Shown piece after piece: positions 1-54,976 of a stretch of 54,976 nucleotides of DNA (positions are counted from its first letter, which is position 1; each line of letters begins with the position of its first letter). The notes beneath the pieces were generated by a model, which saw nothing but the letters and a program-made list of their open reading frames with translations, did no database searches and had not been told where the DNA came from. Source of the stretch: a virus (taxonomy: Duplodnaviria; Caudoviricetes); IMG/VR virus record IMGVR_UViG_3300009124_000015, positions 1 through 54,976 of that record; one strand, given 5' to 3'. The position numbers and the translations under genes are program-made.

Positions 1-342
1 GGCTAAGCGTTCGGGAATGGCTGGCCTTTTTGCCCGGTACGGTCACCCGGGGGGATTAATAACATGACAAACGGGAGACGCGCGGGCGCGGGCGGGCGGG
101 CGTGTGTGCGCGTGCGGGGAATGCGGCGGGGATACGCGTTGGTGGGGCACCCTTGGGATCGCCGATGTGGTTGGCCTGTAAGAATGTTGCGGGGAAAGCT
201 AGTATTGTATCGCTACCAAAGCTTTGAATATAATAATATTTCTTTTCTGCATAGGGGCGGGGAAGGGCCACCCCACCCCCCTACGTCAACTGCTAGCAAT
301 ACCGGTCGTAATTTTATTTTTTTGGAGTAATCGGGGTCGGTA

Positions 343-399
343 CAAAACGTACGCCACTGGGAAAGCAAAACGTACCCCTAACGAGGGGGCAAAACGTAC
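343..399. repeat. Three direct repeats CAAAACGTAC (343, 366, 390), 23-24 bp period
   Basis: Read directly from the sequence; non-coding region. Confidence 0.85.
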
Positions 400-451
400 T
401 CCTTACGTACGTGGCGGGGTGTATAGGTTTACCCCGGCGGGCCTTACGCCC

Positions 452-480
452 AGTGTACCGTCCAAAAGCGCTTTTGTCAA
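452..480 (-). promoter_or_regulatory. Leftward sigma70-type promoter
   Basis: Minus strand reads TTGACA-17 nt-TACACT. Confidence 0.7.
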
Positions 481-489
481 GAAAAAAAG

Positions 490-518
490 TTGACACTTCC
501 CGCCCGAGTCGCTATACT
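490..518 (+). promoter_or_regulatory. Rightward sigma70-type promoter for the packaging/structural block
   Basis: TTGACA-17 nt-TATACT with an upstream A-tract. Confidence 0.8.
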
Positions 519-595
519 ATTGTCGTGAACCACACTTTTACCCGTCACACCACCCCTCAAAACAATTCCGTTTTAACAAAGTTGGTACGACGCAC

Positions 596-829
596 GTGTG
601 GTTCACCACAATTTTGAAAGATAGCCTCGTGTTCACCGCAATCGTATTCGCGTGTACGTTTTACATCACGCAAGAATGCCTCCGTTTCGAGGATACACGG
701 GGTCCGTACGCCACAGAAGAGGCGTGTATCGAGCGGATCGTCGAAATGGCCGGTAATATCCGCACCATATCGCCCAACTTGCAAATCGTACGTACAATGT
801 GCGTACCAAATCCCGGACAACCAACGTAA
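596..829 (+). CDS. Small hypothetical protein with hydrophobic N-terminus and several Cys; true start may be GTG ~629
   Basis: First ORF after the promoter; abuts the terminase small subunit. Confidence 0.6.
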   Translation: MWFTTILKDSLVFTAIVFACTFYITQECLRFEDTRGPYATEEACIERIVEMAGNIRTISPNLQIVRTMCVPNPGQPT

Positions 830-832
830 AAA

Positions 833-1243
833 ATGAACCTCTTACCCCAACAAAGGCCGAAAGAGCGCGTTCTCACCGTTCAACAGCAGCAATTTCTCGA
901 CTTGTTGTTTGAAAACGGCGGTAATGTCGCTGCAGCAGCCATAGACGCAGGATATTCACGCGGCTCTTCACAGTGGCTCAAGAAGACGTTGGCCGATGAG
1001 ATCGTAGAGCGTACGAAAGACATCCTTTCCGTCAACGCGATCAAGGCCGCTAATCGCCTAGTTAGTACGATTGACAACCCCGCCCCCGAACGCGGAGACG
1101 ACCTACGCCTCAAAGCAGCCGAATCACTCTTGACACGTGTCGGAGTTAAGGCTCCCGAGCAGGTAAACCACAACGTAACGGCAGTTCACGGCGTAGTCCT
1201 TCTGCCACCCAAGAATGAGGTAACAATCGATGGAACGAGCTAA
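833..1243 (+). CDS. terS: Terminase small subunit (putative)
   Basis: HTH-like LTVQQQQFLDLLFENGGNVAAAAIDAGYS; lies upstream of terL. Confidence 0.7.
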   Translation: MNLLPQQRPKERVLTVQQQQFLDLLFENGGNVAAAAIDAGYSRGSSQWLKKTLADEIVERTKDILSVNAIKAANRLVSTIDNPAPERGDDLRLKAAESLLTRVGVKAPEQVNHNVTAVHGVVLLPPKNEVTIDGTS

Positions 1244-1463
1244 AAATGTAGTTGATTATGTACGGGCACAGTTTCGTGACATCGACTACGAAAACATGAC
1301 CCTCAAGCAAATCAAAGAAGAAGCCCAGACGTACGCACGTATGACAGGTATGAACGAAGAAGAAGCGAGTCGTCACGCCAAAAGTATGATAGAAACGTGG
1401 CACGAGGTACACGGCAACAACAAAGGCCGCAAAGCGGGCGGTAGTAGCGAAAAGCCCGAGTGA
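1230..1463 (+). CDS. Hypothetical protein
   Basis: GAGG RBS; overlaps both neighbours in operon fashion. Confidence 0.65.
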   Translation: MERAKNVVDYVRAQFRDIDYENMTLKQIKEEAQTYARMTGMNEEEASRHAKSMIETWHEVHGNNKGRKAGGSSEKPE

Positions 1464-3157
1464 TGACTGACGACGCGCCGAAACGCAAGCGCGGTAGGCC
1501 CAAGAAAGACCCTAATGCCCCGAAGGCAACATACCAGCTTTCTACGCAAGAACGTGCAAGACGCGCGGCGCAGGGCCGCTTACGCTCCGCAAAAACCCGT
1601 GCGGCAAAAGTCTCTAAGGCCGCAGAAGACAAACGTCGCTACGCCCGCCAACTCGAAGAAAAGGTCGGAAAAGTTGAAGAAGCTCTCAAAGGTACTAAGT
1701 CTGCCACAGTCGATCTTGGGGATTTGCATGATTTGCCAGAAGCCGTTTCGGACCTTGTCGGCGAAAGCGAAGTTGTTTTCCAGCCGAATAGCGGACCTCA
1801 AACGGACTTTCTTTCGGCGGGTGAACGAGATGTTCTCTACGGGGGAGCAGCCGGGGGAGGTAAATCTTTCGCTCTCTTGGCCGACCCTCTGCGCTTCTGT
1901 CACAACCCTAATCATCGTGGGCTTCTTCTTAGGCGTACTCTCGACGAGCTAACCGAACTCATCGACAAGTCACGTCAACTCTACACGAAGGCGTTTCCCG
2001 GTGCGAAGTTCCGCGAATCCAAATCCACGTGGGTTTTCCCGTCGGGCGCAACGATCTGGTTTACGTACCTCGACAAAGACAAAGACGTAACCCGCTTTCA
2101 AGGGCAAGCGTTCAACTGGATTGGTATCGACGAAATAACCCAGTACCCCACGCCGTACGTCTGGGACTACTTGCGTTCTCGTCTCCGTGCAACAGACCCC
2201 GAACTCCAACAACACCTCTACATGCGCTGCACAGCCAACCCCGGCGGTGTCGGCGGCTGGTGGGTGAAGAAAACGTACATCGATGGGATCGAGCCGAACA
2301 AAGCGTTCGCCGCATTCGACATCGAAACCGGAAAATCTTTTCTGTGGCCACCGAGCCACGAAAAAGCAGGTCAACCGTTGTTCCTTCGCAAGTTTGTACC
2401 GGCACGGCTGACTGACAATCCCTACCTCATGGCAGATGGTCAATACGAGGCCATGTTGAGGTCGCTCCCGGAAGTCGAGCGGAAGAGACTTCTCGAAGGG
2501 GATTGGGACGTGGCGGAGGGAGCGGCCTTCCCAGAATTTTCACGAGCGAGACATGTGGTCGAACATTTTGAACTTCCAACCAACTGGCCCCGCATACGTG
2601 CGGCAGACTACGGCTATGCGAGTCCGTCGTGCGTTCTTTGGGGGGCTATTGACTGGGATAACAATATCTGGATTTATCGTGAATTATATGCTAAACACTT
2701 GACAGCGGAGCAACTCGCTGATAAAATACTAGAAGCAGAGGAGCTAGACCCGCTCCCTCACTACACCGTCTTAGACTCCTCGTGTTGGAACAAGACGGGT
2801 TTCGGACCTTCGATAGCAGAGACTATGATGCGAGTCGGTGTGCGGTGGACGCCCTCCGACCGTAATCGCATACAAGGAAAGATGGAGGTACACCGTCGCC
2901 TCGCAGACGATCCGTACACAAACGAACCTCGCCTCCGTATCTTTTCAACGTGTACGAATACTGTCAAGCAACTTGCTGGCATACCGCTCTCCAAGAGTAA
3001 CAGCGAAGACGTAGACACAAAGGCCGAAGATCACGCATACGACGCCCTCCGCTATATGGTCATGACACGTATGAGCGGGTACGCTTCGATCCACAAACAA
3101 CTTGGTTCGATCAAAAACCAAGTGTATCAAGTCCAAGACGCTACATTCGGATACTAA
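1460..3157 (+). CDS. terL: Terminase large subunit with a basic N-terminal extension
   Basis: Walker A YGGAAGGGKS, Walker B IGIDE, motif III CTANPGG, nuclease motifs ADYG and DHAYDALRY. Confidence 0.95.
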   Translation: MMTDDAPKRKRGRPKKDPNAPKATYQLSTQERARRAAQGRLRSAKTRAAKVSKAAEDKRRYARQLEEKVGKVEEALKGTKSATVDLGDLHDLPEAVSDLVGESEVVFQPNSGPQTDFLSAGERDVLYGGAAGGGKSFALLADPLRFCHNPNHRGLLLRRTLDELTELIDKSRQLYTKAFPGAKFRESKSTWVFPSGATIWFTYLDKDKDVTRFQGQAFNWIGIDEITQYPTPYVWDYLRSRLRATDPELQQHLYMRCTANPGGVGGWWVKKTYIDGIEPNKAFAAFDIETGKSFLWPPSHEKAGQPLFLRKFVPARLTDNPYLMADGQYEAMLRSLPEVERKRLLEGDWDVAEGAAFPEFSRARHVVEHFELPTNWPRIRAADYGYASPSCVLWGAIDWDNNIWIYRELYAKHLTAEQLADKILEAEELDPLPHYTVLDSSCWNKTGFGPSIAETMMRVGVRWTPSDRNRIQGKMEVHRRLADDPYTNEPRLRIFSTCTNTVKQLAGIPLSKSNSEDVDTKAEDHAYDALRYMVMTRMSGYASIHKQLGSIKNQVYQVQDATFGY

Positions 3158-3160
3158 TAG

Positions 3161-5059
3161 ATGGCAAAGACTATCATATCTACGAATTTCGATCCGTCCC
3201 AAATTACACTCCGGGATTTTATGGAGTTGTACGTCGAAAAGCGCGAAATTAAGAGGGATAACTTTTTTAGCGGTTTTTCCGACGCCGTATTTCAGCCGTA
3301 TATGGACCGGCCCGCTATCGAGTTTTTTGAATCCGCACGAGAAGAGGGGAACCCGCTTCAGAGGTTCTTCGACGATCAAGCGGCTAAGGGCGTAGGCCCC
3401 GGGGGTGCCGAAAAAGCGTACTCTAACGCAAAAAACCTCGAAGATAACATCATACATCAACTCAAGCGCCTCAAGCGCATGGGCGAGTACGCAGATGACA
3501 CGAACGGGTTTCCTCGCCTAACAGATACCGTAGTAAAACCGGCAAAAGGCGCACCCCGATCCAAAAAGTTTAAGATCAATCCGGAAAGGCTCGGACTTCT
3601 CAAAGTAAAACTCATCGAACACGCTCGGGAAAATCCAAAAGATGTCCCGATCGTACGTGCCCTTCTTGTGCAGATGTATACCGGATTTCGTCCGAAAGAA
3701 ATTATACAGATGCCGATGCAAGGCACGATCAAAGAAGCTGCCGAAGGAAGTGTGTCGAAGGGTCTCTTTCTTCCGGCAGGTATCACAAAGATGGACGAAG
3801 CGTTCGCCGTCCCCTTAACTCCGCACCTAGAGTCCGCCCTCAATTCGGCGATCGATAGCAACTCCTCTCGATTTGTAGATCGATCTATGCCAGACCGTAT
3901 GTTTTTAATGGACAATGGCAACCCTATTCCGGAGGGTGCCCTTTCGCGGGTTTTGAAACAAATCGAAGTTCCGGGAATCTTAGAAGATGCCGTAACCGGA
4001 GAGCCTATCAACTTCTTGACAGCCGCGTACGATCTTCGTCGTGCCCACGCCACGGGTGTAAATCAACTCGGCTACGGTGTGGAGGTCGGTGCAAAGATGA
4101 AGGGGCGGGCTATCAAGGCCGCTACTGCTGGTGACGAACCCCGCTACGTAGCAACCGGCTTTAGGTTTCACACTGCAGAAGACTTGACGCCCCACGTAGC
4201 GTGGCACAATTTTATCGACAAAGCATTTGCCGGTGCGGCAGGAATTGAAGGCGGCGGCGTACTCGGAAACGTCATCATAAGCCCCGAGCAAGACGTACTC
4301 GGAAAAGGTATCGTAGCAAATCGCGTGTCCGACCTCATGACTATGGACGTAAACGACATGTCCAACGTCATGATCATGCCTACCGCAATTCCCGGAAATA
4401 TCGCCCTTCCCGCCGCACCCGGAGAAGTAACAGAGGAAGCTATCCGAGATCAGGCGGATCGTTTCGTGAAGAATCTGTCCGGTAAAACCTTTAAGAATCC
4501 CAAGTTTCGCATGGTAGGTCCGGCGCTTCTTGCCGGTGTTGCAGGGGGAGAAGGCGAAGCACCCTCCGATCAAACCATAGATACTACCCTAGAACTGTTG
4601 AGGGATGCGGCTTTCGACGAGGCGGGGTATCAAGCGATCTCTATGCCACTCGTACGGGCCGGGGCATCGATGACCGCCGCAGGTATGGCTGCTACGTTTG
4701 TCCAAGAGGCGTTACGCACCGGAGAAGCAGAAGCACAAGAACGCGACCCGATGGAGCGGGCAGTTTACGAAGAAGAGCTACAAGCTGCAGCCCGCGAAGG
4801 ACAATACGCCCCGGATGCCACAGCTTCAACCCCGTCAGGAGAGACGGTCACATTACCCCGCGTAGAATTTTTCCCGCCGATCGGAAAGGCGGAAGGCGAA
4901 GCACAGACGGTTCTCGAAGAACAATTTGCCGAGCCTGATGTATTCGAGGGCAGCCCTCGTGACGTACAGGAGCGTCGAACGGCTGAAATGGAACGCATAG
5001 TCACTGAAGATACGGCTATGCAAACAGACGAAACCCCGGGCTTTGTGGCCCGCAGATAA
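3161..5059 (+). CDS. Tyrosine-recombinase/integrase-like protein with a long acidic C-terminal extension
   Basis: LLVQMYTGFRPKEI (box I Arg), ITKMD (Lys), AYDLRRAHAT (box II), MKGR...EPRY (putative catalytic Tyr). Confidence 0.7.
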   Translation: MAKTIISTNFDPSQITLRDFMELYVEKREIKRDNFFSGFSDAVFQPYMDRPAIEFFESAREEGNPLQRFFDDQAAKGVGPGGAEKAYSNAKNLEDNIIHQLKRLKRMGEYADDTNGFPRLTDTVVKPAKGAPRSKKFKINPERLGLLKVKLIEHARENPKDVPIVRALLVQMYTGFRPKEIIQMPMQGTIKEAAEGSVSKGLFLPAGITKMDEAFAVPLTPHLESALNSAIDSNSSRFVDRSMPDRMFLMDNGNPIPEGALSRVLKQIEVPGILEDAVTGEPINFLTAAYDLRRAHATGVNQLGYGVEVGAKMKGRAIKAATAGDEPRYVATGFRFHTAEDLTPHVAWHNFIDKAFAGAAGIEGGGVLGNVIISPEQDVLGKGIVANRVSDLMTMDVNDMSNVMIMPTAIPGNIALPAAPGEVTEEAIRDQADRFVKNLSGKTFKNPKFRMVGPALLAGVAGGEGEAPSDQTIDTTLELLRDAAFDEAGYQAISMPLVRAGASMTAAGMAATFVQEALRTGEAEAQERDPMERAVYEEELQAAAREGQYAPDATASTPSGETVTLPRVEFFPPIGKAEGEAQTVLEEQFAEPDVFEGSPRDVQERRTAEMERIVTEDTAMQTDETPGFVARR

Positions 5060-5071
5060 CGGAGCAAATCT

Positions 5072-5290
5072 ATGCCGAACAACAATTACAATTACGGTGC
5101 GGATTACATCATGAATGCTGACAAGACTACTGTCGATGCAAGCATGGGTGAGTCCACACTCTATCGTGAAGGTCTTGAGTTCGATACTCGGGCGAAGACT
5201 GGTGTTCTCACGGAAGACATGCCTAAGAAAATGACTAAGGCTGCTGTCGATCCGTCGGTTATGAGCATGGCCGAAGAGCGCGACTACTAA
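5072..5290 (+). CDS. Small hypothetical protein
   Basis: GGAG RBS; fills the gap before portal. Confidence 0.7.
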   Translation: MPNNNYNYGADYIMNADKTTVDASMGESTLYREGLEFDTRAKTGVLTEDMPKKMTKAAVDPSVMSMAEERDY

Positions 5291-5314
5291 AAACACAAAA
5301 AGGTAGTATTCCCT

Positions 5315-7453
5315 ATGGAAGATAGGTTTCTCGAACCTGCTGACGACACTGAAGTACCCGTAGCATCTCCTGAAGAGCAGATGCCGTATCTTTCGGAGTA
5401 TATTCTGAAAAGATTCGAAGACGCCGAAAACGGGCGTTACGCGTACGAACAGCGGTGGCTACAGGCATACAAAAACTTTCGTGGAATTTACGATTCGAGT
5501 ACGCAATACCGAGAATCTGAGCGATCTAAGGTATTCATCAAGATCACCAAAACAAAGGTTCTTGCTGCGTACGGTCAGATCGTAGACATTCTCTTTTCGA
5601 ATAAAAAGTTCCCGATTGTTGTCGAGCCTACCCCAGTTCCGGAGGGTGTAGCCGAATTCGCTCACCTCAAAACTCCTCTCGACGAAGTTGTTTCACAGCA
5701 GCAAACTCCGATGATCGATCCGTACGGATTCGAGGGGGACGGACGAGAACTAGCTCCGGGCGCTATGCAAGCCGAGCAACCACACTTCTTAGGTGCGTAT
5801 GGGGCGACTATGCAAAATGCAAACGTCGTTCCGGGAAAGGCACTTGCAGGTGAGCCACAAATTTCACCGGCTCAAGAATCCGCCCTCAAGTGTGAAAAGA
5901 CGATCCACGACCAACTCGTCGATACAAATGCCGTAACGGTTATCCGCAAAAGCATATTCGAAGCCGCTCTTCTCGGCACGGGTGTTCTCAAAGGCCCGCT
6001 GAATATGTATAAACGTATTCATCGTTGGGAAAACGGCGAGGACGGGGAACGGGAATACAATCCGTACGAAAAGGTAGTTCCGCGCATCGAACACGTTTCG
6101 ATTTGGGATTTCTACCCCGATCCGGCTGCTGTCAACATCGAGGATTGCGAATACGTAATCCAGCGGCACCGGATGAATCGCCAACAGCTTCGCAGCCTTC
6201 TTTTGATGCCTCACTTTAGGGCGGAAGCCGTCGAGGCGACAATCGCATCCGGCCCTAACTACGACGACAAATACTTTGAAGATACAATCCGAGAAGACGA
6301 AACAGAGGCGTACTACAACGAAAGTCGCTTCGAGGTTTTCGAATATTGGGGAGTGATCGATACGGATATGGCCGAATCTATCGGCATCTCTCGTGAAGAG
6401 CTTCCGGATAATCTCTCTCAAGTTCAGGTGAACGCGTGGGTATGCGGCGGAAACGTACTGCGGTGTGTTGTCAATCCGTTTACCCCCGCTCGTATTCCAT
6501 ACTTTGCTTTGCCGTACGAAATCAACCCGTATCAAATCTGGGGCGTCGGTGTTGCAGAGAATATGGAAGACGCTCAGATGTTGATGAATGGTCACGTCCG
6601 TATGGCAATCGACAACCTTGCCCTTGCCGGTAACCTCGTCTTCGATGTAGACGAAGCGTCGTTGGTACCCGGACAGAACATGGACATCTTCCCGGGTAAG
6701 ATTTTCCGTCGTCAGTCGGGTGTTACAGGAACAGCGATCAACGGTCTCAAGTTCCCGAACACGGCTCCTGAAAACATTCAGATGTATCAGATAAGCCGTC
6801 AACTCGCAGACGAAGAGACAGGTCTACCTTCTATTATGCACGGACAGACGGGTGTGTCAGGCACAGGACGTACCGCAGCGGGTTTGTCTATGCTTCTGGG
6901 TAGCGCAAGCCTGTCGATGAAGACTGTCATTAAGAATATTGACGATCATCTTTTGAAGCCACTCGGTGAAGCGTATTACCAGTGGAATATGCAGTTCAAC
7001 GAAGCGATGGACGATATAAAGGGCGACTTGGAAATCAAGCCCCGGGGTATCGCTGCCGTTATGCAAAAAGAAGTTCGAAGTCAGAGATTGATCGGTCTTC
7101 TTCAAACCGTATCTAATCCGATGCTAGCTCCGTTTATCAAGATTCCGAACCTTCTTCGCGAACTTGCTATCACACAGGATATCGATCCGGACAGCCTTGT
7201 CAACGACGTAAACGAGGCTCAAATCTACGCACAGATGCTACAGGGGATGATGGCTAATGCTCAACAAGAATCAGGCCCAGATGGTGGCCCCGCTGGTCAA
7301 CAACAACCCGGCATGGACGGGGCTAGAGGAGTACCTCAACAGCCTCAAGGAGATAACAGTGCAGGGCCTAGCGGGGGCGCAATCGGAGTCGGAACTGCGC
7401 CAACTGCAGGGGAAGCTGGTTTTACTGGAAACACTCCTGAAGTTGAAGAGTAA
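5315..7453 (+). CDS. Portal (head-tail connector) protein
   Basis: 712 aa; motifs SKVFIKITKTKVLAAY, SIWDFYPDP, WGVGVAE, RTAAGLSML typical of P22/N4-like podovirus portals; position. Confidence 0.88.
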   Translation: MEDRFLEPADDTEVPVASPEEQMPYLSEYILKRFEDAENGRYAYEQRWLQAYKNFRGIYDSSTQYRESERSKVFIKITKTKVLAAYGQIVDILFSNKKFPIVVEPTPVPEGVAEFAHLKTPLDEVVSQQQTPMIDPYGFEGDGRELAPGAMQAEQPHFLGAYGATMQNANVVPGKALAGEPQISPAQESALKCEKTIHDQLVDTNAVTVIRKSIFEAALLGTGVLKGPLNMYKRIHRWENGEDGEREYNPYEKVVPRIEHVSIWDFYPDPAAVNIEDCEYVIQRHRMNRQQLRSLLLMPHFRAEAVEATIASGPNYDDKYFEDTIREDETEAYYNESRFEVFEYWGVIDTDMAESIGISREELPDNLSQVQVNAWVCGGNVLRCVVNPFTPARIPYFALPYEINPYQIWGVGVAENMEDAQMLMNGHVRMAIDNLALAGNLVFDVDEASLVPGQNMDIFPGKIFRRQSGVTGTAINGLKFPNTAPENIQMYQISRQLADEETGLPSIMHGQTGVSGTGRTAAGLSMLLGSASLSMKTVIKNIDDHLLKPLGEAYYQWNMQFNEAMDDIKGDLEIKPRGIAAVMQKEVRSQRLIGLLQTVSNPMLAPFIKIPNLLRELAITQDIDPDSLVNDVNEAQIYAQMLQGMMANAQQESGPDGGPAGQQQPGMDGARGVPQQPQGDNSAGPSGGAIGVGTAPTAGEAGFTGNTPEVEE

Positions 7454-7484
7454 CCACGAGGCGGTAGTCAAAGGAAACAAGTGA
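7257..7484 (+). CDS. Small helical protein overlapping the portal 3' end in another frame
   Basis: WTGLEEYL...ELRQLQGKL resembles small post-portal podovirus proteins; ends 1 nt before the next ATG. Confidence 0.65.
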   Translation: MLNKNQAQMVAPLVNNNPAWTGLEEYLNSLKEITVQGLAGAQSESELRQLQGKLVLLETLLKLKSNHEAVVKGNK

Positions 7485-7485
7485 T

Positions 7486-9462
7486 ATGTTCAACTGGTAC
7501 GACACCAAAAATTTAGGTTTGAACTGGTATGAGTACGTGCTTCCTGCGGAGGAGGATACGGATTCGACAACGCCGATTGTTTCTCCGGAAACTATCACGT
7601 CGGCACAGATGTTTGGAGCCGTACGAGAACAGCAAGACGAAGACCCGAACACTATTCGGATGCGTCGTAGATCGCAAACCGGAAGACTCGATCTTATGAA
7701 CGCAAAAATGATAGGCTATACAGACATTAAATATGGTGACTTTAACGGATACTTAAAAGAAAAGGGTCTTCCGGACCGTTCCGGATTCTTTGCAAACACC
7801 CATTTTCCTACCTCCGAAAAGGGTATGACATCTATGCAAGGGGCGGGAATTGCCGGGGGATTAACTGGTGGAAATCCGTTTATGGGATTGATGGGTGGTT
7901 TTATCGGTGCCGAATCGCAAATTGTAGCCGATCCGACCGGAGAGTATAACAGAAATATTCCAAAGACCGGCATAGGTAATCCCCTCGCTTCTATTGCCAT
8001 CTCTAGTGAGTACGCGGGTTTGGGAAAAATCCGTGACGCGTGGTCGGCTAATCCTACGGGATCGCTACAGGAAAACGGATTTGCTTTCAATCTCGGCGGC
8101 GTTACTGTGTGGCGCGATCCGAATAGCAATCGCTACAGCGGTCAACTCGATCGTATCGGACTAGATCAGCGCACGGCTCGTGATCTCGAAAGTCTGATGG
8201 TTGGTCGGGAGTTGGGAGATCAACTTGTTAATAATTATTTGAACGCAGAGTCAATACCCTTTTTTACCGATCTTGCGATTGCTGCCGGAATGTACCCGGA
8301 TAGCTACGGACGAGTTATCGTCGATAATGTTCAAGGTTTTGACTTTGATAATATCGTTTTGGGTACGAAAAATGGCGGTTACACCCTCGACGGACGCTTC
8401 AACTTCAAAGGACAGATGGGGCGTAACGGTCGTATGGAGGACTTTGATAACCTCGTAGATACCGTTTTTGATGGTAACAAAGATTCTGCTCGTAGCTGGC
8501 TAAATACATCTCGCTCTACCAAGTTCGAGTCGGCAGCAGATAAGATTCAGAACTTGCAATACTTTATTTTGAAGTCTCGTGGTTTCGAACACGTAACAGC
8601 TATGAATATGATTTCTACTGCGGGTACTACCGTGCCGTCCACAACTTCTACGACGAAAACCACCTCAACAACGACTCCCGCGCCTTCTGCACCGGCCCCG
8701 CAGCCCGCAGCAGGTCCGACGGGGGCAGCAGGTCCGACGGGGGATGAGCGTGTTAGCTCATTACTCGCTGCAGGTGAGACCCGATTTGCTAATATTCTCG
8801 GTCGTGGCTTTGTCGCAGTCGACGAGGGCACTACGTTTACGTCGCAACGAGAGAGCGTCGATTCCGCTCCAGCCGGTCGTAGCTTCAGCGTTAGCTACAG
8901 CGAATATGGTGGTGGTGCCGGAACTCCGAGCGGCGGGGGCACGGGCTTTGGGTTCCGCGCACAAGGTGGTCCTATCCTCAGACAAGAGGGTGGCGGCGTA
9001 CCTGCCGATCCGGAAGGATTTGTGCGTGGCGCACCCCGTCCACAACCTGAAGATAGCATCGTTTCTAGGGATGAAATTCAACGCCCCGCCCCGGAATCTG
9101 GTTTTGTCGTGCGGCCTCCATCACAAGTGTCTGAGGATGCTTCGATTGCCGATGATATCGACATGGAACCGGAAGTTGGCGGTGAAGTTATCAATGCCTC
9201 TGCCGTATCTGTTGCGGGCGAAAAAGACATCTACGAAATGATCGAAGACGCTAAAAAGTACCGCAAAAACGTAAAAGGTATTGACAAACCCGTAGAAACG
9301 AGTAATATTAAAATATCGGCAGGAGAAGTCTATGTAGACCCCGAGCTTGCCGACATCATAGGCCGCGACAAGATTCGTAAGATCAACGAGCGCGGCGTCC
9401 CCGCCACAAAGAAAAAACAGCAGCGTTCTCAACGCGCCTCTCGTGGCACAAAAGTTTCCTAA
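7486..9462 (+). CDS. Hypothetical, probably virion-associated protein (658 aa)
   Basis: Long ORF between portal and scaffold; T/P/A-rich linker. Confidence 0.7.
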   Translation: MFNWYDTKNLGLNWYEYVLPAEEDTDSTTPIVSPETITSAQMFGAVREQQDEDPNTIRMRRRSQTGRLDLMNAKMIGYTDIKYGDFNGYLKEKGLPDRSGFFANTHFPTSEKGMTSMQGAGIAGGLTGGNPFMGLMGGFIGAESQIVADPTGEYNRNIPKTGIGNPLASIAISSEYAGLGKIRDAWSANPTGSLQENGFAFNLGGVTVWRDPNSNRYSGQLDRIGLDQRTARDLESLMVGRELGDQLVNNYLNAESIPFFTDLAIAAGMYPDSYGRVIVDNVQGFDFDNIVLGTKNGGYTLDGRFNFKGQMGRNGRMEDFDNLVDTVFDGNKDSARSWLNTSRSTKFESAADKIQNLQYFILKSRGFEHVTAMNMISTAGTTVPSTTSTTKTTSTTTPAPSAPAPQPAAGPTGAAGPTGDERVSSLLAAGETRFANILGRGFVAVDEGTTFTSQRESVDSAPAGRSFSVSYSEYGGGAGTPSGGGTGFGFRAQGGPILRQEGGGVPADPEGFVRGAPRPQPEDSIVSRDEIQRPAPESGFVVRPPSQVSEDASIADDIDMEPEVGGEVINASAVSVAGEKDIYEMIEDAKKYRKNVKGIDKPVETSNIKISAGEVYVDPELADIIGRDKIRKINERGVPATKKKQQRSQRASRGTKVS

Positions 9463-9478
9463 TACATTTTTTGTATTC

Positions 9479-9550
9479 GTCAGCTACCCGCTACGTTCAT
9501 TCGCGGCCCTGACACAACCGGAGCGGCTACCCACAGCCAAGTGGCCCCGC
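9479..9550 (+). promoter_or_regulatory. Twin hairpins with identical CUACC/GCC internal loops upstream of the scaffold RBS
   Basis: GTCAG-CTACC-CGC...GCG-GCC-CTGAC and GCGG-CTACC-CAC...GTG-GCC-CCGC. Confidence 0.65.
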
Positions 9551-9566
9551 ATGTGAGGTAAATAAA

Positions 9567-10466
9567 ATGGCAAAAAAAGTTCGCGGCCATCGCGGCAACA
9601 AACCCAACGATTCTTTCGGAACGATTAACAGCGACACTCTCTACAAAGGAAAGTACCGCGAAGAAGTCTACAAAGACGACGATGATGAATCCGAAGAAGA
9701 GGTTCAAGAGGCATCTTCCCAAGAAAAGGAAGACCAGCAAGTAGAAGAACAGGCTACTCAGCAAGAAAACTTTGCCGACCCCAAACCTTCTAACGAACCT
9801 GACTACAAAAAGCGTTACGACGATTTGAAGCGTCACTACGACGGAAAGCTCGAAGAGTGGAGACAAGAGAAGTCTCAACTAGAGGCCAAGTTTACCACGA
9901 TCCAAAACATTCCGTCTCAAGAATCGGGACTCGACCTAGATCAGTTTCAAAGTCAATATCCCGATGTGTACGCTGCTATCCAAAAGATTTCTTCTACGCA
10001 ATCAGAAGCACGTGTTAGAAATCTCGAAGGAGAGCTAGAGCAAATCAGAAAGCGGGAAAAAACTCTCGAAAAGCAAAAGGCGTACGAAGAGCTTCTCCGT
10101 TTGCAGCCGGAATTTGAGACGATCAAAGAATCTGAAGATTTTACGTCTTGGCTGCAAGATCAACCACAATCTATTTCTGATGGCGTATACAATAACTCAA
10201 CAGATGCCCAGTGGGCCAGTCGAGTTATTGATCTCTACAAATCTGACAGGGGTTTGACTAAAAAAACGTCTACTCGCACTCGCAAAAACGACGACGCGGC
10301 CATGTCCGTTTCTAAAACGGCGGCACGAGAAGTTGCTACGCAAACAGGCGATAAACGTATCTGGAAAGCTTCTGAAATCGGCAGGATGAAGCCGTGGGAG
10401 TTCGAAAAAATGGAAAAGGAACTCGACGCGGCACGTTCGGAAGGCCGAATCGACTACAAATCTTAA
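9567..10466 (+). CDS. Capsid scaffolding protein
   Basis: Acidic coiled coil, YKKRYDDLKRHYD, C-terminal AARSEGRI; directly upstream of the capsid gene. Confidence 0.8.
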   Translation: MAKKVRGHRGNKPNDSFGTINSDTLYKGKYREEVYKDDDDESEEEVQEASSQEKEDQQVEEQATQQENFADPKPSNEPDYKKRYDDLKRHYDGKLEEWRQEKSQLEAKFTTIQNIPSQESGLDLDQFQSQYPDVYAAIQKISSTQSEARVRNLEGELEQIRKREKTLEKQKAYEELLRLQPEFETIKESEDFTSWLQDQPQSISDGVYNNSTDAQWASRVIDLYKSDRGLTKKTSTRTRKNDDAAMSVSKTAAREVATQTGDKRIWKASEIGRMKPWEFEKMEKELDAARSEGRIDYKS

Positions 10467-10496
10467 CACTAACCTCAAAATAGGAAGGAAAGACCA

Positions 10497-11471
10497 ATGG
10501 CTTTTGATAGTGCATCAGGTTACAACAACCTGCCTTCCGGTAACTTTACTCCGGAAATCTTCAGTCAAAAGGTTCTCAAGTTCTTCCGTCGCGCTTCGGT
10601 TGCAGAAGACATCACGAATACCGACTACGCTGGCGAAATTGAGAACTATGGTGATACCGTCCGTATCATCAAAGAACCTACCATCACCGTTTCTAGCTAC
10701 TCTCGTGGCTCGGTGGTAAACCCGCAAGACCTCGCTGACGATCAGACCACTATGGTTGTAGATCAGGCGAACGCCTTTGCATTCAAGATTGACGACATTG
10801 AAGAGCGTCAGTCCCACGTCAACTTCGAGGCTCTTGCCACTTCTTCGGGTGCATACTCCTTGAAGCGCAAGTACGACGCCAACATCCTGTCCTCTATGGC
10901 TGCAGGTGCAGGTCTGACCGGCGAGTCCGGTGCTGCAACCGCTACCATTGGCGACATTGGTACGCTGGCTTCGGCTCTCGACATCGGCGGCGCAGGCACT
11001 CCGGGCGACACTGCAGTCAACACCATGCTGGTGATGGCTCAAGCCCTCGATGACCAGTCTGTTCCGGAAGAGAACCGCTGGTTCGTTGCTCCCCCGGCTT
11101 TCTACAAGCACCTGTTCTCGGCAGGTTCGAAGTTCGCAGAAGTTCAGGTAACTGGCGATGCGACTTCCCCGCTGCGTAACGGCCTTGTGTCGCTGGGCAA
11201 CATTGCTGGCTTCCAGTGCTACAAGTCTACTGCCCTCGTCTCAAACGGCGGCACTGACCAAGTAACTCTGTCGGGCCTCGCTACTGACGGGACTGAGAAC
11301 CTGCTCCTTGCTGGTCACATGTCCTCAACGGCTACCGCTTCGCACATCGCGAAGACCGAAGTTGTCCGTTCAACTGAAACCTTCTCTGACATCGTTCGTG
11401 GTCTCCACGTTTTTGGTCGCAAAGTTCTGCGTCCGGAAGCAATGGTTCGCGGCGTTGTTAGCCTCGACTAG
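10497..11471 (+). CDS. Major capsid protein
   Basis: NFTPEIFSQKVL, ITNTDYAGEI..GDTVRI, DIVRGLHVFGRKVLRPE; strongly biased codon usage. Confidence 0.92.
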   Translation: MAFDSASGYNNLPSGNFTPEIFSQKVLKFFRRASVAEDITNTDYAGEIENYGDTVRIIKEPTITVSSYSRGSVVNPQDLADDQTTMVVDQANAFAFKIDDIEERQSHVNFEALATSSGAYSLKRKYDANILSSMAAGAGLTGESGAATATIGDIGTLASALDIGGAGTPGDTAVNTMLVMAQALDDQSVPEENRWFVAPPAFYKHLFSAGSKFAEVQVTGDATSPLRNGLVSLGNIAGFQCYKSTALVSNGGTDQVTLSGLATDGTENLLLAGHMSSTATASHIAKTEVVRSTETFSDIVRGLHVFGRKVLRPEAMVRGVVSLD

Positions 11472-11488
11472 ATTAGGGAGATTCACTA

Positions 11489-11905
11489 ATGGCTACTTAC
11501 GCAGTTACCGATAACGGTGTAGCGGTTGCATCTGGTGCAAAACCCTACCTGCAAGAGGTTGTGCTGGACTTTTCCACCACCAATCTCGGCATCAACGAAG
11601 ACATCGACGCCCTGCAGATTCCGGCTAACACGCTGGTTCTGTGCGTCGGTATCGAACTCGTAACCGCAAGCTCCAACGCGGGTACGATTGATGTTGGCGA
11701 CGGCACCGCTGCTGACACGTGGGTCACTGACCTCGACGCAGACGGCGCAGTCGGCATTCAGGAGACTGGTTCTGCTGCTAAGTTCTACTTGGCTGCTGAC
11801 ACCATCGACGTGAAGGCCATCACTGCAATCATGGACGGTAAAGTCCGTGTGTTTGCCGTAATGGTTCCGATGAACGCTGCTGGCACCGCCGCAGCATTCG
11901 CCTAA
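11489..11905 (+). CDS. Putative capsid decoration/cement protein
   Basis: Beta-rich 138 aa protein co-transcribed after the capsid gene, with similar codon bias. Confidence 0.6.
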   Translation: MATYAVTDNGVAVASGAKPYLQEVVLDFSTTNLGINEDIDALQIPANTLVLCVGIELVTASSNAGTIDVGDGTAADTWVTDLDADGAVGIQETGSAAKFYLAADTIDVKAITAIMDGKVRVFAVMVPMNAAGTAAAFA

Positions 11906-11912
11906 CCAACTC

Positions 11913-11947
11913 GTCAGGGGGGCCACGTGCCCCCTTGACACCCTTTT
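11913..11947 (+). terminator. Hairpin after the capsid genes (probable terminator); its 3' arm contains TTGACA
   Basis: GTCAGGGGG...CCCCCTTGAC stem followed by CCCTTTT. Confidence 0.55.
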
Positions 11948-11990
11948 AATTATGTGATAAAAGCAGGAACCTCCTGCGGGGATAAATACT

Positions 11991-12287
11991 ATGCCACGCA
12001 AAAAGGAAGCACCGATCAAACGTACCACGTCGGGAAAGGGTGCAAACTACCGCCCTACCAAGTCAGGTGCGGGTATGACGGCAAAAGGGGTCAAAGAATA
12101 CCGTAAAAAGAACCCCGGTTCCAAACTCAAGACTGCAGTCACCGGCAAGGTAAAAGCCGGAAGCAAAGACGCAAAACGTCGCAAGTCGTTCTGTGCCCGC
12201 TCTGCCGGTCAGATGAAGAAGTTTCCGAAAGCTGCAAAAGACCCGAACAGCCGCCTTAGACAGGCACGAAAGAGGTGGAAATGCTAA
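11991..12287 (+). CDS. Highly basic small protein (DUF6321-like, from recall)
   Basis: RRKSFCARSAGQMKKFPKAAKDPNSRLRQARKRWKC. Confidence 0.75.
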   Translation: MPRKKEAPIKRTTSGKGANYRPTKSGAGMTAKGVKEYRKKNPGSKLKTAVTGKVKAGSKDAKRRKSFCARSAGQMKKFPKAAKDPNSRLRQARKRWKC

Positions 12288-12664
12288 CCGCATTGATCGG
12301 CCCCATCTCGCAACTTGCGGGTACGTGGCTCGAAGGAAAGGTCGAAAAAACCAAAGCCGAAACCGGTGCGAAGGTTGCCAAAGCGAAAGCCGAAGCGACC
12401 ATCATGGAAAAGAAAGCTACCGGTGAAATCGACTGGGACTTGGAAGCTATCAAGGGAAGCCAATCCTCGTGGAAAGACGAGTGGTTGGTTATTTTGTTTT
12501 CGGTACCCTTGATTCTTGCGTTCATCCCCGGGATGGAAGGCGTGGTGGCTAACGGCTTCGCACAACTCGACGCGATGCCGGAATGGTACCAGTATTCGCT
12601 CGGTGTAATCGTTGCCGCATCTTTTGGTGTTCGCAGCGCAACTAAATTCTTCGGGAAGAAATAA
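12275..12664 (+). CDS. Putative holin
   Basis: SWKDEW motif plus hydrophobic helices; upstream of the endolysin. Confidence 0.65.
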   Translation: MEMLTALIGPISQLAGTWLEGKVEKTKAETGAKVAKAKAEATIMEKKATGEIDWDLEAIKGSQSSWKDEWLVILFSVPLILAFIPGMEGVVANGFAQLDAMPEWYQYSLGVIVAASFGVRSATKFFGKK

Positions 12665-12864
12665 TGACACTCGTAATGGAACGTGTGCTGGCTTGGAAAA
12701 TTTTGCCACGTCTGATGATGATTATGATGTCCGTTTCGGCTTGGCGTGTCGTCGAATGGTTCATGACGCTTCCCGACCCGACAACTCAACAGTCCGCGCT
12801 AGTCAGTGTGGTTACCGGTGCAATGACCGGAGCCTTTGCCGTGTGGATGGGACACGAGAAATGA
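12664..12864 (+). CDS. Small two-TM membrane protein of the lysis cassette
   Basis: Two hydrophobic segments; coupled to its neighbours by stop/start overlaps. Confidence 0.7.
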   Translation: MTLVMERVLAWKILPRLMMIMMSVSAWRVVEWFMTLPDPTTQQSALVSVVTGAMTGAFAVWMGHEK

Positions 12865-13346
12865 AATACAACACATCACATTTTTTAGATAAGCTGATTG
12901 CACACGAGGGTATGGTCCTCACTGTGTATCAGGACACTCTCGGCATCGACACTATTGGTATCGGGCGCAATTTGAAAGACCGGGGGATCAGTAAAGAAGA
13001 ACTCGATTACATGGACATTCCGTCGATGGCTATCGTGTACGAACACGGTATCACGGAAGCGGATGCACGTTATCTTGCCATGAACGACATCAAGATCGTA
13101 GAGGACGAACTGTGTCGCGTACATTCGTGCGTCAATGACTTGGACGCGGTACGTCAGCTAATCCTGATGGACATGGCCTTTAATATGGGCGTGCCACGCC
13201 TCTGTAAATTCAAGAACATGTGGAGTGCGATTCACGAGCAACGCTTCGACATCGCATCCGTCGAGATGCTCGATTCGCGTTGGGCGACACAGGTAGGTTC
13301 GCGGGCTGTCAAGCTTTCGGACGCAATGAAGAAGGGAGAGTTCTGA
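12861..13346 (+). CDS. Endolysin, T4-lysozyme-like (GH24)
   Basis: HEG...YQDTLGIDTIGIGRNL catalytic E-D-T pattern, MAFNMG, EMLDSRWATQV; start reassigned to ATG 12861. Confidence 0.88.
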   Translation: MKYNTSHFLDKLIAHEGMVLTVYQDTLGIDTIGIGRNLKDRGISKEELDYMDIPSMAIVYEHGITEADARYLAMNDIKIVEDELCRVHSCVNDLDAVRQLILMDMAFNMGVPRLCKFKNMWSAIHEQRFDIASVEMLDSRWATQVGSRAVKLSDAMKKGEF

Positions 13347-13383
13347 TGCATTGTAAAGTAATTCGTAAGAATAGAGAAGAGTA

Positions 13384-13755
13384 ATGGTACAACCTGCCGC
13401 ATTTGATACCGCAACGGAAAGCGTGACCGTTACTGCTACTGCTGGTGGTGCTAGTTCTAATGTTATATATACTGCACCAAACTTTCACGATGCTACGGTG
13501 GAGTTCCTGCATATCAGTAATGGTGCAGCCTCTACAGATAACGTAAGCATACAGTGGTATCACAAAGAAGACAACGCATATTACACCATCCTAAATAATA
13601 AATCTATAAATGGTAATGACGTATATAACATGATTACGTCAGACAGATTACACTTACATGCTGGCGATAAGATTACGGCATTTAATGGTGGTGGTAGTAA
13701 TTTGGGTGTAACCGTTTCTGTAAAAGAATACTACAACCCTGCCCGTAAAGCATAG
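13384..13755 (+). CDS. Hypothetical beta-rich protein in an AT-richer segment
   Basis: Clean ORF with distinct base composition. Confidence 0.7.
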   Translation: MVQPAAFDTATESVTVTATAGGASSNVIYTAPNFHDATVEFLHISNGAASTDNVSIQWYHKEDNAYYTILNNKSINGNDVYNMITSDRLHLHAGDKITAFNGGGSNLGVTVSVKEYYNPARKA

Positions 13756-13767
13756 GAGATAGGAGAG

Positions 13768-14130
13768 ATGCCCCTCACAAAAAAAGGTTCTGAAATAAAA
13801 GCCGCAATGAAAAAGCAATATGGGGAGAAGAAAGGTGAAAAAGTCTTCTACGCATCAGCCAACAAAGGAACAGTTAAAGGAGTGGCGAAGGGGCAAAAAC
13901 TCAAGGCGGGTGGGTCAGTTGGAAAAGCTGGCAGCAAGGCGAAGCCTAAAACGAAGAGCAAAAGTAGAGTTAATGAAGCTGGCAACTACACTAAGCCAGC
14001 ACTGAGAAAAAGATTGTTTGAAAAGATTAAAGCTGGTAGCAAGGGCGGTAAGCCCGGTCAGTGGTCAGCACGTAAGGCACAGATGCTGGCACAGCAATAC
14101 AAAAAAGCAGGAGGCGGTTACCGCGACTAA
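13768..14130 (+). CDS. Lys-rich protein; C-terminal part resembles the first half of DUF5872 (from recall)
   Basis: NYTKPALRKRL..IKAGSKGGKPGQWSARKAQMLAQQYKKAGGGY; AGGAG RBS. Confidence 0.8.
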   Translation: MPLTKKGSEIKAAMKKQYGEKKGEKVFYASANKGTVKGVAKGQKLKAGGSVGKAGSKAKPKTKSKSRVNEAGNYTKPALRKRLFEKIKAGSKGGKPGQWSARKAQMLAQQYKKAGGGYRD

Positions 14131-14132
14131 CA

Positions 14133-14321
14133 ATGATGCACGTCTTTCTCCTGTTTGTTTTCTTGGGAACGGGAGAGGACAAGCGGATGGTCAGCAACGA
14201 CATGTATTTTCGCGACCTGAATGAATGCGTGTGGTACGCACAAAAACTCCACAAACAGGGAACTACGGTGACGGCGTACTGCCTACCGAAACTGGTCGAT
14301 AAAGATACGAGGGCGTACTGA
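14133..14321 (+). CDS. Small hypothetical protein with hydrophobic N-terminus and two Cys
   Basis: Tightly packed within the operon. Confidence 0.65.
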   Translation: MMHVFLLFVFLGTGEDKRMVSNDMYFRDLNECVWYAQKLHKQGTTVTAYCLPKLVDKDTRAY

Positions 14322-14322
14322 A

Positions 14323-14754
14323 ATGCTGGCTGAACTCGCGGCTGCAAATGCGGCATTCGCCGTAATCAAGACGGCGGTACAGAACGGTAAAGACATCGCC
14401 GCTGCCGGTAGTGCGATTGCTAACTTCGTCGGGGCCAAAGAAGACCTCCAACGCAAAGCAAACAGGAAGGGTGGCGGCTCCGATCTCGAAGAGTTTATGG
14501 CCCTCGAACAGATTCGACAGCAAGAAGAGCAACTCAAGACTATCATGATTTACGCGGGTCGTCCGGGTTTGTGGGGTGACTGGCAAAAGTTTCAGGCGAA
14601 GGCACGGGTTGCCCGACGAGAAGCCGAAGAGGAAGCGGCCCGCAAGCGTAAGAAGATGTTAGATATAGCGATTGTCACAGCGTTTTTCACTGTGGGCTTG
14701 ACGGTTCTCGGCTGTGTCGTTGCTCTCGCTCTCCACTCACAGGGGCGGTTATAG
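14323..14754 (+). CDS. Coiled-coil protein with a C-terminal TM helix
   Basis: Amphipathic N-terminus, charged middle, hydrophobic C-terminus. Confidence 0.7.
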   Translation: MLAELAAANAAFAVIKTAVQNGKDIAAAGSAIANFVGAKEDLQRKANRKGGGSDLEEFMALEQIRQQEEQLKTIMIYAGRPGLWGDWQKFQAKARVARREAEEEAARKRKKMLDIAIVTAFFTVGLTVLGCVVALALHSQGRL

Positions 14755-14762
14755 TTTTTTTC

Positions 14763-14791
14763 TTGTAAACTTTGTATAACTGTGCTATAAT
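14763..14791 (+). promoter_or_regulatory. Internal sigma70-type promoter
   Basis: TTGTAA-17 nt-TATAAT with extended TG and an upstream T-tract. Confidence 0.7.
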
Positions 14792-14813
14792 GTAACTATT
14801 CAAGGAGAGTTGC

Positions 14814-15035
14814 ATGGACCGCATGGTAATCGAAGCCCTCAAGCACAGATACGAAGCCGAGAAGGCAGATGCACGTGAGACATTTAAGACATCGGATATC
14901 ATGGAAGATATCGATGACGCCCTGCACAAGTGGTCCGTAGCAGACCGCAAGTTACAAGAGATACAACTCATAGAGTGGGAACTCGAAGATTATGGCGAAG
15001 AAGAAGAGCCAACGCTCTTTGACAGCGTGGACTAA
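14814..15035 (+). CDS. Small acidic hypothetical protein
   Basis: AAGGAG RBS immediately after the promoter. Confidence 0.75.
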   Translation: MDRMVIEALKHRYEAEKADARETFKTSDIMEDIDDALHKWSVADRKLQEIQLIEWELEDYGEEEEPTLFDSVD

Positions 15036-15252
15036 ACAGAAGTGGCGCACCAAGAGTGGGAAGCCGTCCACACAGGGTCCAAAAGCAACCGGGGAGCGAT
15101 ATCTACCGGCGAAGGCCATTAAGGCACTCTCCGCGAAAGAGTACGCTGCTACGACTCGCGCGAAGCGCAAAGCCACGAAGAAGGGCAAGCAGGTTGCCAA
15201 ACAGCCCAAGAAGATAGCGAAGAAGACCCGCGCATACCGGAAGGTACGATAG
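14992..15252 (+). CDS. Lys/Arg-rich protein resembling the second half of DUF5872 (from recall)
   Basis: QRSLTAWTKQKWRTKSG...GERYLPAKAIKALS.KEYAATTRAKRK. Confidence 0.75.
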   Translation: MAKKKSQRSLTAWTKQKWRTKSGKPSTQGPKATGERYLPAKAIKALSAKEYAATTRAKRKATKKGKQVAKQPKKIAKKTRAYRKVR

Positions 15253-15330
15253 AATGCCCATAATTGATCGCGCTTCTAAATACTATGTCGAAGAGTTTTT
15301 CGACCCAAACAAGACATAAGGGAGTAAACC

Positions 15331-15717
15331 ATGTCTGCAAAATCTAACTACTTGGAGAACAAGGTGCTAGACCACGTGTTAGGTACATCAGCGTATACTT
15401 CTCCATCTGCCTACCTTTCTTTGTATACGTCCGATCCGGGCGAGGGTGACACCGGTACGGAACTGTCCGGCAGCGGCTACGCTCGTCAGGCCGTATCGTT
15501 TAACGCAGCTTCGAGCGGTTCGGCAACCGGACCAACTGTTGCTAAAGAGTTCACTGCTTCCGGCGGTTCTTGGGGCACGGTAACTCATTTCGGTGTTCAC
15601 GACGCTTCGTCTACCGGTAACCTTCTTTACTATGGTGCCCTAACTGCATCCAAGACCATTGCAGACGGCGACACCCTTCGTTTTGCCGCAGATAGCATCA
15701 CCGTCACTGAGGCGTAA
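15331..15717 (+). CDS. Virion structural protein associated with the fibre module
   Basis: SNYLENKVLDH..G, YARQAVSF, WGTVTHFGVHDASSTGNLL; AAGGGAG RBS. Confidence 0.75.
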   Translation: MSAKSNYLENKVLDHVLGTSAYTSPSAYLSLYTSDPGEGDTGTELSGSGYARQAVSFNAASSGSATGPTVAKEFTASGGSWGTVTHFGVHDASSTGNLLYYGALTASKTIADGDTLRFAADSITVTEA

Positions 15718-15720
15718 TTT

Positions 15721-18000
15721 ATGGCCCTCGTTGTCGCTGACCGCGTAAAAGAAACGACTACGACCACTGGCACCGGCACGTACACACTTGCCGGTGCCGC
15801 GACTGGTTTCGAGTCGTTTTCTGCTGTCGGGGATGGTAACACGACATACTACTGCTGTACGGACGGCACGGACTTTGAGGTGGGTATCGGTACGTACACC
15901 GCTTCGGGTACGACCCTTGCGCGTACGACAATCCTGCAATCGAGTAACGATAGTCCTAGTGCCAATGCTGAAGTAAATTGGGGTACAGGTACGCGGGACA
16001 TCTTTGTTACGCAACCAGCAGAGAAGGCGGTGTATACGGAAGGTGATGGCGTAGTCCGTACAGAGGTAATTGAACCTGCTAGCGGTATAACTTACGATCC
16101 ACCGGGAAGCAGCGGCAACGAAACGGCGACAGATGTTGCTATTGCGCTACTGAGTGGGAAGCGCGTTGTCTTGGGGTATAATGGCTACATCCGCACTATT
16201 ATTGATGCGGAGTGGGGCCAGCCTTTAGAAATTGGTGCAAGCGGCACCAGTGCGTTTGCTACTACAGAAATCTACGGCGGCTCACAGGGCGTTAAGCTGT
16301 TCTATAACACGTCAACCAAGTTGCAGACGCTTACCGGTGGCGTGGATGTTACCGGAGACATTACTGTTTCTGGCACCGTTGACGGACGCGATGTAGCCAC
16401 AGATGGTACAAAACTCGACGGCATCGAAGCCAGTGCAGACGTAACCGACACCGTTAACGTCACCGCTGCCGGTGCGTTGATGGACAGCGAGGTGACTAAC
16501 CTTGCACAGGTAAAGGCATTCGACTCGTCCGACTACGCTACTGCGGCGCAGGGAACCACTGCTGATGCGGCCCTGCCTAAAGCTGGCGGCACAATGACCG
16601 GCAACCTCGAACTAAACAATGTGGATATTGTTTTTGAGGGCAGCACGGCAGACGCCAACGAAACGACCCTGACCGCAATCAACCCAACAGCGGACAGAAC
16701 AATCTCGTTGCCTAATCAGTCCGGCACCGCGATGGTCACCATTGGTGATAGCTATCGTTCTGGTGTGTCCCAGACGTACAGTGGCTCAACTTATCTCGTG
16801 GACGGAGAGTACCAAGAGATTGCCACCGTCACGCCCAGTGGCAGTTCGCATAACTACTTTTTTGCTGGCAGGATTATTGCCCAGTCCGGCCTAAACGCAC
16901 ACACGCTGAACATCAATGTCGCACTACGGTCTAACACACTGCCAGATTTGTCGTGGACTATTAACTACGACGAGGACGTTATCGGCACGGCGTCACGGTA
17001 CATCACGCCGGTTCTGTTTGTAAAAGAGACAAGCCCCGCCAGCTTCATCCTTGCCGTAGAAGTACACAGCACAATCTATGGGACGCTTACCGCCGACCTA
17101 GATTTCTTCGCGCGGACACAGGCTGACCTTGCTGACATCTCTGTCAACACGACGGACGGCAGCGAAATCACAGCGGTGCCTACCGATTACACTGCGTACC
17201 AGTTCACGAAGACAACCGCGCTGGATAACAACGATCAGTTTGTCTTTAACCAAGATGTTCAATTCACAGGAGACAGCTACAACGTAGTCTGGGACAAGTC
17301 TGACAACGCGCTTGAGTTTGCCGACAATGCGAAGGCAGTATTTGGTGCGGGTGGCGACTTACAGATTTATCATTCAGGCTCTAACTCTGCCATCCTTGAT
17401 TCTGGCACAGGAAATTTAATTATTGGCGCAAATGATTTTCAGGTAACCAACAGCGGGATAACAGAAAATTATATAAAAGCATTTAGTAACGGCGCAGTCG
17501 AACTTTACTACGACAACTCCAAGAAGCTGGAGACGACTACTCGCGGCATTGATATCGACTCGACAGGCTCTGGAAGCGCCGCCGGGGTTAACGTAACAAA
17601 AGACATTGTGTCCGGCACATTTTTTCAAGCGACATACAACGGGACGCTTGCTTCAGGCCGCACTTACAGGCTGCTGTCTCCTAGCACTGACAGCGCGTCT
17701 GAGCCGTTTGTTTGGGAAACCGGAAACTCTCACGCTTTCAACACAGACACTGTTGAACGGCTAAGAATTCACGACAGCGGTATAGACGTAAACGGGTTTG
17801 TGCGTTTTGAGGGTAGCACGGCGGATGCCAACGAAACCACGCTGACAGTCACAGACCCAACAGCCGACCGCACCATCACCCTGCCCGACGCTACCGGCAC
17901 CGTCATAACCACTGGCAACCTAGATGATTTGAGTAACTTTGACTACGGCTTAATAACCGGAGGTGTTACTGTAAGTAATGATTATGGAGCAATAACCTAA
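15721..18000 (+). CDS. Fibre protein (mosaic, 759 aa)
   Basis: [15 protein letters not shown]-terminus; [16 protein letters not shown]; two [13 protein letters not shown] modules. Confidence 0.8.
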
Positions 18001-18494
18001 TGGCTACACAAGTACAATTACGTCGAGGTACTACTGCCGAACACAGTACGTTTACTGGTGCTGTTGGTGAAGTTACCATCGACACAGACAAGGATGCTTT
18101 GGTTGTTCACGACAACTCACAGGCCGGTGGCTACCCCGTTGCAAGTCTCCACAATGCACAAGAGTATAGCGCAGCCCAGAACTTCAACGCGACGACACTC
18201 ACGGACGGCGCGACAATCAACTGGGATGCCTCTGCTAATCAAGTAACGAGTGTCACACTAGGTGGCAATCGTACCTTCGCTGCCCCGACGAATATGGTGG
18301 ACGGTGGTGCGTACGTTTTGATTGTCGTACAGGACGGTACAGGTTCGCGTACAATCACATGGAACTCCGTGTTCAAGTGGGTTGGCGGCACGGCACCGAC
18401 ACTGACCACTGCAAATGGTTCACGTGATCAGTTTGTCTTTGTGTCGAATGGTACGAACATGTACGAAATCGGAAGGGCTTTGGACGTAAAATGA
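18000..18494 (+). CDS. Fibre adaptor with an Mtd-N/hyaluronidase-like N-terminus
   Basis: [31 protein letters not shown]; C-terminal domain is duplicated in ORF 26383. Confidence 0.75.
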   Translation: MATQVQLRRGTTAEHSTFTGAVGEVTIDTDKDALVVHDNSQAGGYPVASLHNAQEYSAAQNFNATTLTDGATINWDASANQVTSVTLGGNRTFAAPTNMVDGGAYVLIVVQDGTGSRTITWNSVFKWVGGTAPTLTTANGSRDQFVFVSNGTNMYEIGRALDVK

Positions 18495-21400
18495 GTGGTA
18501 TTCTTGGAATTGGTGGTGGTGGTGGCGACACCGAATTTTATCCGTACACACTGGATCAGTCGGTGCGTTTTAACGATGGTGACAGTGGGTATTTTATTCG
18601 CACTCCGGCATCTGATGGAAATCTTGATAGCTGGACATTTAGTGCTTGGACAAAATTAGCAAATGCTGACAATGGTCGTTATTTGCTTGGTGCTTCTATT
18701 GCAACCAGTAAGTGGTTTCACATCGCAGTGAATACCAGCGGTCAGATTGATATCAGACAGTTTAATGGTGCATCATATGACTTTAGAAAAATAACCGATG
18801 CAGTCCTGCGAGATGTGTCAGCGTGGTATCACATCGTGGTTTCTTACGACAGTGCTAATGCAACTGCCGAAGACCGAATTAAAGTTTATCTAAATGGCGA
18901 AAGAGTGACGAGTTTTGGGACAAACACAAACCCGTCTTCTGGTCTTGATAGCTACGTAAATCAAAATCATGCTCATACGATTGGCGCATTTGTAAACAAC
19001 AACGGGTCATCATTTTCAAACTATTATGACGGTTATCTAGCAGAAGTAAATTTAGTAGACGGGACAACTCTACTGCCCACTAGCTTCGGAGAAACAAAGG
19101 CTGGCATCTGGGTGCCTATTGAATACACCGGCAGCTATGGCACCAACGGTTTTTATCTGAACTTCAAAGATGATATCGTGTCGGAAGGTTTCAATACTGT
19201 TACCTATCAGGGCAAGGGAGCAACGCAAAGCATTAGCGGGTTGGGTTTTTCGCCGGACCTAGTTTGGATTAAGTCAAGGACATCTAGTAGTCAGGGGCAT
19301 CGTGTTATTGACACTGTGCGTGGTGCGCCTCTAACCCTTAAAACACATACTACTGATGCTGAATATAACGACACAACTGCGCTGACATCTTTTGATGCTG
19401 ATGGCTTTACTCTAGGTTCTCTTGCAGATGTTAATGGTTCAGGCAATTCCTATGTCGCTTGGGCTTGGGATGCTGGCACAGGTTCCGCCGCAAGTAATAC
19501 TGACGGGTCAATCACCAGCACGGTCAAGGCAAATCCTAGCTATGGGTTTAGCATTGTTAGCTATACTGGCAATGGCACTGATGGGGCTAGTGTAGGTCAT
19601 GGTTTATCTGGTGTTGATTTTCTCATAATCAAAGATAGAGATAATGTTCGCTCATGGATGGTTCATAGTAGTGCGTCAGGTTTTACTGATACTGATTATC
19701 TTTATTTTGATACTACAGATTATAAAGGCAGATATGGTGCCACCAGTTTTCTTAATGGCGCACCCTCTAGCACAGTTATTAATCTTGGCAACCATGCCGC
19801 TACTAATGGGTCAACAACAAACTATATTGCTTATTGTTTTGAAGAAGTTTCTGGTTACAGCAAAATTGGCAGCTACACCGGTACAGGGGCATCAGGAAAT
19901 ACTGTATCCTGCGGTTTCCGTCCTGCTTTCTTGATGGTAAAGCGCACTGACAGCGCACAAAGTTGGTTTATTGTAGATAACACTCGTGAGCCAGACGATA
20001 GTGCTGCTAAAACATTAGAGTTGTCACCCAATGTTGCTGATGCAGAACCTACATATGGTAGTGGAGACGTAGCAACATTTACATCTACTGGATTTGAACT
20101 TGCGGTTGGTAACTTAAACCTTTCCGGCGGCACATACATCTTCATGGCATTTGCCGACACTCGTGACTACGCTTTCTGGAAGGATCAATCTAGCAACGGT
20201 AATCATTTCACACCGGAGAATCTACAGTATACTGACACGCTAAAGGACACGCCGACAAACAACTTTGCGACGTGGAACACATTAAGAAATGGTGCAAATG
20301 TTGCTCTTTCTGAAGGCAACCTGAAGGCTGTCACCAGTGCTACGGTTGCACAGTCGGCTGTTGGAACGATTGGTATGTCTTCTGGAAAGTGGTATTGGGA
20401 AGTGAGAAACGAAGGTGGCTCCCTGAGTTACACAGGAATAGTGGACGAGGGTCATGCGCCTAGCACCTATATCGGTTCTTCAAGCACAGGGAATGGATAC
20501 GCCTACAATACTGGTGGCCAGAAAGTGGGACCGACTAGCGGAACCACAGCAACGTATGGTGCTACCTATACGACAGGAGATATTATCGGTGTTGCATTAG
20601 ATATGGATGCAGGAACGATAGACTTTTATAAAAATAATTCGTCTCAAGGAGAGGCGTTCTCAGGGCTTACCGGCACTTGGTTTCCTGCCGTGTCTGGCAA
20701 CGGTGTTGCGGGAAAGGGAGGTTTTGTTAACTTTGGGCAAGACAGTTCTTTTTCTGGTCTTGAAGTGCCACAAGGCAACACAGATGGCAACGGCATTGGT
20801 GATTTCTACTATGCGCCGCCATCTGGCTTCCTCGCCCTGTGCGCCGCCAACCTGCCAGCACCCGCCATCGACCCGAATGCAGGTCAAACGCCGACAGATT
20901 ACTTTAACACGGTAACTTACACGGGTGTTGGCGGACAGAGTATTACAGGTGTAGGATTTCAACCTGACTTTGTGTGGATTAAAAGCCGGAGTGCTAGCCG
21001 TGACCATAAAGCCACTGATGTAGTCAGGGGCGTTAACAAAGAACTTGTTCCTAATGAAACTTTTACTGAATCAACAAGAACAACAGGACTTACATCATTT
21101 GACAGTGATGGATTTACTGTAGGTTCTGAAAGTGGATATGATAATAGCGGCGACAATTTCGTAGCGTGGAACTGGAAAGCGGGTGGCACGGCAGTCAGCA
21201 ACACTGACGGCAGCATCACCAGTAGCGTGTCGGCCAGCCCTGAGAGTGGGTTTAGCATTGTCACCTATACAGGCACAGGGGCTAACGCAACAGTAGGCCA
21301 CGGTCTAAGCAAAGCGCCAGACATGATTATTTTAAAGAAAAGGACTAACGACACACAAGCGTGGCAAGTCTATCATTCTGGAAACACATCTGCGCCAGAG

Positions 21401-21886
21401 ACTGACAAGCTAACCCTTAACACCACCGCTGCAACAGTTGATGACAACACGACGTGGAATGACACAGCACCAACATCAACGGTGTTCTCAATAGGCACAG
21501 GAAGCGGGACAAACGAAAACACTGACACCTATGTGGCCTACTGTTTCGCCAACACTGACGGTATGGTGAAGGCTGGCAGCTACACCGGCAACAACAGCAC
21601 GACGTTTGTTTACACCGGCTTCCGTCCAGCGTTTGTGATGATAAAGTCGAGCAACCAAACACGAAACTGGATTACGTTTGACAACAAGCGCACACCGACA
21701 AACCAAATGGACGGTCACTTGCATCCAAGTGCAAATATCGCAGAACAAACTGGAACTGACGAAATTGATTTTCTTTCAAACGGTTTCAATCTTCGCAGCC
21801 CCGACAACGACACAAACACATCGGCTTTTGAATACGTTTACCTCGCCTTCGCTGAACAGCCCTTTAAATATGCCAATGCAAGATAA
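18491..21886 (+). CDS. Putative receptor-binding protein: LamG/ConA-like, SPRY-like and two internal repeat domains
   Basis: WTFSAW...AWYHIVV...YLNG (LamG); SGKWYWEV...GDIIGVALDMDAG (SPRY); two FNTVTY.G...GF.PD.VWIKSR repeats. Confidence 0.82.
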   Translation: MSGILGIGGGGGDTEFYPYTLDQSVRFNDGDSGYFIRTPASDGNLDSWTFSAWTKLANADNGRYLLGASIATSKWFHIAVNTSGQIDIRQFNGASYDFRKITDAVLRDVSAWYHIVVSYDSANATAEDRIKVYLNGERVTSFGTNTNPSSGLDSYVNQNHAHTIGAFVNNNGSSFSNYYDGYLAEVNLVDGTTLLPTSFGETKAGIWVPIEYTGSYGTNGFYLNFKDDIVSEGFNTVTYQGKGATQSISGLGFSPDLVWIKSRTSSSQGHRVIDTVRGAPLTLKTHTTDAEYNDTTALTSFDADGFTLGSLADVNGSGNSYVAWAWDAGTGSAASNTDGSITSTVKANPSYGFSIVSYTGNGTDGASVGHGLSGVDFLIIKDRDNVRSWMVHSSASGFTDTDYLYFDTTDYKGRYGATSFLNGAPSSTVINLGNHAATNGSTTNYIAYCFEEVSGYSKIGSYTGTGASGNTVSCGFRPAFLMVKRTDSAQSWFIVDNTREPDDSAAKTLELSPNVADAEPTYGSGDVATFTSTGFELAVGNLNLSGGTYIFMAFADTRDYAFWKDQSSNGNHFTPENLQYTDTLKDTPTNNFATWNTLRNGANVALSEGNLKAVTSATVAQSAVGTIGMSSGKWYWEVRNEGGSLSYTGIVDEGHAPSTYIGSSSTGNGYAYNTGGQKVGPTSGTTATYGATYTTGDIIGVALDMDAGTIDFYKNNSSQGEAFSGLTGTWFPAVSGNGVAGKGGFVNFGQDSSFSGLEVPQGNTDGNGIGDFYYAPPSGFLALCAANLPAPAIDPNAGQTPTDYFNTVTYTGVGGQSITGVGFQPDFVWIKSRSASRDHKATDVVRGVNKELVPNETFTESTRTTGLTSFDSDGFTVGSESGYDNSGDNFVAWNWKAGGTAVSNTDGSITSSVSASPESGFSIVTYTGTGANATVGHGLSKAPDMIILKKRTNDTQAWQVYHSGNTSAPETDKLTLNTTAATVDDNTTWNDTAPTSTVFSIGTGSGTNENTDTYVAYCFANTDGMVKAGSYTGNNSTTFVYTGFRPAFVMIKSSNQTRNWITFDNKRTPTNQMDGHLHPSANIAEQTGTDEIDFLSNGFNLRSPDNDTNTSAFEYVYLAFAEQPFKYANAR

Positions 21887-21900
21887 CAGGAGACATACCA

Positions 21901-22452
21901 ATGGCATGGAAATACAACAGTAAAATTATTCGAGCAGGGAGAGGTTGGTCTGACAACAACGGCAACCAATATCCGGGCAACTGGCTATCCCTGACTACGG
22001 ATGCAGAAAAGACCGCTGTCGGTCTGGTCTGGGAAGATGACCCGGCACCATACGACAACCGGTTTTACTGGGATGCGAACACTCCCAAAGCACTCGATGA
22101 CGTGAACGAAGTCGATGAAAACGGTGATCCTGTCCTCGACATTGACGGCAACCAACTTGTCACACTTGGCTTGAAGTCCACGTGGAAAAATACCACAAAG
22201 ACGAGAGCAGCCGGTCTACTGCAAGACACCGACTGGTACGTCGTACGCAATGCAGAGACGAGTGTGGCTATTCCTGCTGACGTGACTACGTATCGTGCAG
22301 CAGTACGCACCAAAAGCGGTACAATCGAAACTGCCATCGACAATGCTGCAGATCACGCAGCCTTCGTTGCGCTGTTCGATGCACCCACAGATGCAGATGG
22401 AAACGTAACAGGGAACGCACCGATCAACGACTGGCCCGATCCGCTGGACTAA
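21901..22452 (+). CDS. Tail fibre assembly/chaperone-like protein
   Basis: LQDTDWYVVR...YRAAVR...WP motif; follows the receptor-binding protein gene. Confidence 0.65.
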   Translation: MAWKYNSKIIRAGRGWSDNNGNQYPGNWLSLTTDAEKTAVGLVWEDDPAPYDNRFYWDANTPKALDDVNEVDENGDPVLDIDGNQLVTLGLKSTWKNTTKTRAAGLLQDTDWYVVRNAETSVAIPADVTTYRAAVRTKSGTIETAIDNAADHAAFVALFDAPTDADGNVTGNAPINDWPDPLD

Positions 22453-22456
22453 GTAG

Positions 22457-23797
22457 ATGTTTGCATCCTCCTCATTTTCGCAAGCACCTTTTTCGTCTCC
22501 GGGTACTTCGATCTTTGAGGTAACTGCTTCTGTTTCTGGTGCCGCTAGTGTATCAGTATCGGCAGTTCGGGTAAAAGATGCAACAACATCTGTATCGGGT
22601 GCCGCTACCGTATCGGGAAGCGCAACCCGCCGCTTTGTAGGTGCAGCGTCCGTATCCGGTGCTGCTACCGTATCCGGATCGGCAACGTCATTCAAGGCAG
22701 CGACGGCATCTGCGTCCGGTGTGGGTACGATCAGCGGAGCAGCCACTCTCGAAACTCCGGCAGGTGCGTCCGTATCCGGTGCCGGTTCGCAAACGGGAGC
22801 GGCTACAGCCCGTCTCGTTGCAAGCGGCTCTCTTTCCGCGAGTGGCACGTCGAGTGCAACAGGAACAGCCCGTCGTCCGGGTGACTCGGACATCTCCGGT
22901 GCAGCGACGATATCCGGAACTACGCTACTCAGGGCTACGGGTTCGTCGTCAGTATCCGGTGCGGCAACGGTATCGTCGAGCGGGGTACGGGTTCAAGAGG
23001 GTGGTGCCTCTGTATCCGGCGCAACGACGGTATCATCACAAGCCACGCTTCGCGCCCCGGCTGATTCGTCCGTATCCGGTGTGGCAACCACATCATCTGC
23101 CGCAACCCTACGCGCCCCGGCTGACTCGTCCGTATCTGGCGCAGGTACGATTTCCGGAGCGGGAATTAGGGTTCGTACCGGGGAAAGCTTCGTATCCGGT
23201 GCGGGTACGGTTTCTGCAACCGGCGACAAAATACGAGACGGTTCAGCGTCCGTATCGGGTGCAACCACCGTATCTGCGTCTGTGTTGCGGATCAAAGACG
23301 GTACCTCTTCTGTATCCGGCGCAACCACCATATCGGCGGGCGGGGTGCGGATACAAGAGGGTGAGGGTAGCGCCGACGGTGCCGCCTCTCAATCTAGCTC
23401 GGTAGTTCGGATACGTAACGGTGCAGCATCCGTGTCGGGTGCAACGACAGTATCTGCAGCAGGTATTCGAATACAAGTCGTAGCGAGTTCCGTAATCGGA
23501 ACCGGCTCGGTCGCAGGAGTTGCAAGCCGTCTCACAGCAGGAGCCGCATCCGTATCCGGACAGGCAACTGTCGTCGCAACCGGCTTCCGGTCGTTCTTCT
23601 TCGACGCGACACTCTACGAACGCAAGCACGTCGTATTCGTACCCGCAGAACAACAGCGTGTAGTTCACGTCACACAGCCGACAGAACACATCCTTTACGT
23701 CGTACAAGATAAACAACGAATTGTGTTCGTACCCGAAGAAAAACCACGAGTTGTATCTGTGCCACAAGCCGCACAAAGATTAGCAAAGGTAGCATAA
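22457..23797 (+). CDS. Ser/Ala/Gly/Thr-rich 20-aa repeat structural protein
   Basis: SVSGAATVS units recurring every 60 nt. Confidence 0.8.
   Translation: MFASSSFSQAPFSSPGTSIFEVTASVSGAASVSVSAVRVKDATTSVSGAATVSGSATRRFVGAASVSGAATVSGSATSFKAATASASGVGTISGAATLETPAGASVSGAGSQTGAATARLVASGSLSASGTSSATGTARRPGDSDISGAATISGTTLLRATGSSSVSGAATVSSSGVRVQEGGASVSGATTVSSQATLRAPADSSVSGVATTSSAATLRAPADSSVSGAGTISGAGIRVRTGESFVSGAGTVSATGDKIRDGSASVSGATTVSASVLRIKDGTSSVSGATTISAGGVRIQEGEGSADGAASQSSSVVRIRNGAASVSGATTVSAAGIRIQVVASSVIGTGSVAGVASRLTAGAASVSGQATVVATGFRSFFFDATLYERKHVVFVPAEQQRVVHVTQPTEHILYVVQDKQRIVFVPEEKPRVVSVPQAAQRLAKVA
22525..23590 (+). repeat. About 18 degenerate 60-bp coding tandem repeats (core CGTATCCGGT)
   Basis: Core recurs at 22592, 22652, 22772, 22952, 23012, 23072, 23192 and onward. 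Confidence 0.85.
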
Positions 23798-23798
23798 A

Positions 23799-24140
23799 AT
23801 GGCATTACGTTGGCCCGACAAAGACCCGGATGAACAGCTAGACTACACTGTAGACTGGTCCCGATACTTAGACACGCTGACTATTGCGTCTGTTGCGTGG
23901 CGGTACGTACAGGCTGACGGCGCAGAGTCGAGCAGCCTATCCGCTTCGGACACATTCAACGGTTTGACGGTGAACCGCGTCACCAACACCGGTACGACAG
24001 CTACCATCGTGCTTTCTGGTGGCACGGTAAACATAGACAACAAATTGATCTGCGAAGTTACAACGAGTACGTCAACAAAAACAAACGCGGCAATAGTAAC
24101 GAAGCGCGTTATAAACCTTCGGGTGAGGGAGAGAAAGTAG
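23799..24140 (+). CDS. Fibre-tail adaptor-like protein
   Basis: WPDKDPDEQLDYTVDWS motif. Confidence 0.7.
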   Translation: MALRWPDKDPDEQLDYTVDWSRYLDTLTIASVAWRYVQADGAESSSLSASDTFNGLTVNRVTNTGTTATIVLSGGTVNIDNKLICEVTTSTSTKTNAAIVTKRVINLRVRERK

Positions 24141-24821
24141 ATGGCATATAATTATCTCGAACTCGTCAACAGCGTTGCTCGTCGCCTCAACGAGACGGAA
24201 CTCACATCCTCCAACTTCTCTACTGCGAAGGGCTTCTACGCAAACATCAAGGATGCGGTGAACGCCTCTATTCGTGACATCAATCAGTATCAACTCTACT
24301 GGCCGTACAACCACAACTCTAACGAAGAGACTCTCGTTGCCGGAGAGACTCGATACACGATTGCTGACGAAGCAAAGTACGTAGACTACGACACCTTTCG
24401 CCTCAAGAGGGACAGTGATCTCGGTATCGGCAACGCACGAAAGTTGCGTCAGATTTCGTACCTCGAATACGTAGACAGATACATCGATCAGGAGGATGAG
24501 ACTGACACTTCAGTGGGTGGCGCACCAGAGTACGTTTTTAGAACACAGGACGGCTACTTTGGCGTCGTGCCTATGCCGGACAAGGCATACACGCTAGAGT
24601 ACGAATACTTTACGTATCCGGTTGATCTTACACTCTTTGACGACGTACCCACCATTCCAGAGCCATACAAGCACGTGATTGTAGACGGGGCTATGTACTA
24701 CTCGTACATGTTCCGCGACAACATGGAGATGGCCTCTATTTCAAAGAACAAGTTCGAAGAGGGCATGAAGAACATGCGTAAGATTCTGGTGAACGAAAAC
24801 GTGTACATGAGGCTAGTCTGA
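24141..24821 (+). CDS. Tail adaptor / tubular protein A-like
   Basis: YLELVNSVARRLNE N-terminus, P.PDKAY, PTIPEPYKHVIVDGAMYY; size and position. Confidence 0.72.
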   Translation: MAYNYLELVNSVARRLNETELTSSNFSTAKGFYANIKDAVNASIRDINQYQLYWPYNHNSNEETLVAGETRYTIADEAKYVDYDTFRLKRDSDLGIGNARKLRQISYLEYVDRYIDQEDETDTSVGGAPEYVFRTQDGYFGVVPMPDKAYTLEYEYFTYPVDLTLFDDVPTIPEPYKHVIVDGAMYYSYMFRDNMEMASISKNKFEEGMKNMRKILVNENVYMRLV

Positions 24822-24822
24822 G

Positions 24823-26376
24823 ATGCCCGATCGTTGGCAAACGTACCCCGTAGAGTTTCGGGGCGGTCTCATCTCAAACTTGAGTCCCCTGCAACACGGT
24901 AGCGCCGCTCCCGGTTCGGCTCGTAACCTCATCAACTTCGAGCCGTCTACAGAAGGCGGTTATCGCCGTATCGAGGGCTTTGCAAAGTTCAACTCGAACG
25001 AAGTTACCGGACAAAACAATATCTTAGGGGTCACGTACTTTCGGGATAGAGCGATTACGGCCCGTGATCAAACAGCAGGTGATCCTAAACTCTTTGCCGG
25101 TGCGGCGGGATCGGATGCGTGGGTAGACCTTTCGACATCCCTGACTCTCGGAACCAACACGTCTCGCGTACGTTTTTGCAAATACAACTTCGATGGTAAC
25201 GACAAGCTCTTCATTGTTGACGGTATCGGGTACCCTCTCATCCTTTCTGGGGTTACCGCATCCGATTTGAGCCAGCTTTCTACACCCTCTGACTTACAAG
25301 GGGCTACGCACGTTGTAGAATTTAAGGAGCATATTTTCGCTGCAAACGGTGAAAATCTCATTTTTTCTGCGCCTTTTGAAGATGATGACTTTACAGCAGC
25401 ATCAGGAGGTGGTATAATCAACGTAGGCAGCACTATTACTGACTTGATTGTTTTCCGCGAACAACTCGTAATTTTTTCGGAAGATAGGATTTCGAGAATT
25501 GTCGGTAACAGTATTGCAGACTTTCAGATGCAGCCGATTACGGACAACATCGGATGTGTTGTGTCGGACACGGCTCAAGAGATATCGGGAGACATTATTT
25601 TTCTCGGACCGGATGGGTTGCGTACGGTTGCCGGGACGGAGCGTAACGAAGACTTCAACCTAGCATCGGTCACTAAACCTGTACAGAAAGAGATCGTTGC
25701 TCTCACAACCGGTAACACGTCTTTCTCGTCCCTGACTATCCGAGAAAAGTCACAGTATCGTATCTTTGGGTTCGCATCGACAACGACAGCAGCAGCCTCG
25801 AAGGGGATTATTGGGACTCAACTACAGGGCACACAAGGAGCAGAAATAAACTGGTGTGAGACTACGGGAATAAAAGCTTTCGTTGCGGACTCCACGTACA
25901 CCGGAAAAACGGAAGTCATACTTTTCGGAAACGAAGACGGCTACATCTATCAGATGGAGTCCGGTAATAGCTTCGACGGGTCAGACATCACGGCTAGTTT
26001 CTCGACGCCGTACTTCCCGATTACAGACCCGCGAACACGCAAGACCATCTATCGTGCCACGATCTACACCGATCCACAGGGTACGGTCGATCTCGATTTT
26101 AACGTCAAGTACGATCTCAGTGAGAGTGGCGTTATCGAACCTGAAACAATTAACTTGAGCAACACCTCTAGTTCGGGGGGAATCTTTATCTTCGGTGATC
26201 CGGGGGCAAAGTACGGAACAGCAACCTATAGCGGAGAGTCACTCCAGTCTATTTTTGACACACAAACACAAGGCTCCGGATTTACTGTGTCGCTGCAATT
26301 TGAGTCGAGCGGCACAAGCCCTCCGTTCTCTCTCGATGCCGCAGTGATAGAGTTTGGGCAATACGGAAGAAGGTAA
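24823..26376 (+). CDS. Tail nozzle / tubular protein B-like (beta-propeller)
   Basis: FRGGL, NFEP...GGYRRI, IGC...QEISGDIIFLGPDGLR; position after the adaptor. Confidence 0.72.
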   Translation: MPDRWQTYPVEFRGGLISNLSPLQHGSAAPGSARNLINFEPSTEGGYRRIEGFAKFNSNEVTGQNNILGVTYFRDRAITARDQTAGDPKLFAGAAGSDAWVDLSTSLTLGTNTSRVRFCKYNFDGNDKLFIVDGIGYPLILSGVTASDLSQLSTPSDLQGATHVVEFKEHIFAANGENLIFSAPFEDDDFTAASGGGIINVGSTITDLIVFREQLVIFSEDRISRIVGNSIADFQMQPITDNIGCVVSDTAQEISGDIIFLGPDGLRTVAGTERNEDFNLASVTKPVQKEIVALTTGNTSFSSLTIREKSQYRIFGFASTTTAAASKGIIGTQLQGTQGAEINWCETTGIKAFVADSTYTGKTEVILFGNEDGYIYQMESGNSFDGSDITASFSTPYFPITDPRTRKTIYRATIYTDPQGTVDLDFNVKYDLSESGVIEPETINLSNTSSSGGIFIFGDPGAKYGTATYSGESLQSIFDTQTQGSGFTVSLQFESSGTSPPFSLDAAVIEFGQYGRR

Positions 26377-26382
26377 TTAACG

Positions 26383-28461
26383 ATGGCAGGTTATACCCGT
26401 AACGACACCACCAATCAGATTGCGGACGGCAACGTAATCAACGCTGCGCCTCTCGATGGTGAATTTAACGCTATCGAGGCGGCTTTCAACGTATCGTCCG
26501 GTCACACACACGACGGCTCTACCACCGGAGACGGCGGACCGATTAGCAAACTCGGACCGTCCCAGCAACTAGAGCAAACAACTACAGCCTTGACACCTAG
26601 CGGTGACGATAGCATCGATCTCGGTACGTCGTCCGCTGAGTTCAAGGACTTGTATCTCGACGGTATTGCGTACATCGATCGTCTAAATGTGGCGGCGGCA
26701 GATGGTACGAATGACGGTGTAGGTTCTCACCTGCAGCCCCTCACTGATGCCACGTACGATCTCGGTTCCACCACATATTTGTGGAACAATGCGTACCTTG
26801 CCAACATAAACATTCGTAAAGACGATGCACCTGTCATCACCCTGACCAACACGTCCACCGACATGCTTGCGGCGGATAGCGTTGGTTCTATTGTATTTGA
26901 GACCCTCGACACTCAGCAGTCAGGTGTAGACGTTGCAAAGATCAGTGCTATCGTTGTCGATACGCTCGATGACACGGGTGGAGACGATGTAAAGCTCGTG
27001 TTCCAGACAGGCAACGCAGAAGCCTTAACGACAGCTATGACGTTGCAAGATGACGATGTGTATCTTCCGGACGATCTTCTTCTCCAGAGTGACGCATCCG
27101 CCTTGTACTTCGGTGCAGACAACGATGTAAATCTCACGCACGTTGCCGATACGGGTCTTCTCTTAAATGATGCTATGGAGTTGCAGTTCCGTGACTCTGC
27201 CCTGACTGTCGGATCAACAGCGGACGGTCAACTCGACATCCAAGCTGACACTACCGCAAAGATAACCGCGCCGACAACAGAACTCTCTGAAGACCTGAGC
27301 ATAACGCACGACGGCACGGTAATTGCTCTCGGTGCTGACGGCGATGTAACTCTCACTCACGTGGCTGACACGGCTCTGCGTATCAACGACGCCATCGAAC
27401 TACAGTTCCGCGACTCTGCTCTGTCTATCGGATCATCCACAGACGGACAACTCGACATCGATGCTGACAACGCTATCGAGATGACATCGACAGCCATCAA
27501 AGCTGTAGGACGCCTCGAAAATGCTGACCTCCAGCCCACTCCGGGCACGGGCACGAATGCAGCCGGTACGGACCTCGTAATCGGCGGCGGACAGGGTACG
27601 GGTTCGGGCACGGGCGGTAACATCCTTCTCAAGGTTAGCAAGGCCGGTGTGTCAGGCTCCGGTGCGAACGCCTTTGCAACGGCAGTTACAATCGACGAAG
27701 ACAAACAGGCAACCTTCGCCGGAGACGTGGTTATCAGCGGCGATGTCGCTTCTAACATTCTGCCATCCGCAGATGATACGTACGATTTGGGTGCATCCGG
27801 CTCCGAGTGGAAAGACATCTACATCGATGGCGTTGCGTACGTTGACAGCGTTGCGATGCCGACGACAACTGTCACGGACATTCTCGACGAAGATGACATG
27901 ACCTCTGACAGTGCAACGGCACTTGCAACCCAGCAGTCTATCAAGGCGTACGTCGATACGGAAATAGCCGCGGTAGGAACTACCAACACGTTCGGTGCCA
28001 ACATTATATTTGAAGGCGATACAGCCGACGACTTCGAAACTACCTTTGCCGTAACGGACCCGACAGCAGATAACACGATCACCCTGCCAGACGCAACAGG
28101 CAACGTAATCATCGACAGCAAGGCGCAGGAGTTTACCAAAACACAGAACTTCAATGCCACCACGCTCACTGATGCAGCCACGATTGCGTGGGACACATCT
28201 AGCAATCAGGTGACTAGCGTCGAACTCGGCGGCAATCGTACCTTTGGCGCACCCACCAACCTAGTCGATGGTGGCGTGTACGTTTTGATGGTAAAGCAAG
28301 ACAGCACCGGCTCACGTACGGGTACTTGGAACGCAGTCTTCAAGTGGACAGCCGGTAGCACTCCTACCTTAACAACAGCAGCGAGTGCCAAAGATATCTT
28401 CACATTCCTTTCTGACGGAACGAACCTCTACGAGATTGGTCGTAGCTTGAACGCGAGTTAA
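26383..28461 (+). CDS. Tail fibre protein
   Basis: MAGYTR...I.A..LDGEFNAI...GHTHDG tail-anchor N-terminus; internal LTHVADT.L..NDA.ELQFRDSAL duplication. Confidence 0.82.
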   Translation: MAGYTRNDTTNQIADGNVINAAPLDGEFNAIEAAFNVSSGHTHDGSTTGDGGPISKLGPSQQLEQTTTALTPSGDDSIDLGTSSAEFKDLYLDGIAYIDRLNVAAADGTNDGVGSHLQPLTDATYDLGSTTYLWNNAYLANINIRKDDAPVITLTNTSTDMLAADSVGSIVFETLDTQQSGVDVAKISAIVVDTLDDTGGDDVKLVFQTGNAEALTTAMTLQDDDVYLPDDLLLQSDASALYFGADNDVNLTHVADTGLLLNDAMELQFRDSALTVGSTADGQLDIQADTTAKITAPTTELSEDLSITHDGTVIALGADGDVTLTHVADTALRINDAIELQFRDSALSIGSSTDGQLDIDADNAIEMTSTAIKAVGRLENADLQPTPGTGTNAAGTDLVIGGGQGTGSGTGGNILLKVSKAGVSGSGANAFATAVTIDEDKQATFAGDVVISGDVASNILPSADDTYDLGASGSEWKDIYIDGVAYVDSVAMPTTTVTDILDEDDMTSDSATALATQQSIKAYVDTEIAAVGTTNTFGANIIFEGDTADDFETTFAVTDPTADNTITLPDATGNVIIDSKAQEFTKTQNFNATTLTDAATIAWDTSSNQVTSVELGGNRTFGAPTNLVDGGVYVLMVKQDSTGSRTGTWNAVFKWTAGSTPTLTTAASAKDIFTFLSDGTNLYEIGRSLNAS

Positions 28462-28464
28462 ATC

Positions 28465-28692
28465 ATGGAAATGTCTGGCCTCATCGACGTACTCATCGGA
28501 GTGTTACTTGCTGGCAGCGGATGGTGGATTAACCGCATGGCAATGGAGCAAAAACGATTGGAAATTCTTCTCAATCGTACACGAGAGGATTACGCCACGA
28601 AGTACGAATTACGTGACGACATGAACCGTGTCATGGAGGCACTCCACCGTGTCGAAGATAAGCTAGACAAAGTATTGCAAGGAAGTAAGTAA
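28465..28692 (+). CDS. Small TM plus coiled-coil protein
   Basis: ILLNRTREDYATK...RVEDKLD. Confidence 0.72.
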   Translation: MEMSGLIDVLIGVLLAGSGWWINRMAMEQKRLEILLNRTREDYATKYELRDDMNRVMEALHRVEDKLDKVLQGSK

Positions 28693-28694
28693 CT

Positions 28695-30026
28695 ATGGCG
28701 CAGATAGCACAGACAAAATCTGAAGAGCTAGCCCAACAGGCGGGTACGCAAGAAACGGAAGTTACGCCCATACTTCAAACTGTAGACGAAGCTACAGAAA
28801 TGATGGGACAAGCCCCCGTTCTCGGTGCGGCTCCTCAAGTTACGCCTTCGACTATAGACCTAGCGGCTATTCCAAAAGTAGAAGCACCGACGGCATCACC
28901 CGGACTCGGCGTAGTTGAAAGCACGGCTCTTGCTAGCCCCGCCATTCAAAGCACTGTGTACGAGGGTGCGAAGTCTACTCTTTCGCCAAACGAATTGATT
29001 GATCTCGATCAGGTATCGTCGGGCGCTCTCTCCGCAGAAGCATTTGCTAAGGCGCAAACGGACGAACTCGATGAACGTGCAACCGTACAATACCAGCTAT
29101 CCGAACTCTTAGGCGGTATCGAAGACGGTAAGCCTCTTCCGGCGTGGGCATCCCCTGCCGTACGAAAAGCGACTGCAATTATGCAGCAGCGCGGTCTCGG
29201 CTCTTCGTCGATGGCTGCAGCCGCAATCACACAATCCGTTATGGAGTCCGGAATCTCTATCGCGGCTCAAGACGCAAAGATGTACGCTGCTGTCCAGCTA
29301 AAAAACTTGGACAACAGACAGCAAGCGGCCTTGCAAAATGCCTTGCAAGTTGCTACAATGGATAGACAGAATGCTGATGCGCGTACGAAAGCGGCGATCT
29401 CAAACGCACAAGCTCTCCTGTCTATCGACCTAAAAGAACTTGATGCACAGCAGCAGAGCAACGCCCTAAAATACAATGCAATTATGCAAACGGCCTTGAG
29501 CGATGCCGCTGCTGAAAATGCTCGACGGCAGTTAAACGCAAAGAACGAGACGCAAATTGAGGAATTCTTTGCAGAACTCGGAACGCAAATCGACGCAGCA
29601 AACATCAATCGGGATGTTGCCCTTCGTCAGTTCAACGTAAACCAAGAGAATGCGTACGCCGAATTCAATGCGAACTTACAAGATCAACGCCAAAAGTTCG
29701 ATGCAAATATGGGATTTGCTATCGACCAGTCGAACGTACAGTGGCGTCGTCAGATCAATACGGCCAACACTGCCGTACAAAACGAAACAAACCGCATAAA
29801 TGTACAGAATGCGTTTAACGCTACCCAAACTGCCTTAAATCAGTTGTGGCAGCAGTACCGCGACAACGCCACATTCAACTTCACAGCAGCCGAAAGTAAA
29901 CTCCAAAGAGATCACGATATGGCTGTCAAAGCTCTCGAAGTTGCGGCGAACGAAAAGGCGTACACATCGGCTCAAAAATCCGACCTCGCCAAGAACGTCA
30001 TTCGTGTTATCGGCGGATGGCAATAG
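28695..30026 (+). CDS. Internal virion (ejection) protein, Q/N/A-rich coiled coil
   Basis: Composition; RGLGSSSMAAAAI; position after the tail genes. Confidence 0.7.
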   Translation: MAQIAQTKSEELAQQAGTQETEVTPILQTVDEATEMMGQAPVLGAAPQVTPSTIDLAAIPKVEAPTASPGLGVVESTALASPAIQSTVYEGAKSTLSPNELIDLDQVSSGALSAEAFAKAQTDELDERATVQYQLSELLGGIEDGKPLPAWASPAVRKATAIMQQRGLGSSSMAAAAITQSVMESGISIAAQDAKMYAAVQLKNLDNRQQAALQNALQVATMDRQNADARTKAAISNAQALLSIDLKELDAQQQSNALKYNAIMQTALSDAAAENARRQLNAKNETQIEEFFAELGTQIDAANINRDVALRQFNVNQENAYAEFNANLQDQRQKFDANMGFAIDQSNVQWRRQINTANTAVQNETNRINVQNAFNATQTALNQLWQQYRDNATFNFTAAESKLQRDHDMAVKALEVAANEKAYTSAQKSDLAKNVIRVIGGWQ

Positions 30027-30044
30027 TAATAGATGGAGTGAACA

Positions 30045-30470
30045 GTGGGCTTATTTGGTGGAGACTTTTCTTTTGCAGATAGCGTAGCAGATACGTTTTC
30101 GAACGCGTTTACCTTGTTTCAAATCGGGGCACAGGTACTCGGCGAATCTGAAAAAGAAACGGACTATTCGAGCTTTGTTAAAAAGCACAGATTTACTCCG
30201 GCACAGACCGTCGGCAGACCTATGTACCCGCAACAGATGGAAGCTCCGGTGGGCTTGAGGGGACCGAGTTTGCAAACGGCGATGAAGTATTTTGCAGACA
30301 ATCCTCCGAGCGACGTAAACTTCCAGTCTATTCGTACTCAAAGTTACGTAGCAAAGGCCCCACGATACACTTCGACCAAACCGACAATGACCATTTCAGA
30401 TGCCAACACCATCACCGGACGTAAGCAGAGCGTCAATGTTTCTGGCGTCATGTCCCTTTCATCTTCCTAA
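30045..30470 (+). CDS. Hypothetical protein, probably internal virion
   Basis: GGAG RBS with GTG start; context. Confidence 0.65.
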   Translation: MGLFGGDFSFADSVADTFSNAFTLFQIGAQVLGESEKETDYSSFVKKHRFTPAQTVGRPMYPQQMEAPVGLRGPSLQTAMKYFADNPPSDVNFQSIRTQSYVAKAPRYTSTKPTMTISDANTITGRKQSVNVSGVMSLSSS

Positions 30471-30479
30471 GAGGTACGT

Positions 30480-31094
30480 ATGTTTCAAGGCTCAAACAAA
30501 AAGGAAGTACGTCGTGGTTCGACAGAAGCCATCGATCAGTTTTCTGCGGCACCTCCGGGAATCTCCCTGACAAGCGACAATTCAAAGTGGCCGTGGGGAA
30601 ATCCCCCTCAAGAGGTAGACGTAGATGTTATCGTGGAGAACGCCGCCCGTAAACTCCAAAATGATGACGTGTTCCGTGACGAGATGTTCAAGCTTCTTTT
30701 GGCAGGTGTATCGATCGAACACATCGTAGAGACGTGGGTTATCGACGGATTTCAAAACGGACGCTTTAGTCTCGACACCGGACTCCTTGCAAAGGGTCCG
30801 CTCGGCGTGTTTGTTGCCTATATGGCCGACTCGAACGGCGTACCTTACCGTATGTTCGAAAAGGATAACCCACAAGACGAGCGGCGCATGGATGATGCGA
30901 CGTACTTCCGCCTCATGAAAACGAACAATCCGGCTATGTTCTCAACTATCCGCGAGGGCTTGAACAGGGCTATTCGCAACGGAGAAAAGGCTTTCAACGA
31001 AGAGTTCGAAAGAATGGAAACCGAAGTTGAAGATCGAGATCGCAACGATAATAATAATGACGACGACGAGACCAGAGAAGGATTTATGGACTGA
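30480..31094 (+). CDS. Hypothetical protein, probably internal virion
   Basis: PPGISLT...WPWGNPP motif; GAGG RBS. Confidence 0.72.
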   Translation: MFQGSNKKEVRRGSTEAIDQFSAAPPGISLTSDNSKWPWGNPPQEVDVDVIVENAARKLQNDDVFRDEMFKLLLAGVSIEHIVETWVIDGFQNGRFSLDTGLLAKGPLGVFVAYMADSNGVPYRMFEKDNPQDERRMDDATYFRLMKTNNPAMFSTIREGLNRAIRNGEKAFNEEFERMETEVEDRDRNDNNNDDDETREGFMD

Positions 31095-33922
31095 TGGATA
31101 ACATGACTTCATATAGCGTTCTCAGCGGTATCTTCGGTACGATTGCTGCCGGACAAGACGTACAGAGAAAAGCCCGCGCAGATGCGACAAAACGGGCGCA
31201 AGAGTTGTCGGATCAACAGCAGATAAAAGCGTACGAGTCCGGCCTTCGTATGAACGAAAGTCAAGTGACGACGCTAGGAAACGCACTCACAAAAGACGCA
31301 CGTACGGCATTTTCATTTTTAACTTCTGGGGAGTTCGCCACCCAAAGAAGCGATCTTATGAGAACCCATCCCACAATTTACGCTGCCGTAGAGGCAACGG
31401 CTCTCGGTGATATCGGTTTTAGTAAGGCAGAACAGGCTATGATCGATTCTGCCAAGCAGGGAACGCAAAATGCGTTTTCTATCTTGGAAAGTGATCCTGT
31501 AAAATCTCTTCCCGATACCGACCCGTTCAAGATGGTAGTTCAGTCGTACGCGTACACTCCGGGACTCAGCGAAAAAGAGCTAGACCTTCTAAACGGCGTG
31601 ACGTACGAAAACGCGCAAACTATGCTGAAGGGAATGACCGGAATCAATCAAACATTTGATGTCCTCGAAAATCCGATGCACCCGCAATACGCCTTTTTTA
31701 AGGCCCTATCTTCGATAAAAAAACCCGCTCCGGAGTACGTTTCACCTCTCAATTCCGACACCACCAAGCTCATCGACAAGGCACTCGCAGGTGGAAATGT
31801 CGAGGATGCTCTGTCGAATATTGACAGTATTACAGGGTCTATCAATAACAAGTTCACTACGGTGGGTGATCCTAGCTATAGTGCCCAAGCCGTTGCGGAT
31901 GTTGCGACTTTGAATTTTTTGAAAGCCTCCATCGGCACGAAAGACCCGAGTAACGTAGAGACAGCCCGAGATGTGATCAACAGGGCACGAACAGCAGCTA
32001 CGAGTGCTACGACACAACCGGCCCAAGCACAAGCCGCAACACTAGCCGTACAGGCTATCGAAGACTCTTTTGATGATAATGTTTTGAAAGACCCCTCTGT
32101 TGCGGGTGAATTCGCTGCTCTTCGCGGCATCGCAGAAACTGCGGAGGCAGTGGCTAACGGCACTCAAATATTTATGGGTAACGATCAGAAACCCGTAATT
32201 CAAGTCGCAGATTTTGAAGACCTGTTTAGTGGTGACATCAAAAAGGTGGAGGGCGCACTAAACAAAATAAACGGCAATCCGAACATCTCTGCGGCGTACG
32301 ATAAAATGAACGCCACCTCTAAGGAACACTTCGAAAACGGGATTAAAACCGCTATTCGTATGGTGTACGATGACGATGGAAAACAACGTACGAGCGTAGG
32401 ACAAGAGGGAAAACTTCAAAAGTTCACCCGTCCGCCCCGCGATTTTAGCGTGTTCTCTAACAACCTGTACGAATTCCAGTTCGTAAAAGACTACCTGCAC
32501 GGAGGTCCGGACGCAGGCGGCCTCAACATTCCCGAGTACGGTACGACACGTACCAACGCTGCTCTCCTTCCGGATCAGGGAACCTTGCCGCCAAACATAC
32601 TCCGCGACGAAGCGGGCGAACACAACCTCTCTGAAGATGTCGTCGCCTTCGCATCTAAGAAGGGTTTCGATCGTCCGTCGGATATGATTCGCGGTAATCA
32701 CGTTTACAAAAATGCGTGGGCAAAACGTAAAAACGAACTCTTCACCGGAATGAACCTCGTACACGATTCGGGGGCGTTCTCCGGCGGTCCGTCACGTGCC
32801 GTTGACGCCCGCGTATACGATGATCTTTCGTTTGGTATGGCCCGTCTCGGCGTACGCGGAGGAAGCGAATTGATGTCCGTGATCGCCGGTAATATGCCCG
32901 CAGACATACCTCCCGCCTTGCAACCTCGCGGTGGACGCGGTGTGAACGCGGCTCAAGTTCGTAGTGTGCTTTCTAGCGAAACGGGCATGAATATCGATCT
33001 CGGTGACATCGGTACGAATATAACGAACAATACAAATTTTTCTCGCAACCTCCGTGAAGCACTCTCTCGTGCCCGGAGTATGGGGCAGGGAAGTCGCTTT
33101 GAAGACGGGTTTCGATCCGCGTATTTCAATATCGTCGGATCGGAAAACTCGTTTATCAATCGAGCAACGGGCGCTATCGAAAATGCGGCTCTCGGAGACT
33201 TCGTCCGTCTCGAAGATATGCAAACCGAAGACGACTACGGCGTATCGAACGAATCTAACCGTCGGGGAGTATCCAAGAAAGCCGAATCATTCTTGGAAAC
33301 CGAGTGGGCAAAAAGCAACGCACAACTCGCCTCCCTTTACGTCACCCTTGCATACGATTTTGCAAAGACGATGGACCCGTCCGGGCGTATTTCAGAGCGC
33401 GACTTTGCTGCCGCTCTCGAATCTATTTCCGGAAGTATATTTGCCCCACGCGCAATTAGCATAGGTCTCATGGAAAGCTTCTTGGATCGTGCAGAACAAA
33501 ACGTATTCTTTCAACAGGAAGTGTTCGGAATCACCTCGAAATTTATGGGGGACGACGTATACTACAAGCCTACCCCGTCGGATATGCAACTTCTTCGCGG
33601 GCTGCGCCACTACCGGGAAGTCAACGATCGGATGCAAGATCAGATGAACATCGATCTCTTCAAGCGTCGTCTCTCTCGGGCTACGTCGTACAACTCGCAA
33701 GATATGAACGACTACTACGTGTACGTCGTTCCTACCAATCTTCCGGATGAACTTCTCGATAATCCGAACCTCGATATTCGTGAAGTTAGGAAACGGGTAT
33801 CTGGCATGGAAAGTGCGTCCCTATACATGGGTAAGCCTGTTTACGTCAACGTAGCAAACGATAATCCACGAATTCTGTCTATCAAAGAAGTCCAACAGTT
33901 CGGACTAGGAGAGAGTCTCTAA
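31094..33922 (+). CDS. Large putative internal virion protein (942 aa)
   Basis: Size and position; AKTMDPSGRISERDF motif. Confidence 0.68.
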   Translation: MDNMTSYSVLSGIFGTIAAGQDVQRKARADATKRAQELSDQQQIKAYESGLRMNESQVTTLGNALTKDARTAFSFLTSGEFATQRSDLMRTHPTIYAAVEATALGDIGFSKAEQAMIDSAKQGTQNAFSILESDPVKSLPDTDPFKMVVQSYAYTPGLSEKELDLLNGVTYENAQTMLKGMTGINQTFDVLENPMHPQYAFFKALSSIKKPAPEYVSPLNSDTTKLIDKALAGGNVEDALSNIDSITGSINNKFTTVGDPSYSAQAVADVATLNFLKASIGTKDPSNVETARDVINRARTAATSATTQPAQAQAATLAVQAIEDSFDDNVLKDPSVAGEFAALRGIAETAEAVANGTQIFMGNDQKPVIQVADFEDLFSGDIKKVEGALNKINGNPNISAAYDKMNATSKEHFENGIKTAIRMVYDDDGKQRTSVGQEGKLQKFTRPPRDFSVFSNNLYEFQFVKDYLHGGPDAGGLNIPEYGTTRTNAALLPDQGTLPPNILRDEAGEHNLSEDVVAFASKKGFDRPSDMIRGNHVYKNAWAKRKNELFTGMNLVHDSGAFSGGPSRAVDARVYDDLSFGMARLGVRGGSELMSVIAGNMPADIPPALQPRGGRGVNAAQVRSVLSSETGMNIDLGDIGTNITNNTNFSRNLREALSRARSMGQGSRFEDGFRSAYFNIVGSENSFINRATGAIENAALGDFVRLEDMQTEDDYGVSNESNRRGVSKKAESFLETEWAKSNAQLASLYVTLAYDFAKTMDPSGRISERDFAAALESISGSIFAPRAISIGLMESFLDRAEQNVFFQQEVFGITSKFMGDDVYYKPTPSDMQLLRGLRHYREVNDRMQDQMNIDLFKRRLSRATSYNSQDMNDYYVYVVPTNLPDELLDNPNLDIREVRKRVSGMESASLYMGKPVYVNVANDNPRILSIKEVQQFGLGESL

Positions 33923-33923
33923 A

Positions 33924-36900
33924 ATGGCGCAGTCTGACAACATTCTTGCTACCGGTCCGTCCGATCCTGAAGCTTTCGGTCGTATCGGCTCCGGTCGAAC
34001 GTTTCCGGGTGGTCTCACACAGAGCGAATATATCGCAGCCAATCGACCGAACATCGACGCTCTCCAAGATAGACAGTCTCCTGAGTACGCCGCGCGTGTC
34101 GATCAACTCTACGAAGACGGTCTCGTCGGAACGTACAATATAAATAACGTACTCAAAGAAGCCACCGGCTTCAGTCGTGACATCATTCCGCCCGACGTTT
34201 TAGATCAAGTACGGAGTGCAACCCGCCGTGAAAAGAGCGGGTCACAAACTCCCCAAGACCTGCAACTTCTTTCTGAAGTACGTGATCCCAACGGCATCTA
34301 TCGTCGCCGCTTCAATCGCCTCATCGACGGCGCACCGAACTTGGTTAGGGGCGTACAGACGGGTACGTTTCCTCTCGATCCGATTAGCGGTGGTGCGATC
34401 ATACCGGAAAGCTCGGATACGGAAACGAACGTAATCGATGTCGAATCTCGTATCGACAGAAAGGCGGCAGAATCACAGCGCCTTCTCGGCTTTGTCGAAC
34501 AACATCCCCAGCAACCTCTCGACCCTAATGTACGCGAAGCTCTCTACGCAGTTCTCGATATGCAATGGCAAGATGTATTCGTAGATCGTATTCAGGGTCT
34601 CGGACGCTTCGGGGGAATGGCAGGATTTCATCTCGGATACTTCCTAGAAAATACCTTTACTGATGAAGAGGGAAACGCACGTTTCGATTTGCACGGTAAC
34701 CCCAAAGATCGTGCTATTGCATTCGAAAAGTACCGTACGAGTGACGCGTGGATCGACACTCGTAAGGAAATTATCGATAACATGATCCGCGAACAGATGC
34801 GTTTCAAGCTCGGAGATGAAGAGTTCAACCGTCGCGGCTACGGGGAAAAGGTCACAAACGAAGACGGCGACGAAGTATTCAAGGTACAGTTCGTAACGGA
34901 TCAGTTTGCTGAAGACGTATCCGAATTCATGTACGATCAGTTGACTTGGAGAGAGCAGCTTCTCACCGTAGTAGGCGAGGGGGCTGTTGCCTACAACGCA
35001 GTCAAGTGGCCCTTCAAAGGCGTTATGGCAGCACAGAGGCGCGTACGTTTGGGTATCGCTGCACAGCAAGACAAGCTCGTGGCTCTCGGGCGTAAGACTG
35101 CGGGACGAAACGTACTTCCGTCCGCCGATGCCTTTCGTCTTCTTCCCCGCGATCGTCAGCGGGCACTTGCCGAAACCATAGCCGCCACCCGTGGCATCTC
35201 CGTAGAAGAGGCCGCTCGTAACCTTGCCACACGGAGCAAAGACGCCGGTTGGTGGCACACCTTCCGTGCGGGTACGCTTGCCGGTGCTATCGCCGAACAG
35301 TCGAGCGTACGCACTATGATATCACAAAACGAAGTGGCGGAAGATACTATCAACGCCCTGCGGGATAGTTACAGAAATACCGTGCGTACGTCAGCTAAAG
35401 GCTCCCGAAGTGCGGAAGCGATTGCCACCCGCGAACGCCTCAACATGGAAATTGCACGTGCCAACAATCGGGCCGTACGCTCGATGATGCCAACTATGCG
35501 TCAATTCGGCATCAATCCTATGTTCGATACGGCGTTCGGACTCGCACAAATTTCCGGTCGCCGATACTTTAACGATCCTATCGGCGAACTCTACGGTGTT
35601 GGCCTCGCCTTCACCACCATCGCAACGGGAAAGGGCATCTCGTACGTTTCGAGAAGGTACAGGCCGACACAGGTAGTCGGTGGTGTGCTTGGCGGAGGGA
35701 TTAATGACTTGGCTTTCCTTGCCAAATCCGGCGTCGAAGAGATGGCAACTATGGGTCTGAAAATCCTCACCGGATTTCAGCTAGCCGAAGCGGACGGACT
35801 CGCACGTGGTTTCGTAAAAAATCCGAATTTGAGGTACCTCACTAAGTTATCTGATGAGAAACGCAAGCGTCTTCCGTTCGACGTACAGCGAGAACTCGAC
35901 AAATTCACAAAGCGTCTCAAGGGTCTTCCTCAGTCGATGCAAGACATGATGGTGGATAACCTCAGTGATGCGATGGATGACATTCACACTATTGTGAGTA
36001 CGATTCCTATGAAGGGGTCTACGCCCGAGATTACCTCGCGCTTGCAAACGGCTCGTTCGAACATGGAAGCCGCTCTCGCTGTTCATCTCGGCGAGGCGAG
36101 TGGTATCAACCTTTTCTTTGCGATGTCGAAGTCCGCAGCCGCTAACAACGACGGTGTTACGACGGGCGGTGCGCTCTCTATGAACCAAGAGGCGATGGCT
36201 ATCCTAAAGAAGCAGCAAAGTGCGGACCGTCGCGTACAGGCCCTGTCACTCGCACAACAGCGCATCGAACGTGAAATCTTAAACCTACAAGACATTCAAA
36301 GCCAAGCTCTCCAGACGGAAAACGTCGGATTGCAAACGGCAATAGATCGCCTGACAACTCTTTCCGAATCGTTCAAGAGAGCATCTGCGTTTGCCAACGC
36401 CGAACTCACATCGATGATTGCCAACGACTCCCGCCTCGCCGCAAAAGAACTTAGTATGCTTGCGGACCCGGCAAACTACGACTTGGCTCAAGAGTCGATC
36501 ACCAGTGGGTACGTGGAGAACTTGATATCTCTCGTACGAAATGCGGAGGACAGGTTCCTCACCTCTGCTGATAATCCTAACAGCCTACGTATCGATCAGT
36601 TCGAGGGTGAAAGTCGGTTCTTGCCCGGAGAGACCCTCCAACAACAACTGCCCGAACAGCCTATAACGGTAGAGTCCCTCCGCGAACAAGCACGAAACGC
36701 CGACATGCTCATCCGTAATTTTGAGGCAAATCTGATCAACACCGCACAGGGCGTACGTTTTTCACAAGACTCTGTGGAAATCTTCAACACTCAAAACAAA
36801 GTTCTTCACGGCTTCGTGACAACGGCACGGGCACAATCGGCATCCATAGTCAAAGATGCGTACGAAGAAGTACCAGAAAATCTCTCTATCAACTTTTCCG

Positions 36901-39155
36901 GTTTCGCCGTAGGTATCGACAAGTTTTTACGCGCGTACGCCGCCGAGTACGAAACGTCGATGACTAAGATGGCCGACCCGACCATGTTCGAAGCTTTCGG
37001 AGGAACGCACGGAAAGCGTCTCTATAACGCTCTGAACAATGGCTCTCGCCGGGGTATGATTGCCTTCTTCGATGAGAACCTAGAAGTATTCAATGAAGCC
37101 GTAGAGGGCGGAGGAAACTTCAAGACGGGAACTGATGTCCTAGACTATTTCAAGAACCAGTATTACGGAAGTCGTGAAAAGGGGTTCTTGATTGAAAAGT
37201 TCGGAGAGGCGTCTGCTGAAAATCCGAACCGGATTACCGATCTTCAAATAGCGTTGCAAATTCTTGAGGACTCCCGGGCCGGATTACTTCCGGAAGGAAT
37301 GAGCTTCGAGTCCTTCAACTTTGCCGTGTCTGCAAAAGAACTCGAAGAACTGAGGCAAGGAGCAAACTATTTACGCGGAGCAACGAAGCCCGGTACGGAT
37401 CGACACAACATTGCGATGCTAATCATCAACAATGTTGACAGGACATTCGATGAGTGGGGACAGGGCGTAAACGTAGACAACTACAACGCTGTCGTACGCG
37501 CCCGTGTTATCGCTCGTGCAGAAGCACAGAGATATGATCGTGGGACTATGGCAGACGCAATCGAACGAATTCACTCTGTAAACAAGTTCAAGACTCTCGG
37601 CGGCAACACTGACGACGAAATCTTTGACATCACCACAAAGGCCGAGTCTGACCTTTTAGCCCCACTCGTAAACGCTATCCTCAAAGGTGACGAAGGCTCG
37701 ACTGAAATCATCGAACGTGAGATGCGTAGGCTCCGTTCGAGCTTCGCTCCCATCTCCGGAGAACTTCCAGAAAACATCTTGGTACGAATGGACGACGGAA
37801 AATTTCGTATGCCTACAGACCAAGAGATATCTCGGATGACCACAGCCGTCATGGGTGAGGAGGAGTTCACACGCCTGTCGGCAATCGTAAACGCGCAGGT
37901 ACAGGCAGAACTTCTCAAGACGGGTGGCCTCAAGACCATCGATCAAGCCGTAAAAAATAATTCGGTACCCAACATTATTGGGGAGAACCTGCCGCAGCCG
38001 CTTCAAATTCCTGCACAGTACGAAGGTAACCTCTTGAAGTTCCTCGAAGACGTGGATTCTCGTAGCGTTGTTATGGTAATGAATCCGAAGACAGGAGTAC
38101 CGGAGCCTCGTCAACTCATCAAGTCTTTCGATATTTTTCAGGCTAGTGCAGATGTCACGGCAGTCGTAAACAGCAGCAAAAAGTTTCAAAGCGTACACGC
38201 CGAACTCGTACAAGATGCAAACTTCTACGTGGCTCAGAACAAAGAAATTCTCGACGCTACTGCCGAACGTACTGCACAGATAACAAAAGCAATCACCGGA
38301 GTCGGAGAAAACACGGCGGGTGACAAGTTCTTTACAAAATACATTGCGAGCGGAGATGAAACGTCTGTACGTCAGATCATCGCCCTCACACGAGACAGCG
38401 AGTTCTTGGCACGGGGTAACTTTACCGAGCGGGAGGTTCAGCAGGGACTACAGGGGGTTGTGGCTCACGTCATTCGATCTGTAGGTGAAATCGAACCTCC
38501 TCGTGATCGTACGGTACAGATGTTCGACGGCACTAGCGTAGCCGTAGAAACGTACGGAAGACCCGATCGGGCATTCGACTTGATCAACGACGCCCTAAGC
38601 GGACGTACAATCGAGGGTCGTAACTTCCGTGAACTCACGGATGCGGCGGGAGTTAGCGAAGATCAACTGTTGACCCTTCGCGCAATCTTCCGCTTTGCCA
38701 CACGGATGGAAGGAGAGCGCCTCTACTCGCAGATGGACGCGTCAGGTCGTCCGACTTTGAAACAGGCGACGAAAGGCTTCAACCTCGACAACGCCCTCTC
38801 TCGTGCATTTAACCTCGCTCGTGGTATGGTTGGCGTACAGTTCGTTGCGGCAGAAGTTGCCCTGCGCTACGCCGCACTTTCGTCCGGGGCATCTATGAAA
38901 GTTATTCTCACAGACGAACGGGCAGCACGTATCGTAAAAGATACACTCACGGATGTCGATGCCGTCACGGAAGACGATGCACGTTACTTGGCGGATACCG
39001 TGTTCCGTATATCGGCCATCACTACGGTAGACATGCTAAAAGAGATCGAAAAGCAAGACCCGGACTTCGCAGACTACGCCCGCAACTATTGGGAAAATGT
39101 TGGCGTATTAACACCATCGGGTGACCGAGAGGGTGAACTCGTCGCTTTCCCTTAA
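33924..39155 (+). CDS. Very large putative internal virion/ejection protein (1743 aa)
   Basis: Last large gene of the structural block; helical; SRAFNLARGMVG..FVAAE C-terminal motif. Confidence 0.7.
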   Translation: MAQSDNILATGPSDPEAFGRIGSGRTFPGGLTQSEYIAANRPNIDALQDRQSPEYAARVDQLYEDGLVGTYNINNVLKEATGFSRDIIPPDVLDQVRSATRREKSGSQTPQDLQLLSEVRDPNGIYRRRFNRLIDGAPNLVRGVQTGTFPLDPISGGAIIPESSDTETNVIDVESRIDRKAAESQRLLGFVEQHPQQPLDPNVREALYAVLDMQWQDVFVDRIQGLGRFGGMAGFHLGYFLENTFTDEEGNARFDLHGNPKDRAIAFEKYRTSDAWIDTRKEIIDNMIREQMRFKLGDEEFNRRGYGEKVTNEDGDEVFKVQFVTDQFAEDVSEFMYDQLTWREQLLTVVGEGAVAYNAVKWPFKGVMAAQRRVRLGIAAQQDKLVALGRKTAGRNVLPSADAFRLLPRDRQRALAETIAATRGISVEEAARNLATRSKDAGWWHTFRAGTLAGAIAEQSSVRTMISQNEVAEDTINALRDSYRNTVRTSAKGSRSAEAIATRERLNMEIARANNRAVRSMMPTMRQFGINPMFDTAFGLAQISGRRYFNDPIGELYGVGLAFTTIATGKGISYVSRRYRPTQVVGGVLGGGINDLAFLAKSGVEEMATMGLKILTGFQLAEADGLARGFVKNPNLRYLTKLSDEKRKRLPFDVQRELDKFTKRLKGLPQSMQDMMVDNLSDAMDDIHTIVSTIPMKGSTPEITSRLQTARSNMEAALAVHLGEASGINLFFAMSKSAAANNDGVTTGGALSMNQEAMAILKKQQSADRRVQALSLAQQRIEREILNLQDIQSQALQTENVGLQTAIDRLTTLSESFKRASAFANAELTSMIANDSRLAAKELSMLADPANYDLAQESITSGYVENLISLVRNAEDRFLTSADNPNSLRIDQFEGESRFLPGETLQQQLPEQPITVESLREQARNADMLIRNFEANLINTAQGVRFSQDSVEIFNTQNKVLHGFVTTARAQSASIVKDAYEEVPENLSINFSGFAVGIDKFLRAYAAEYETSMTKMADPTMFEAFGGTHGKRLYNALNNGSRRGMIAFFDENLEVFNEAVEGGGNFKTGTDVLDYFKNQYYGSREKGFLIEKFGEASAENPNRITDLQIALQILEDSRAGLLPEGMSFESFNFAVSAKELEELRQGANYLRGATKPGTDRHNIAMLIINNVDRTFDEWGQGVNVDNYNAVVRARVIARAEAQRYDRGTMADAIERIHSVNKFKTLGGNTDDEIFDITTKAESDLLAPLVNAILKGDEGSTEIIEREMRRLRSSFAPISGELPENILVRMDDGKFRMPTDQEISRMTTAVMGEEEFTRLSAIVNAQVQAELLKTGGLKTIDQAVKNNSVPNIIGENLPQPLQIPAQYEGNLLKFLEDVDSRSVVMVMNPKTGVPEPRQLIKSFDIFQASADVTAVVNSSKKFQSVHAELVQDANFYVAQNKEILDATAERTAQITKAITGVGENTAGDKFFTKYIASGDETSVRQIIALTRDSEFLARGNFTEREVQQGLQGVVAHVIRSVGEIEPPRDRTVQMFDGTSVAVETYGRPDRAFDLINDALSGRTIEGRNFRELTDAAGVSEDQLLTLRAIFRFATRMEGERLYSQMDASGRPTLKQATKGFNLDNALSRAFNLARGMVGVQFVAAEVALRYAALSSGASMKVILTDERAARIVKDTLTDVDAVTEDDARYLADTVFRISAITTVDMLKEIEKQDPDFADYARNYWENVGVLTPSGDREGELVAFP

Positions 39156-39170
39156 TAACGGAGATGAAAA

Positions 39171-39383
39171 ATGAAGATGTATAACAACGGCCAGCGTAAG
39201 GGTATGATGTACGGAGGAAACGTACGCAAGCCTATGGGCTACAAAGAAGGCACTCCTATGGGAGGCGTACCCAAAACACCCAAGCAAGAGAAGTTCGCTG
39301 CCCTTGCAGAACCTAAAGACATGATCACGGCTGCAGACCGTGTTGCCGGTGCCACTAAAGGTATGCGGAAGACTTCTGCATAA
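39171..39383 (+). CDS. Small basic protein
   Basis: GGAG RBS; MMYGG-type motif. Confidence 0.65.
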   Translation: MKMYNNGQRKGMMYGGNVRKPMGYKEGTPMGGVPKTPKQEKFAALAEPKDMITAADRVAGATKGMRKTSA

Positions 39384-39570
39384 TCTCGTCAGTCATACTT
39401 TTCAAGTAGCGTAGAAGGGATGCTACCGAGTGCGAACCCTCGTACTCCGGCATCCCTTCATTCATTGTACGCTCGAAATCTTCCGGATTGACGCTATCGA
39501 AAAGCATCTCCACGTTACCGTCAGTAAGGAGATTCACTTCGAACTTAAAGAGTTGTGCTTTCGGTTTCAA
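39355..39570 (-). CDS. Hypothetical protein (start reassigned to TTG 39570)
   Basis: 3' part of the track ORF; overlaps the convergent + strand gene by 29 nt. Confidence 0.55.
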   Translation of the reverse strand: MKPKAQLFKFEVNLLTDGNVEMLFDSVNPEDFERTMNEGMPEYEGSHSVASLLRYLKSMTDEIMQKSSAYL

Positions 39571-40036
39571 TGTCTCGTAACTCGCTGATTGCAAGGTTGT
39601 AGCAATCCGCCTTGAAAGTGAACCCGTTGTCCGGATCAACTTCCCCACGGCGGTGGTACGTTGCGTTTTCGTAGAACGTACGTTTGTCGATCTCTCCCAA
39701 GACCCAAGCCTTACTACCGTCAATCTTGATACGTACGAAAACGTACGAGTCACAGTCTTGCTTCGTGCCGTGCGCCGCAATCGTACAATCGTAGTACGTT
39801 TTGGGCGGCGTGTTGCACCGCTTCGTTTTTACGTCGATGCGCTTGCCGTTCAACACCAAGTCGTAGTCGTGCGTATTCGACTCTGTAGCCCCCGTGAGAT
39901 CGGCAACGACGAGTTCACCGATAGCCCCCACCACATGACTCGAACTACCCGTGATGCTGCCCTGTAGTACGCCTACAGTGGCAGTTTTCTTTTTTGCGCG
40001 TTCGATCAATTCAGGTGTTATCTTTACTTCGATCAA
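39545..40036 (-). CDS. PD-(D/E)xK-like nuclease-fold protein
   Basis: GAIGELVV...YDLVLNGKRIDVKTK. Confidence 0.6.
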   Translation of the reverse strand: MIEVKITPELIERAKKKTATVGVLQGSITGSSSHVVGAIGELVVADLTGATESNTHDYDLVLNGKRIDVKTKRCNTPPKTYYDCTIAAHGTKQDCDSYVFVRIKIDGSKAWVLGEIDKRTFYENATYHRRGEVDPDNGFTFKADCYNLAISELRDIETESTTL

Positions 40037-40305
40037 CTGTCTTCCCCCACTCGGTTTGCGACGGATGGTTGCGAGGCGGGTTCCATTGAATCCAATCCGT
40101 CCCTCGTTTCCACGTTGGCGATGTAGTCTTCGATTTCGAGTTGTCTGTTTTCTTCTGGGACATCCAGCATCCTTTCCAAGCCTTCGATGAGTCTGCGATG
40201 CAGAGCCTCTGAAATCAGACCGGCGCGTGTGTCCTCGTCCATCTCGAATGTGACGACTGCACCGCCGTCCTTGAGTTCAACGTATTCTATGACTTCAAGC
40301 TGCAT
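40033..40305 (-). CDS. Hypothetical protein
   Basis: Overlaps the RNR stop and the next start. Confidence 0.65.
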   Translation of the reverse strand: MQLEVIEYVELKDGGAVVTFEMDEDTRAGLISEALHRRLIEGLERMLDVPEENRQLEIEDYIANVETRDGLDSMEPASQPSVANRVGEDS

Positions 40306-42223
40306 TGAGGTCTACCACTTCGCACACACCAGCCGTACACGCCAACTCTCGTGAGCCGGACGTGTTGTCTTCACGCTCGTACTCCGAAAGAGCGGCCCAG
40401 TCAATCTGCAAGCCGCCATACGCCAGTTGCCACTCAGCGTAGTCGTCCGCCTCGATGTCCTGATACGGAGCCTGTTGGTACGTGTGGTCCGAGTGAGGCA
40501 AGAACGATACGCCCGACGCAACGTCGAAGTTCTCGTATACCCACGCGCCCACGTCCATCCACTCGTCTTCCTTTACCGTGATGGTAACGGACGGCTTGTG
40601 TTCACACCAGTTGATTGCATACGTCTTCCACAACTCTAGCTGTTCGATAGCCGTCATCTGCGTACGGGTCACAGCATTGTCCGGAGACTTCATAGCGAAC
40701 GAAAAGACTGTGGTCGAGTCCGGCTTCATCACACACGCCTCGCTGTGTACGCCACGATCCTTGAGGAACTGCGTCAGGGGGTCTTTGTTGTCCCCGCGAA
40801 CGGTACGAATGTAGTAGTCGTTGTGTCTAGCGTGAATGCCGCTTGCAGCGTCCACCAGTTGCGACACAGTACCCGACGGCTTTACACAGGTGATGGCAGC
40901 CGACTGTGGAATACCAAGCTTCTTTGCGTACTCCTCGTTCGTCTCGACGGCGACTCGCTTCATTTCTTCGAGCCAACGAGGGGAATCGACGGTCTTTGAC
41001 AAAATCGGATGATCCATGATACCAGTCAAGGATACGCCCAACAAGCGTTCTTCTTCTGTGTTTGTCTTCCATACTTTCCTCAAGTATTTGAAGTCGGTGA
41101 GCGTAGACTGCAGGGTACCCAAGATAGTTGCGAGGCGTACCTTGCGCTTCAACGAGTCTAGGGTATCGGATTCGCGTACGACAACCTCTGACAGGTTACA
41201 AAACTGATACGGACGCAGAATGATCTCACTGCACGGGTTCGTACCCCACATGTGGCCAACCTCGCGGCGTTCGTTCCGAGCAACCTGTACGTCAGCAGCC
41301 TCACGGTTGAAGATGCCCCGCTCACCTGACTTGGAGTCGTAGAGGGCAAGCCACTCACGCATAAACGTACCCATCTCTGGCTTGCCTTTGTACGCAACCG
41401 AGTTGTTGGCAAGGGCACGTTGACCCTCATGTTCCCACCACATGCCTGACTTGGCGTGTGCCATCTGATCATCGTTGAGGTTCGACAGAGAGATCAGGGC
41501 AGAGCGACGTACGCCGCCAACGACAACGATCTCACCAATCTTGCACATCAAGTCGTGACACTCGATAGGAAAGAGCTTGCGACCCTGTGCCTTCTTGAAC
41601 AGGGCAACGGTAAACTTAAACAGATCGTCGAGTGGGCCGGGACCGGACGCACGGCCACCCATAGTCTTGAGGCGCTCACCAGATGCACGTACGCCCGACA
41701 AGTCCCACTTTGGAATTTGTCCAACGTAAAGAAGTCCGATCAATTCACGCAACGACTTGGCCCATCCGGGCTTGGAGTCGCCAACCCTGATCACAGTGTC
41801 GGAATCGTGCATCGCATCACTGACCACCGGAAGTTTGTCCACGTTCTCACGCTCCACAGAGAAGCCCACACCCGTGCCACACATCAAGATATACATGCAC
41901 TCATCGAACGAACGAGGGTTGTCCACCGGAATGTACGAACAGTTGTAGCCACAGATGTTGTCACGGGCTAGGGCGGGTCCAGATGTCATCATCGCCCGCA
42001 TCGACGGCATAACCTCTAGAGACATGATGCCATCTGTGATCTCACGTGTTAGTGAATCAGAAAGCTTATACCCGTGGTTATCACGCACATGGCCACCCAT
42101 AAAAGAAACATACCTAGATACTGTTTCATCCCAGTTCTCCCTGCGTTGTTCGTCGTCGATCCAACGAGCGTACCGCGACTTGTGGATAAACTGTTGGTAT
42201 GGTGTTGGTAGCATATTATTCAT
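40295..42223 (-). CDS. nrdJ: Class II (B12-dependent) ribonucleotide reductase
   Basis: YNCSY, GTNPCSEI, TCVKPSGTVS, C-terminal ACTAGVCE; no small subunit gene; GAGGAG RBS before ATG 42223. Confidence 0.9.
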   Translation of the reverse strand: MNNMLPTPYQQFIHKSRYARWIDDEQRRENWDETVSRYVSFMGGHVRDNHGYKLSDSLTREITDGIMSLEVMPSMRAMMTSGPALARDNICGYNCSYIPVDNPRSFDECMYILMCGTGVGFSVERENVDKLPVVSDAMHDSDTVIRVGDSKPGWAKSLRELIGLLYVGQIPKWDLSGVRASGERLKTMGGRASGPGPLDDLFKFTVALFKKAQGRKLFPIECHDLMCKIGEIVVVGGVRRSALISLSNLNDDQMAHAKSGMWWEHEGQRALANNSVAYKGKPEMGTFMREWLALYDSKSGERGIFNREAADVQVARNERREVGHMWGTNPCSEIILRPYQFCNLSEVVVRESDTLDSLKRKVRLATILGTLQSTLTDFKYLRKVWKTNTEEERLLGVSLTGIMDHPILSKTVDSPRWLEEMKRVAVETNEEYAKKLGIPQSAAITCVKPSGTVSQLVDAASGIHARHNDYYIRTVRGDNKDPLTQFLKDRGVHSEACVMKPDSTTVFSFAMKSPDNAVTRTQMTAIEQLELWKTYAINWCEHKPSVTITVKEDEWMDVGAWVYENFDVASGVSFLPHSDHTYQQAPYQDIEADDYAEWQLAYGGLQIDWAALSEYEREDNTSGSRELACTAGVCEVVDLNAA

Positions 42224-42533
42224 TACTTGTCTCCTCAATTAGCTTACCGAGATACCACTGTGCCTTTTTCAGGTCTTCAACGCCATTCTTGTAGCGATAG
42301 CGCCAGAGGTACTTTATGATGTTTCCTTGCAGGTAGTATTCGTAGCCGTCACTCGTTGCGGCTTCGATAGCATCGATGCACTCAATACCTGCTTGATTGT
42401 AGTGCGGTGGCGAATTGACCATATCAGATCGATCCGTGTAAAAGGTATCGAGCAACTTCTCTTCATCCGTATTCAACTCTTCAAACTTCTTTTTCATGTA
42501 CGCCTCGTGTCTCATCGAATCAGGGCTTATCAT
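42216..42533 (-). CDS. DUF3310 / T7 gp1.7-like protein
   Basis: DMVNSPPHY...IECIDAI...GNIIKYLWRYRYKNGVEDLKKAQWYL. Confidence 0.85.
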   Translation of the reverse strand: MISPDSMRHEAYMKKKFEELNTDEEKLLDTFYTDRSDMVNSPPHYNQAGIECIDAIEAATSDGYEYYLQGNIIKYLWRYRYKNGVEDLKKAQWYLGKLIEETSNE

Positions 42534-42865
42534 CTGTTGTCACCATTGCCGACGATGTTACCCGCAGACCTGCGCTGTTGCAACTTGTAAATGTTCATCT
42601 CTGCAACTTGTTGCAAAGAGAAACCCAAGTCGTCAGCAAGGACCGCACAATACCACAAGACATCCCCGATCTCTTTGGCGATTTCACCCCGGAACTTGGC
42701 ATCGTCTCGCCCGTCACGGTAAATTTTTTTCACCTTGTCAGCCACCTCACCGGCTTCACCTGCAAGGCCGAGAGTCGGGTACGTCACCTTCATCTGTTCG
42801 GGGTAGATAGCAAACGTACGCGCTTGCATCTGATAGTTGTTGAGGTTCCAGTTGTCTTTCATCAC
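42530..42865 (-). CDS. mazG: MazG-like nucleotide pyrophosphohydrolase
   Basis: LGLAGEAGEVADKVKK...EIGDVLWY...NIYKL. Confidence 0.88.
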   Translation of the reverse strand: MMKDNWNLNNYQMQARTFAIYPEQMKVTYPTLGLAGEAGEVADKVKKIYRDGRDDAKFRGEIAKEIGDVLWYCAVLADDLGFSLQQVAEMNIYKLQQRRSAGNIVGNGDNR

Positions 42866-43209
42866 TGCTTCTTTCCAAATTCTACTTTGACGATGTTGGT
42901 GCTGGGATCGTGCGTCACGTCAACCTCGCTATCTGTCGAGTCTATCATCGCTTCTTTTGTCGCTTCGAACGAGAGACGAGCGAGACCGGCTTGCATAACC
43001 CTGTCGAAGTCCGACTCCATCAACTCCACGAGTCCGGAAAGAATCACCGAACCGGCAGGTATGTATTCATCGTCCTCGTCTTCGATCGTCGTGTCGTACG
43101 CCGTCATCGTGACGTGATCGTCCGTGTCACCTTGCTTGAAGATCAGGTACCATCGATCTTGAAGGAGGCTTGCACGTTCTAAAACAGATTGCATATTGTT
43201 ATTATCCAT
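42862..43209 (-). CDS. Acidic hypothetical protein (start reassigned to ATG 43209)
   Basis: Overlaps the endonuclease stop; NIVKVEF C-terminus. Confidence 0.7.
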   Translation of the reverse strand: MDNNNMQSVLERASLLQDRWYLIFKQGDTDDHVTMTAYDTTIEDEDDEYIPAGSVILSGLVELMESDFDRVMQAGLARLSFEATKEAMIDSTDSEVDVTHDPSTNIVKVEFGKKQ

Positions 43210-43588
43210 TCTTACACCATCCCTCCGGGATCGAACCTTCCGCCCATTCGAAGTTGTGCTTTGTAGCCCACGCAGCGTACGTAGTCTTAGAGCCTTTGTA
43301 AATTTTATTCTGTGCGCGAAGGAACACAAAACGAATATCGAGATCGGGGTGTTGTTCTTTGACAAGAAGCATCTTCATCCGATCGCTTTTATCGAGATGC
43401 CCCTTCGCCTCGATGTAAACATCCGTCTCTGGGATGTAGAAGTCTGGTGTGTACGTCCGGGGCTTCGGTACGTACGTCAGCTTCGTACTTTCGTACTCGT
43501 ACGTTACGCCCCGTTCCGCAAGCGCACGGGCCAAGTTGAGTTCGAAGTTCGACCGGAACCCGGCCTTACCCGCCGAACTTTTCTTCAT
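43202..43588 (-). CDS. T7 endonuclease I-like Holliday junction resolvase
   Basis: FRSNFE...YTPDF...IEAKG...DR.KMLLVKEQHPDLDIRFVF; ATGA overlap gives start 43588. Confidence 0.88.
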   Translation of the reverse strand: MKKSSAGKAGFRSNFELNLARALAERGVTYEYESTKLTYVPKPRTYTPDFYIPETDVYIEAKGHLDKSDRMKMLLVKEQHPDLDIRFVFLRAQNKIYKGSKTTYAAWATKHNFEWAEGSIPEGWCKNG

Positions 43589-43965
43589 AGACGCATTCCG
43601 ACGGACGCTAGCCTTTTTAGGAGATACCCTGCCAGTTTTGGCGATAGGCGTTCCAAAGGAGAGAATTCGTTTGTCAAGCGAGTCAGAGGGACGCATACAT
43701 TTGCTCCGGTGTTTGCAAGGCGACTGATCTTTCCGATCTCCGCCTCGACAGTTGTGATGTCACGCTTCTCCGTCTCGGAAGATAACGCACCTAAGTCACT
43801 GAAATTATTACGCAACGTAAGAGGCAAGCCTCGCGAGTGTTGTCGAAGGAACACGGTCTTTCGCTCACCACCCGCACCGACGTGCGACTCGACGTACACG
43901 TGATACATATCATTGTTTAATTCTAAGAGTTCTAAGTCGTAGTCTCGAATGAAAACGTACGGCAC
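43585..43965 (-). CDS. Hypothetical protein
   Basis: GTG start with AGGAG RBS; operon packing. Confidence 0.7.
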   Translation of the reverse strand: MPYVFIRDYDLELLELNNDMYHVYVESHVGAGGERKTVFLRQHSRGLPLTLRNNFSDLGALSSETEKRDITTVEAEIGKISRLANTGANVCVPLTRLTNEFSPLERLSPKLAGYLLKRLASVGMRL

Positions 43966-43966
43966 A

Positions 43967-44854
43967 TCATAGCTCCTTTGTCTTGAGTTTTGAGTACCAC
44001 ACCTTCGGAGGAGACTTGGCCTGTGACGTTACCCGATCGTGCAAGATCGCATCAGGCCAGCAATGACCACGAAAGCCACAGAGGCTACACTCTTTCGGTA
44101 AGACCTTGTTGCCGGTGCGGTGTACCTCGCCCTTTCGCTTGTACGTTTCGAATTCATCCTCGAACGCTACGAAGGGACGTACCTTCGGGTCGGACATAAA
44201 ACGTACGCGCTCGGCAGCTTCGGCAAGGTACGTGATACGGTCATCGCCTGTCCAGTCGTACGCCTCGACGATAGCAACTTCACCGCTCGACTTGTTGATC
44301 ACGATCCAGCCACCGAAGTCCAAGCCCGTGGCCGCACCGTACAAGTGGCCCTGCATAACGTACCCGAACGGGTCGTCGTTCTTGATGTGGTCGTACCCAC
44401 CAGAGCCGGTGAACTTATTCTTGAACGCCCAGTCACTTGCGGACTTGATATCCCAGACGCGCTCCCTTCCGTCGTCGCCCCGTATGATCACGTCGAGCGT
44501 ACCCTTTACGGTGACGCCCTCGATCTCTAGGGCAACTTCCTTTTGGAAGTCAACGATGTCGATACCGGCCTCACGCATGACAAGCATCAGTAAGGCTTCG
44601 GTCATGTCGCCGAATGCAAACCGTGCTATGCTATTGTATTGCATAGTTTCTTCGACGCCGTGCTTGTCCAAGACCTGCTGGCAGAGGGGCTTTCCCAAGC
44701 CGGACATACGGATGCGATACTCACGCTTGCGACCACCGAACTGCTTTTCGATGGCCTCACGAGATTCTTTGACGAAGAGTTCGAGGTTCTCCGGGGAGAC
44801 TTGTACGTCCCCCCGAATTGCCCGACTCATGTAGTCTTGGATGTTAAGCAGCAT
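43967..44854 (-). CDS. PD-(D/E)xK (Cas4/RecB-like) exonuclease
   Basis: RMSGLGKPLCQ, GTLD, WDIKSAS, GYVMQGHLY, C-terminal CSLCGFRGHCW. Confidence 0.8.
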   Translation of the reverse strand: MLLNIQDYMSRAIRGDVQVSPENLELFVKESREAIEKQFGGRKREYRIRMSGLGKPLCQQVLDKHGVEETMQYNSIARFAFGDMTEALLMLVMREAGIDIVDFQKEVALEIEGVTVKGTLDVIIRGDDGRERVWDIKSASDWAFKNKFTGSGGYDHIKNDDPFGYVMQGHLYGAATGLDFGGWIVINKSSGEVAIVEAYDWTGDDRITYLAEAAERVRFMSDPKVRPFVAFEDEFETYKRKGEVHRTGNKVLPKECSLCGFRGHCWPDAILHDRVTSQAKSPPKVWYSKLKTKEL

Positions 44855-45710
44855 CAGTGAAGTCCGACGCCAAGTCAGAGTCGTCCTCTGAAAGCATCAG
44901 CTTCTGTGCGGCCTTGAACTCACGGATCACTGCTTCGTTGTGACCGCGAATCGTCTGGTCGAACTTGACCACGAGTTGCTTGTCGTCGTCGTCGAGACCA
45001 ACCACGCCAGAAAGCGTCGGCACGGGAGTCCAGTAAACGACACTACCCTTCTTGTTCTTGTGGGTACGAAGGTTAATCTCGCAGTGAGCCATCAGCTTGT
45101 CCTGACGACCGAGACCGTTGATGAAGTCAGCAATCGGCTTGAAGCCCGACTTCTTGAAGTACGCAATCATCGGCTTCTTTTCGAGTACGACTTCTTCGCC
45201 CGCGCCGTTCTTGAACGTACCGGAAATCGTACCGTAGATTACCTGATTGCAAATCACGGCGCGGCTCTTGAGGTACGCCGGATCTTGCTGATCGAGTTGC
45301 TCTTCCTCTTGGCGGGTAAGGCGACCACACTTGTTGCCACCCTCCGTGTCAGGGAACGTACCGTCGAACTTCGGCTTTTGCACTGACTTACACGAGAAGC
45401 CACCCCGTCCCTCGTTCGCTTCCGCATCCCACATAGAATACTCGAACATGCGCATCAGGGCTTGGATTTTCACTTCGGGCGAATAGATAAACTCACCGTC
45501 TACAAAAATCTTCCAGTCACCGCGAGTGAGCGCGTTACCGTCGTCACTTTCCTGATCGTAGTTGATACCGAGACGAGGGAGACCTACGCGGTCACCACCG
45601 CCATCGCCTTGTCCGGTCAGCTTCTTTAGCTGCTCGGTGTTGTCGCTTTGCAACGCAGCAACGAGTGCATCCATTTCATTGTTCATTTCGATGATGTCTG
45701 TTCCATCCAT
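44844..45710 (-). CDS. Putative ssDNA-binding/annealing protein
   Basis: Position between polymerase and exonuclease; acidic C-terminal tail. Confidence 0.5.
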   Translation of the reverse strand: MDGTDIIEMNNEMDALVAALQSDNTEQLKKLTGQGDGGGDRVGLPRLGINYDQESDDGNALTRGDWKIFVDGEFIYSPEVKIQALMRMFEYSMWDAEANEGRGGFSCKSVQKPKFDGTFPDTEGGNKCGRLTRQEEEQLDQQDPAYLKSRAVICNQVIYGTISGTFKNGAGEEVVLEKKPMIAYFKKSGFKPIADFINGLGRQDKLMAHCEINLRTHKNKKGSVVYWTPVPTLSGVVGLDDDDKQLVVKFDQTIRGHNEAVIREFKAAQKLMLSEDDSDLASDFTDAA

Positions 45711-45752
45711 ATCCTTTACTCCTTTACGATTGGATAGTCGGTAACGGCAATC

Positions 45753-47294
45753 TTACAGTTCTACTTCGTGCAAGTCAAGCCAATTTTTACCTGCTTTGAT
45801 CTCTATTCCGACAGGCATGTTGTACGTGACACCATAACGTCGAACAGTTTCAAAGGGTAACGAGAGCATAGCGTGTTTCATCATGTCTATGCAAATATTT
45901 TTTTCATCCGGGTGTACGTCCATAACGATCGAATCGTGTACGGTGTTGCAAATCACACTGCGTACTCCGGAGTCGCGTACGATCTTCTCTAAGGCGACGA
46001 GAGCAATAGGCAAGAGGTCAGCCGTAGCGAACCCCTGAACCGGGTAGTTACAGATCGACGTGCGGTGTGTAGCCGTCCCGTACTTCGTCCACCGGGCATC
46101 TGGGAAGGCGTACTCCCGTCCGGACGGAAGGGTGATTACTCGCTTCTCAACAGCCGTACGCTGGAGGTGGTCGTGCCACAGGGTAACACCCTCGTACTTT
46201 TCCTTGAACGCCTTGTAGTAGCGTTGTTGAGCCTCTGTGCCGGTTGTGCCTCCGTAGAGGGGCTTGAAGGTATGTGCCTTCGCCTCTTGGCGTGTGCAGC
46301 CGATAACGGATGCGGTGTAATTGTGTACGTCCGTTCCGTTCCGTACGTCGATGTACGCCTGTGCATCGTTCGCAAGGAACCCGGCAACCCGAAACTCTAG
46401 CTGCGAGTAATCCCCCTCAACGATGAAGCCACCCTCGAAGCGGCTCTCGACCACCTTGCGTATAGCGAAGGTATTTCCACGTGGCATATTCTGAAAGTTA
46501 GGATTGCGAGACGAAAGGCGACCCGTCGCCGTAACGCACTGCATAAACTCCGGATGGATGAATCCCTTCTCATCGACATTGTTCTTGATCCCTTCTACAA
46601 ATGTGTTGAGGTACGTACGCAACGCATTGAACCGGACGTACCCCGTGACAAACTCACGAGCGTCACCGGACAACTCGGACGAGCGTACGTCGAGTGTCTC
46701 CTTGTCCGTACGAAATCCGGCAGAGGCCACGTCGTACGCATCACGGGGAGATATCTTGAACCCGGCAACTTCCGTACTCGGTATGTAAAGGACGCCGACA
46801 CCATCACACCGCTTACACACACGTACCGCCTTGCCGAGCGTACCATCCTTCTTCGTTACGCGATTACGACCGTGACCGTTGCACGACGTACACGTCTCGG
46901 CACGTGTCCTGTAAACGATGTCCGTCATACGGCGGACGGTCTGGTTGAATTCTTTCTTTGCAAAGCGGGTACGCTGCTTCGGCTTCATCGTTGCACCGCG
47001 TTGCTCCATGCCCAAGTTGAACGTGCGTGACCACTCGCGCTTGTCTTTTACTTTGCGTGAGTAGAGAAGCATCGACCGGTCGTCGGGGCTTGTCAGACTG
47101 ACGGGTGTGTCACCCATCGCGTTACGCGCCAAGTCATTGAGACGAGCCTCTAAGGTCTCTAGCTCTTCGGTATACATCTTCTCGATCTCGTCGAGTGTAT
47201 CCATGTTTATCTTTAGGCCGACCCGCTCGACACGAGCGAGTACGTCTGTCATTTCAAGCGACAGCTTCAGTGTGGGTACGAGTCCCTTTTCCAT
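45753..47294 (-). CDS. polA: Family A DNA polymerase (polymerase part) with DnaJ-type zinc finger
   Basis: TATGRLSS..PNFQN, motif A DYSQLEFR, motif B RQEAKAHTFKPLYG, motif C TVHDS; CTSCNGHG and CKRCDGVG. Confidence 0.93.
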   Translation of the reverse strand: MEKGLVPTLKLSLEMTDVLARVERVGLKINMDTLDEIEKMYTEELETLEARLNDLARNAMGDTPVSLTSPDDRSMLLYSRKVKDKREWSRTFNLGMEQRGATMKPKQRTRFAKKEFNQTVRRMTDIVYRTRAETCTSCNGHGRNRVTKKDGTLGKAVRVCKRCDGVGVLYIPSTEVAGFKISPRDAYDVASAGFRTDKETLDVRSSELSGDAREFVTGYVRFNALRTYLNTFVEGIKNNVDEKGFIHPEFMQCVTATGRLSSRNPNFQNMPRGNTFAIRKVVESRFEGGFIVEGDYSQLEFRVAGFLANDAQAYIDVRNGTDVHNYTASVIGCTRQEAKAHTFKPLYGGTTGTEAQQRYYKAFKEKYEGVTLWHDHLQRTAVEKRVITLPSGREYAFPDARWTKYGTATHRTSICNYPVQGFATADLLPIALVALEKIVRDSGVRSVICNTVHDSIVMDVHPDEKNICIDMMKHAMLSLPFETVRRYGVTYNMPVGIEIKAGKNWLDLHEVEL

Positions 47295-47838
47295 CGAACA
47301 ACTCCTCGAATGTTACGCCAAAGGCGTCTAGCTGTTTCAGAGCAATTTCTTCCGTAGCCTTAACGTCGGCTATTCCGTACTCTCGTACGATTTCCCACGG
47401 TATGTCGTAGAAGGTCTTACCATTCTCGATATACGGCGCAACAAGGTCAGTCTCCTTTTGGGTAACACCATACTTCCTTGCAAGAGCAGCAAGTCCGAGA
47501 GGCCAACGCCGCGCCTTCGATAGAACATATTCCGCAACCATCGTATCATAGATATCTCCGTCGTAAGTAAAGCCACACTCGCGTATCCACTGCAAGTCGA
47601 ACTTGATGTTCTGACCCACGAGTACGTCAGCGTGGTCGAGTGATAGTTGAAACTTTTCGGCAGCAGCCTGTGTCGGGGGTTCAGTCGAGTGATAGTAGCA
47701 GTCGTAGTCAACGCCGCTGACCAACCACTTGTACCCGATGGACACCAAACGATTACCGAAGTAGGGCAGAGGTGTGTAACCCCCACTCGGCTTCTCCACG
47801 TGCGTCGTCTCGACATCAAACGTCAGTACGTTTACCAT
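47254..47838 (-). CDS. 3'-5' proofreading exonuclease of the DNA polymerase, encoded as a separate ORF
   Basis: ExoI FDVET, ExoII GQNIKFD, YDTM, ExoIII YGIADV. Confidence 0.88.
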   Translation of the reverse strand: MVNVLTFDVETTHVEKPSGGYTPLPYFGNRLVSIGYKWLVSGVDYDCYYHSTEPPTQAAAEKFQLSLDHADVLVGQNIKFDLQWIRECGFTYDGDIYDTMVAEYVLSKARRWPLGLAALARKYGVTQKETDLVAPYIENGKTFYDIPWEIVREYGIADVKATEEIALKQLDAFGVTFEELFDGKGTRTHTEAVA

Positions 47839-48041
47839 ATGTTGTCCAACTCTTCATCGTAGTCTGTGTTACATGTAGTAACATGTATCACTTCATCTAC
47901 CTCTCGCACTTCAGCGATCTTTTCAGCCCTTGTCAAAGACCTGAACCTCGCTATTTCCTCCGCATCACCTAGCGCATTTTCTTCATACTCCTTAAAAGAC
48001 CTGAAGTGAACAAACATATTCTTACCTCTAGCTTTTGTCAT
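47832..48041 (-). CDS. Small hypothetical protein in an AT-richer insert
   Basis: TGATG coupling to the helicase stop. Confidence 0.55.
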   Translation of the reverse strand: MTKARGKNMFVHFRSFKEYEENALGDAEEIARFRSLTRAEKIAEVREVDEVIHVTTCNTDYDEELDNIW

Positions 48042-49270
48042 CAGTAATACACTCCTCGTTGTACGTCGATGTTCGTGTTGATCATGTCATGATATCCATT
48101 GATCTTGTTCTTCGAGATACACACGTGCCGTACCGTGTTGGTCACGTCACTTGCACCCGTCTTGCCGATACCGATGATGATGTCGGCCTCACCTGCCTTA
48201 CCCGTACGCGAATTGTCGAGCATCGAGTAGTCAATAAATTGACGGTCGTGTGCTTCGTAACTCGCCTGACTCACGGCCCACACAAGGCAGTTGTTTCGCT
48301 TGGCAATCTCCCGTGCCTTCACGTACGTTTCCTTCAACCGCTCGTCTCCCCGGTTGTATTCGCCACCGATACGAAACTTGTCTAGCTGATCCATGAACAT
48401 CACGTCCGGCTTGTTGAGCTTGGCGTAGTCGTCCGCCTCTTCGACAGACGTACCCACCGAGTCCATGATTGTCAGGTACGGTGCGATGTCACGGGCGTAC
48501 ACGGTACGCAGCCGCTCACGGTCATCTTTCATCTCGTCCTTTGTTATCCCGACAAACGACTGAATGATACGTAGCTTGATCTTCTTTGCCGGTTCTTCGT
48601 TTGCCCAGTACGTCACCTTGAACCCCTGACGAATGTACGACGCGGCAAGGAAGCAGCAAAATGTCGTCTTTCCGACTTCCGGACGTGCAAATAGGATACC
48701 CAAGTTACCCCGATCCAGCCCCGGTACGTGTTCGCGGATCAGGTCGAACTCAAAAGGGAAGTCCGGCTCCCCCGTGTTCTCATCCAAGAGCGTATCTATG
48801 TCGTCGTCTACAACCGTGTACGTCGTCTTGTCCGCGATACGTCCGTCCTCGACAACATCGATCAGTTGTCGCAAGCCGCCGAAGTCTTCGCTTTCGCCTG
48901 TGAAGATTTCGATTGCCTTCTCGCCGATCTGACGCGCACGGTCACGCAACCAAAAATTATTCACCAAGTCGAGGTAGAGGTCGTGCTTGTCGGGCGTACC
49001 CCGTTCGAGTTGCGAGATCAACTCCTGTGCCTTCTCTCGTGTCGAGTCGGGCATCGCCGGGTTACGGTCGTTGAACAACGCACCGAGTTCGCGTACGTTC
49101 ACTGACGTACCATACTGCGTGTGCGCGTACGAGATCACGTCGAATACGTCGCGCATCTCCCCGGTAAACATGTCTCGTGTTACGATGTTCGACACCTTCG
49201 AGAAGAAGTCGTTATCGAGTACGAACCCGAGTACCTGTTTATCGATTGATATGGGATCGTAAGAAGTCAT
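48041..49270 (-). CDS. Replicative SF4 (DnaB/T7 gp4-like) helicase
   Basis: ARPEVGKT Walker A, FMDQLDK, WAVSQA, GEADIIIGIG, SKNK. Confidence 0.9.
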   Translation of the reverse strand: MTSYDPISIDKQVLGFVLDNDFFSKVSNIVTRDMFTGEMRDVFDVISYAHTQYGTSVNVRELGALFNDRNPAMPDSTREKAQELISQLERGTPDKHDLYLDLVNNFWLRDRARQIGEKAIEIFTGESEDFGGLRQLIDVVEDGRIADKTTYTVVDDDIDTLLDENTGEPDFPFEFDLIREHVPGLDRGNLGILFARPEVGKTTFCCFLAASYIRQGFKVTYWANEEPAKKIKLRIIQSFVGITKDEMKDDRERLRTVYARDIAPYLTIMDSVGTSVEEADDYAKLNKPDVMFMDQLDKFRIGGEYNRGDERLKETYVKAREIAKRNNCLVWAVSQASYEAHDRQFIDYSMLDNSRTGKAGEADIIIGIGKTGASDVTNTVRHVCISKNKINGYHDMINTNIDVQRGVYY

Positions 49271-50045
49271 TCCGTTCGTCCTTTTCCATGTTCTTCAAGT
49301 CCGTGTGCAACACCATGAGGCGTGTCGGCACGTGCGAGTGAAGCGTTCGTACCATCGTAATTGCCTTATCAGTCGCGTCTTTGTCAAGAGCGACGAACAC
49401 ACGGTCATATTGTTTCAAAACCTCGATGTGTTCCGAAAGAAGATTAGTACCTAAGAGGGCCACCCCCGGCAAAACACCGCACACACTACAAGCAGAGGCA
49501 CAATCTTCCACAACACAGGCAACAGATGTGCCTGTGCCAGAAACAAAAGGACTTCTACTTGATCCATAACGATACCACTTAGGGCCACGTCCATCTAAAC
49601 TCCTTCCTGCCGCATCTACGACTTTGCGTCCGTCTTTGATCAAAAAGACAACGCGGTTCATTCGCACATCGTAGCGTATGTCCGCAGCACCGCAGAGGTA
49701 CGCATCGTACGCCCCGACCTTTCGAAGGTACGATTCGGCCTCGACACGACGAGACACACTGACGAACGTGTCGGGTATCTCGTAAGTGTTATTAGTACGG
49801 GGAGGCGGAACCGAAGCCGCCGACCGTTCGAAAACGTGCTTGCTCGACGTACGAGACAAGGTTATACCCGTACGACCGGACACGTTGCAGTCTGCGTGGA
49901 AGCAGAACCACACCCGCTGCAATCCGTTGTCCGTGACCGAGAAGGTATTCTTCTTGGCACACACCGGACAGTCGGAGCGGTACTTTGTGTTCGGTACGAT
50001 GTCCAACGACTCGACGTACGTTTTTAGCCACGATGGTGATTTCAT
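49239..50045 (-). CDS. DNA primase (zinc-binding domain plus TOPRIM)
   Basis: CPVC...CFHADC; VVEDCASA; ALLGT; ALDKDA. Confidence 0.87.
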   Translation of the reverse strand: MKSPSWLKTYVESLDIVPNTKYRSDCPVCAKKNTFSVTDNGLQRVWFCFHADCNVSGRTGITLSRTSSKHVFERSAASVPPPRTNNTYEIPDTFVSVSRRVEAESYLRKVGAYDAYLCGAADIRYDVRMNRVVFLIKDGRKVVDAAGRSLDGRGPKWYRYGSSRSPFVSGTGTSVACVVEDCASACSVCGVLPGVALLGTNLLSEHIEVLKQYDRVFVALDKDATDKAITMVRTLHSHVPTRLMVLHTDLKNMEKDERNDFLRSHINR

Positions 50046-50158
50046 CACGTCCTACACGCGCTGATCAGATAGCACACGCCCACGATTATTGCGAGAGGGT
50101 TCGGTTCGGTGTAAAAAATGAATCCTATGCCAAACCACACAAGTACGAAAAAAGCCAT
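50045..50158 (-). CDS. 37-aa hydrophobic peptide MAFFVLVWFGIGFIFYTEPNPLAIIVGVCYLISACRT (not in ORF track)
   Basis: AAGGAG RBS; TGATG coupling to primase; first ORF after the leftward promoter. Confidence 0.65.
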   Translation of the reverse strand: MAFFVLVWFGIGFIFYTEPNPLAIIVGVCYLISACRT

Positions 50159-50180
50159 TCGTTTTCTCCTTTGTGTTGCG

Positions 50181-50209
50181 ACGATAATCGACATCGGAAA
50201 CCTCGTCAA
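50181..50209 (-). promoter_or_regulatory. Leftward promoter of the replication operon
   Basis: Minus strand reads TTGACG-17 nt-TATCGT. Confidence 0.6.
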
Positions 50210-50225
50210 CCACAAAATTTTTTGC

Positions 50226-50256
50226 TTGACAAGACGCCGACACCAGTATATCTACA
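50226..50256 (+). promoter_or_regulatory. Rightward promoter of the early block (divergent partner)
   Basis: T-tract plus TTGACA; -10 region only approximate (TATATCT). Confidence 0.45.
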
Positions 50257-50288
50257 TATTACAATCCCCCCTATAGGGAAATAATCTT

Positions 50289-50429
50289 ATGAAAAAAATC
50301 AACAAGATAAACCCTATAGCTAAAGAACTTCCTAAGTATGGGAAGCGGGTTGTGGCTGACAAACGTCGGACGAAAGAAAACAAACGAATGACAAAAGAGG
50401 TACGCGATGCCAAGACCACCGAAGATTGA
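50289..50429 (+). CDS. 46-aa basic NPIAK-motif protein (not in ORF track)
   Basis: Hand translation MKKINKINPIAKELPKYGKRVVADKRR... Confidence 0.6.
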   Translation: MKKINKINPIAKELPKYGKRVVADKRRTKENKRMTKEVRDAKTTED

Positions 50430-50625
50430 CGAGCCGACCAAAACGTACAATTTGTTACTTTCTGTTGCGGTGTACGACAGGCTAGCAAAACACGCCGAAC
50501 GCCTCCACGCAAAGAGTATCAACCAAGTCTCGGTTGGTGACCTGATCCGTGAGGGTATCGATATTTACTTGGAGGCACTCGACGATGATGACTACGAAGG
50601 GGGGAACGCGGATGCGAAAGATTAA
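50407..50625 (+). CDS. Ribbon-helix-helix transcriptional regulator (putative)
   Basis: TYNLLL strand, VAVYDRLAKHA helix, SVGDLIREGIDIYL helix. Confidence 0.7.
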   Translation: MPRPPKIDEPTKTYNLLLSVAVYDRLAKHAERLHAKSINQVSVGDLIREGIDIYLEALDDDDYEGGNADAKD

Positions 50626-50884
50626 ACTGTTCAAAGATCGAAAGGGTGACGATCTCGTGCCGTACGTTTCGTCGAGGGATGATCGGCACGAAGTTGTCGC
50701 TCCGGTATCATCCGTACGCATCGGGGAGACACGGCGCGAACTTGTGAAGTCGGGCCAGTGTATCGACTACGCACGGTGGGTTGCCTTGTACGTCGGAAAA
50801 AATAACGAAGAGTGCAAAAGGTGGCTTGACACATACAAAGCACGGGTGCTAAAACTGTGTATACCCTACGAAGTGTCCTCGTAG
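50612..50884 (+). CDS. Hypothetical protein (start reassigned to ATG 50612)
   Basis: G-rich RBS; overlaps the RHH stop. Confidence 0.6.
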   Translation: MRKIKLFKDRKGDDLVPYVSSRDDRHEVVAPVSSVRIGETRRELVKSGQCIDYARWVALYVGKNNEECKRWLDTYKARVLKLCIPYEVSS

Positions 50885-50948
50885 GGTACGTTTCTCCTAA
50901 GCTACCGTTGAGCGGGGCTGGTCTTTTTGACTGGCCCCGTTCTTTTTT
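50860..50948 (+). ncRNA. Candidate ~90-nt sRNA: 5' hairpin, anti-SD single strand, terminator
   Basis: Upstream TTGACA (50826) and TGC-TAAAAC; 10-bp stem TACCCTACGA/TCGTAGGGTA; CGTTTCTCCT; terminator. Confidence 0.5.
50912..50948 (+). terminator. Intrinsic terminator
   Basis: GCGGGGCTGGTC-TTTTT-GACTGGCCCCGT followed by TCTTTTTT. Confidence 0.8.
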
Positions 50949-51015
50949 GTGTTGACAGGTACGTTTGTTAGCGGTATGGGTAATCTATCGTAACGCCAGT
51001 TATGGAGATTGGTAC

Positions 51016-51333
51016 ATGGAAATTACAACTGATAATCACGTCGAACGGTGTTGGTGCTGGGAGTGTGGTGGTCATGGCAAGGTTTCGTACATAATACGAG
51101 GCGACGAGGAGGAGTGGGGTCACTGTCTCGACTGTATGGGTGAAGGAGAGAAGTACCGTGCAAAGGCTACACAAACTGCTGTCGTTCGTGCCTTACTGAC
51201 ACAGGCGAAAAACGCTCTAGAATATATAGAAGTGACAGACAGCGACTTAGATCAGGTATATACGACAATCGATGGCGCAATCGGTGACATCGAACGCTAC
51301 GAAAGAAAGGTAGGGACACGAAATGGAAATTGA
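51016..51333 (+). CDS. DnaJ-type zinc-finger protein
   Basis: CWECGGHG and CLDCMGEG; GGAG RBS before ATG 51016; TTGACA at 50952. Confidence 0.75.
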   Translation: MEITTDNHVERCWCWECGGHGKVSYIIRGDEEEWGHCLDCMGEGEKYRAKATQTAVVRALLTQAKNALEYIEVTDSDLDQVYTTIDGAIGDIERYERKVGTRNGN

Positions 51334-51475
51334 TATGACCGAAGAGATGGACAAGCAGACAACTAACGCTGTTGTAGAGACAGTGCGCGATGTCTTGATC
51401 GACATGGGATACGGTGACGTTTTAGACTTTCAGTGGCAGCTTGTGGTGACTTTTACAGATGAGGATGATGTCTGA
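51323..51475 (+). CDS. 50-aa acidic protein (not in ORF track)
   Basis: Hand translation MEIDMTEEMDKQTTNAVVETVRDVLIDMG...; coupled to neighbours. Confidence 0.6.
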   Translation: MEIDMTEEMDKQTTNAVVETVRDVLIDMGYGDVLDFQWQLVVTFTDEDDV

Positions 51476-51645
51476 TGGGTAAGGTATCTGATTGGCTAAT
51501 CGAAATGGAAGAGGACGCCTCGTACATGACGCGCCAAGAATTTGTCAACAAGCACGGCGAAACGGTTATCGAATTGTACGACGAACTCCAACTGAAATGG
51601 CAATACGATCACGCCGAACCGGGAGAGCCGGACGATGTGGGTTGA
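51475..51645 (+). CDS. 56-aa acidic protein (not in ORF track)
   Basis: MGKVSDWLIEMEEDA...; GAGG RBS; TGATG coupling. Confidence 0.65.
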   Translation: MGKVSDWLIEMEEDASYMTRQEFVNKHGETVIELYDELQLKWQYDHAEPGEPDDVG

Positions 51646-51817
51646 TCCGGAGAACGATCCGAACCTCGAAAGTGTGGCTGACAAATTGGCCACACTACGA
51701 CGGCAAATCGACGACGCGGACTGGAACGGCAAACCCGTGACAAACGTACAACGCAACATGGCAAAACGCCTGACGCAAATGGTAAACGAGGGGACGCTAT
51801 GGCTTCCGAGATTTTGA
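51635..51817 (+). CDS. Hypothetical protein
   Basis: GGAG RBS; overlaps both neighbours. Confidence 0.6.
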   Translation: MWVDPENDPNLESVADKLATLRRQIDDADWNGKPVTNVQRNMAKRLTQMVNEGTLWLPRF

Positions 51818-51978
51818 CAAATGACAAACGTACCACACTATCGCCCGTGTACGTTTGCGATGTGTGCGGCGAACCGGCGATGACGAGGGAATGCGACCGC
51901 TTGCGCTGTCCGTCGTGCTGGCTCCGGGAACAGGGTCGCAAAATAAAACCGCTTGACCACAGCGGATATCGTCCGTAA
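51799..51978 (+). CDS. 59-aa zinc-ribbon protein (not in ORF track)
   Basis: CDVCGEPA...CPSCWL; GAGGGG RBS. Confidence 0.6.
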   Translation: MASEILTNDKRTTLSPVYVCDVCGEPAMTRECDRLRCPSCWLREQGRKIKPLDHSGYRP

Positions 51979-51981
51979 CGT
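51953..51981 (+). promoter_or_regulatory. Sigma70-type promoter
   Basis: A-tract, then TTGACC-17 nt-TAACGT. Confidence 0.55.
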
Positions 51982-52016
51982 GTCCCCATCGTTTTCTAAC
52001 GAAGGGACACAACGAC

Positions 52017-52634
52017 ATGAAAAAACAGGCAACACTGATCGATCATGAAAAGATGATCTATAATATTTGCAGCGTTTACCGTGACGCCGACGAAACGCAA
52101 CACGCTGAGGGTTTGTTGTGGTATTCGGACGCACAGAAGGCCGCGCACGATATCGCGGTAAAATATGGCATTGCTGTCTATCTTGGGGTGGCGGTGATCG
52201 CCGCGCTTTCCCCCAATAACAAATGGTCGCGCAATGTTATCAACGCTGATATGCTAATTGGTGCTTTCCTGCGCGGTGACGGCATCGACGCGGTGAAAGT
52301 CTCGACTTATCACGCCATGAAAAAGAAGGCTTGGGATATCTTGGCGGCGCGTCCAGACTATGAGGGCGCAAAAACAATGCTGAAGGGACAAAAGATCACG
52401 TCCTTTTTTATGGATATCATGGGCGAATTCAACGTGACCATCGACGGCCACGCTCGGAATATCGCCTACGGTGAGCGCGTCGGATTGACCGACGATCGTA
52501 CGAATATCGGCGTCCGTGAATACCGCGCACTTCAAGCGGCATATGAAGAGGCGGCGCGACGTGTCGGCCTCATGCCGTACCAGTTGCAAGCGATTACTTG
52601 GCGCGTTTGGCGTGACCGGCACGGGATAACGTGA
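52017..52634 (+). CDS. HhH-GPD DNA-glycosylase-like protein (DUF7178-like, from recall)
   Basis: WY, AALSPNNKW..N, KGQKITSF, VTIDGHARNI, YQLQAITW. Confidence 0.6.
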   Translation: MKKQATLIDHEKMIYNICSVYRDADETQHAEGLLWYSDAQKAAHDIAVKYGIAVYLGVAVIAALSPNNKWSRNVINADMLIGAFLRGDGIDAVKVSTYHAMKKKAWDILAARPDYEGAKTMLKGQKITSFFMDIMGEFNVTIDGHARNIAYGERVGLTDDRTNIGVREYRALQAAYEEAARRVGLMPYQLQAITWRVWRDRHGIT

Positions 52635-52685
52635 CAAACGGGCGACACTACAAAAAAACGTACGCGTGACAAACGGGCGACACTA
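52630..52685. repeat. Perfect 21-bp direct repeat CGTGACAAACGGGCGACACTA x2
   Basis: Copies at 52630-52650 and 52665-52685. Confidence 0.9.
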
Positions 52686-52818
52686 TAAAATCGGGGACCG
52701 GCTAATGGTTTCTTGCGTTTGCCTGTTCGGGGGCGGGGCGAGACTTGCGGGCCGGTCGGATCGACGGCGAGACGATGGGGCCGGTCGATCGCCCGCCGGG
52801 GCCGATACATTTTTTTGC

Positions 52819-52847
52819 TTGTTACGAATCCGGACCGGTGGCATTGT
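52819..52847 (+). promoter_or_regulatory. Possible promoter
   Basis: T-tract, then TTGTTA-17 nt-CATTGT. Confidence 0.4.
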
Positions 52848-52898
52848 AACGGGACTGGCCAACGGGGCCAGCCACACCAGCATAGAAGGAGAAACAAT

Positions 52899-53894
52899 AT
52901 GTTGGACGTAGTACCTTTTGAAGATCGAGCCGCAACGAAGGCGAAAGCACGGGGCGGGGACATATGGGTCACTCACAAGCGGATCGATGACGTGTCCTTG
53001 TATGAGCAATTCGGCAAGATTCGCCGGGTTCCGATTGAAGCCCTCACCACTAGGGTCGATAACATTCTCGAGCCGATCCGGATGGATGATTTCCACGCCC
53101 TACAAAACACGGCGACCGGTGGCATCTTGAACATCCGGCCCGTCGGTAAATCGTACGCGCTAGTGCCACACGATGGCCTGTTCAAGGCACAAGCCGACTT
53201 GCTAGCCGCGTCGGACTTGCCGATGGATAACGTCGAGGTGTGCGATCGTATCTACGAAGAGGGGGCGCGGGTTCATCGCACGATTTACTTCCACGACTTG
53301 CAAGACCTGACCACGACGCGGGACGGCAAGCGGGACTTGGTGCGCTGCCGGATGGACATGTTCAACAGCGTCGATATGTCATGGGCCTTGCAGATATTTT
53401 CGGGAGCCTATCGTGACCTCTGCCGAAATACTCTGGTGTTTGGTGGCGAGAAGGCATATCACCAGCGGAAGATTCACCGGGGGGCCGTGTCGCCAGAAGC
53501 TATGATCGCTAAGGCGACGATGGGGCTTTCGATGTGGCAAGACCAGCGCGACGTGATGGATCGCTGGCGGAATGCGCCACTGACGCAAAAGCAATTTGCG
53601 GACATCTTGAAAGAGACTATCTGCCGGAAGAACACGAAGGCGGCAGAAGCTGATGAGCGGTTGTCTGTGAATGAATCCCGGTTGAACTGGTTGTTGGAGC
53701 GGTTCGAAGAAGAGCGCCGCGAACTAGGCCTGACACTCTGGGCCGGTTACAATGCCCTGACGCACTGGGCCACGCACTTGCCGGATGCCCGCGACCGGGG
53801 CCGGGCCGAACGCAAAAGGTACACGCGGAACGAGCAGGTCCGGCAGATCGTCGATGGTCCGTCGTGGCGGTACCTCGAAGGCTTGGCGGGGTGA
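52899..53894 (+). CDS. DUF932/DUF945-like early protein (start reassigned to ATG 52899)
   Basis: Y.LVPH, FNSVDMSW, AYRDLCRN, TLWAGYNALTHWATH; AAGGAG RBS. Confidence 0.72.
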   Translation: MLDVVPFEDRAATKAKARGGDIWVTHKRIDDVSLYEQFGKIRRVPIEALTTRVDNILEPIRMDDFHALQNTATGGILNIRPVGKSYALVPHDGLFKAQADLLAASDLPMDNVEVCDRIYEEGARVHRTIYFHDLQDLTTTRDGKRDLVRCRMDMFNSVDMSWALQIFSGAYRDLCRNTLVFGGEKAYHQRKIHRGAVSPEAMIAKATMGLSMWQDQRDVMDRWRNAPLTQKQFADILKETICRKNTKAAEADERLSVNESRLNWLLERFEEERRELGLTLWAGYNALTHWATHLPDARDRGRAERKRYTRNEQVRQIVDGPSWRYLEGLAG

Positions 53895-53980
53895 TGATGG
53901 AATTGGTCTTATTCCTCTACCGGACTTGCGTTTGCATTATCCTGATCCTTATTTTGGGGATCATCTTTAACGTCACATGA
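53894..53980 (+). CDS. 28-aa hydrophobic peptide MMELVLFLYRTCVCIILILILGIIFNVT (not in ORF track)
   Basis: TGATG coupling; single TM-like segment. Confidence 0.5.
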   Translation: MMELVLFLYRTCVCIILILILGIIFNVT

Positions 53981-53997
53981 TCGAAGGAGAAACGAAA

Positions 53998-54462
53998 ATG
54001 ACGTTCAATAACATTCCGAAAAACCTTGTTGATGACCTGTGCGGTTGCCTCGATCGGATCGAAGCCGCAATTCGTACCGACGCCTCAGAAAAAGAGCGGG
54101 CACGGTTGCGGGAAATGATCGCGGCCGCTTGGAACGATCACACGGTGCCACTGGCGACCGGGTTGCAGACGGGCTTGCACGGTGAGCCGCTGCACGAATC
54201 CGGCCCGCAGCCGGTCGTCAACCGCAAGGTATATTTGCACGGTGGCCACAAGCGTGTGATCGAGCTTTTTTCCGGAAAGCGGTATCTTGCCGCGCCTACG
54301 ATCGCGGGGCTTGTCGGCATCAAGCGCGAGGCGGTCTGGACGTACTTGCAGCAGATCGGCATGTCGGACGAATACGTTTTGCACAAGAAAGAGGTGAAGA
54401 ACGGCACCGGACCGGATCGCCGGGGCTATGTGAAACTTTACCGGGTTGAAAAGGTCGCGTAA
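53998..54462 (+). CDS. Protein with a C-terminal winged-HTH-like region
   Basis: AAPTIAGLVGIKREAVWTYLQQI; AAGGAG RBS before ATG 53998. Confidence 0.62.
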   Translation: MTFNNIPKNLVDDLCGCLDRIEAAIRTDASEKERARLREMIAAAWNDHTVPLATGLQTGLHGEPLHESGPQPVVNRKVYLHGGHKRVIELFSGKRYLAAPTIAGLVGIKREAVWTYLQQIGMSDEYVLHKKEVKNGTGPDRRGYVKLYRVEKVA

Positions 54463-54522
54463 AAAACGTACAACATGGGGGCGGGCGCGGTTGCCCGCCT
54501 CAACCAACGAAAGGACGAAACG

Positions 54523-54744
54523 ATGAAATCGCAAATCAAAACCGACTTGACCACCAGCGAAGCAAAAGAAATCTTTGTGATCACCGAGCGGGAGATTCGG
54601 ACTATTCGGACTATGATCAGCGGCATCAATACCCAGATCGACGCCCTCGATGAGTTTATGGATGCAATCGGGTTCCAAAAGTGGATGAGCAGCTCGCCGC
54701 GTTCCGTTGCCACGTGTGACTTCAAGATCACGAAAGACGACTAG
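54523..54744 (+). CDS. Hypothetical protein (start ATG 54523)
   Basis: AAGGA RBS; followed by a terminator. Confidence 0.65.
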   Translation: MKSQIKTDLTTSEAKEIFVITEREIRTIRTMISGINTQIDALDEFMDAIGFQKWMSSSPRSVATCDFKITKDD

Positions 54745-54758
54745 TCGCGTGTTTGGTG

Positions 54759-54792
54759 GGCCGGGGATAAACTCCCGGCCTTTTCCCTTTTT
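54759..54792 (+). terminator. Intrinsic terminator
   Basis: GGCCGGG/CCCGGCC stem followed by TTTTCCCTTTTT. Confidence 0.7.
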
Positions 54793-54806
54793 AGGAGATA
54801 GAGACC

Positions 54807-54976
54807 ATGGAAAACCAGCCGATCGAATTCACCGAAGAAGACCGCCGCCAGCTTTTGTCCTTTGTGTTTAAAGAGCTTCTCGACCTTTATGCCAAGCCCA
54901 TAGGAAACAATATTTGCGGCCATTGGGCACTTGCCCGGTGTATCGGCGACCCTGCAAAAGGTTTTGGTGCTGGCCG
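54807..54976 (+). CDS. Partial ORF running off the window end
   Basis: AGGAG RBS, MENQPIEFTEEDRRQLL..., no stop before 54976. Confidence 0.5.
   Translation, partial: MENQPIEFTEEDRRQLLSFVFKELLDLYAKPIGNNICGHWALARCIGDPAKGFGAG

Follow-up and report, generated by a model that had tools for sequence, protein, structure and literature searches.

The window, a stretch of DNA of 54,976 nucleotides, is the complete genome of an uncultured marine podophage of the HMO-2011 type. On its plus strand the gene for the terminase large subunit, terL (positions 1460..3157; PHROG phrog_979, E 2.4e-61; Pfam Terminase_6N), is the upstream neighbour of a 632-aa open reading frame (3161..5059, plus strand), and the original prediction that this frame begins 3 nt past the terL stop codon was confirmed. 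Its product, P0001, is called the slot protein here and represents "family A"; the ORF, Pfam, AlphaFold and fold matches describe it as a tyrosine-recombinase fold with an acidic C-terminal tail. The downstream neighbour is the portal gene (5315..7453, plus strand; Pfam SU10_portal, E 5e-26), and the window portal protein is 44-52% identical to the portals of HMO-2011, HTVC and CRP phages. The gene had been placed between terL and portal, which is correct as to position, but an additional conserved ORF of 72 aa (5072..5290, plus strand) intervenes just 5' of the portal gene. The spacers around the slot gene region are 3, 12 and 24 nt.

The 72-aa ORF was followed by tblastn across related loci and by alignment. 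It has a match in 73 of 79 uncultured loci, with 44-85% identity, and the 6 loci where no match was obtained end before its position; it accompanies the slot gene wherever the locus extends that far. The HMO-2011 and HTVC115P loci lack it (tblastn), and it has no PHROG or Pfam match. In a promoter and terminator scan of positions 1-12000 the counts were not above those of shuffled sequence. The same scan found no terminator-like site on the plus strand between terL and portal, which is weak evidence.

The AlphaFold model of the slot protein has a pLDDT of 78 and is confident for aa 4-430, a region that is confidently predicted to be a two-domain tyrosine recombinase. Structural comparisons agree with the fold that had been proposed from sequence motifs. 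Foldseek against the PDB gave 16 matches at E<=1e-3 over 327-383 columns, and the 13 matches listed are all tyrosine recombinases. With VIA-align the closest structures are XerA (Z 14.4, 249 aligned, rmsd 8.3), the integrase 3nkh (Z 14.1, 166 aligned, rmsd 2.7), lambda Int (Z 13.9, 240 aligned, rmsd 3.5) and IntI (Z 12.8). Every named structure among the best 50 BFVD matches is an integrase, and the neighbours in the ESM Atlas are integrase-like only. Protelomerases (TelA Z 7.2, TelK 6.4, ResT 4.6) fall far below Xer and Int, and type IB topoisomerases reach Z 8.1-9.2 (VIA). Both groups were considered as closest kin and rejected, as recombinases score clearly higher for family A.

The N-terminal core-binding domain, a SAM-like helical domain at aa ~14-130 (3200..3550, plus strand), was assigned from VIA matches to isolated integrase core-binding domains (2khv Z 7.9, 3lys Z 7.5, and the lambda core-binding domain 2oxo Z 7.2). 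The catalytic domain, aa ~131-360 (3551..4240, plus strand), was delimited by fold matches (3nkh Z 14.1, 1ae9 Z 12.7), residue conservation and an hmmsearch match of the slot protein to PDB 3nkh (E 9.7e-6), and it contains R177, K210, Y290, R293, R316 and Y329. An extra confidently folded segment follows at aa ~361-430 (4241..4450, plus strand), with pLDDT blocks of 93-97 to aa ~410 and a net charge of -7; no counterpart could be named for it. Since the folded part reaches aa ~430, the acidic tail, originally given as ~290 aa, is corrected to ~200 aa. This tail, aa 431-632 (4451..5056, plus strand), ends in ...ETPGFVARR and was defined by low pLDDT (mostly <50 from aa 442), composition (net charge -17; Ala 15.3%, Glu 12.9%, Pro 6.4%), tail alignment and motif statistics.

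Catalytic residues and known recombinases

Members of the tyrosine recombinase and type IB topoisomerase superfamily cut DNA through a 3'-phosphotyrosine link and then rejoin it. The motif order expected of a tyrosine recombinase (TGFR, TK, YDLRR, KGR, PRY) had been read from the ORF, and all the motifs are at the places given and are conserved beyond chance in a 42-sequence family-A alignment. TGFR occupies aa 174-177 (Arg codon at nt 3689), ITKMD 208-212, YDLRR 290-294 (nt 4028), KGR 314-316 (nt 4100) and PRY 327-329 (Tyr codon at nt 4145). R177, R293 and Y329 are each found in 42/42 sequences and R316 in 41/42. K210 is found in 30/42 and in 17/17 of the closer relatives. The column of Y290 has Tyr in 25/42 sequences and otherwise Q, S, K, A, R, V or G.

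The loss of both histidines (H to Y and H to R) had also been proposed, and the conservation columns together with a weak mapping to lambda Int support it. In this profile alignment (hhalign E 0.06) Y290 corresponds to H308, R293 to R311 and R316 to H333. The mapping of the histidines also draws on the hmmsearch alignment to 3nkh, which covers the first half and aligns R177 and K210 with the Arg and Lys of that structure, and on the aligned ranges of the fold matches. On this weak alignment both classical histidines appear to be replaced, the His of HxxR by the variable Y290 and the second His by R316. The change of H to Y is not unique, as R...YxxR...Y is the pattern of pNOB8-type integrases (PMC8371274, in part). 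The slot protein is a very divergent member of the superfamily and is probably catalytically competent.

With lambda Int, Xer and IntI, which combine PF00589 with a SAM-like core-binding domain, the slot protein has in common the two-domain fold (Z 12.8-14.4) and Arg-Lys-Arg-Tyr, whose order is unchanged and whose spacing is similar. It differs from these enzymes in having both histidines replaced, in the additional folded stretch of aa 361-430 and in its acidic ~200-aa tail. Its Pfam Phage_integrase (PF00589) score of 21.4 bits is under the gathering cut-off of 27.1, and a match at E<=0.01 is obtained for 12/42 family-A members, the best at 2.2e-9. The gene also differs in its location between terL and portal, and no att site, Xis or repressor was found for it. 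The first His of HxxR is likewise replaced in pNOB8-type (R...YxxR...Y) and SSV1-type (R...KxxR...Y) enzymes, which are treated as working integrases (PMC8371274, in part), and the catalytic domain of SSV1 Int matches with Z 9.6. However, those enzymes come from archaeal plasmids and viruses and are known to act in integration, and they have neither a long acidic tail nor a packaging-operon context.

A fixed position and exchanged alleles

The slot gene is a fixed yet hypervariable part of the packaging and head block in one clade of uncultured HMO-2011-type marine podophages. A set of 79 related uncultured loci (IMG/VR) was assembled, 20 with family A and 59 in which family A is replaced at the slot by a second family, "family B". 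The order TerL, slot gene, portal is kept in all 79 loci wherever flanks exist, so the conservation of the terL-portal position, which synteny was meant to check, holds. For family A, TerL and/or portal are found where expected in 18 of the 20 loci; L023 and L024 are family-A halves cut at a contig end. For family B, TerL is upstream in 57/59 and portal downstream in 50/59, the remainder being cut by contig ends, and no other gene order was seen among the 59 loci. Identity to the window is 71-95% for TerL and 63-84% for portal, and 22-63% for the slot protein.

Whole cassettes are replaced at this position. Loci L025 and L022 have 92.8% nucleotide identity up to the slot start codon, no identity over ~500 codons, and 83% from the last ~110 codons onward. 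In addition, a metagenome contig joins window position 3166 to 5072 with 2434 different letters between.

No sequence similarity between families A and B was detectable with hhalign, and the link between them rests on fold, residue pattern, slot and common tails. Family B has no Pfam match at all. Its fold is closest to XerA (Z 9.7), and its best 36 matches are all recombinases, topoisomerases IB or relatives. R188, K225, R302, H326 and Y342 are invariant in 30/30 family-B sequences and form an R-K-R-H-Y set. The position of the first histidine varies freely in both families.

Homologues in cultured phages were not found. Neither tblastn of four family members (P0001, P0046, P0035 and P0080) against 50,697 phage records nor megablast of the 8-kb region against cultured phage records gave a match, and in HMO-2011 terL abuts portal.

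A search for a candidate recombination site found inverted repeats, short-range and long-range, that were no better than chance. The 9-mer AAAACGTAC is present in 18 copies (0.77 expected) and forms an array upstream of terS. The array follows the terS lineage and not the slot allele, and AAAACGTAC was rejected as the site of the enzyme because loci that carry the other slot family have the same array.

The acidic tail and its terminal motif

The tails of both slot families are acidic and disordered, and the last ~50 aa of the window tail align with the tails of family-B proteins. A short motif, [GSN]F[LIMV], lies within the last 30 aa of 28/64 distinct family-A tails and 84/90 family-B tails. 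It also occurs in 46/61 distinct tails of the P0201 family and in 1/65 other window genes; among crude window gene calls only 2/67 end with a terminal motif of the slot type. P0201 is a 204-aa structural-module protein (30480..31094, plus strand) with an acidic C-terminus ending in ...EGFMD, picked out by its translation and by tail statistics. It is taken as an internal virion protein by gene order and size only, and neither it nor the other presumed internal proteins have an informative Pfam or PHROG match. When the slot protein and the P0201 homologue of one genome were compared, the two had the same motif class in 3/6 genomes and a similar one in 2/6.

Because the motif is common to an unrelated structural-module protein and tends to co-vary with it within genomes, we infer that the tail motif attaches the enzyme to a shared partner in head assembly, which may be the portal, the internal core or the capsid shell. 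The motif is missing from 36/64 family-A tails and 6/90 family-B tails and therefore cannot be the sole docking device. A predicted complex of portal, 72-aa protein and tail (score 0.02, mark 0.32) points neither way. Similar arrangements exist elsewhere. T4 internal proteins have an N-terminal capsid-targeting sequence that is cleaved, and the cargo-loading peptides of encapsulins have another consensus. These systems likewise combine a short conserved terminal peptide, a flexible linker and highly variable cargo, and the analogy is one of working principle only.

Possible functions

The slot protein combines a recombinase fold and a conserved R-K-R-R/H-Y set in an enzyme body with an acidic, disordered tail that carries a short end motif. 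The best reading, to which we give a probability of roughly 0.45, is that it actively breaks and rejoins DNA while docked to a component of head assembly. The tail motif would dock the enzyme to its partner, and the substrate of the enzyme would be the phage's own DNA, either during packaging or once it has been delivered along with that DNA; it would not serve as an early-expressed lysogeny integrase. Cyclisation of a terminally redundant genome, end processing and relaxation are examples of what it might do. Tyrosine recombinases among structural genes, with presumed late co-transcription and a role described as unresolved, have been reported for gp50 of Tyrovirus, for phage Perkons and for Lactococcus 949-type phages (PMC9703825, in part). 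The gp50 gene differs in that it belongs to large temperate siphophages, where the neck and tape-measure genes flank it, and its product is a CDD-recognised XerC/D-like protein with an attP proposed just downstream; it is described without a tail or hypervariability.

A more doubtful proposal is that the recombinase is loaded into the head. Packaging into the virion had been suggested earlier, and the C-terminal motif in common with another structural-module protein supports it only indirectly. The tail with [GSN]-F-[LIMV] would be a cargo-loading signal in common with an internal virion protein. The enzyme would then travel inside the capsid and reach the cell together with the genome, which it would cyclise, cap or relax immediately. 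The extreme diversification of the slot protein would then reflect an arms race at DNA entry.

It is unlikely that the gene encodes a cryptic lysogeny integrase, with attP inside coding sequence and maybe inside the gene itself, in which case an allele swap would change the host attachment site. This explanation fits the closeness of the fold to lambda Int, Xer and IntI-type recombinases. The slot ORF is also the only PF00589 match in the window genome, and no other tyrosine recombinase was found in the clade, where the near-complete relatives gave a PF00589 match in 0/5. Cassette-like allele swapping is the classical behaviour of integrase modules, and the whole-cassette replacement between near-identical flanks is typical of them. 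In Mx8 attP is inside the gene for IntP, a long integrase that is among the BFVD matches. SSV-type integrases also hold the recombination site in their own ORF (PMC7253208, in part), and other subgroups of the HMO-2011 type are temperate through a tyrosine integrase (PMC9038755, in part).

However, the canonical int of those related subgroups is upstream of the replication module (PMC9038755, in part). The slot gene is inside the terS-terL-portal block, where the spacers leave no room for an adjacent attP. It had been noted that no repressor or att site is evident nearby, and this stands: no repressor-like Pfam domain was found in the 10 early or replication-region ORFs tested, and the window yielded no tRNA or tRNA-like piece. 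Homologues at prophage borders, which would have pointed to an ordinary integrase, were not found either. When 185,579 species genomes were scanned with patterns from the slot protein or from TerL, no prophage of the clade came to light; each scan relied on two exact peptide patterns and covered species representatives alone, which means that lysogens of uncultured hosts may have escaped it. An acidic tail of 200-300 aa with a motif common to a structural-module protein also has no role in an integrase. That the genome has no PF00589 match other than the slot ORF, and the 5 near-complete relatives none, likewise counts against a lysogeny role.

Slightly less probable still is an enzyme that works at packaging time outside the virion, tethered to terminase or portal, where it would resolve concatemer branches or dimers or relax torsion. 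T4 endonuclease VII, which works at the portal, offers an analogy, and the slot gene is directly after terL. Type IB topoisomerases and protelomerases have the same superfamily chemistry and catalytic-domain fold, and the pentad R-K-R-H/R-Y is the set common to type IB topoisomerases; family B keeps exactly R-K-R-H-Y and family A has R-K-R-R-Y. The freedom of the first histidine position in both families is in line with this. For family B the topoisomerases IB span Z 7.3-8.3, and those at 8.0-8.3 nearly equal the recombinases at 8.4-9.7, whereas for family A topoisomerases and protelomerases score lower than recombinases. Against such a role, the N-terminal domain belongs with the core-binding domains of recombinases and not with the topoisomerase type. 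Cultured HMO-2011-type phages also package without the slot gene, as the abutting terL and portal of HMO-2011 and the lack of a tblastn match in the 50,697 records indicate, and a housekeeping helper gives no obvious reason for the extreme divergence and cassette swapping. Phage tyrosine recombinases that serve the phage's own DNA and not integration are known. P1 Cre is a cyclisation recombinase of this kind; it matches the slot protein with Z 8.9 and differs in its known lox site and canonical residues. The tyrosine recombinase of the lytic phage phiCbK, gp143, has been proposed as a multimer resolver (PMC3556154, in part). Both Cre and gp143 differ from the slot protein in having no tail, and their genes are not between terL and portal.

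Least probable is that the protein has lost catalysis and been repurposed for DNA binding or a structural task, with the recombinase fold retained as in the regulators MrpR and SroF of SPbeta/phi3T. In favour of this, both classical histidines are replaced, the Pfam score is under the cut-off, such regulators are among the fold matches (9rd5 SroF Z 8.9, 8a0a MrpR Z 7.3) and the family-B N-part is not basic (median pI 6.7). Against it, the N-part of family A is basic, with a median pI of 8.9, and integrases of the R...YxxR...Y pattern form a subfamily that is described as functional (PMC8371274, in part). Moreover, all 42 family-A and all 30 family-B sequences keep the nucleophile Tyr and both Arg despite ~20% identity otherwise, which is hard to explain without catalysis.

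The HMO-2011-type phages are described as a marine virus group that is dominant and widespread, and its subgroups IV-X are called free of identifiable lysogeny genes (PMC9038755, in part). In a large uncultured clade of this group, represented by 79 IMG/VR loci, a recombinase-fold gene is always present but escapes standard annotation: family A falls below the Pfam cut-off and family B has no Pfam match. No published description of the slot gene was found in the literature on HMO-2011-type phages or on recombinase, terminase and portal; the orthogroup tables of PMC9038755, which were outside that search, may name the gene. If the gene is a cryptic integrase, the lifestyle scoring of these phages in ocean surveys changes. 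If it encodes a head or packaging enzyme, a DNA breaking-rejoining enzyme is part of that apparatus, for which no characterised phage precedent was found, and if the head-loaded reading is true it would be the first known virion-borne tyrosine recombinase in a phage. The combination of a hypervariable enzyme cassette with a common terminal peptide is a candidate protein-loading signal that is testable and may be reusable.

A recombinase-like gene between terL and portal

The place between the TerL and portal genes, here called the slot, is occupied by the 632-aa ORF P0001 (3161-5059, + strand). As the original prediction stated, it starts 3 nt past the terL stop, and the recombinase motifs named there sit in its translation at the positions given. 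A 72-aa ORF (5072-5290, +; MPNNNYNYGA...) and the portal gene (5315-7453) follow. From sequence searches alone the integrase signal of P0001 is weak: it scores 21.4 bits against Pfam Phage_integrase, below the cut-off of 27.1, and matches PHROG phrog_1 with E 3.8e-4. A word-indexed search recovered 17 relatives (family A), and phmmer, run exhaustively over 1.84 billion cluster representatives, recovered 60 at E<=1e-3. Most members are 520-730 aa long and their similarity is confined to the first ~350 residues.

The family A alignment comprises 42 full-length sequences picked from 76 found. M1, P159, R177, F248, R293 and Y329 are invariant, and R316 is conserved in 41 of the 42. K210 is present in 30/42 (17/17 in the closer set), and the Y290 column holds Y in 25/42, the others having Q, S, K, A, R, V or G. 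The family profile matches the solved integrase 3nkh (E 9.7e-6), whose Arg and Lys fall on R177 and K210, and Pfam Phage_integrase recognises 12 of the 42 members at E<=0.01. A weak profile alignment with lambda Int (E 0.06) places R177, K210, Y290, R293 and R316 on R212, K235, H308, R311 and H333 of that enzyme.

An AlphaFold model of P0001, built with this alignment, has a mean pLDDT of 78.2, with confident prediction of residues 4-430 and values below 50 over most of 442-632. Foldseek against the PDB matched it to XerH, lambda Int, XerA, Tn1549 Int and Cre, in alignments of 327-383 columns. A VIA-align comparison covering 48,161 chains gave Z scores of 14.4 for XerA, 14.1 for 3nkh, 13.9 for lambda Int and 12.8 for IntI, against 8.1-9.2 for topoisomerases IB and 7.2, 6.4 and 4.6 for the protelomerases TelA, TelK and ResT. 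Residues ~14-130 match isolated core-binding domains with Z 6-8, and among the BFVD matches listed every named row is an integrase. By these fold matches P0001 is a two-domain tyrosine recombinase whose closer kin are Xer and Int enzymes, with protelomerases and topoisomerases IB more distant, and the fold suspected from the motifs is borne out.

A second family and replacement of the gene

Twenty family A loci were found in IMG/VR, and a synteny check gave the order TerL, slot gene, portal wherever flanks are present, so the terL-portal position noted in the window is a conserved one. Relative to the window, identity is 74-91% for TerL, 63-84% for portal, and 36-63% (closer loci) or 22-29% (distant loci) for the slot protein. 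The gene is missing from cultured relatives. HMO-2011 has terL directly adjoining the portal gene, HTVC115P has three small ORFs between them, and tblastn with four family members found no slot gene in 50,697 phage records.

At L025, a related uncultured locus, the slot protein is P0080 (2158-4017; 619 aa), which has no Pfam domain and no detectable similarity to family A outside its last 68 residues; these are 88% identical to those of the family A member P0057. A word-indexed search found 127 relatives of P0080 (family B, the larger of the two families), and family B proteins are 600-790 aa long. Family B occupies the slot in 59 IMG/VR loci (L025 and 58 more, L027-L084), with TerL upstream in 57 and portal downstream in 50, the rest being ended by contig ends. 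Some of them (L055, L056 and L058) have a TerL 93-95% identical to that of the window. R188, K225, R227, R302, K303, H326 and Y342 are invariant in 30 family B sequences, which includes an R-K-R-H-Y set, and H298 is conserved in 20 of the 30. The P0080 model (pLDDT 75.4) again resembles recombinases and topoisomerases IB in fold, with Z scores of 9.7 with XerA, 9.1 with Tn1549 Int and 8.3 with Leishmania topoisomerase I; its Foldseek matches are weak (best E 5e-3). Families A and B are best read as far-diverged forms of a single gene.

L025 and another locus, L022, are 92.8% identical in DNA as far as the slot start codon; ~500 codons are then unalignable, and 83% identity extends from the last ~110 slot codons through the portal gene. 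An estuary-metagenome contig (run X4) joins window position 3166 to 5072 across 2434 unrelated letters, and the entire slot ORF is replaced. This insert is longer than any slot allele examined closely. The 72-aa ORF was found in 73 of 79 uncultured loci at 44-85% identity, the 6 others ending before reaching it; it was not found at the two isolate loci, HMO-2011 and HTVC115P, and has no Pfam or PHROG match. From its constant company with the recombinase-like gene, it may belong to the same system.

Phage type and the lysogeny question

As an IMG/VR virus record the window is complete at 54,976 bp, and its set of genes matches an HMO-2011-type podophage. Portals of Pelagibacter phages HTVC115P/103P/033P, Puniceispirillum phage HMO-2011 and Roseobacter CRP phages share 44-52% identity with that of the window. 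It carries terS, terL, portal and major head protein genes, tail genes, two giant proteins (942 and 1743 aa) and a minus-strand module of ribonucleotide reductase, Cas4-like exonuclease, DNA polymerase, DnaB-like helicase and primase. The window has no tRNA gene. The polymerase reads as two overlapping ORFs (45753-47294 and 47254-47838, -), one for a 194-aa exonuclease portion and one for a 513-aa polymerase portion; a split gene, a frameshift or an error of assembly may lie behind this. PMC9038755 describes the group's polymerase as a single protein in which a DnaJ-like insert separates the two portions.

Three further features were observed. A 446-aa ORF (22457-23797, +) with no PHROG match is built up from ~16 units of a 20-aa (60-nt) repeat rich in Ser, Gly, Ala, Thr and Val (repeat families D1, D2 and D4). 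A 658-aa protein 3' of the portal gene (7486-9462, +) has a Thr/Ser/Pro/Ala/Gly-rich middle, a basic C-terminus and no family match, and in related loci is conserved at its ends only (N-terminus ~30%, C-terminus 46-49% identity). The 9-mer AAAACGTAC occurs 18 times in the window against 0.77 expected, at 344-399 and 654-662 and in 14 more copies genome-wide. Upstream of terS there are 3 direct copies spaced 23-24 nt and 1 inverted copy. This array, shared by loci L054, L055 and L058, probably serves as a pac site, a terS site or a site for a regulator; other lineages have different repeated words at its position (AAAACAGTG, AAACATACC).

The slot ORF is the sole PF00589 match in the window genome, and five relatives at least 93% complete have none. 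No repressor-like domain was present in ten early or replication-region ORFs tested. Exact slot-protein patterns, and likewise exact TerL patterns, found no relative in 185,579 species (one genome each). PMC9038755 locates the canonical int of HMO-2011-type subgroups I-III on the upstream side of the replication module, and says that subgroups IV-X are without lysogeny genes. With these results the reading of the slot protein as a lysogeny integrase becomes less probable but keeps some weight: cassette swapping is typical integrase behaviour, and SSV-type elements have their recombination site inside the integrase ORF (PMC7253208).

The acidic tail and a possible role

Residues 431-632 of P0001 carry a net charge of -17. 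Both slot families have an acidic tail and a basic or neutral body (median pI of body and tail 8.9 and 4.6 in family A, 6.7 and 5.1 in family B), and their tails share classes, e.g. ...RIATEDxGFIPE..VPEAAP..QGFLSR, ..SSGGFINK.. and ..GFMSKYGE... Counted within the last 30 residues of distinct tails, the motif [GSN]-F-[LIMV] is found in 28/64 family A and 84/90 family B tails, and in 1/65 other window genes. Its density at the tail end is 10-fold (A) and ~145-fold (B) that in the enzyme body.

The sole other window gene with the same kind of end encodes P0201 (30480-31094, +), a 204-aa protein with the acidic C-terminus ...DDDETREGFMD. Its conservation extends to cultured HMO-2011-type phages (13 records), with homologue ends such as ...EEPTGLMARRK (HMO-2011) and ...GGMGLMSKES (CRP-603), and 46 of 61 distinct tails from 69 relatives have the motif. 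In a small sample of six genomes, slot and P0201-type ends belong to one class in three (QGFLSR/RGFLTARES, QGFLSR/RGFLSERE and DSFLTMSP/ENFMTMKKK) and similar in two; the slot protein of the sixth is without the motif. Such matching within genomes would be expected if both proteins bound the same partner. The P0201 gene stands in a row of genes (30045-30470, 30480-31094, 31094-33922 and 33924-39155; 141, 204, 942 and 1743 aa) with no family match. Their order and sizes resemble those of the T7 internal virion proteins gp13-gp16, a likeness for which Pfam and PHROG profiles gave no support.

The slot protein is probably an active DNA breaking-rejoining enzyme, to judge from its residues, since the nucleophile and both arginines stay unchanged across two families otherwise diverged beyond recognition and since R...YxxR...Y integrases are an accepted subfamily (PMC8371274). 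That it is such an enzyme and is also associated with the head or virion through its tail is suggested by gene position, tail architecture and the shared motif, and is given a probability slightly under one half (roughly 0.45). Tyrovirus gp50 is likewise a tyrosine recombinase among structural genes, noted earlier with no function assigned (PMC9703825), and for phiCbK gp143, a lytic-phage tyrosine recombinase, multimer resolution has been proposed (PMC3556154). A literature search, with supplementary material outside it, found nothing on the slot gene, its tail, family B or the shared motif. The tail would tie the enzyme to the head or virion, and its action on DNA might be cyclisation, end processing, relaxation or resolution.
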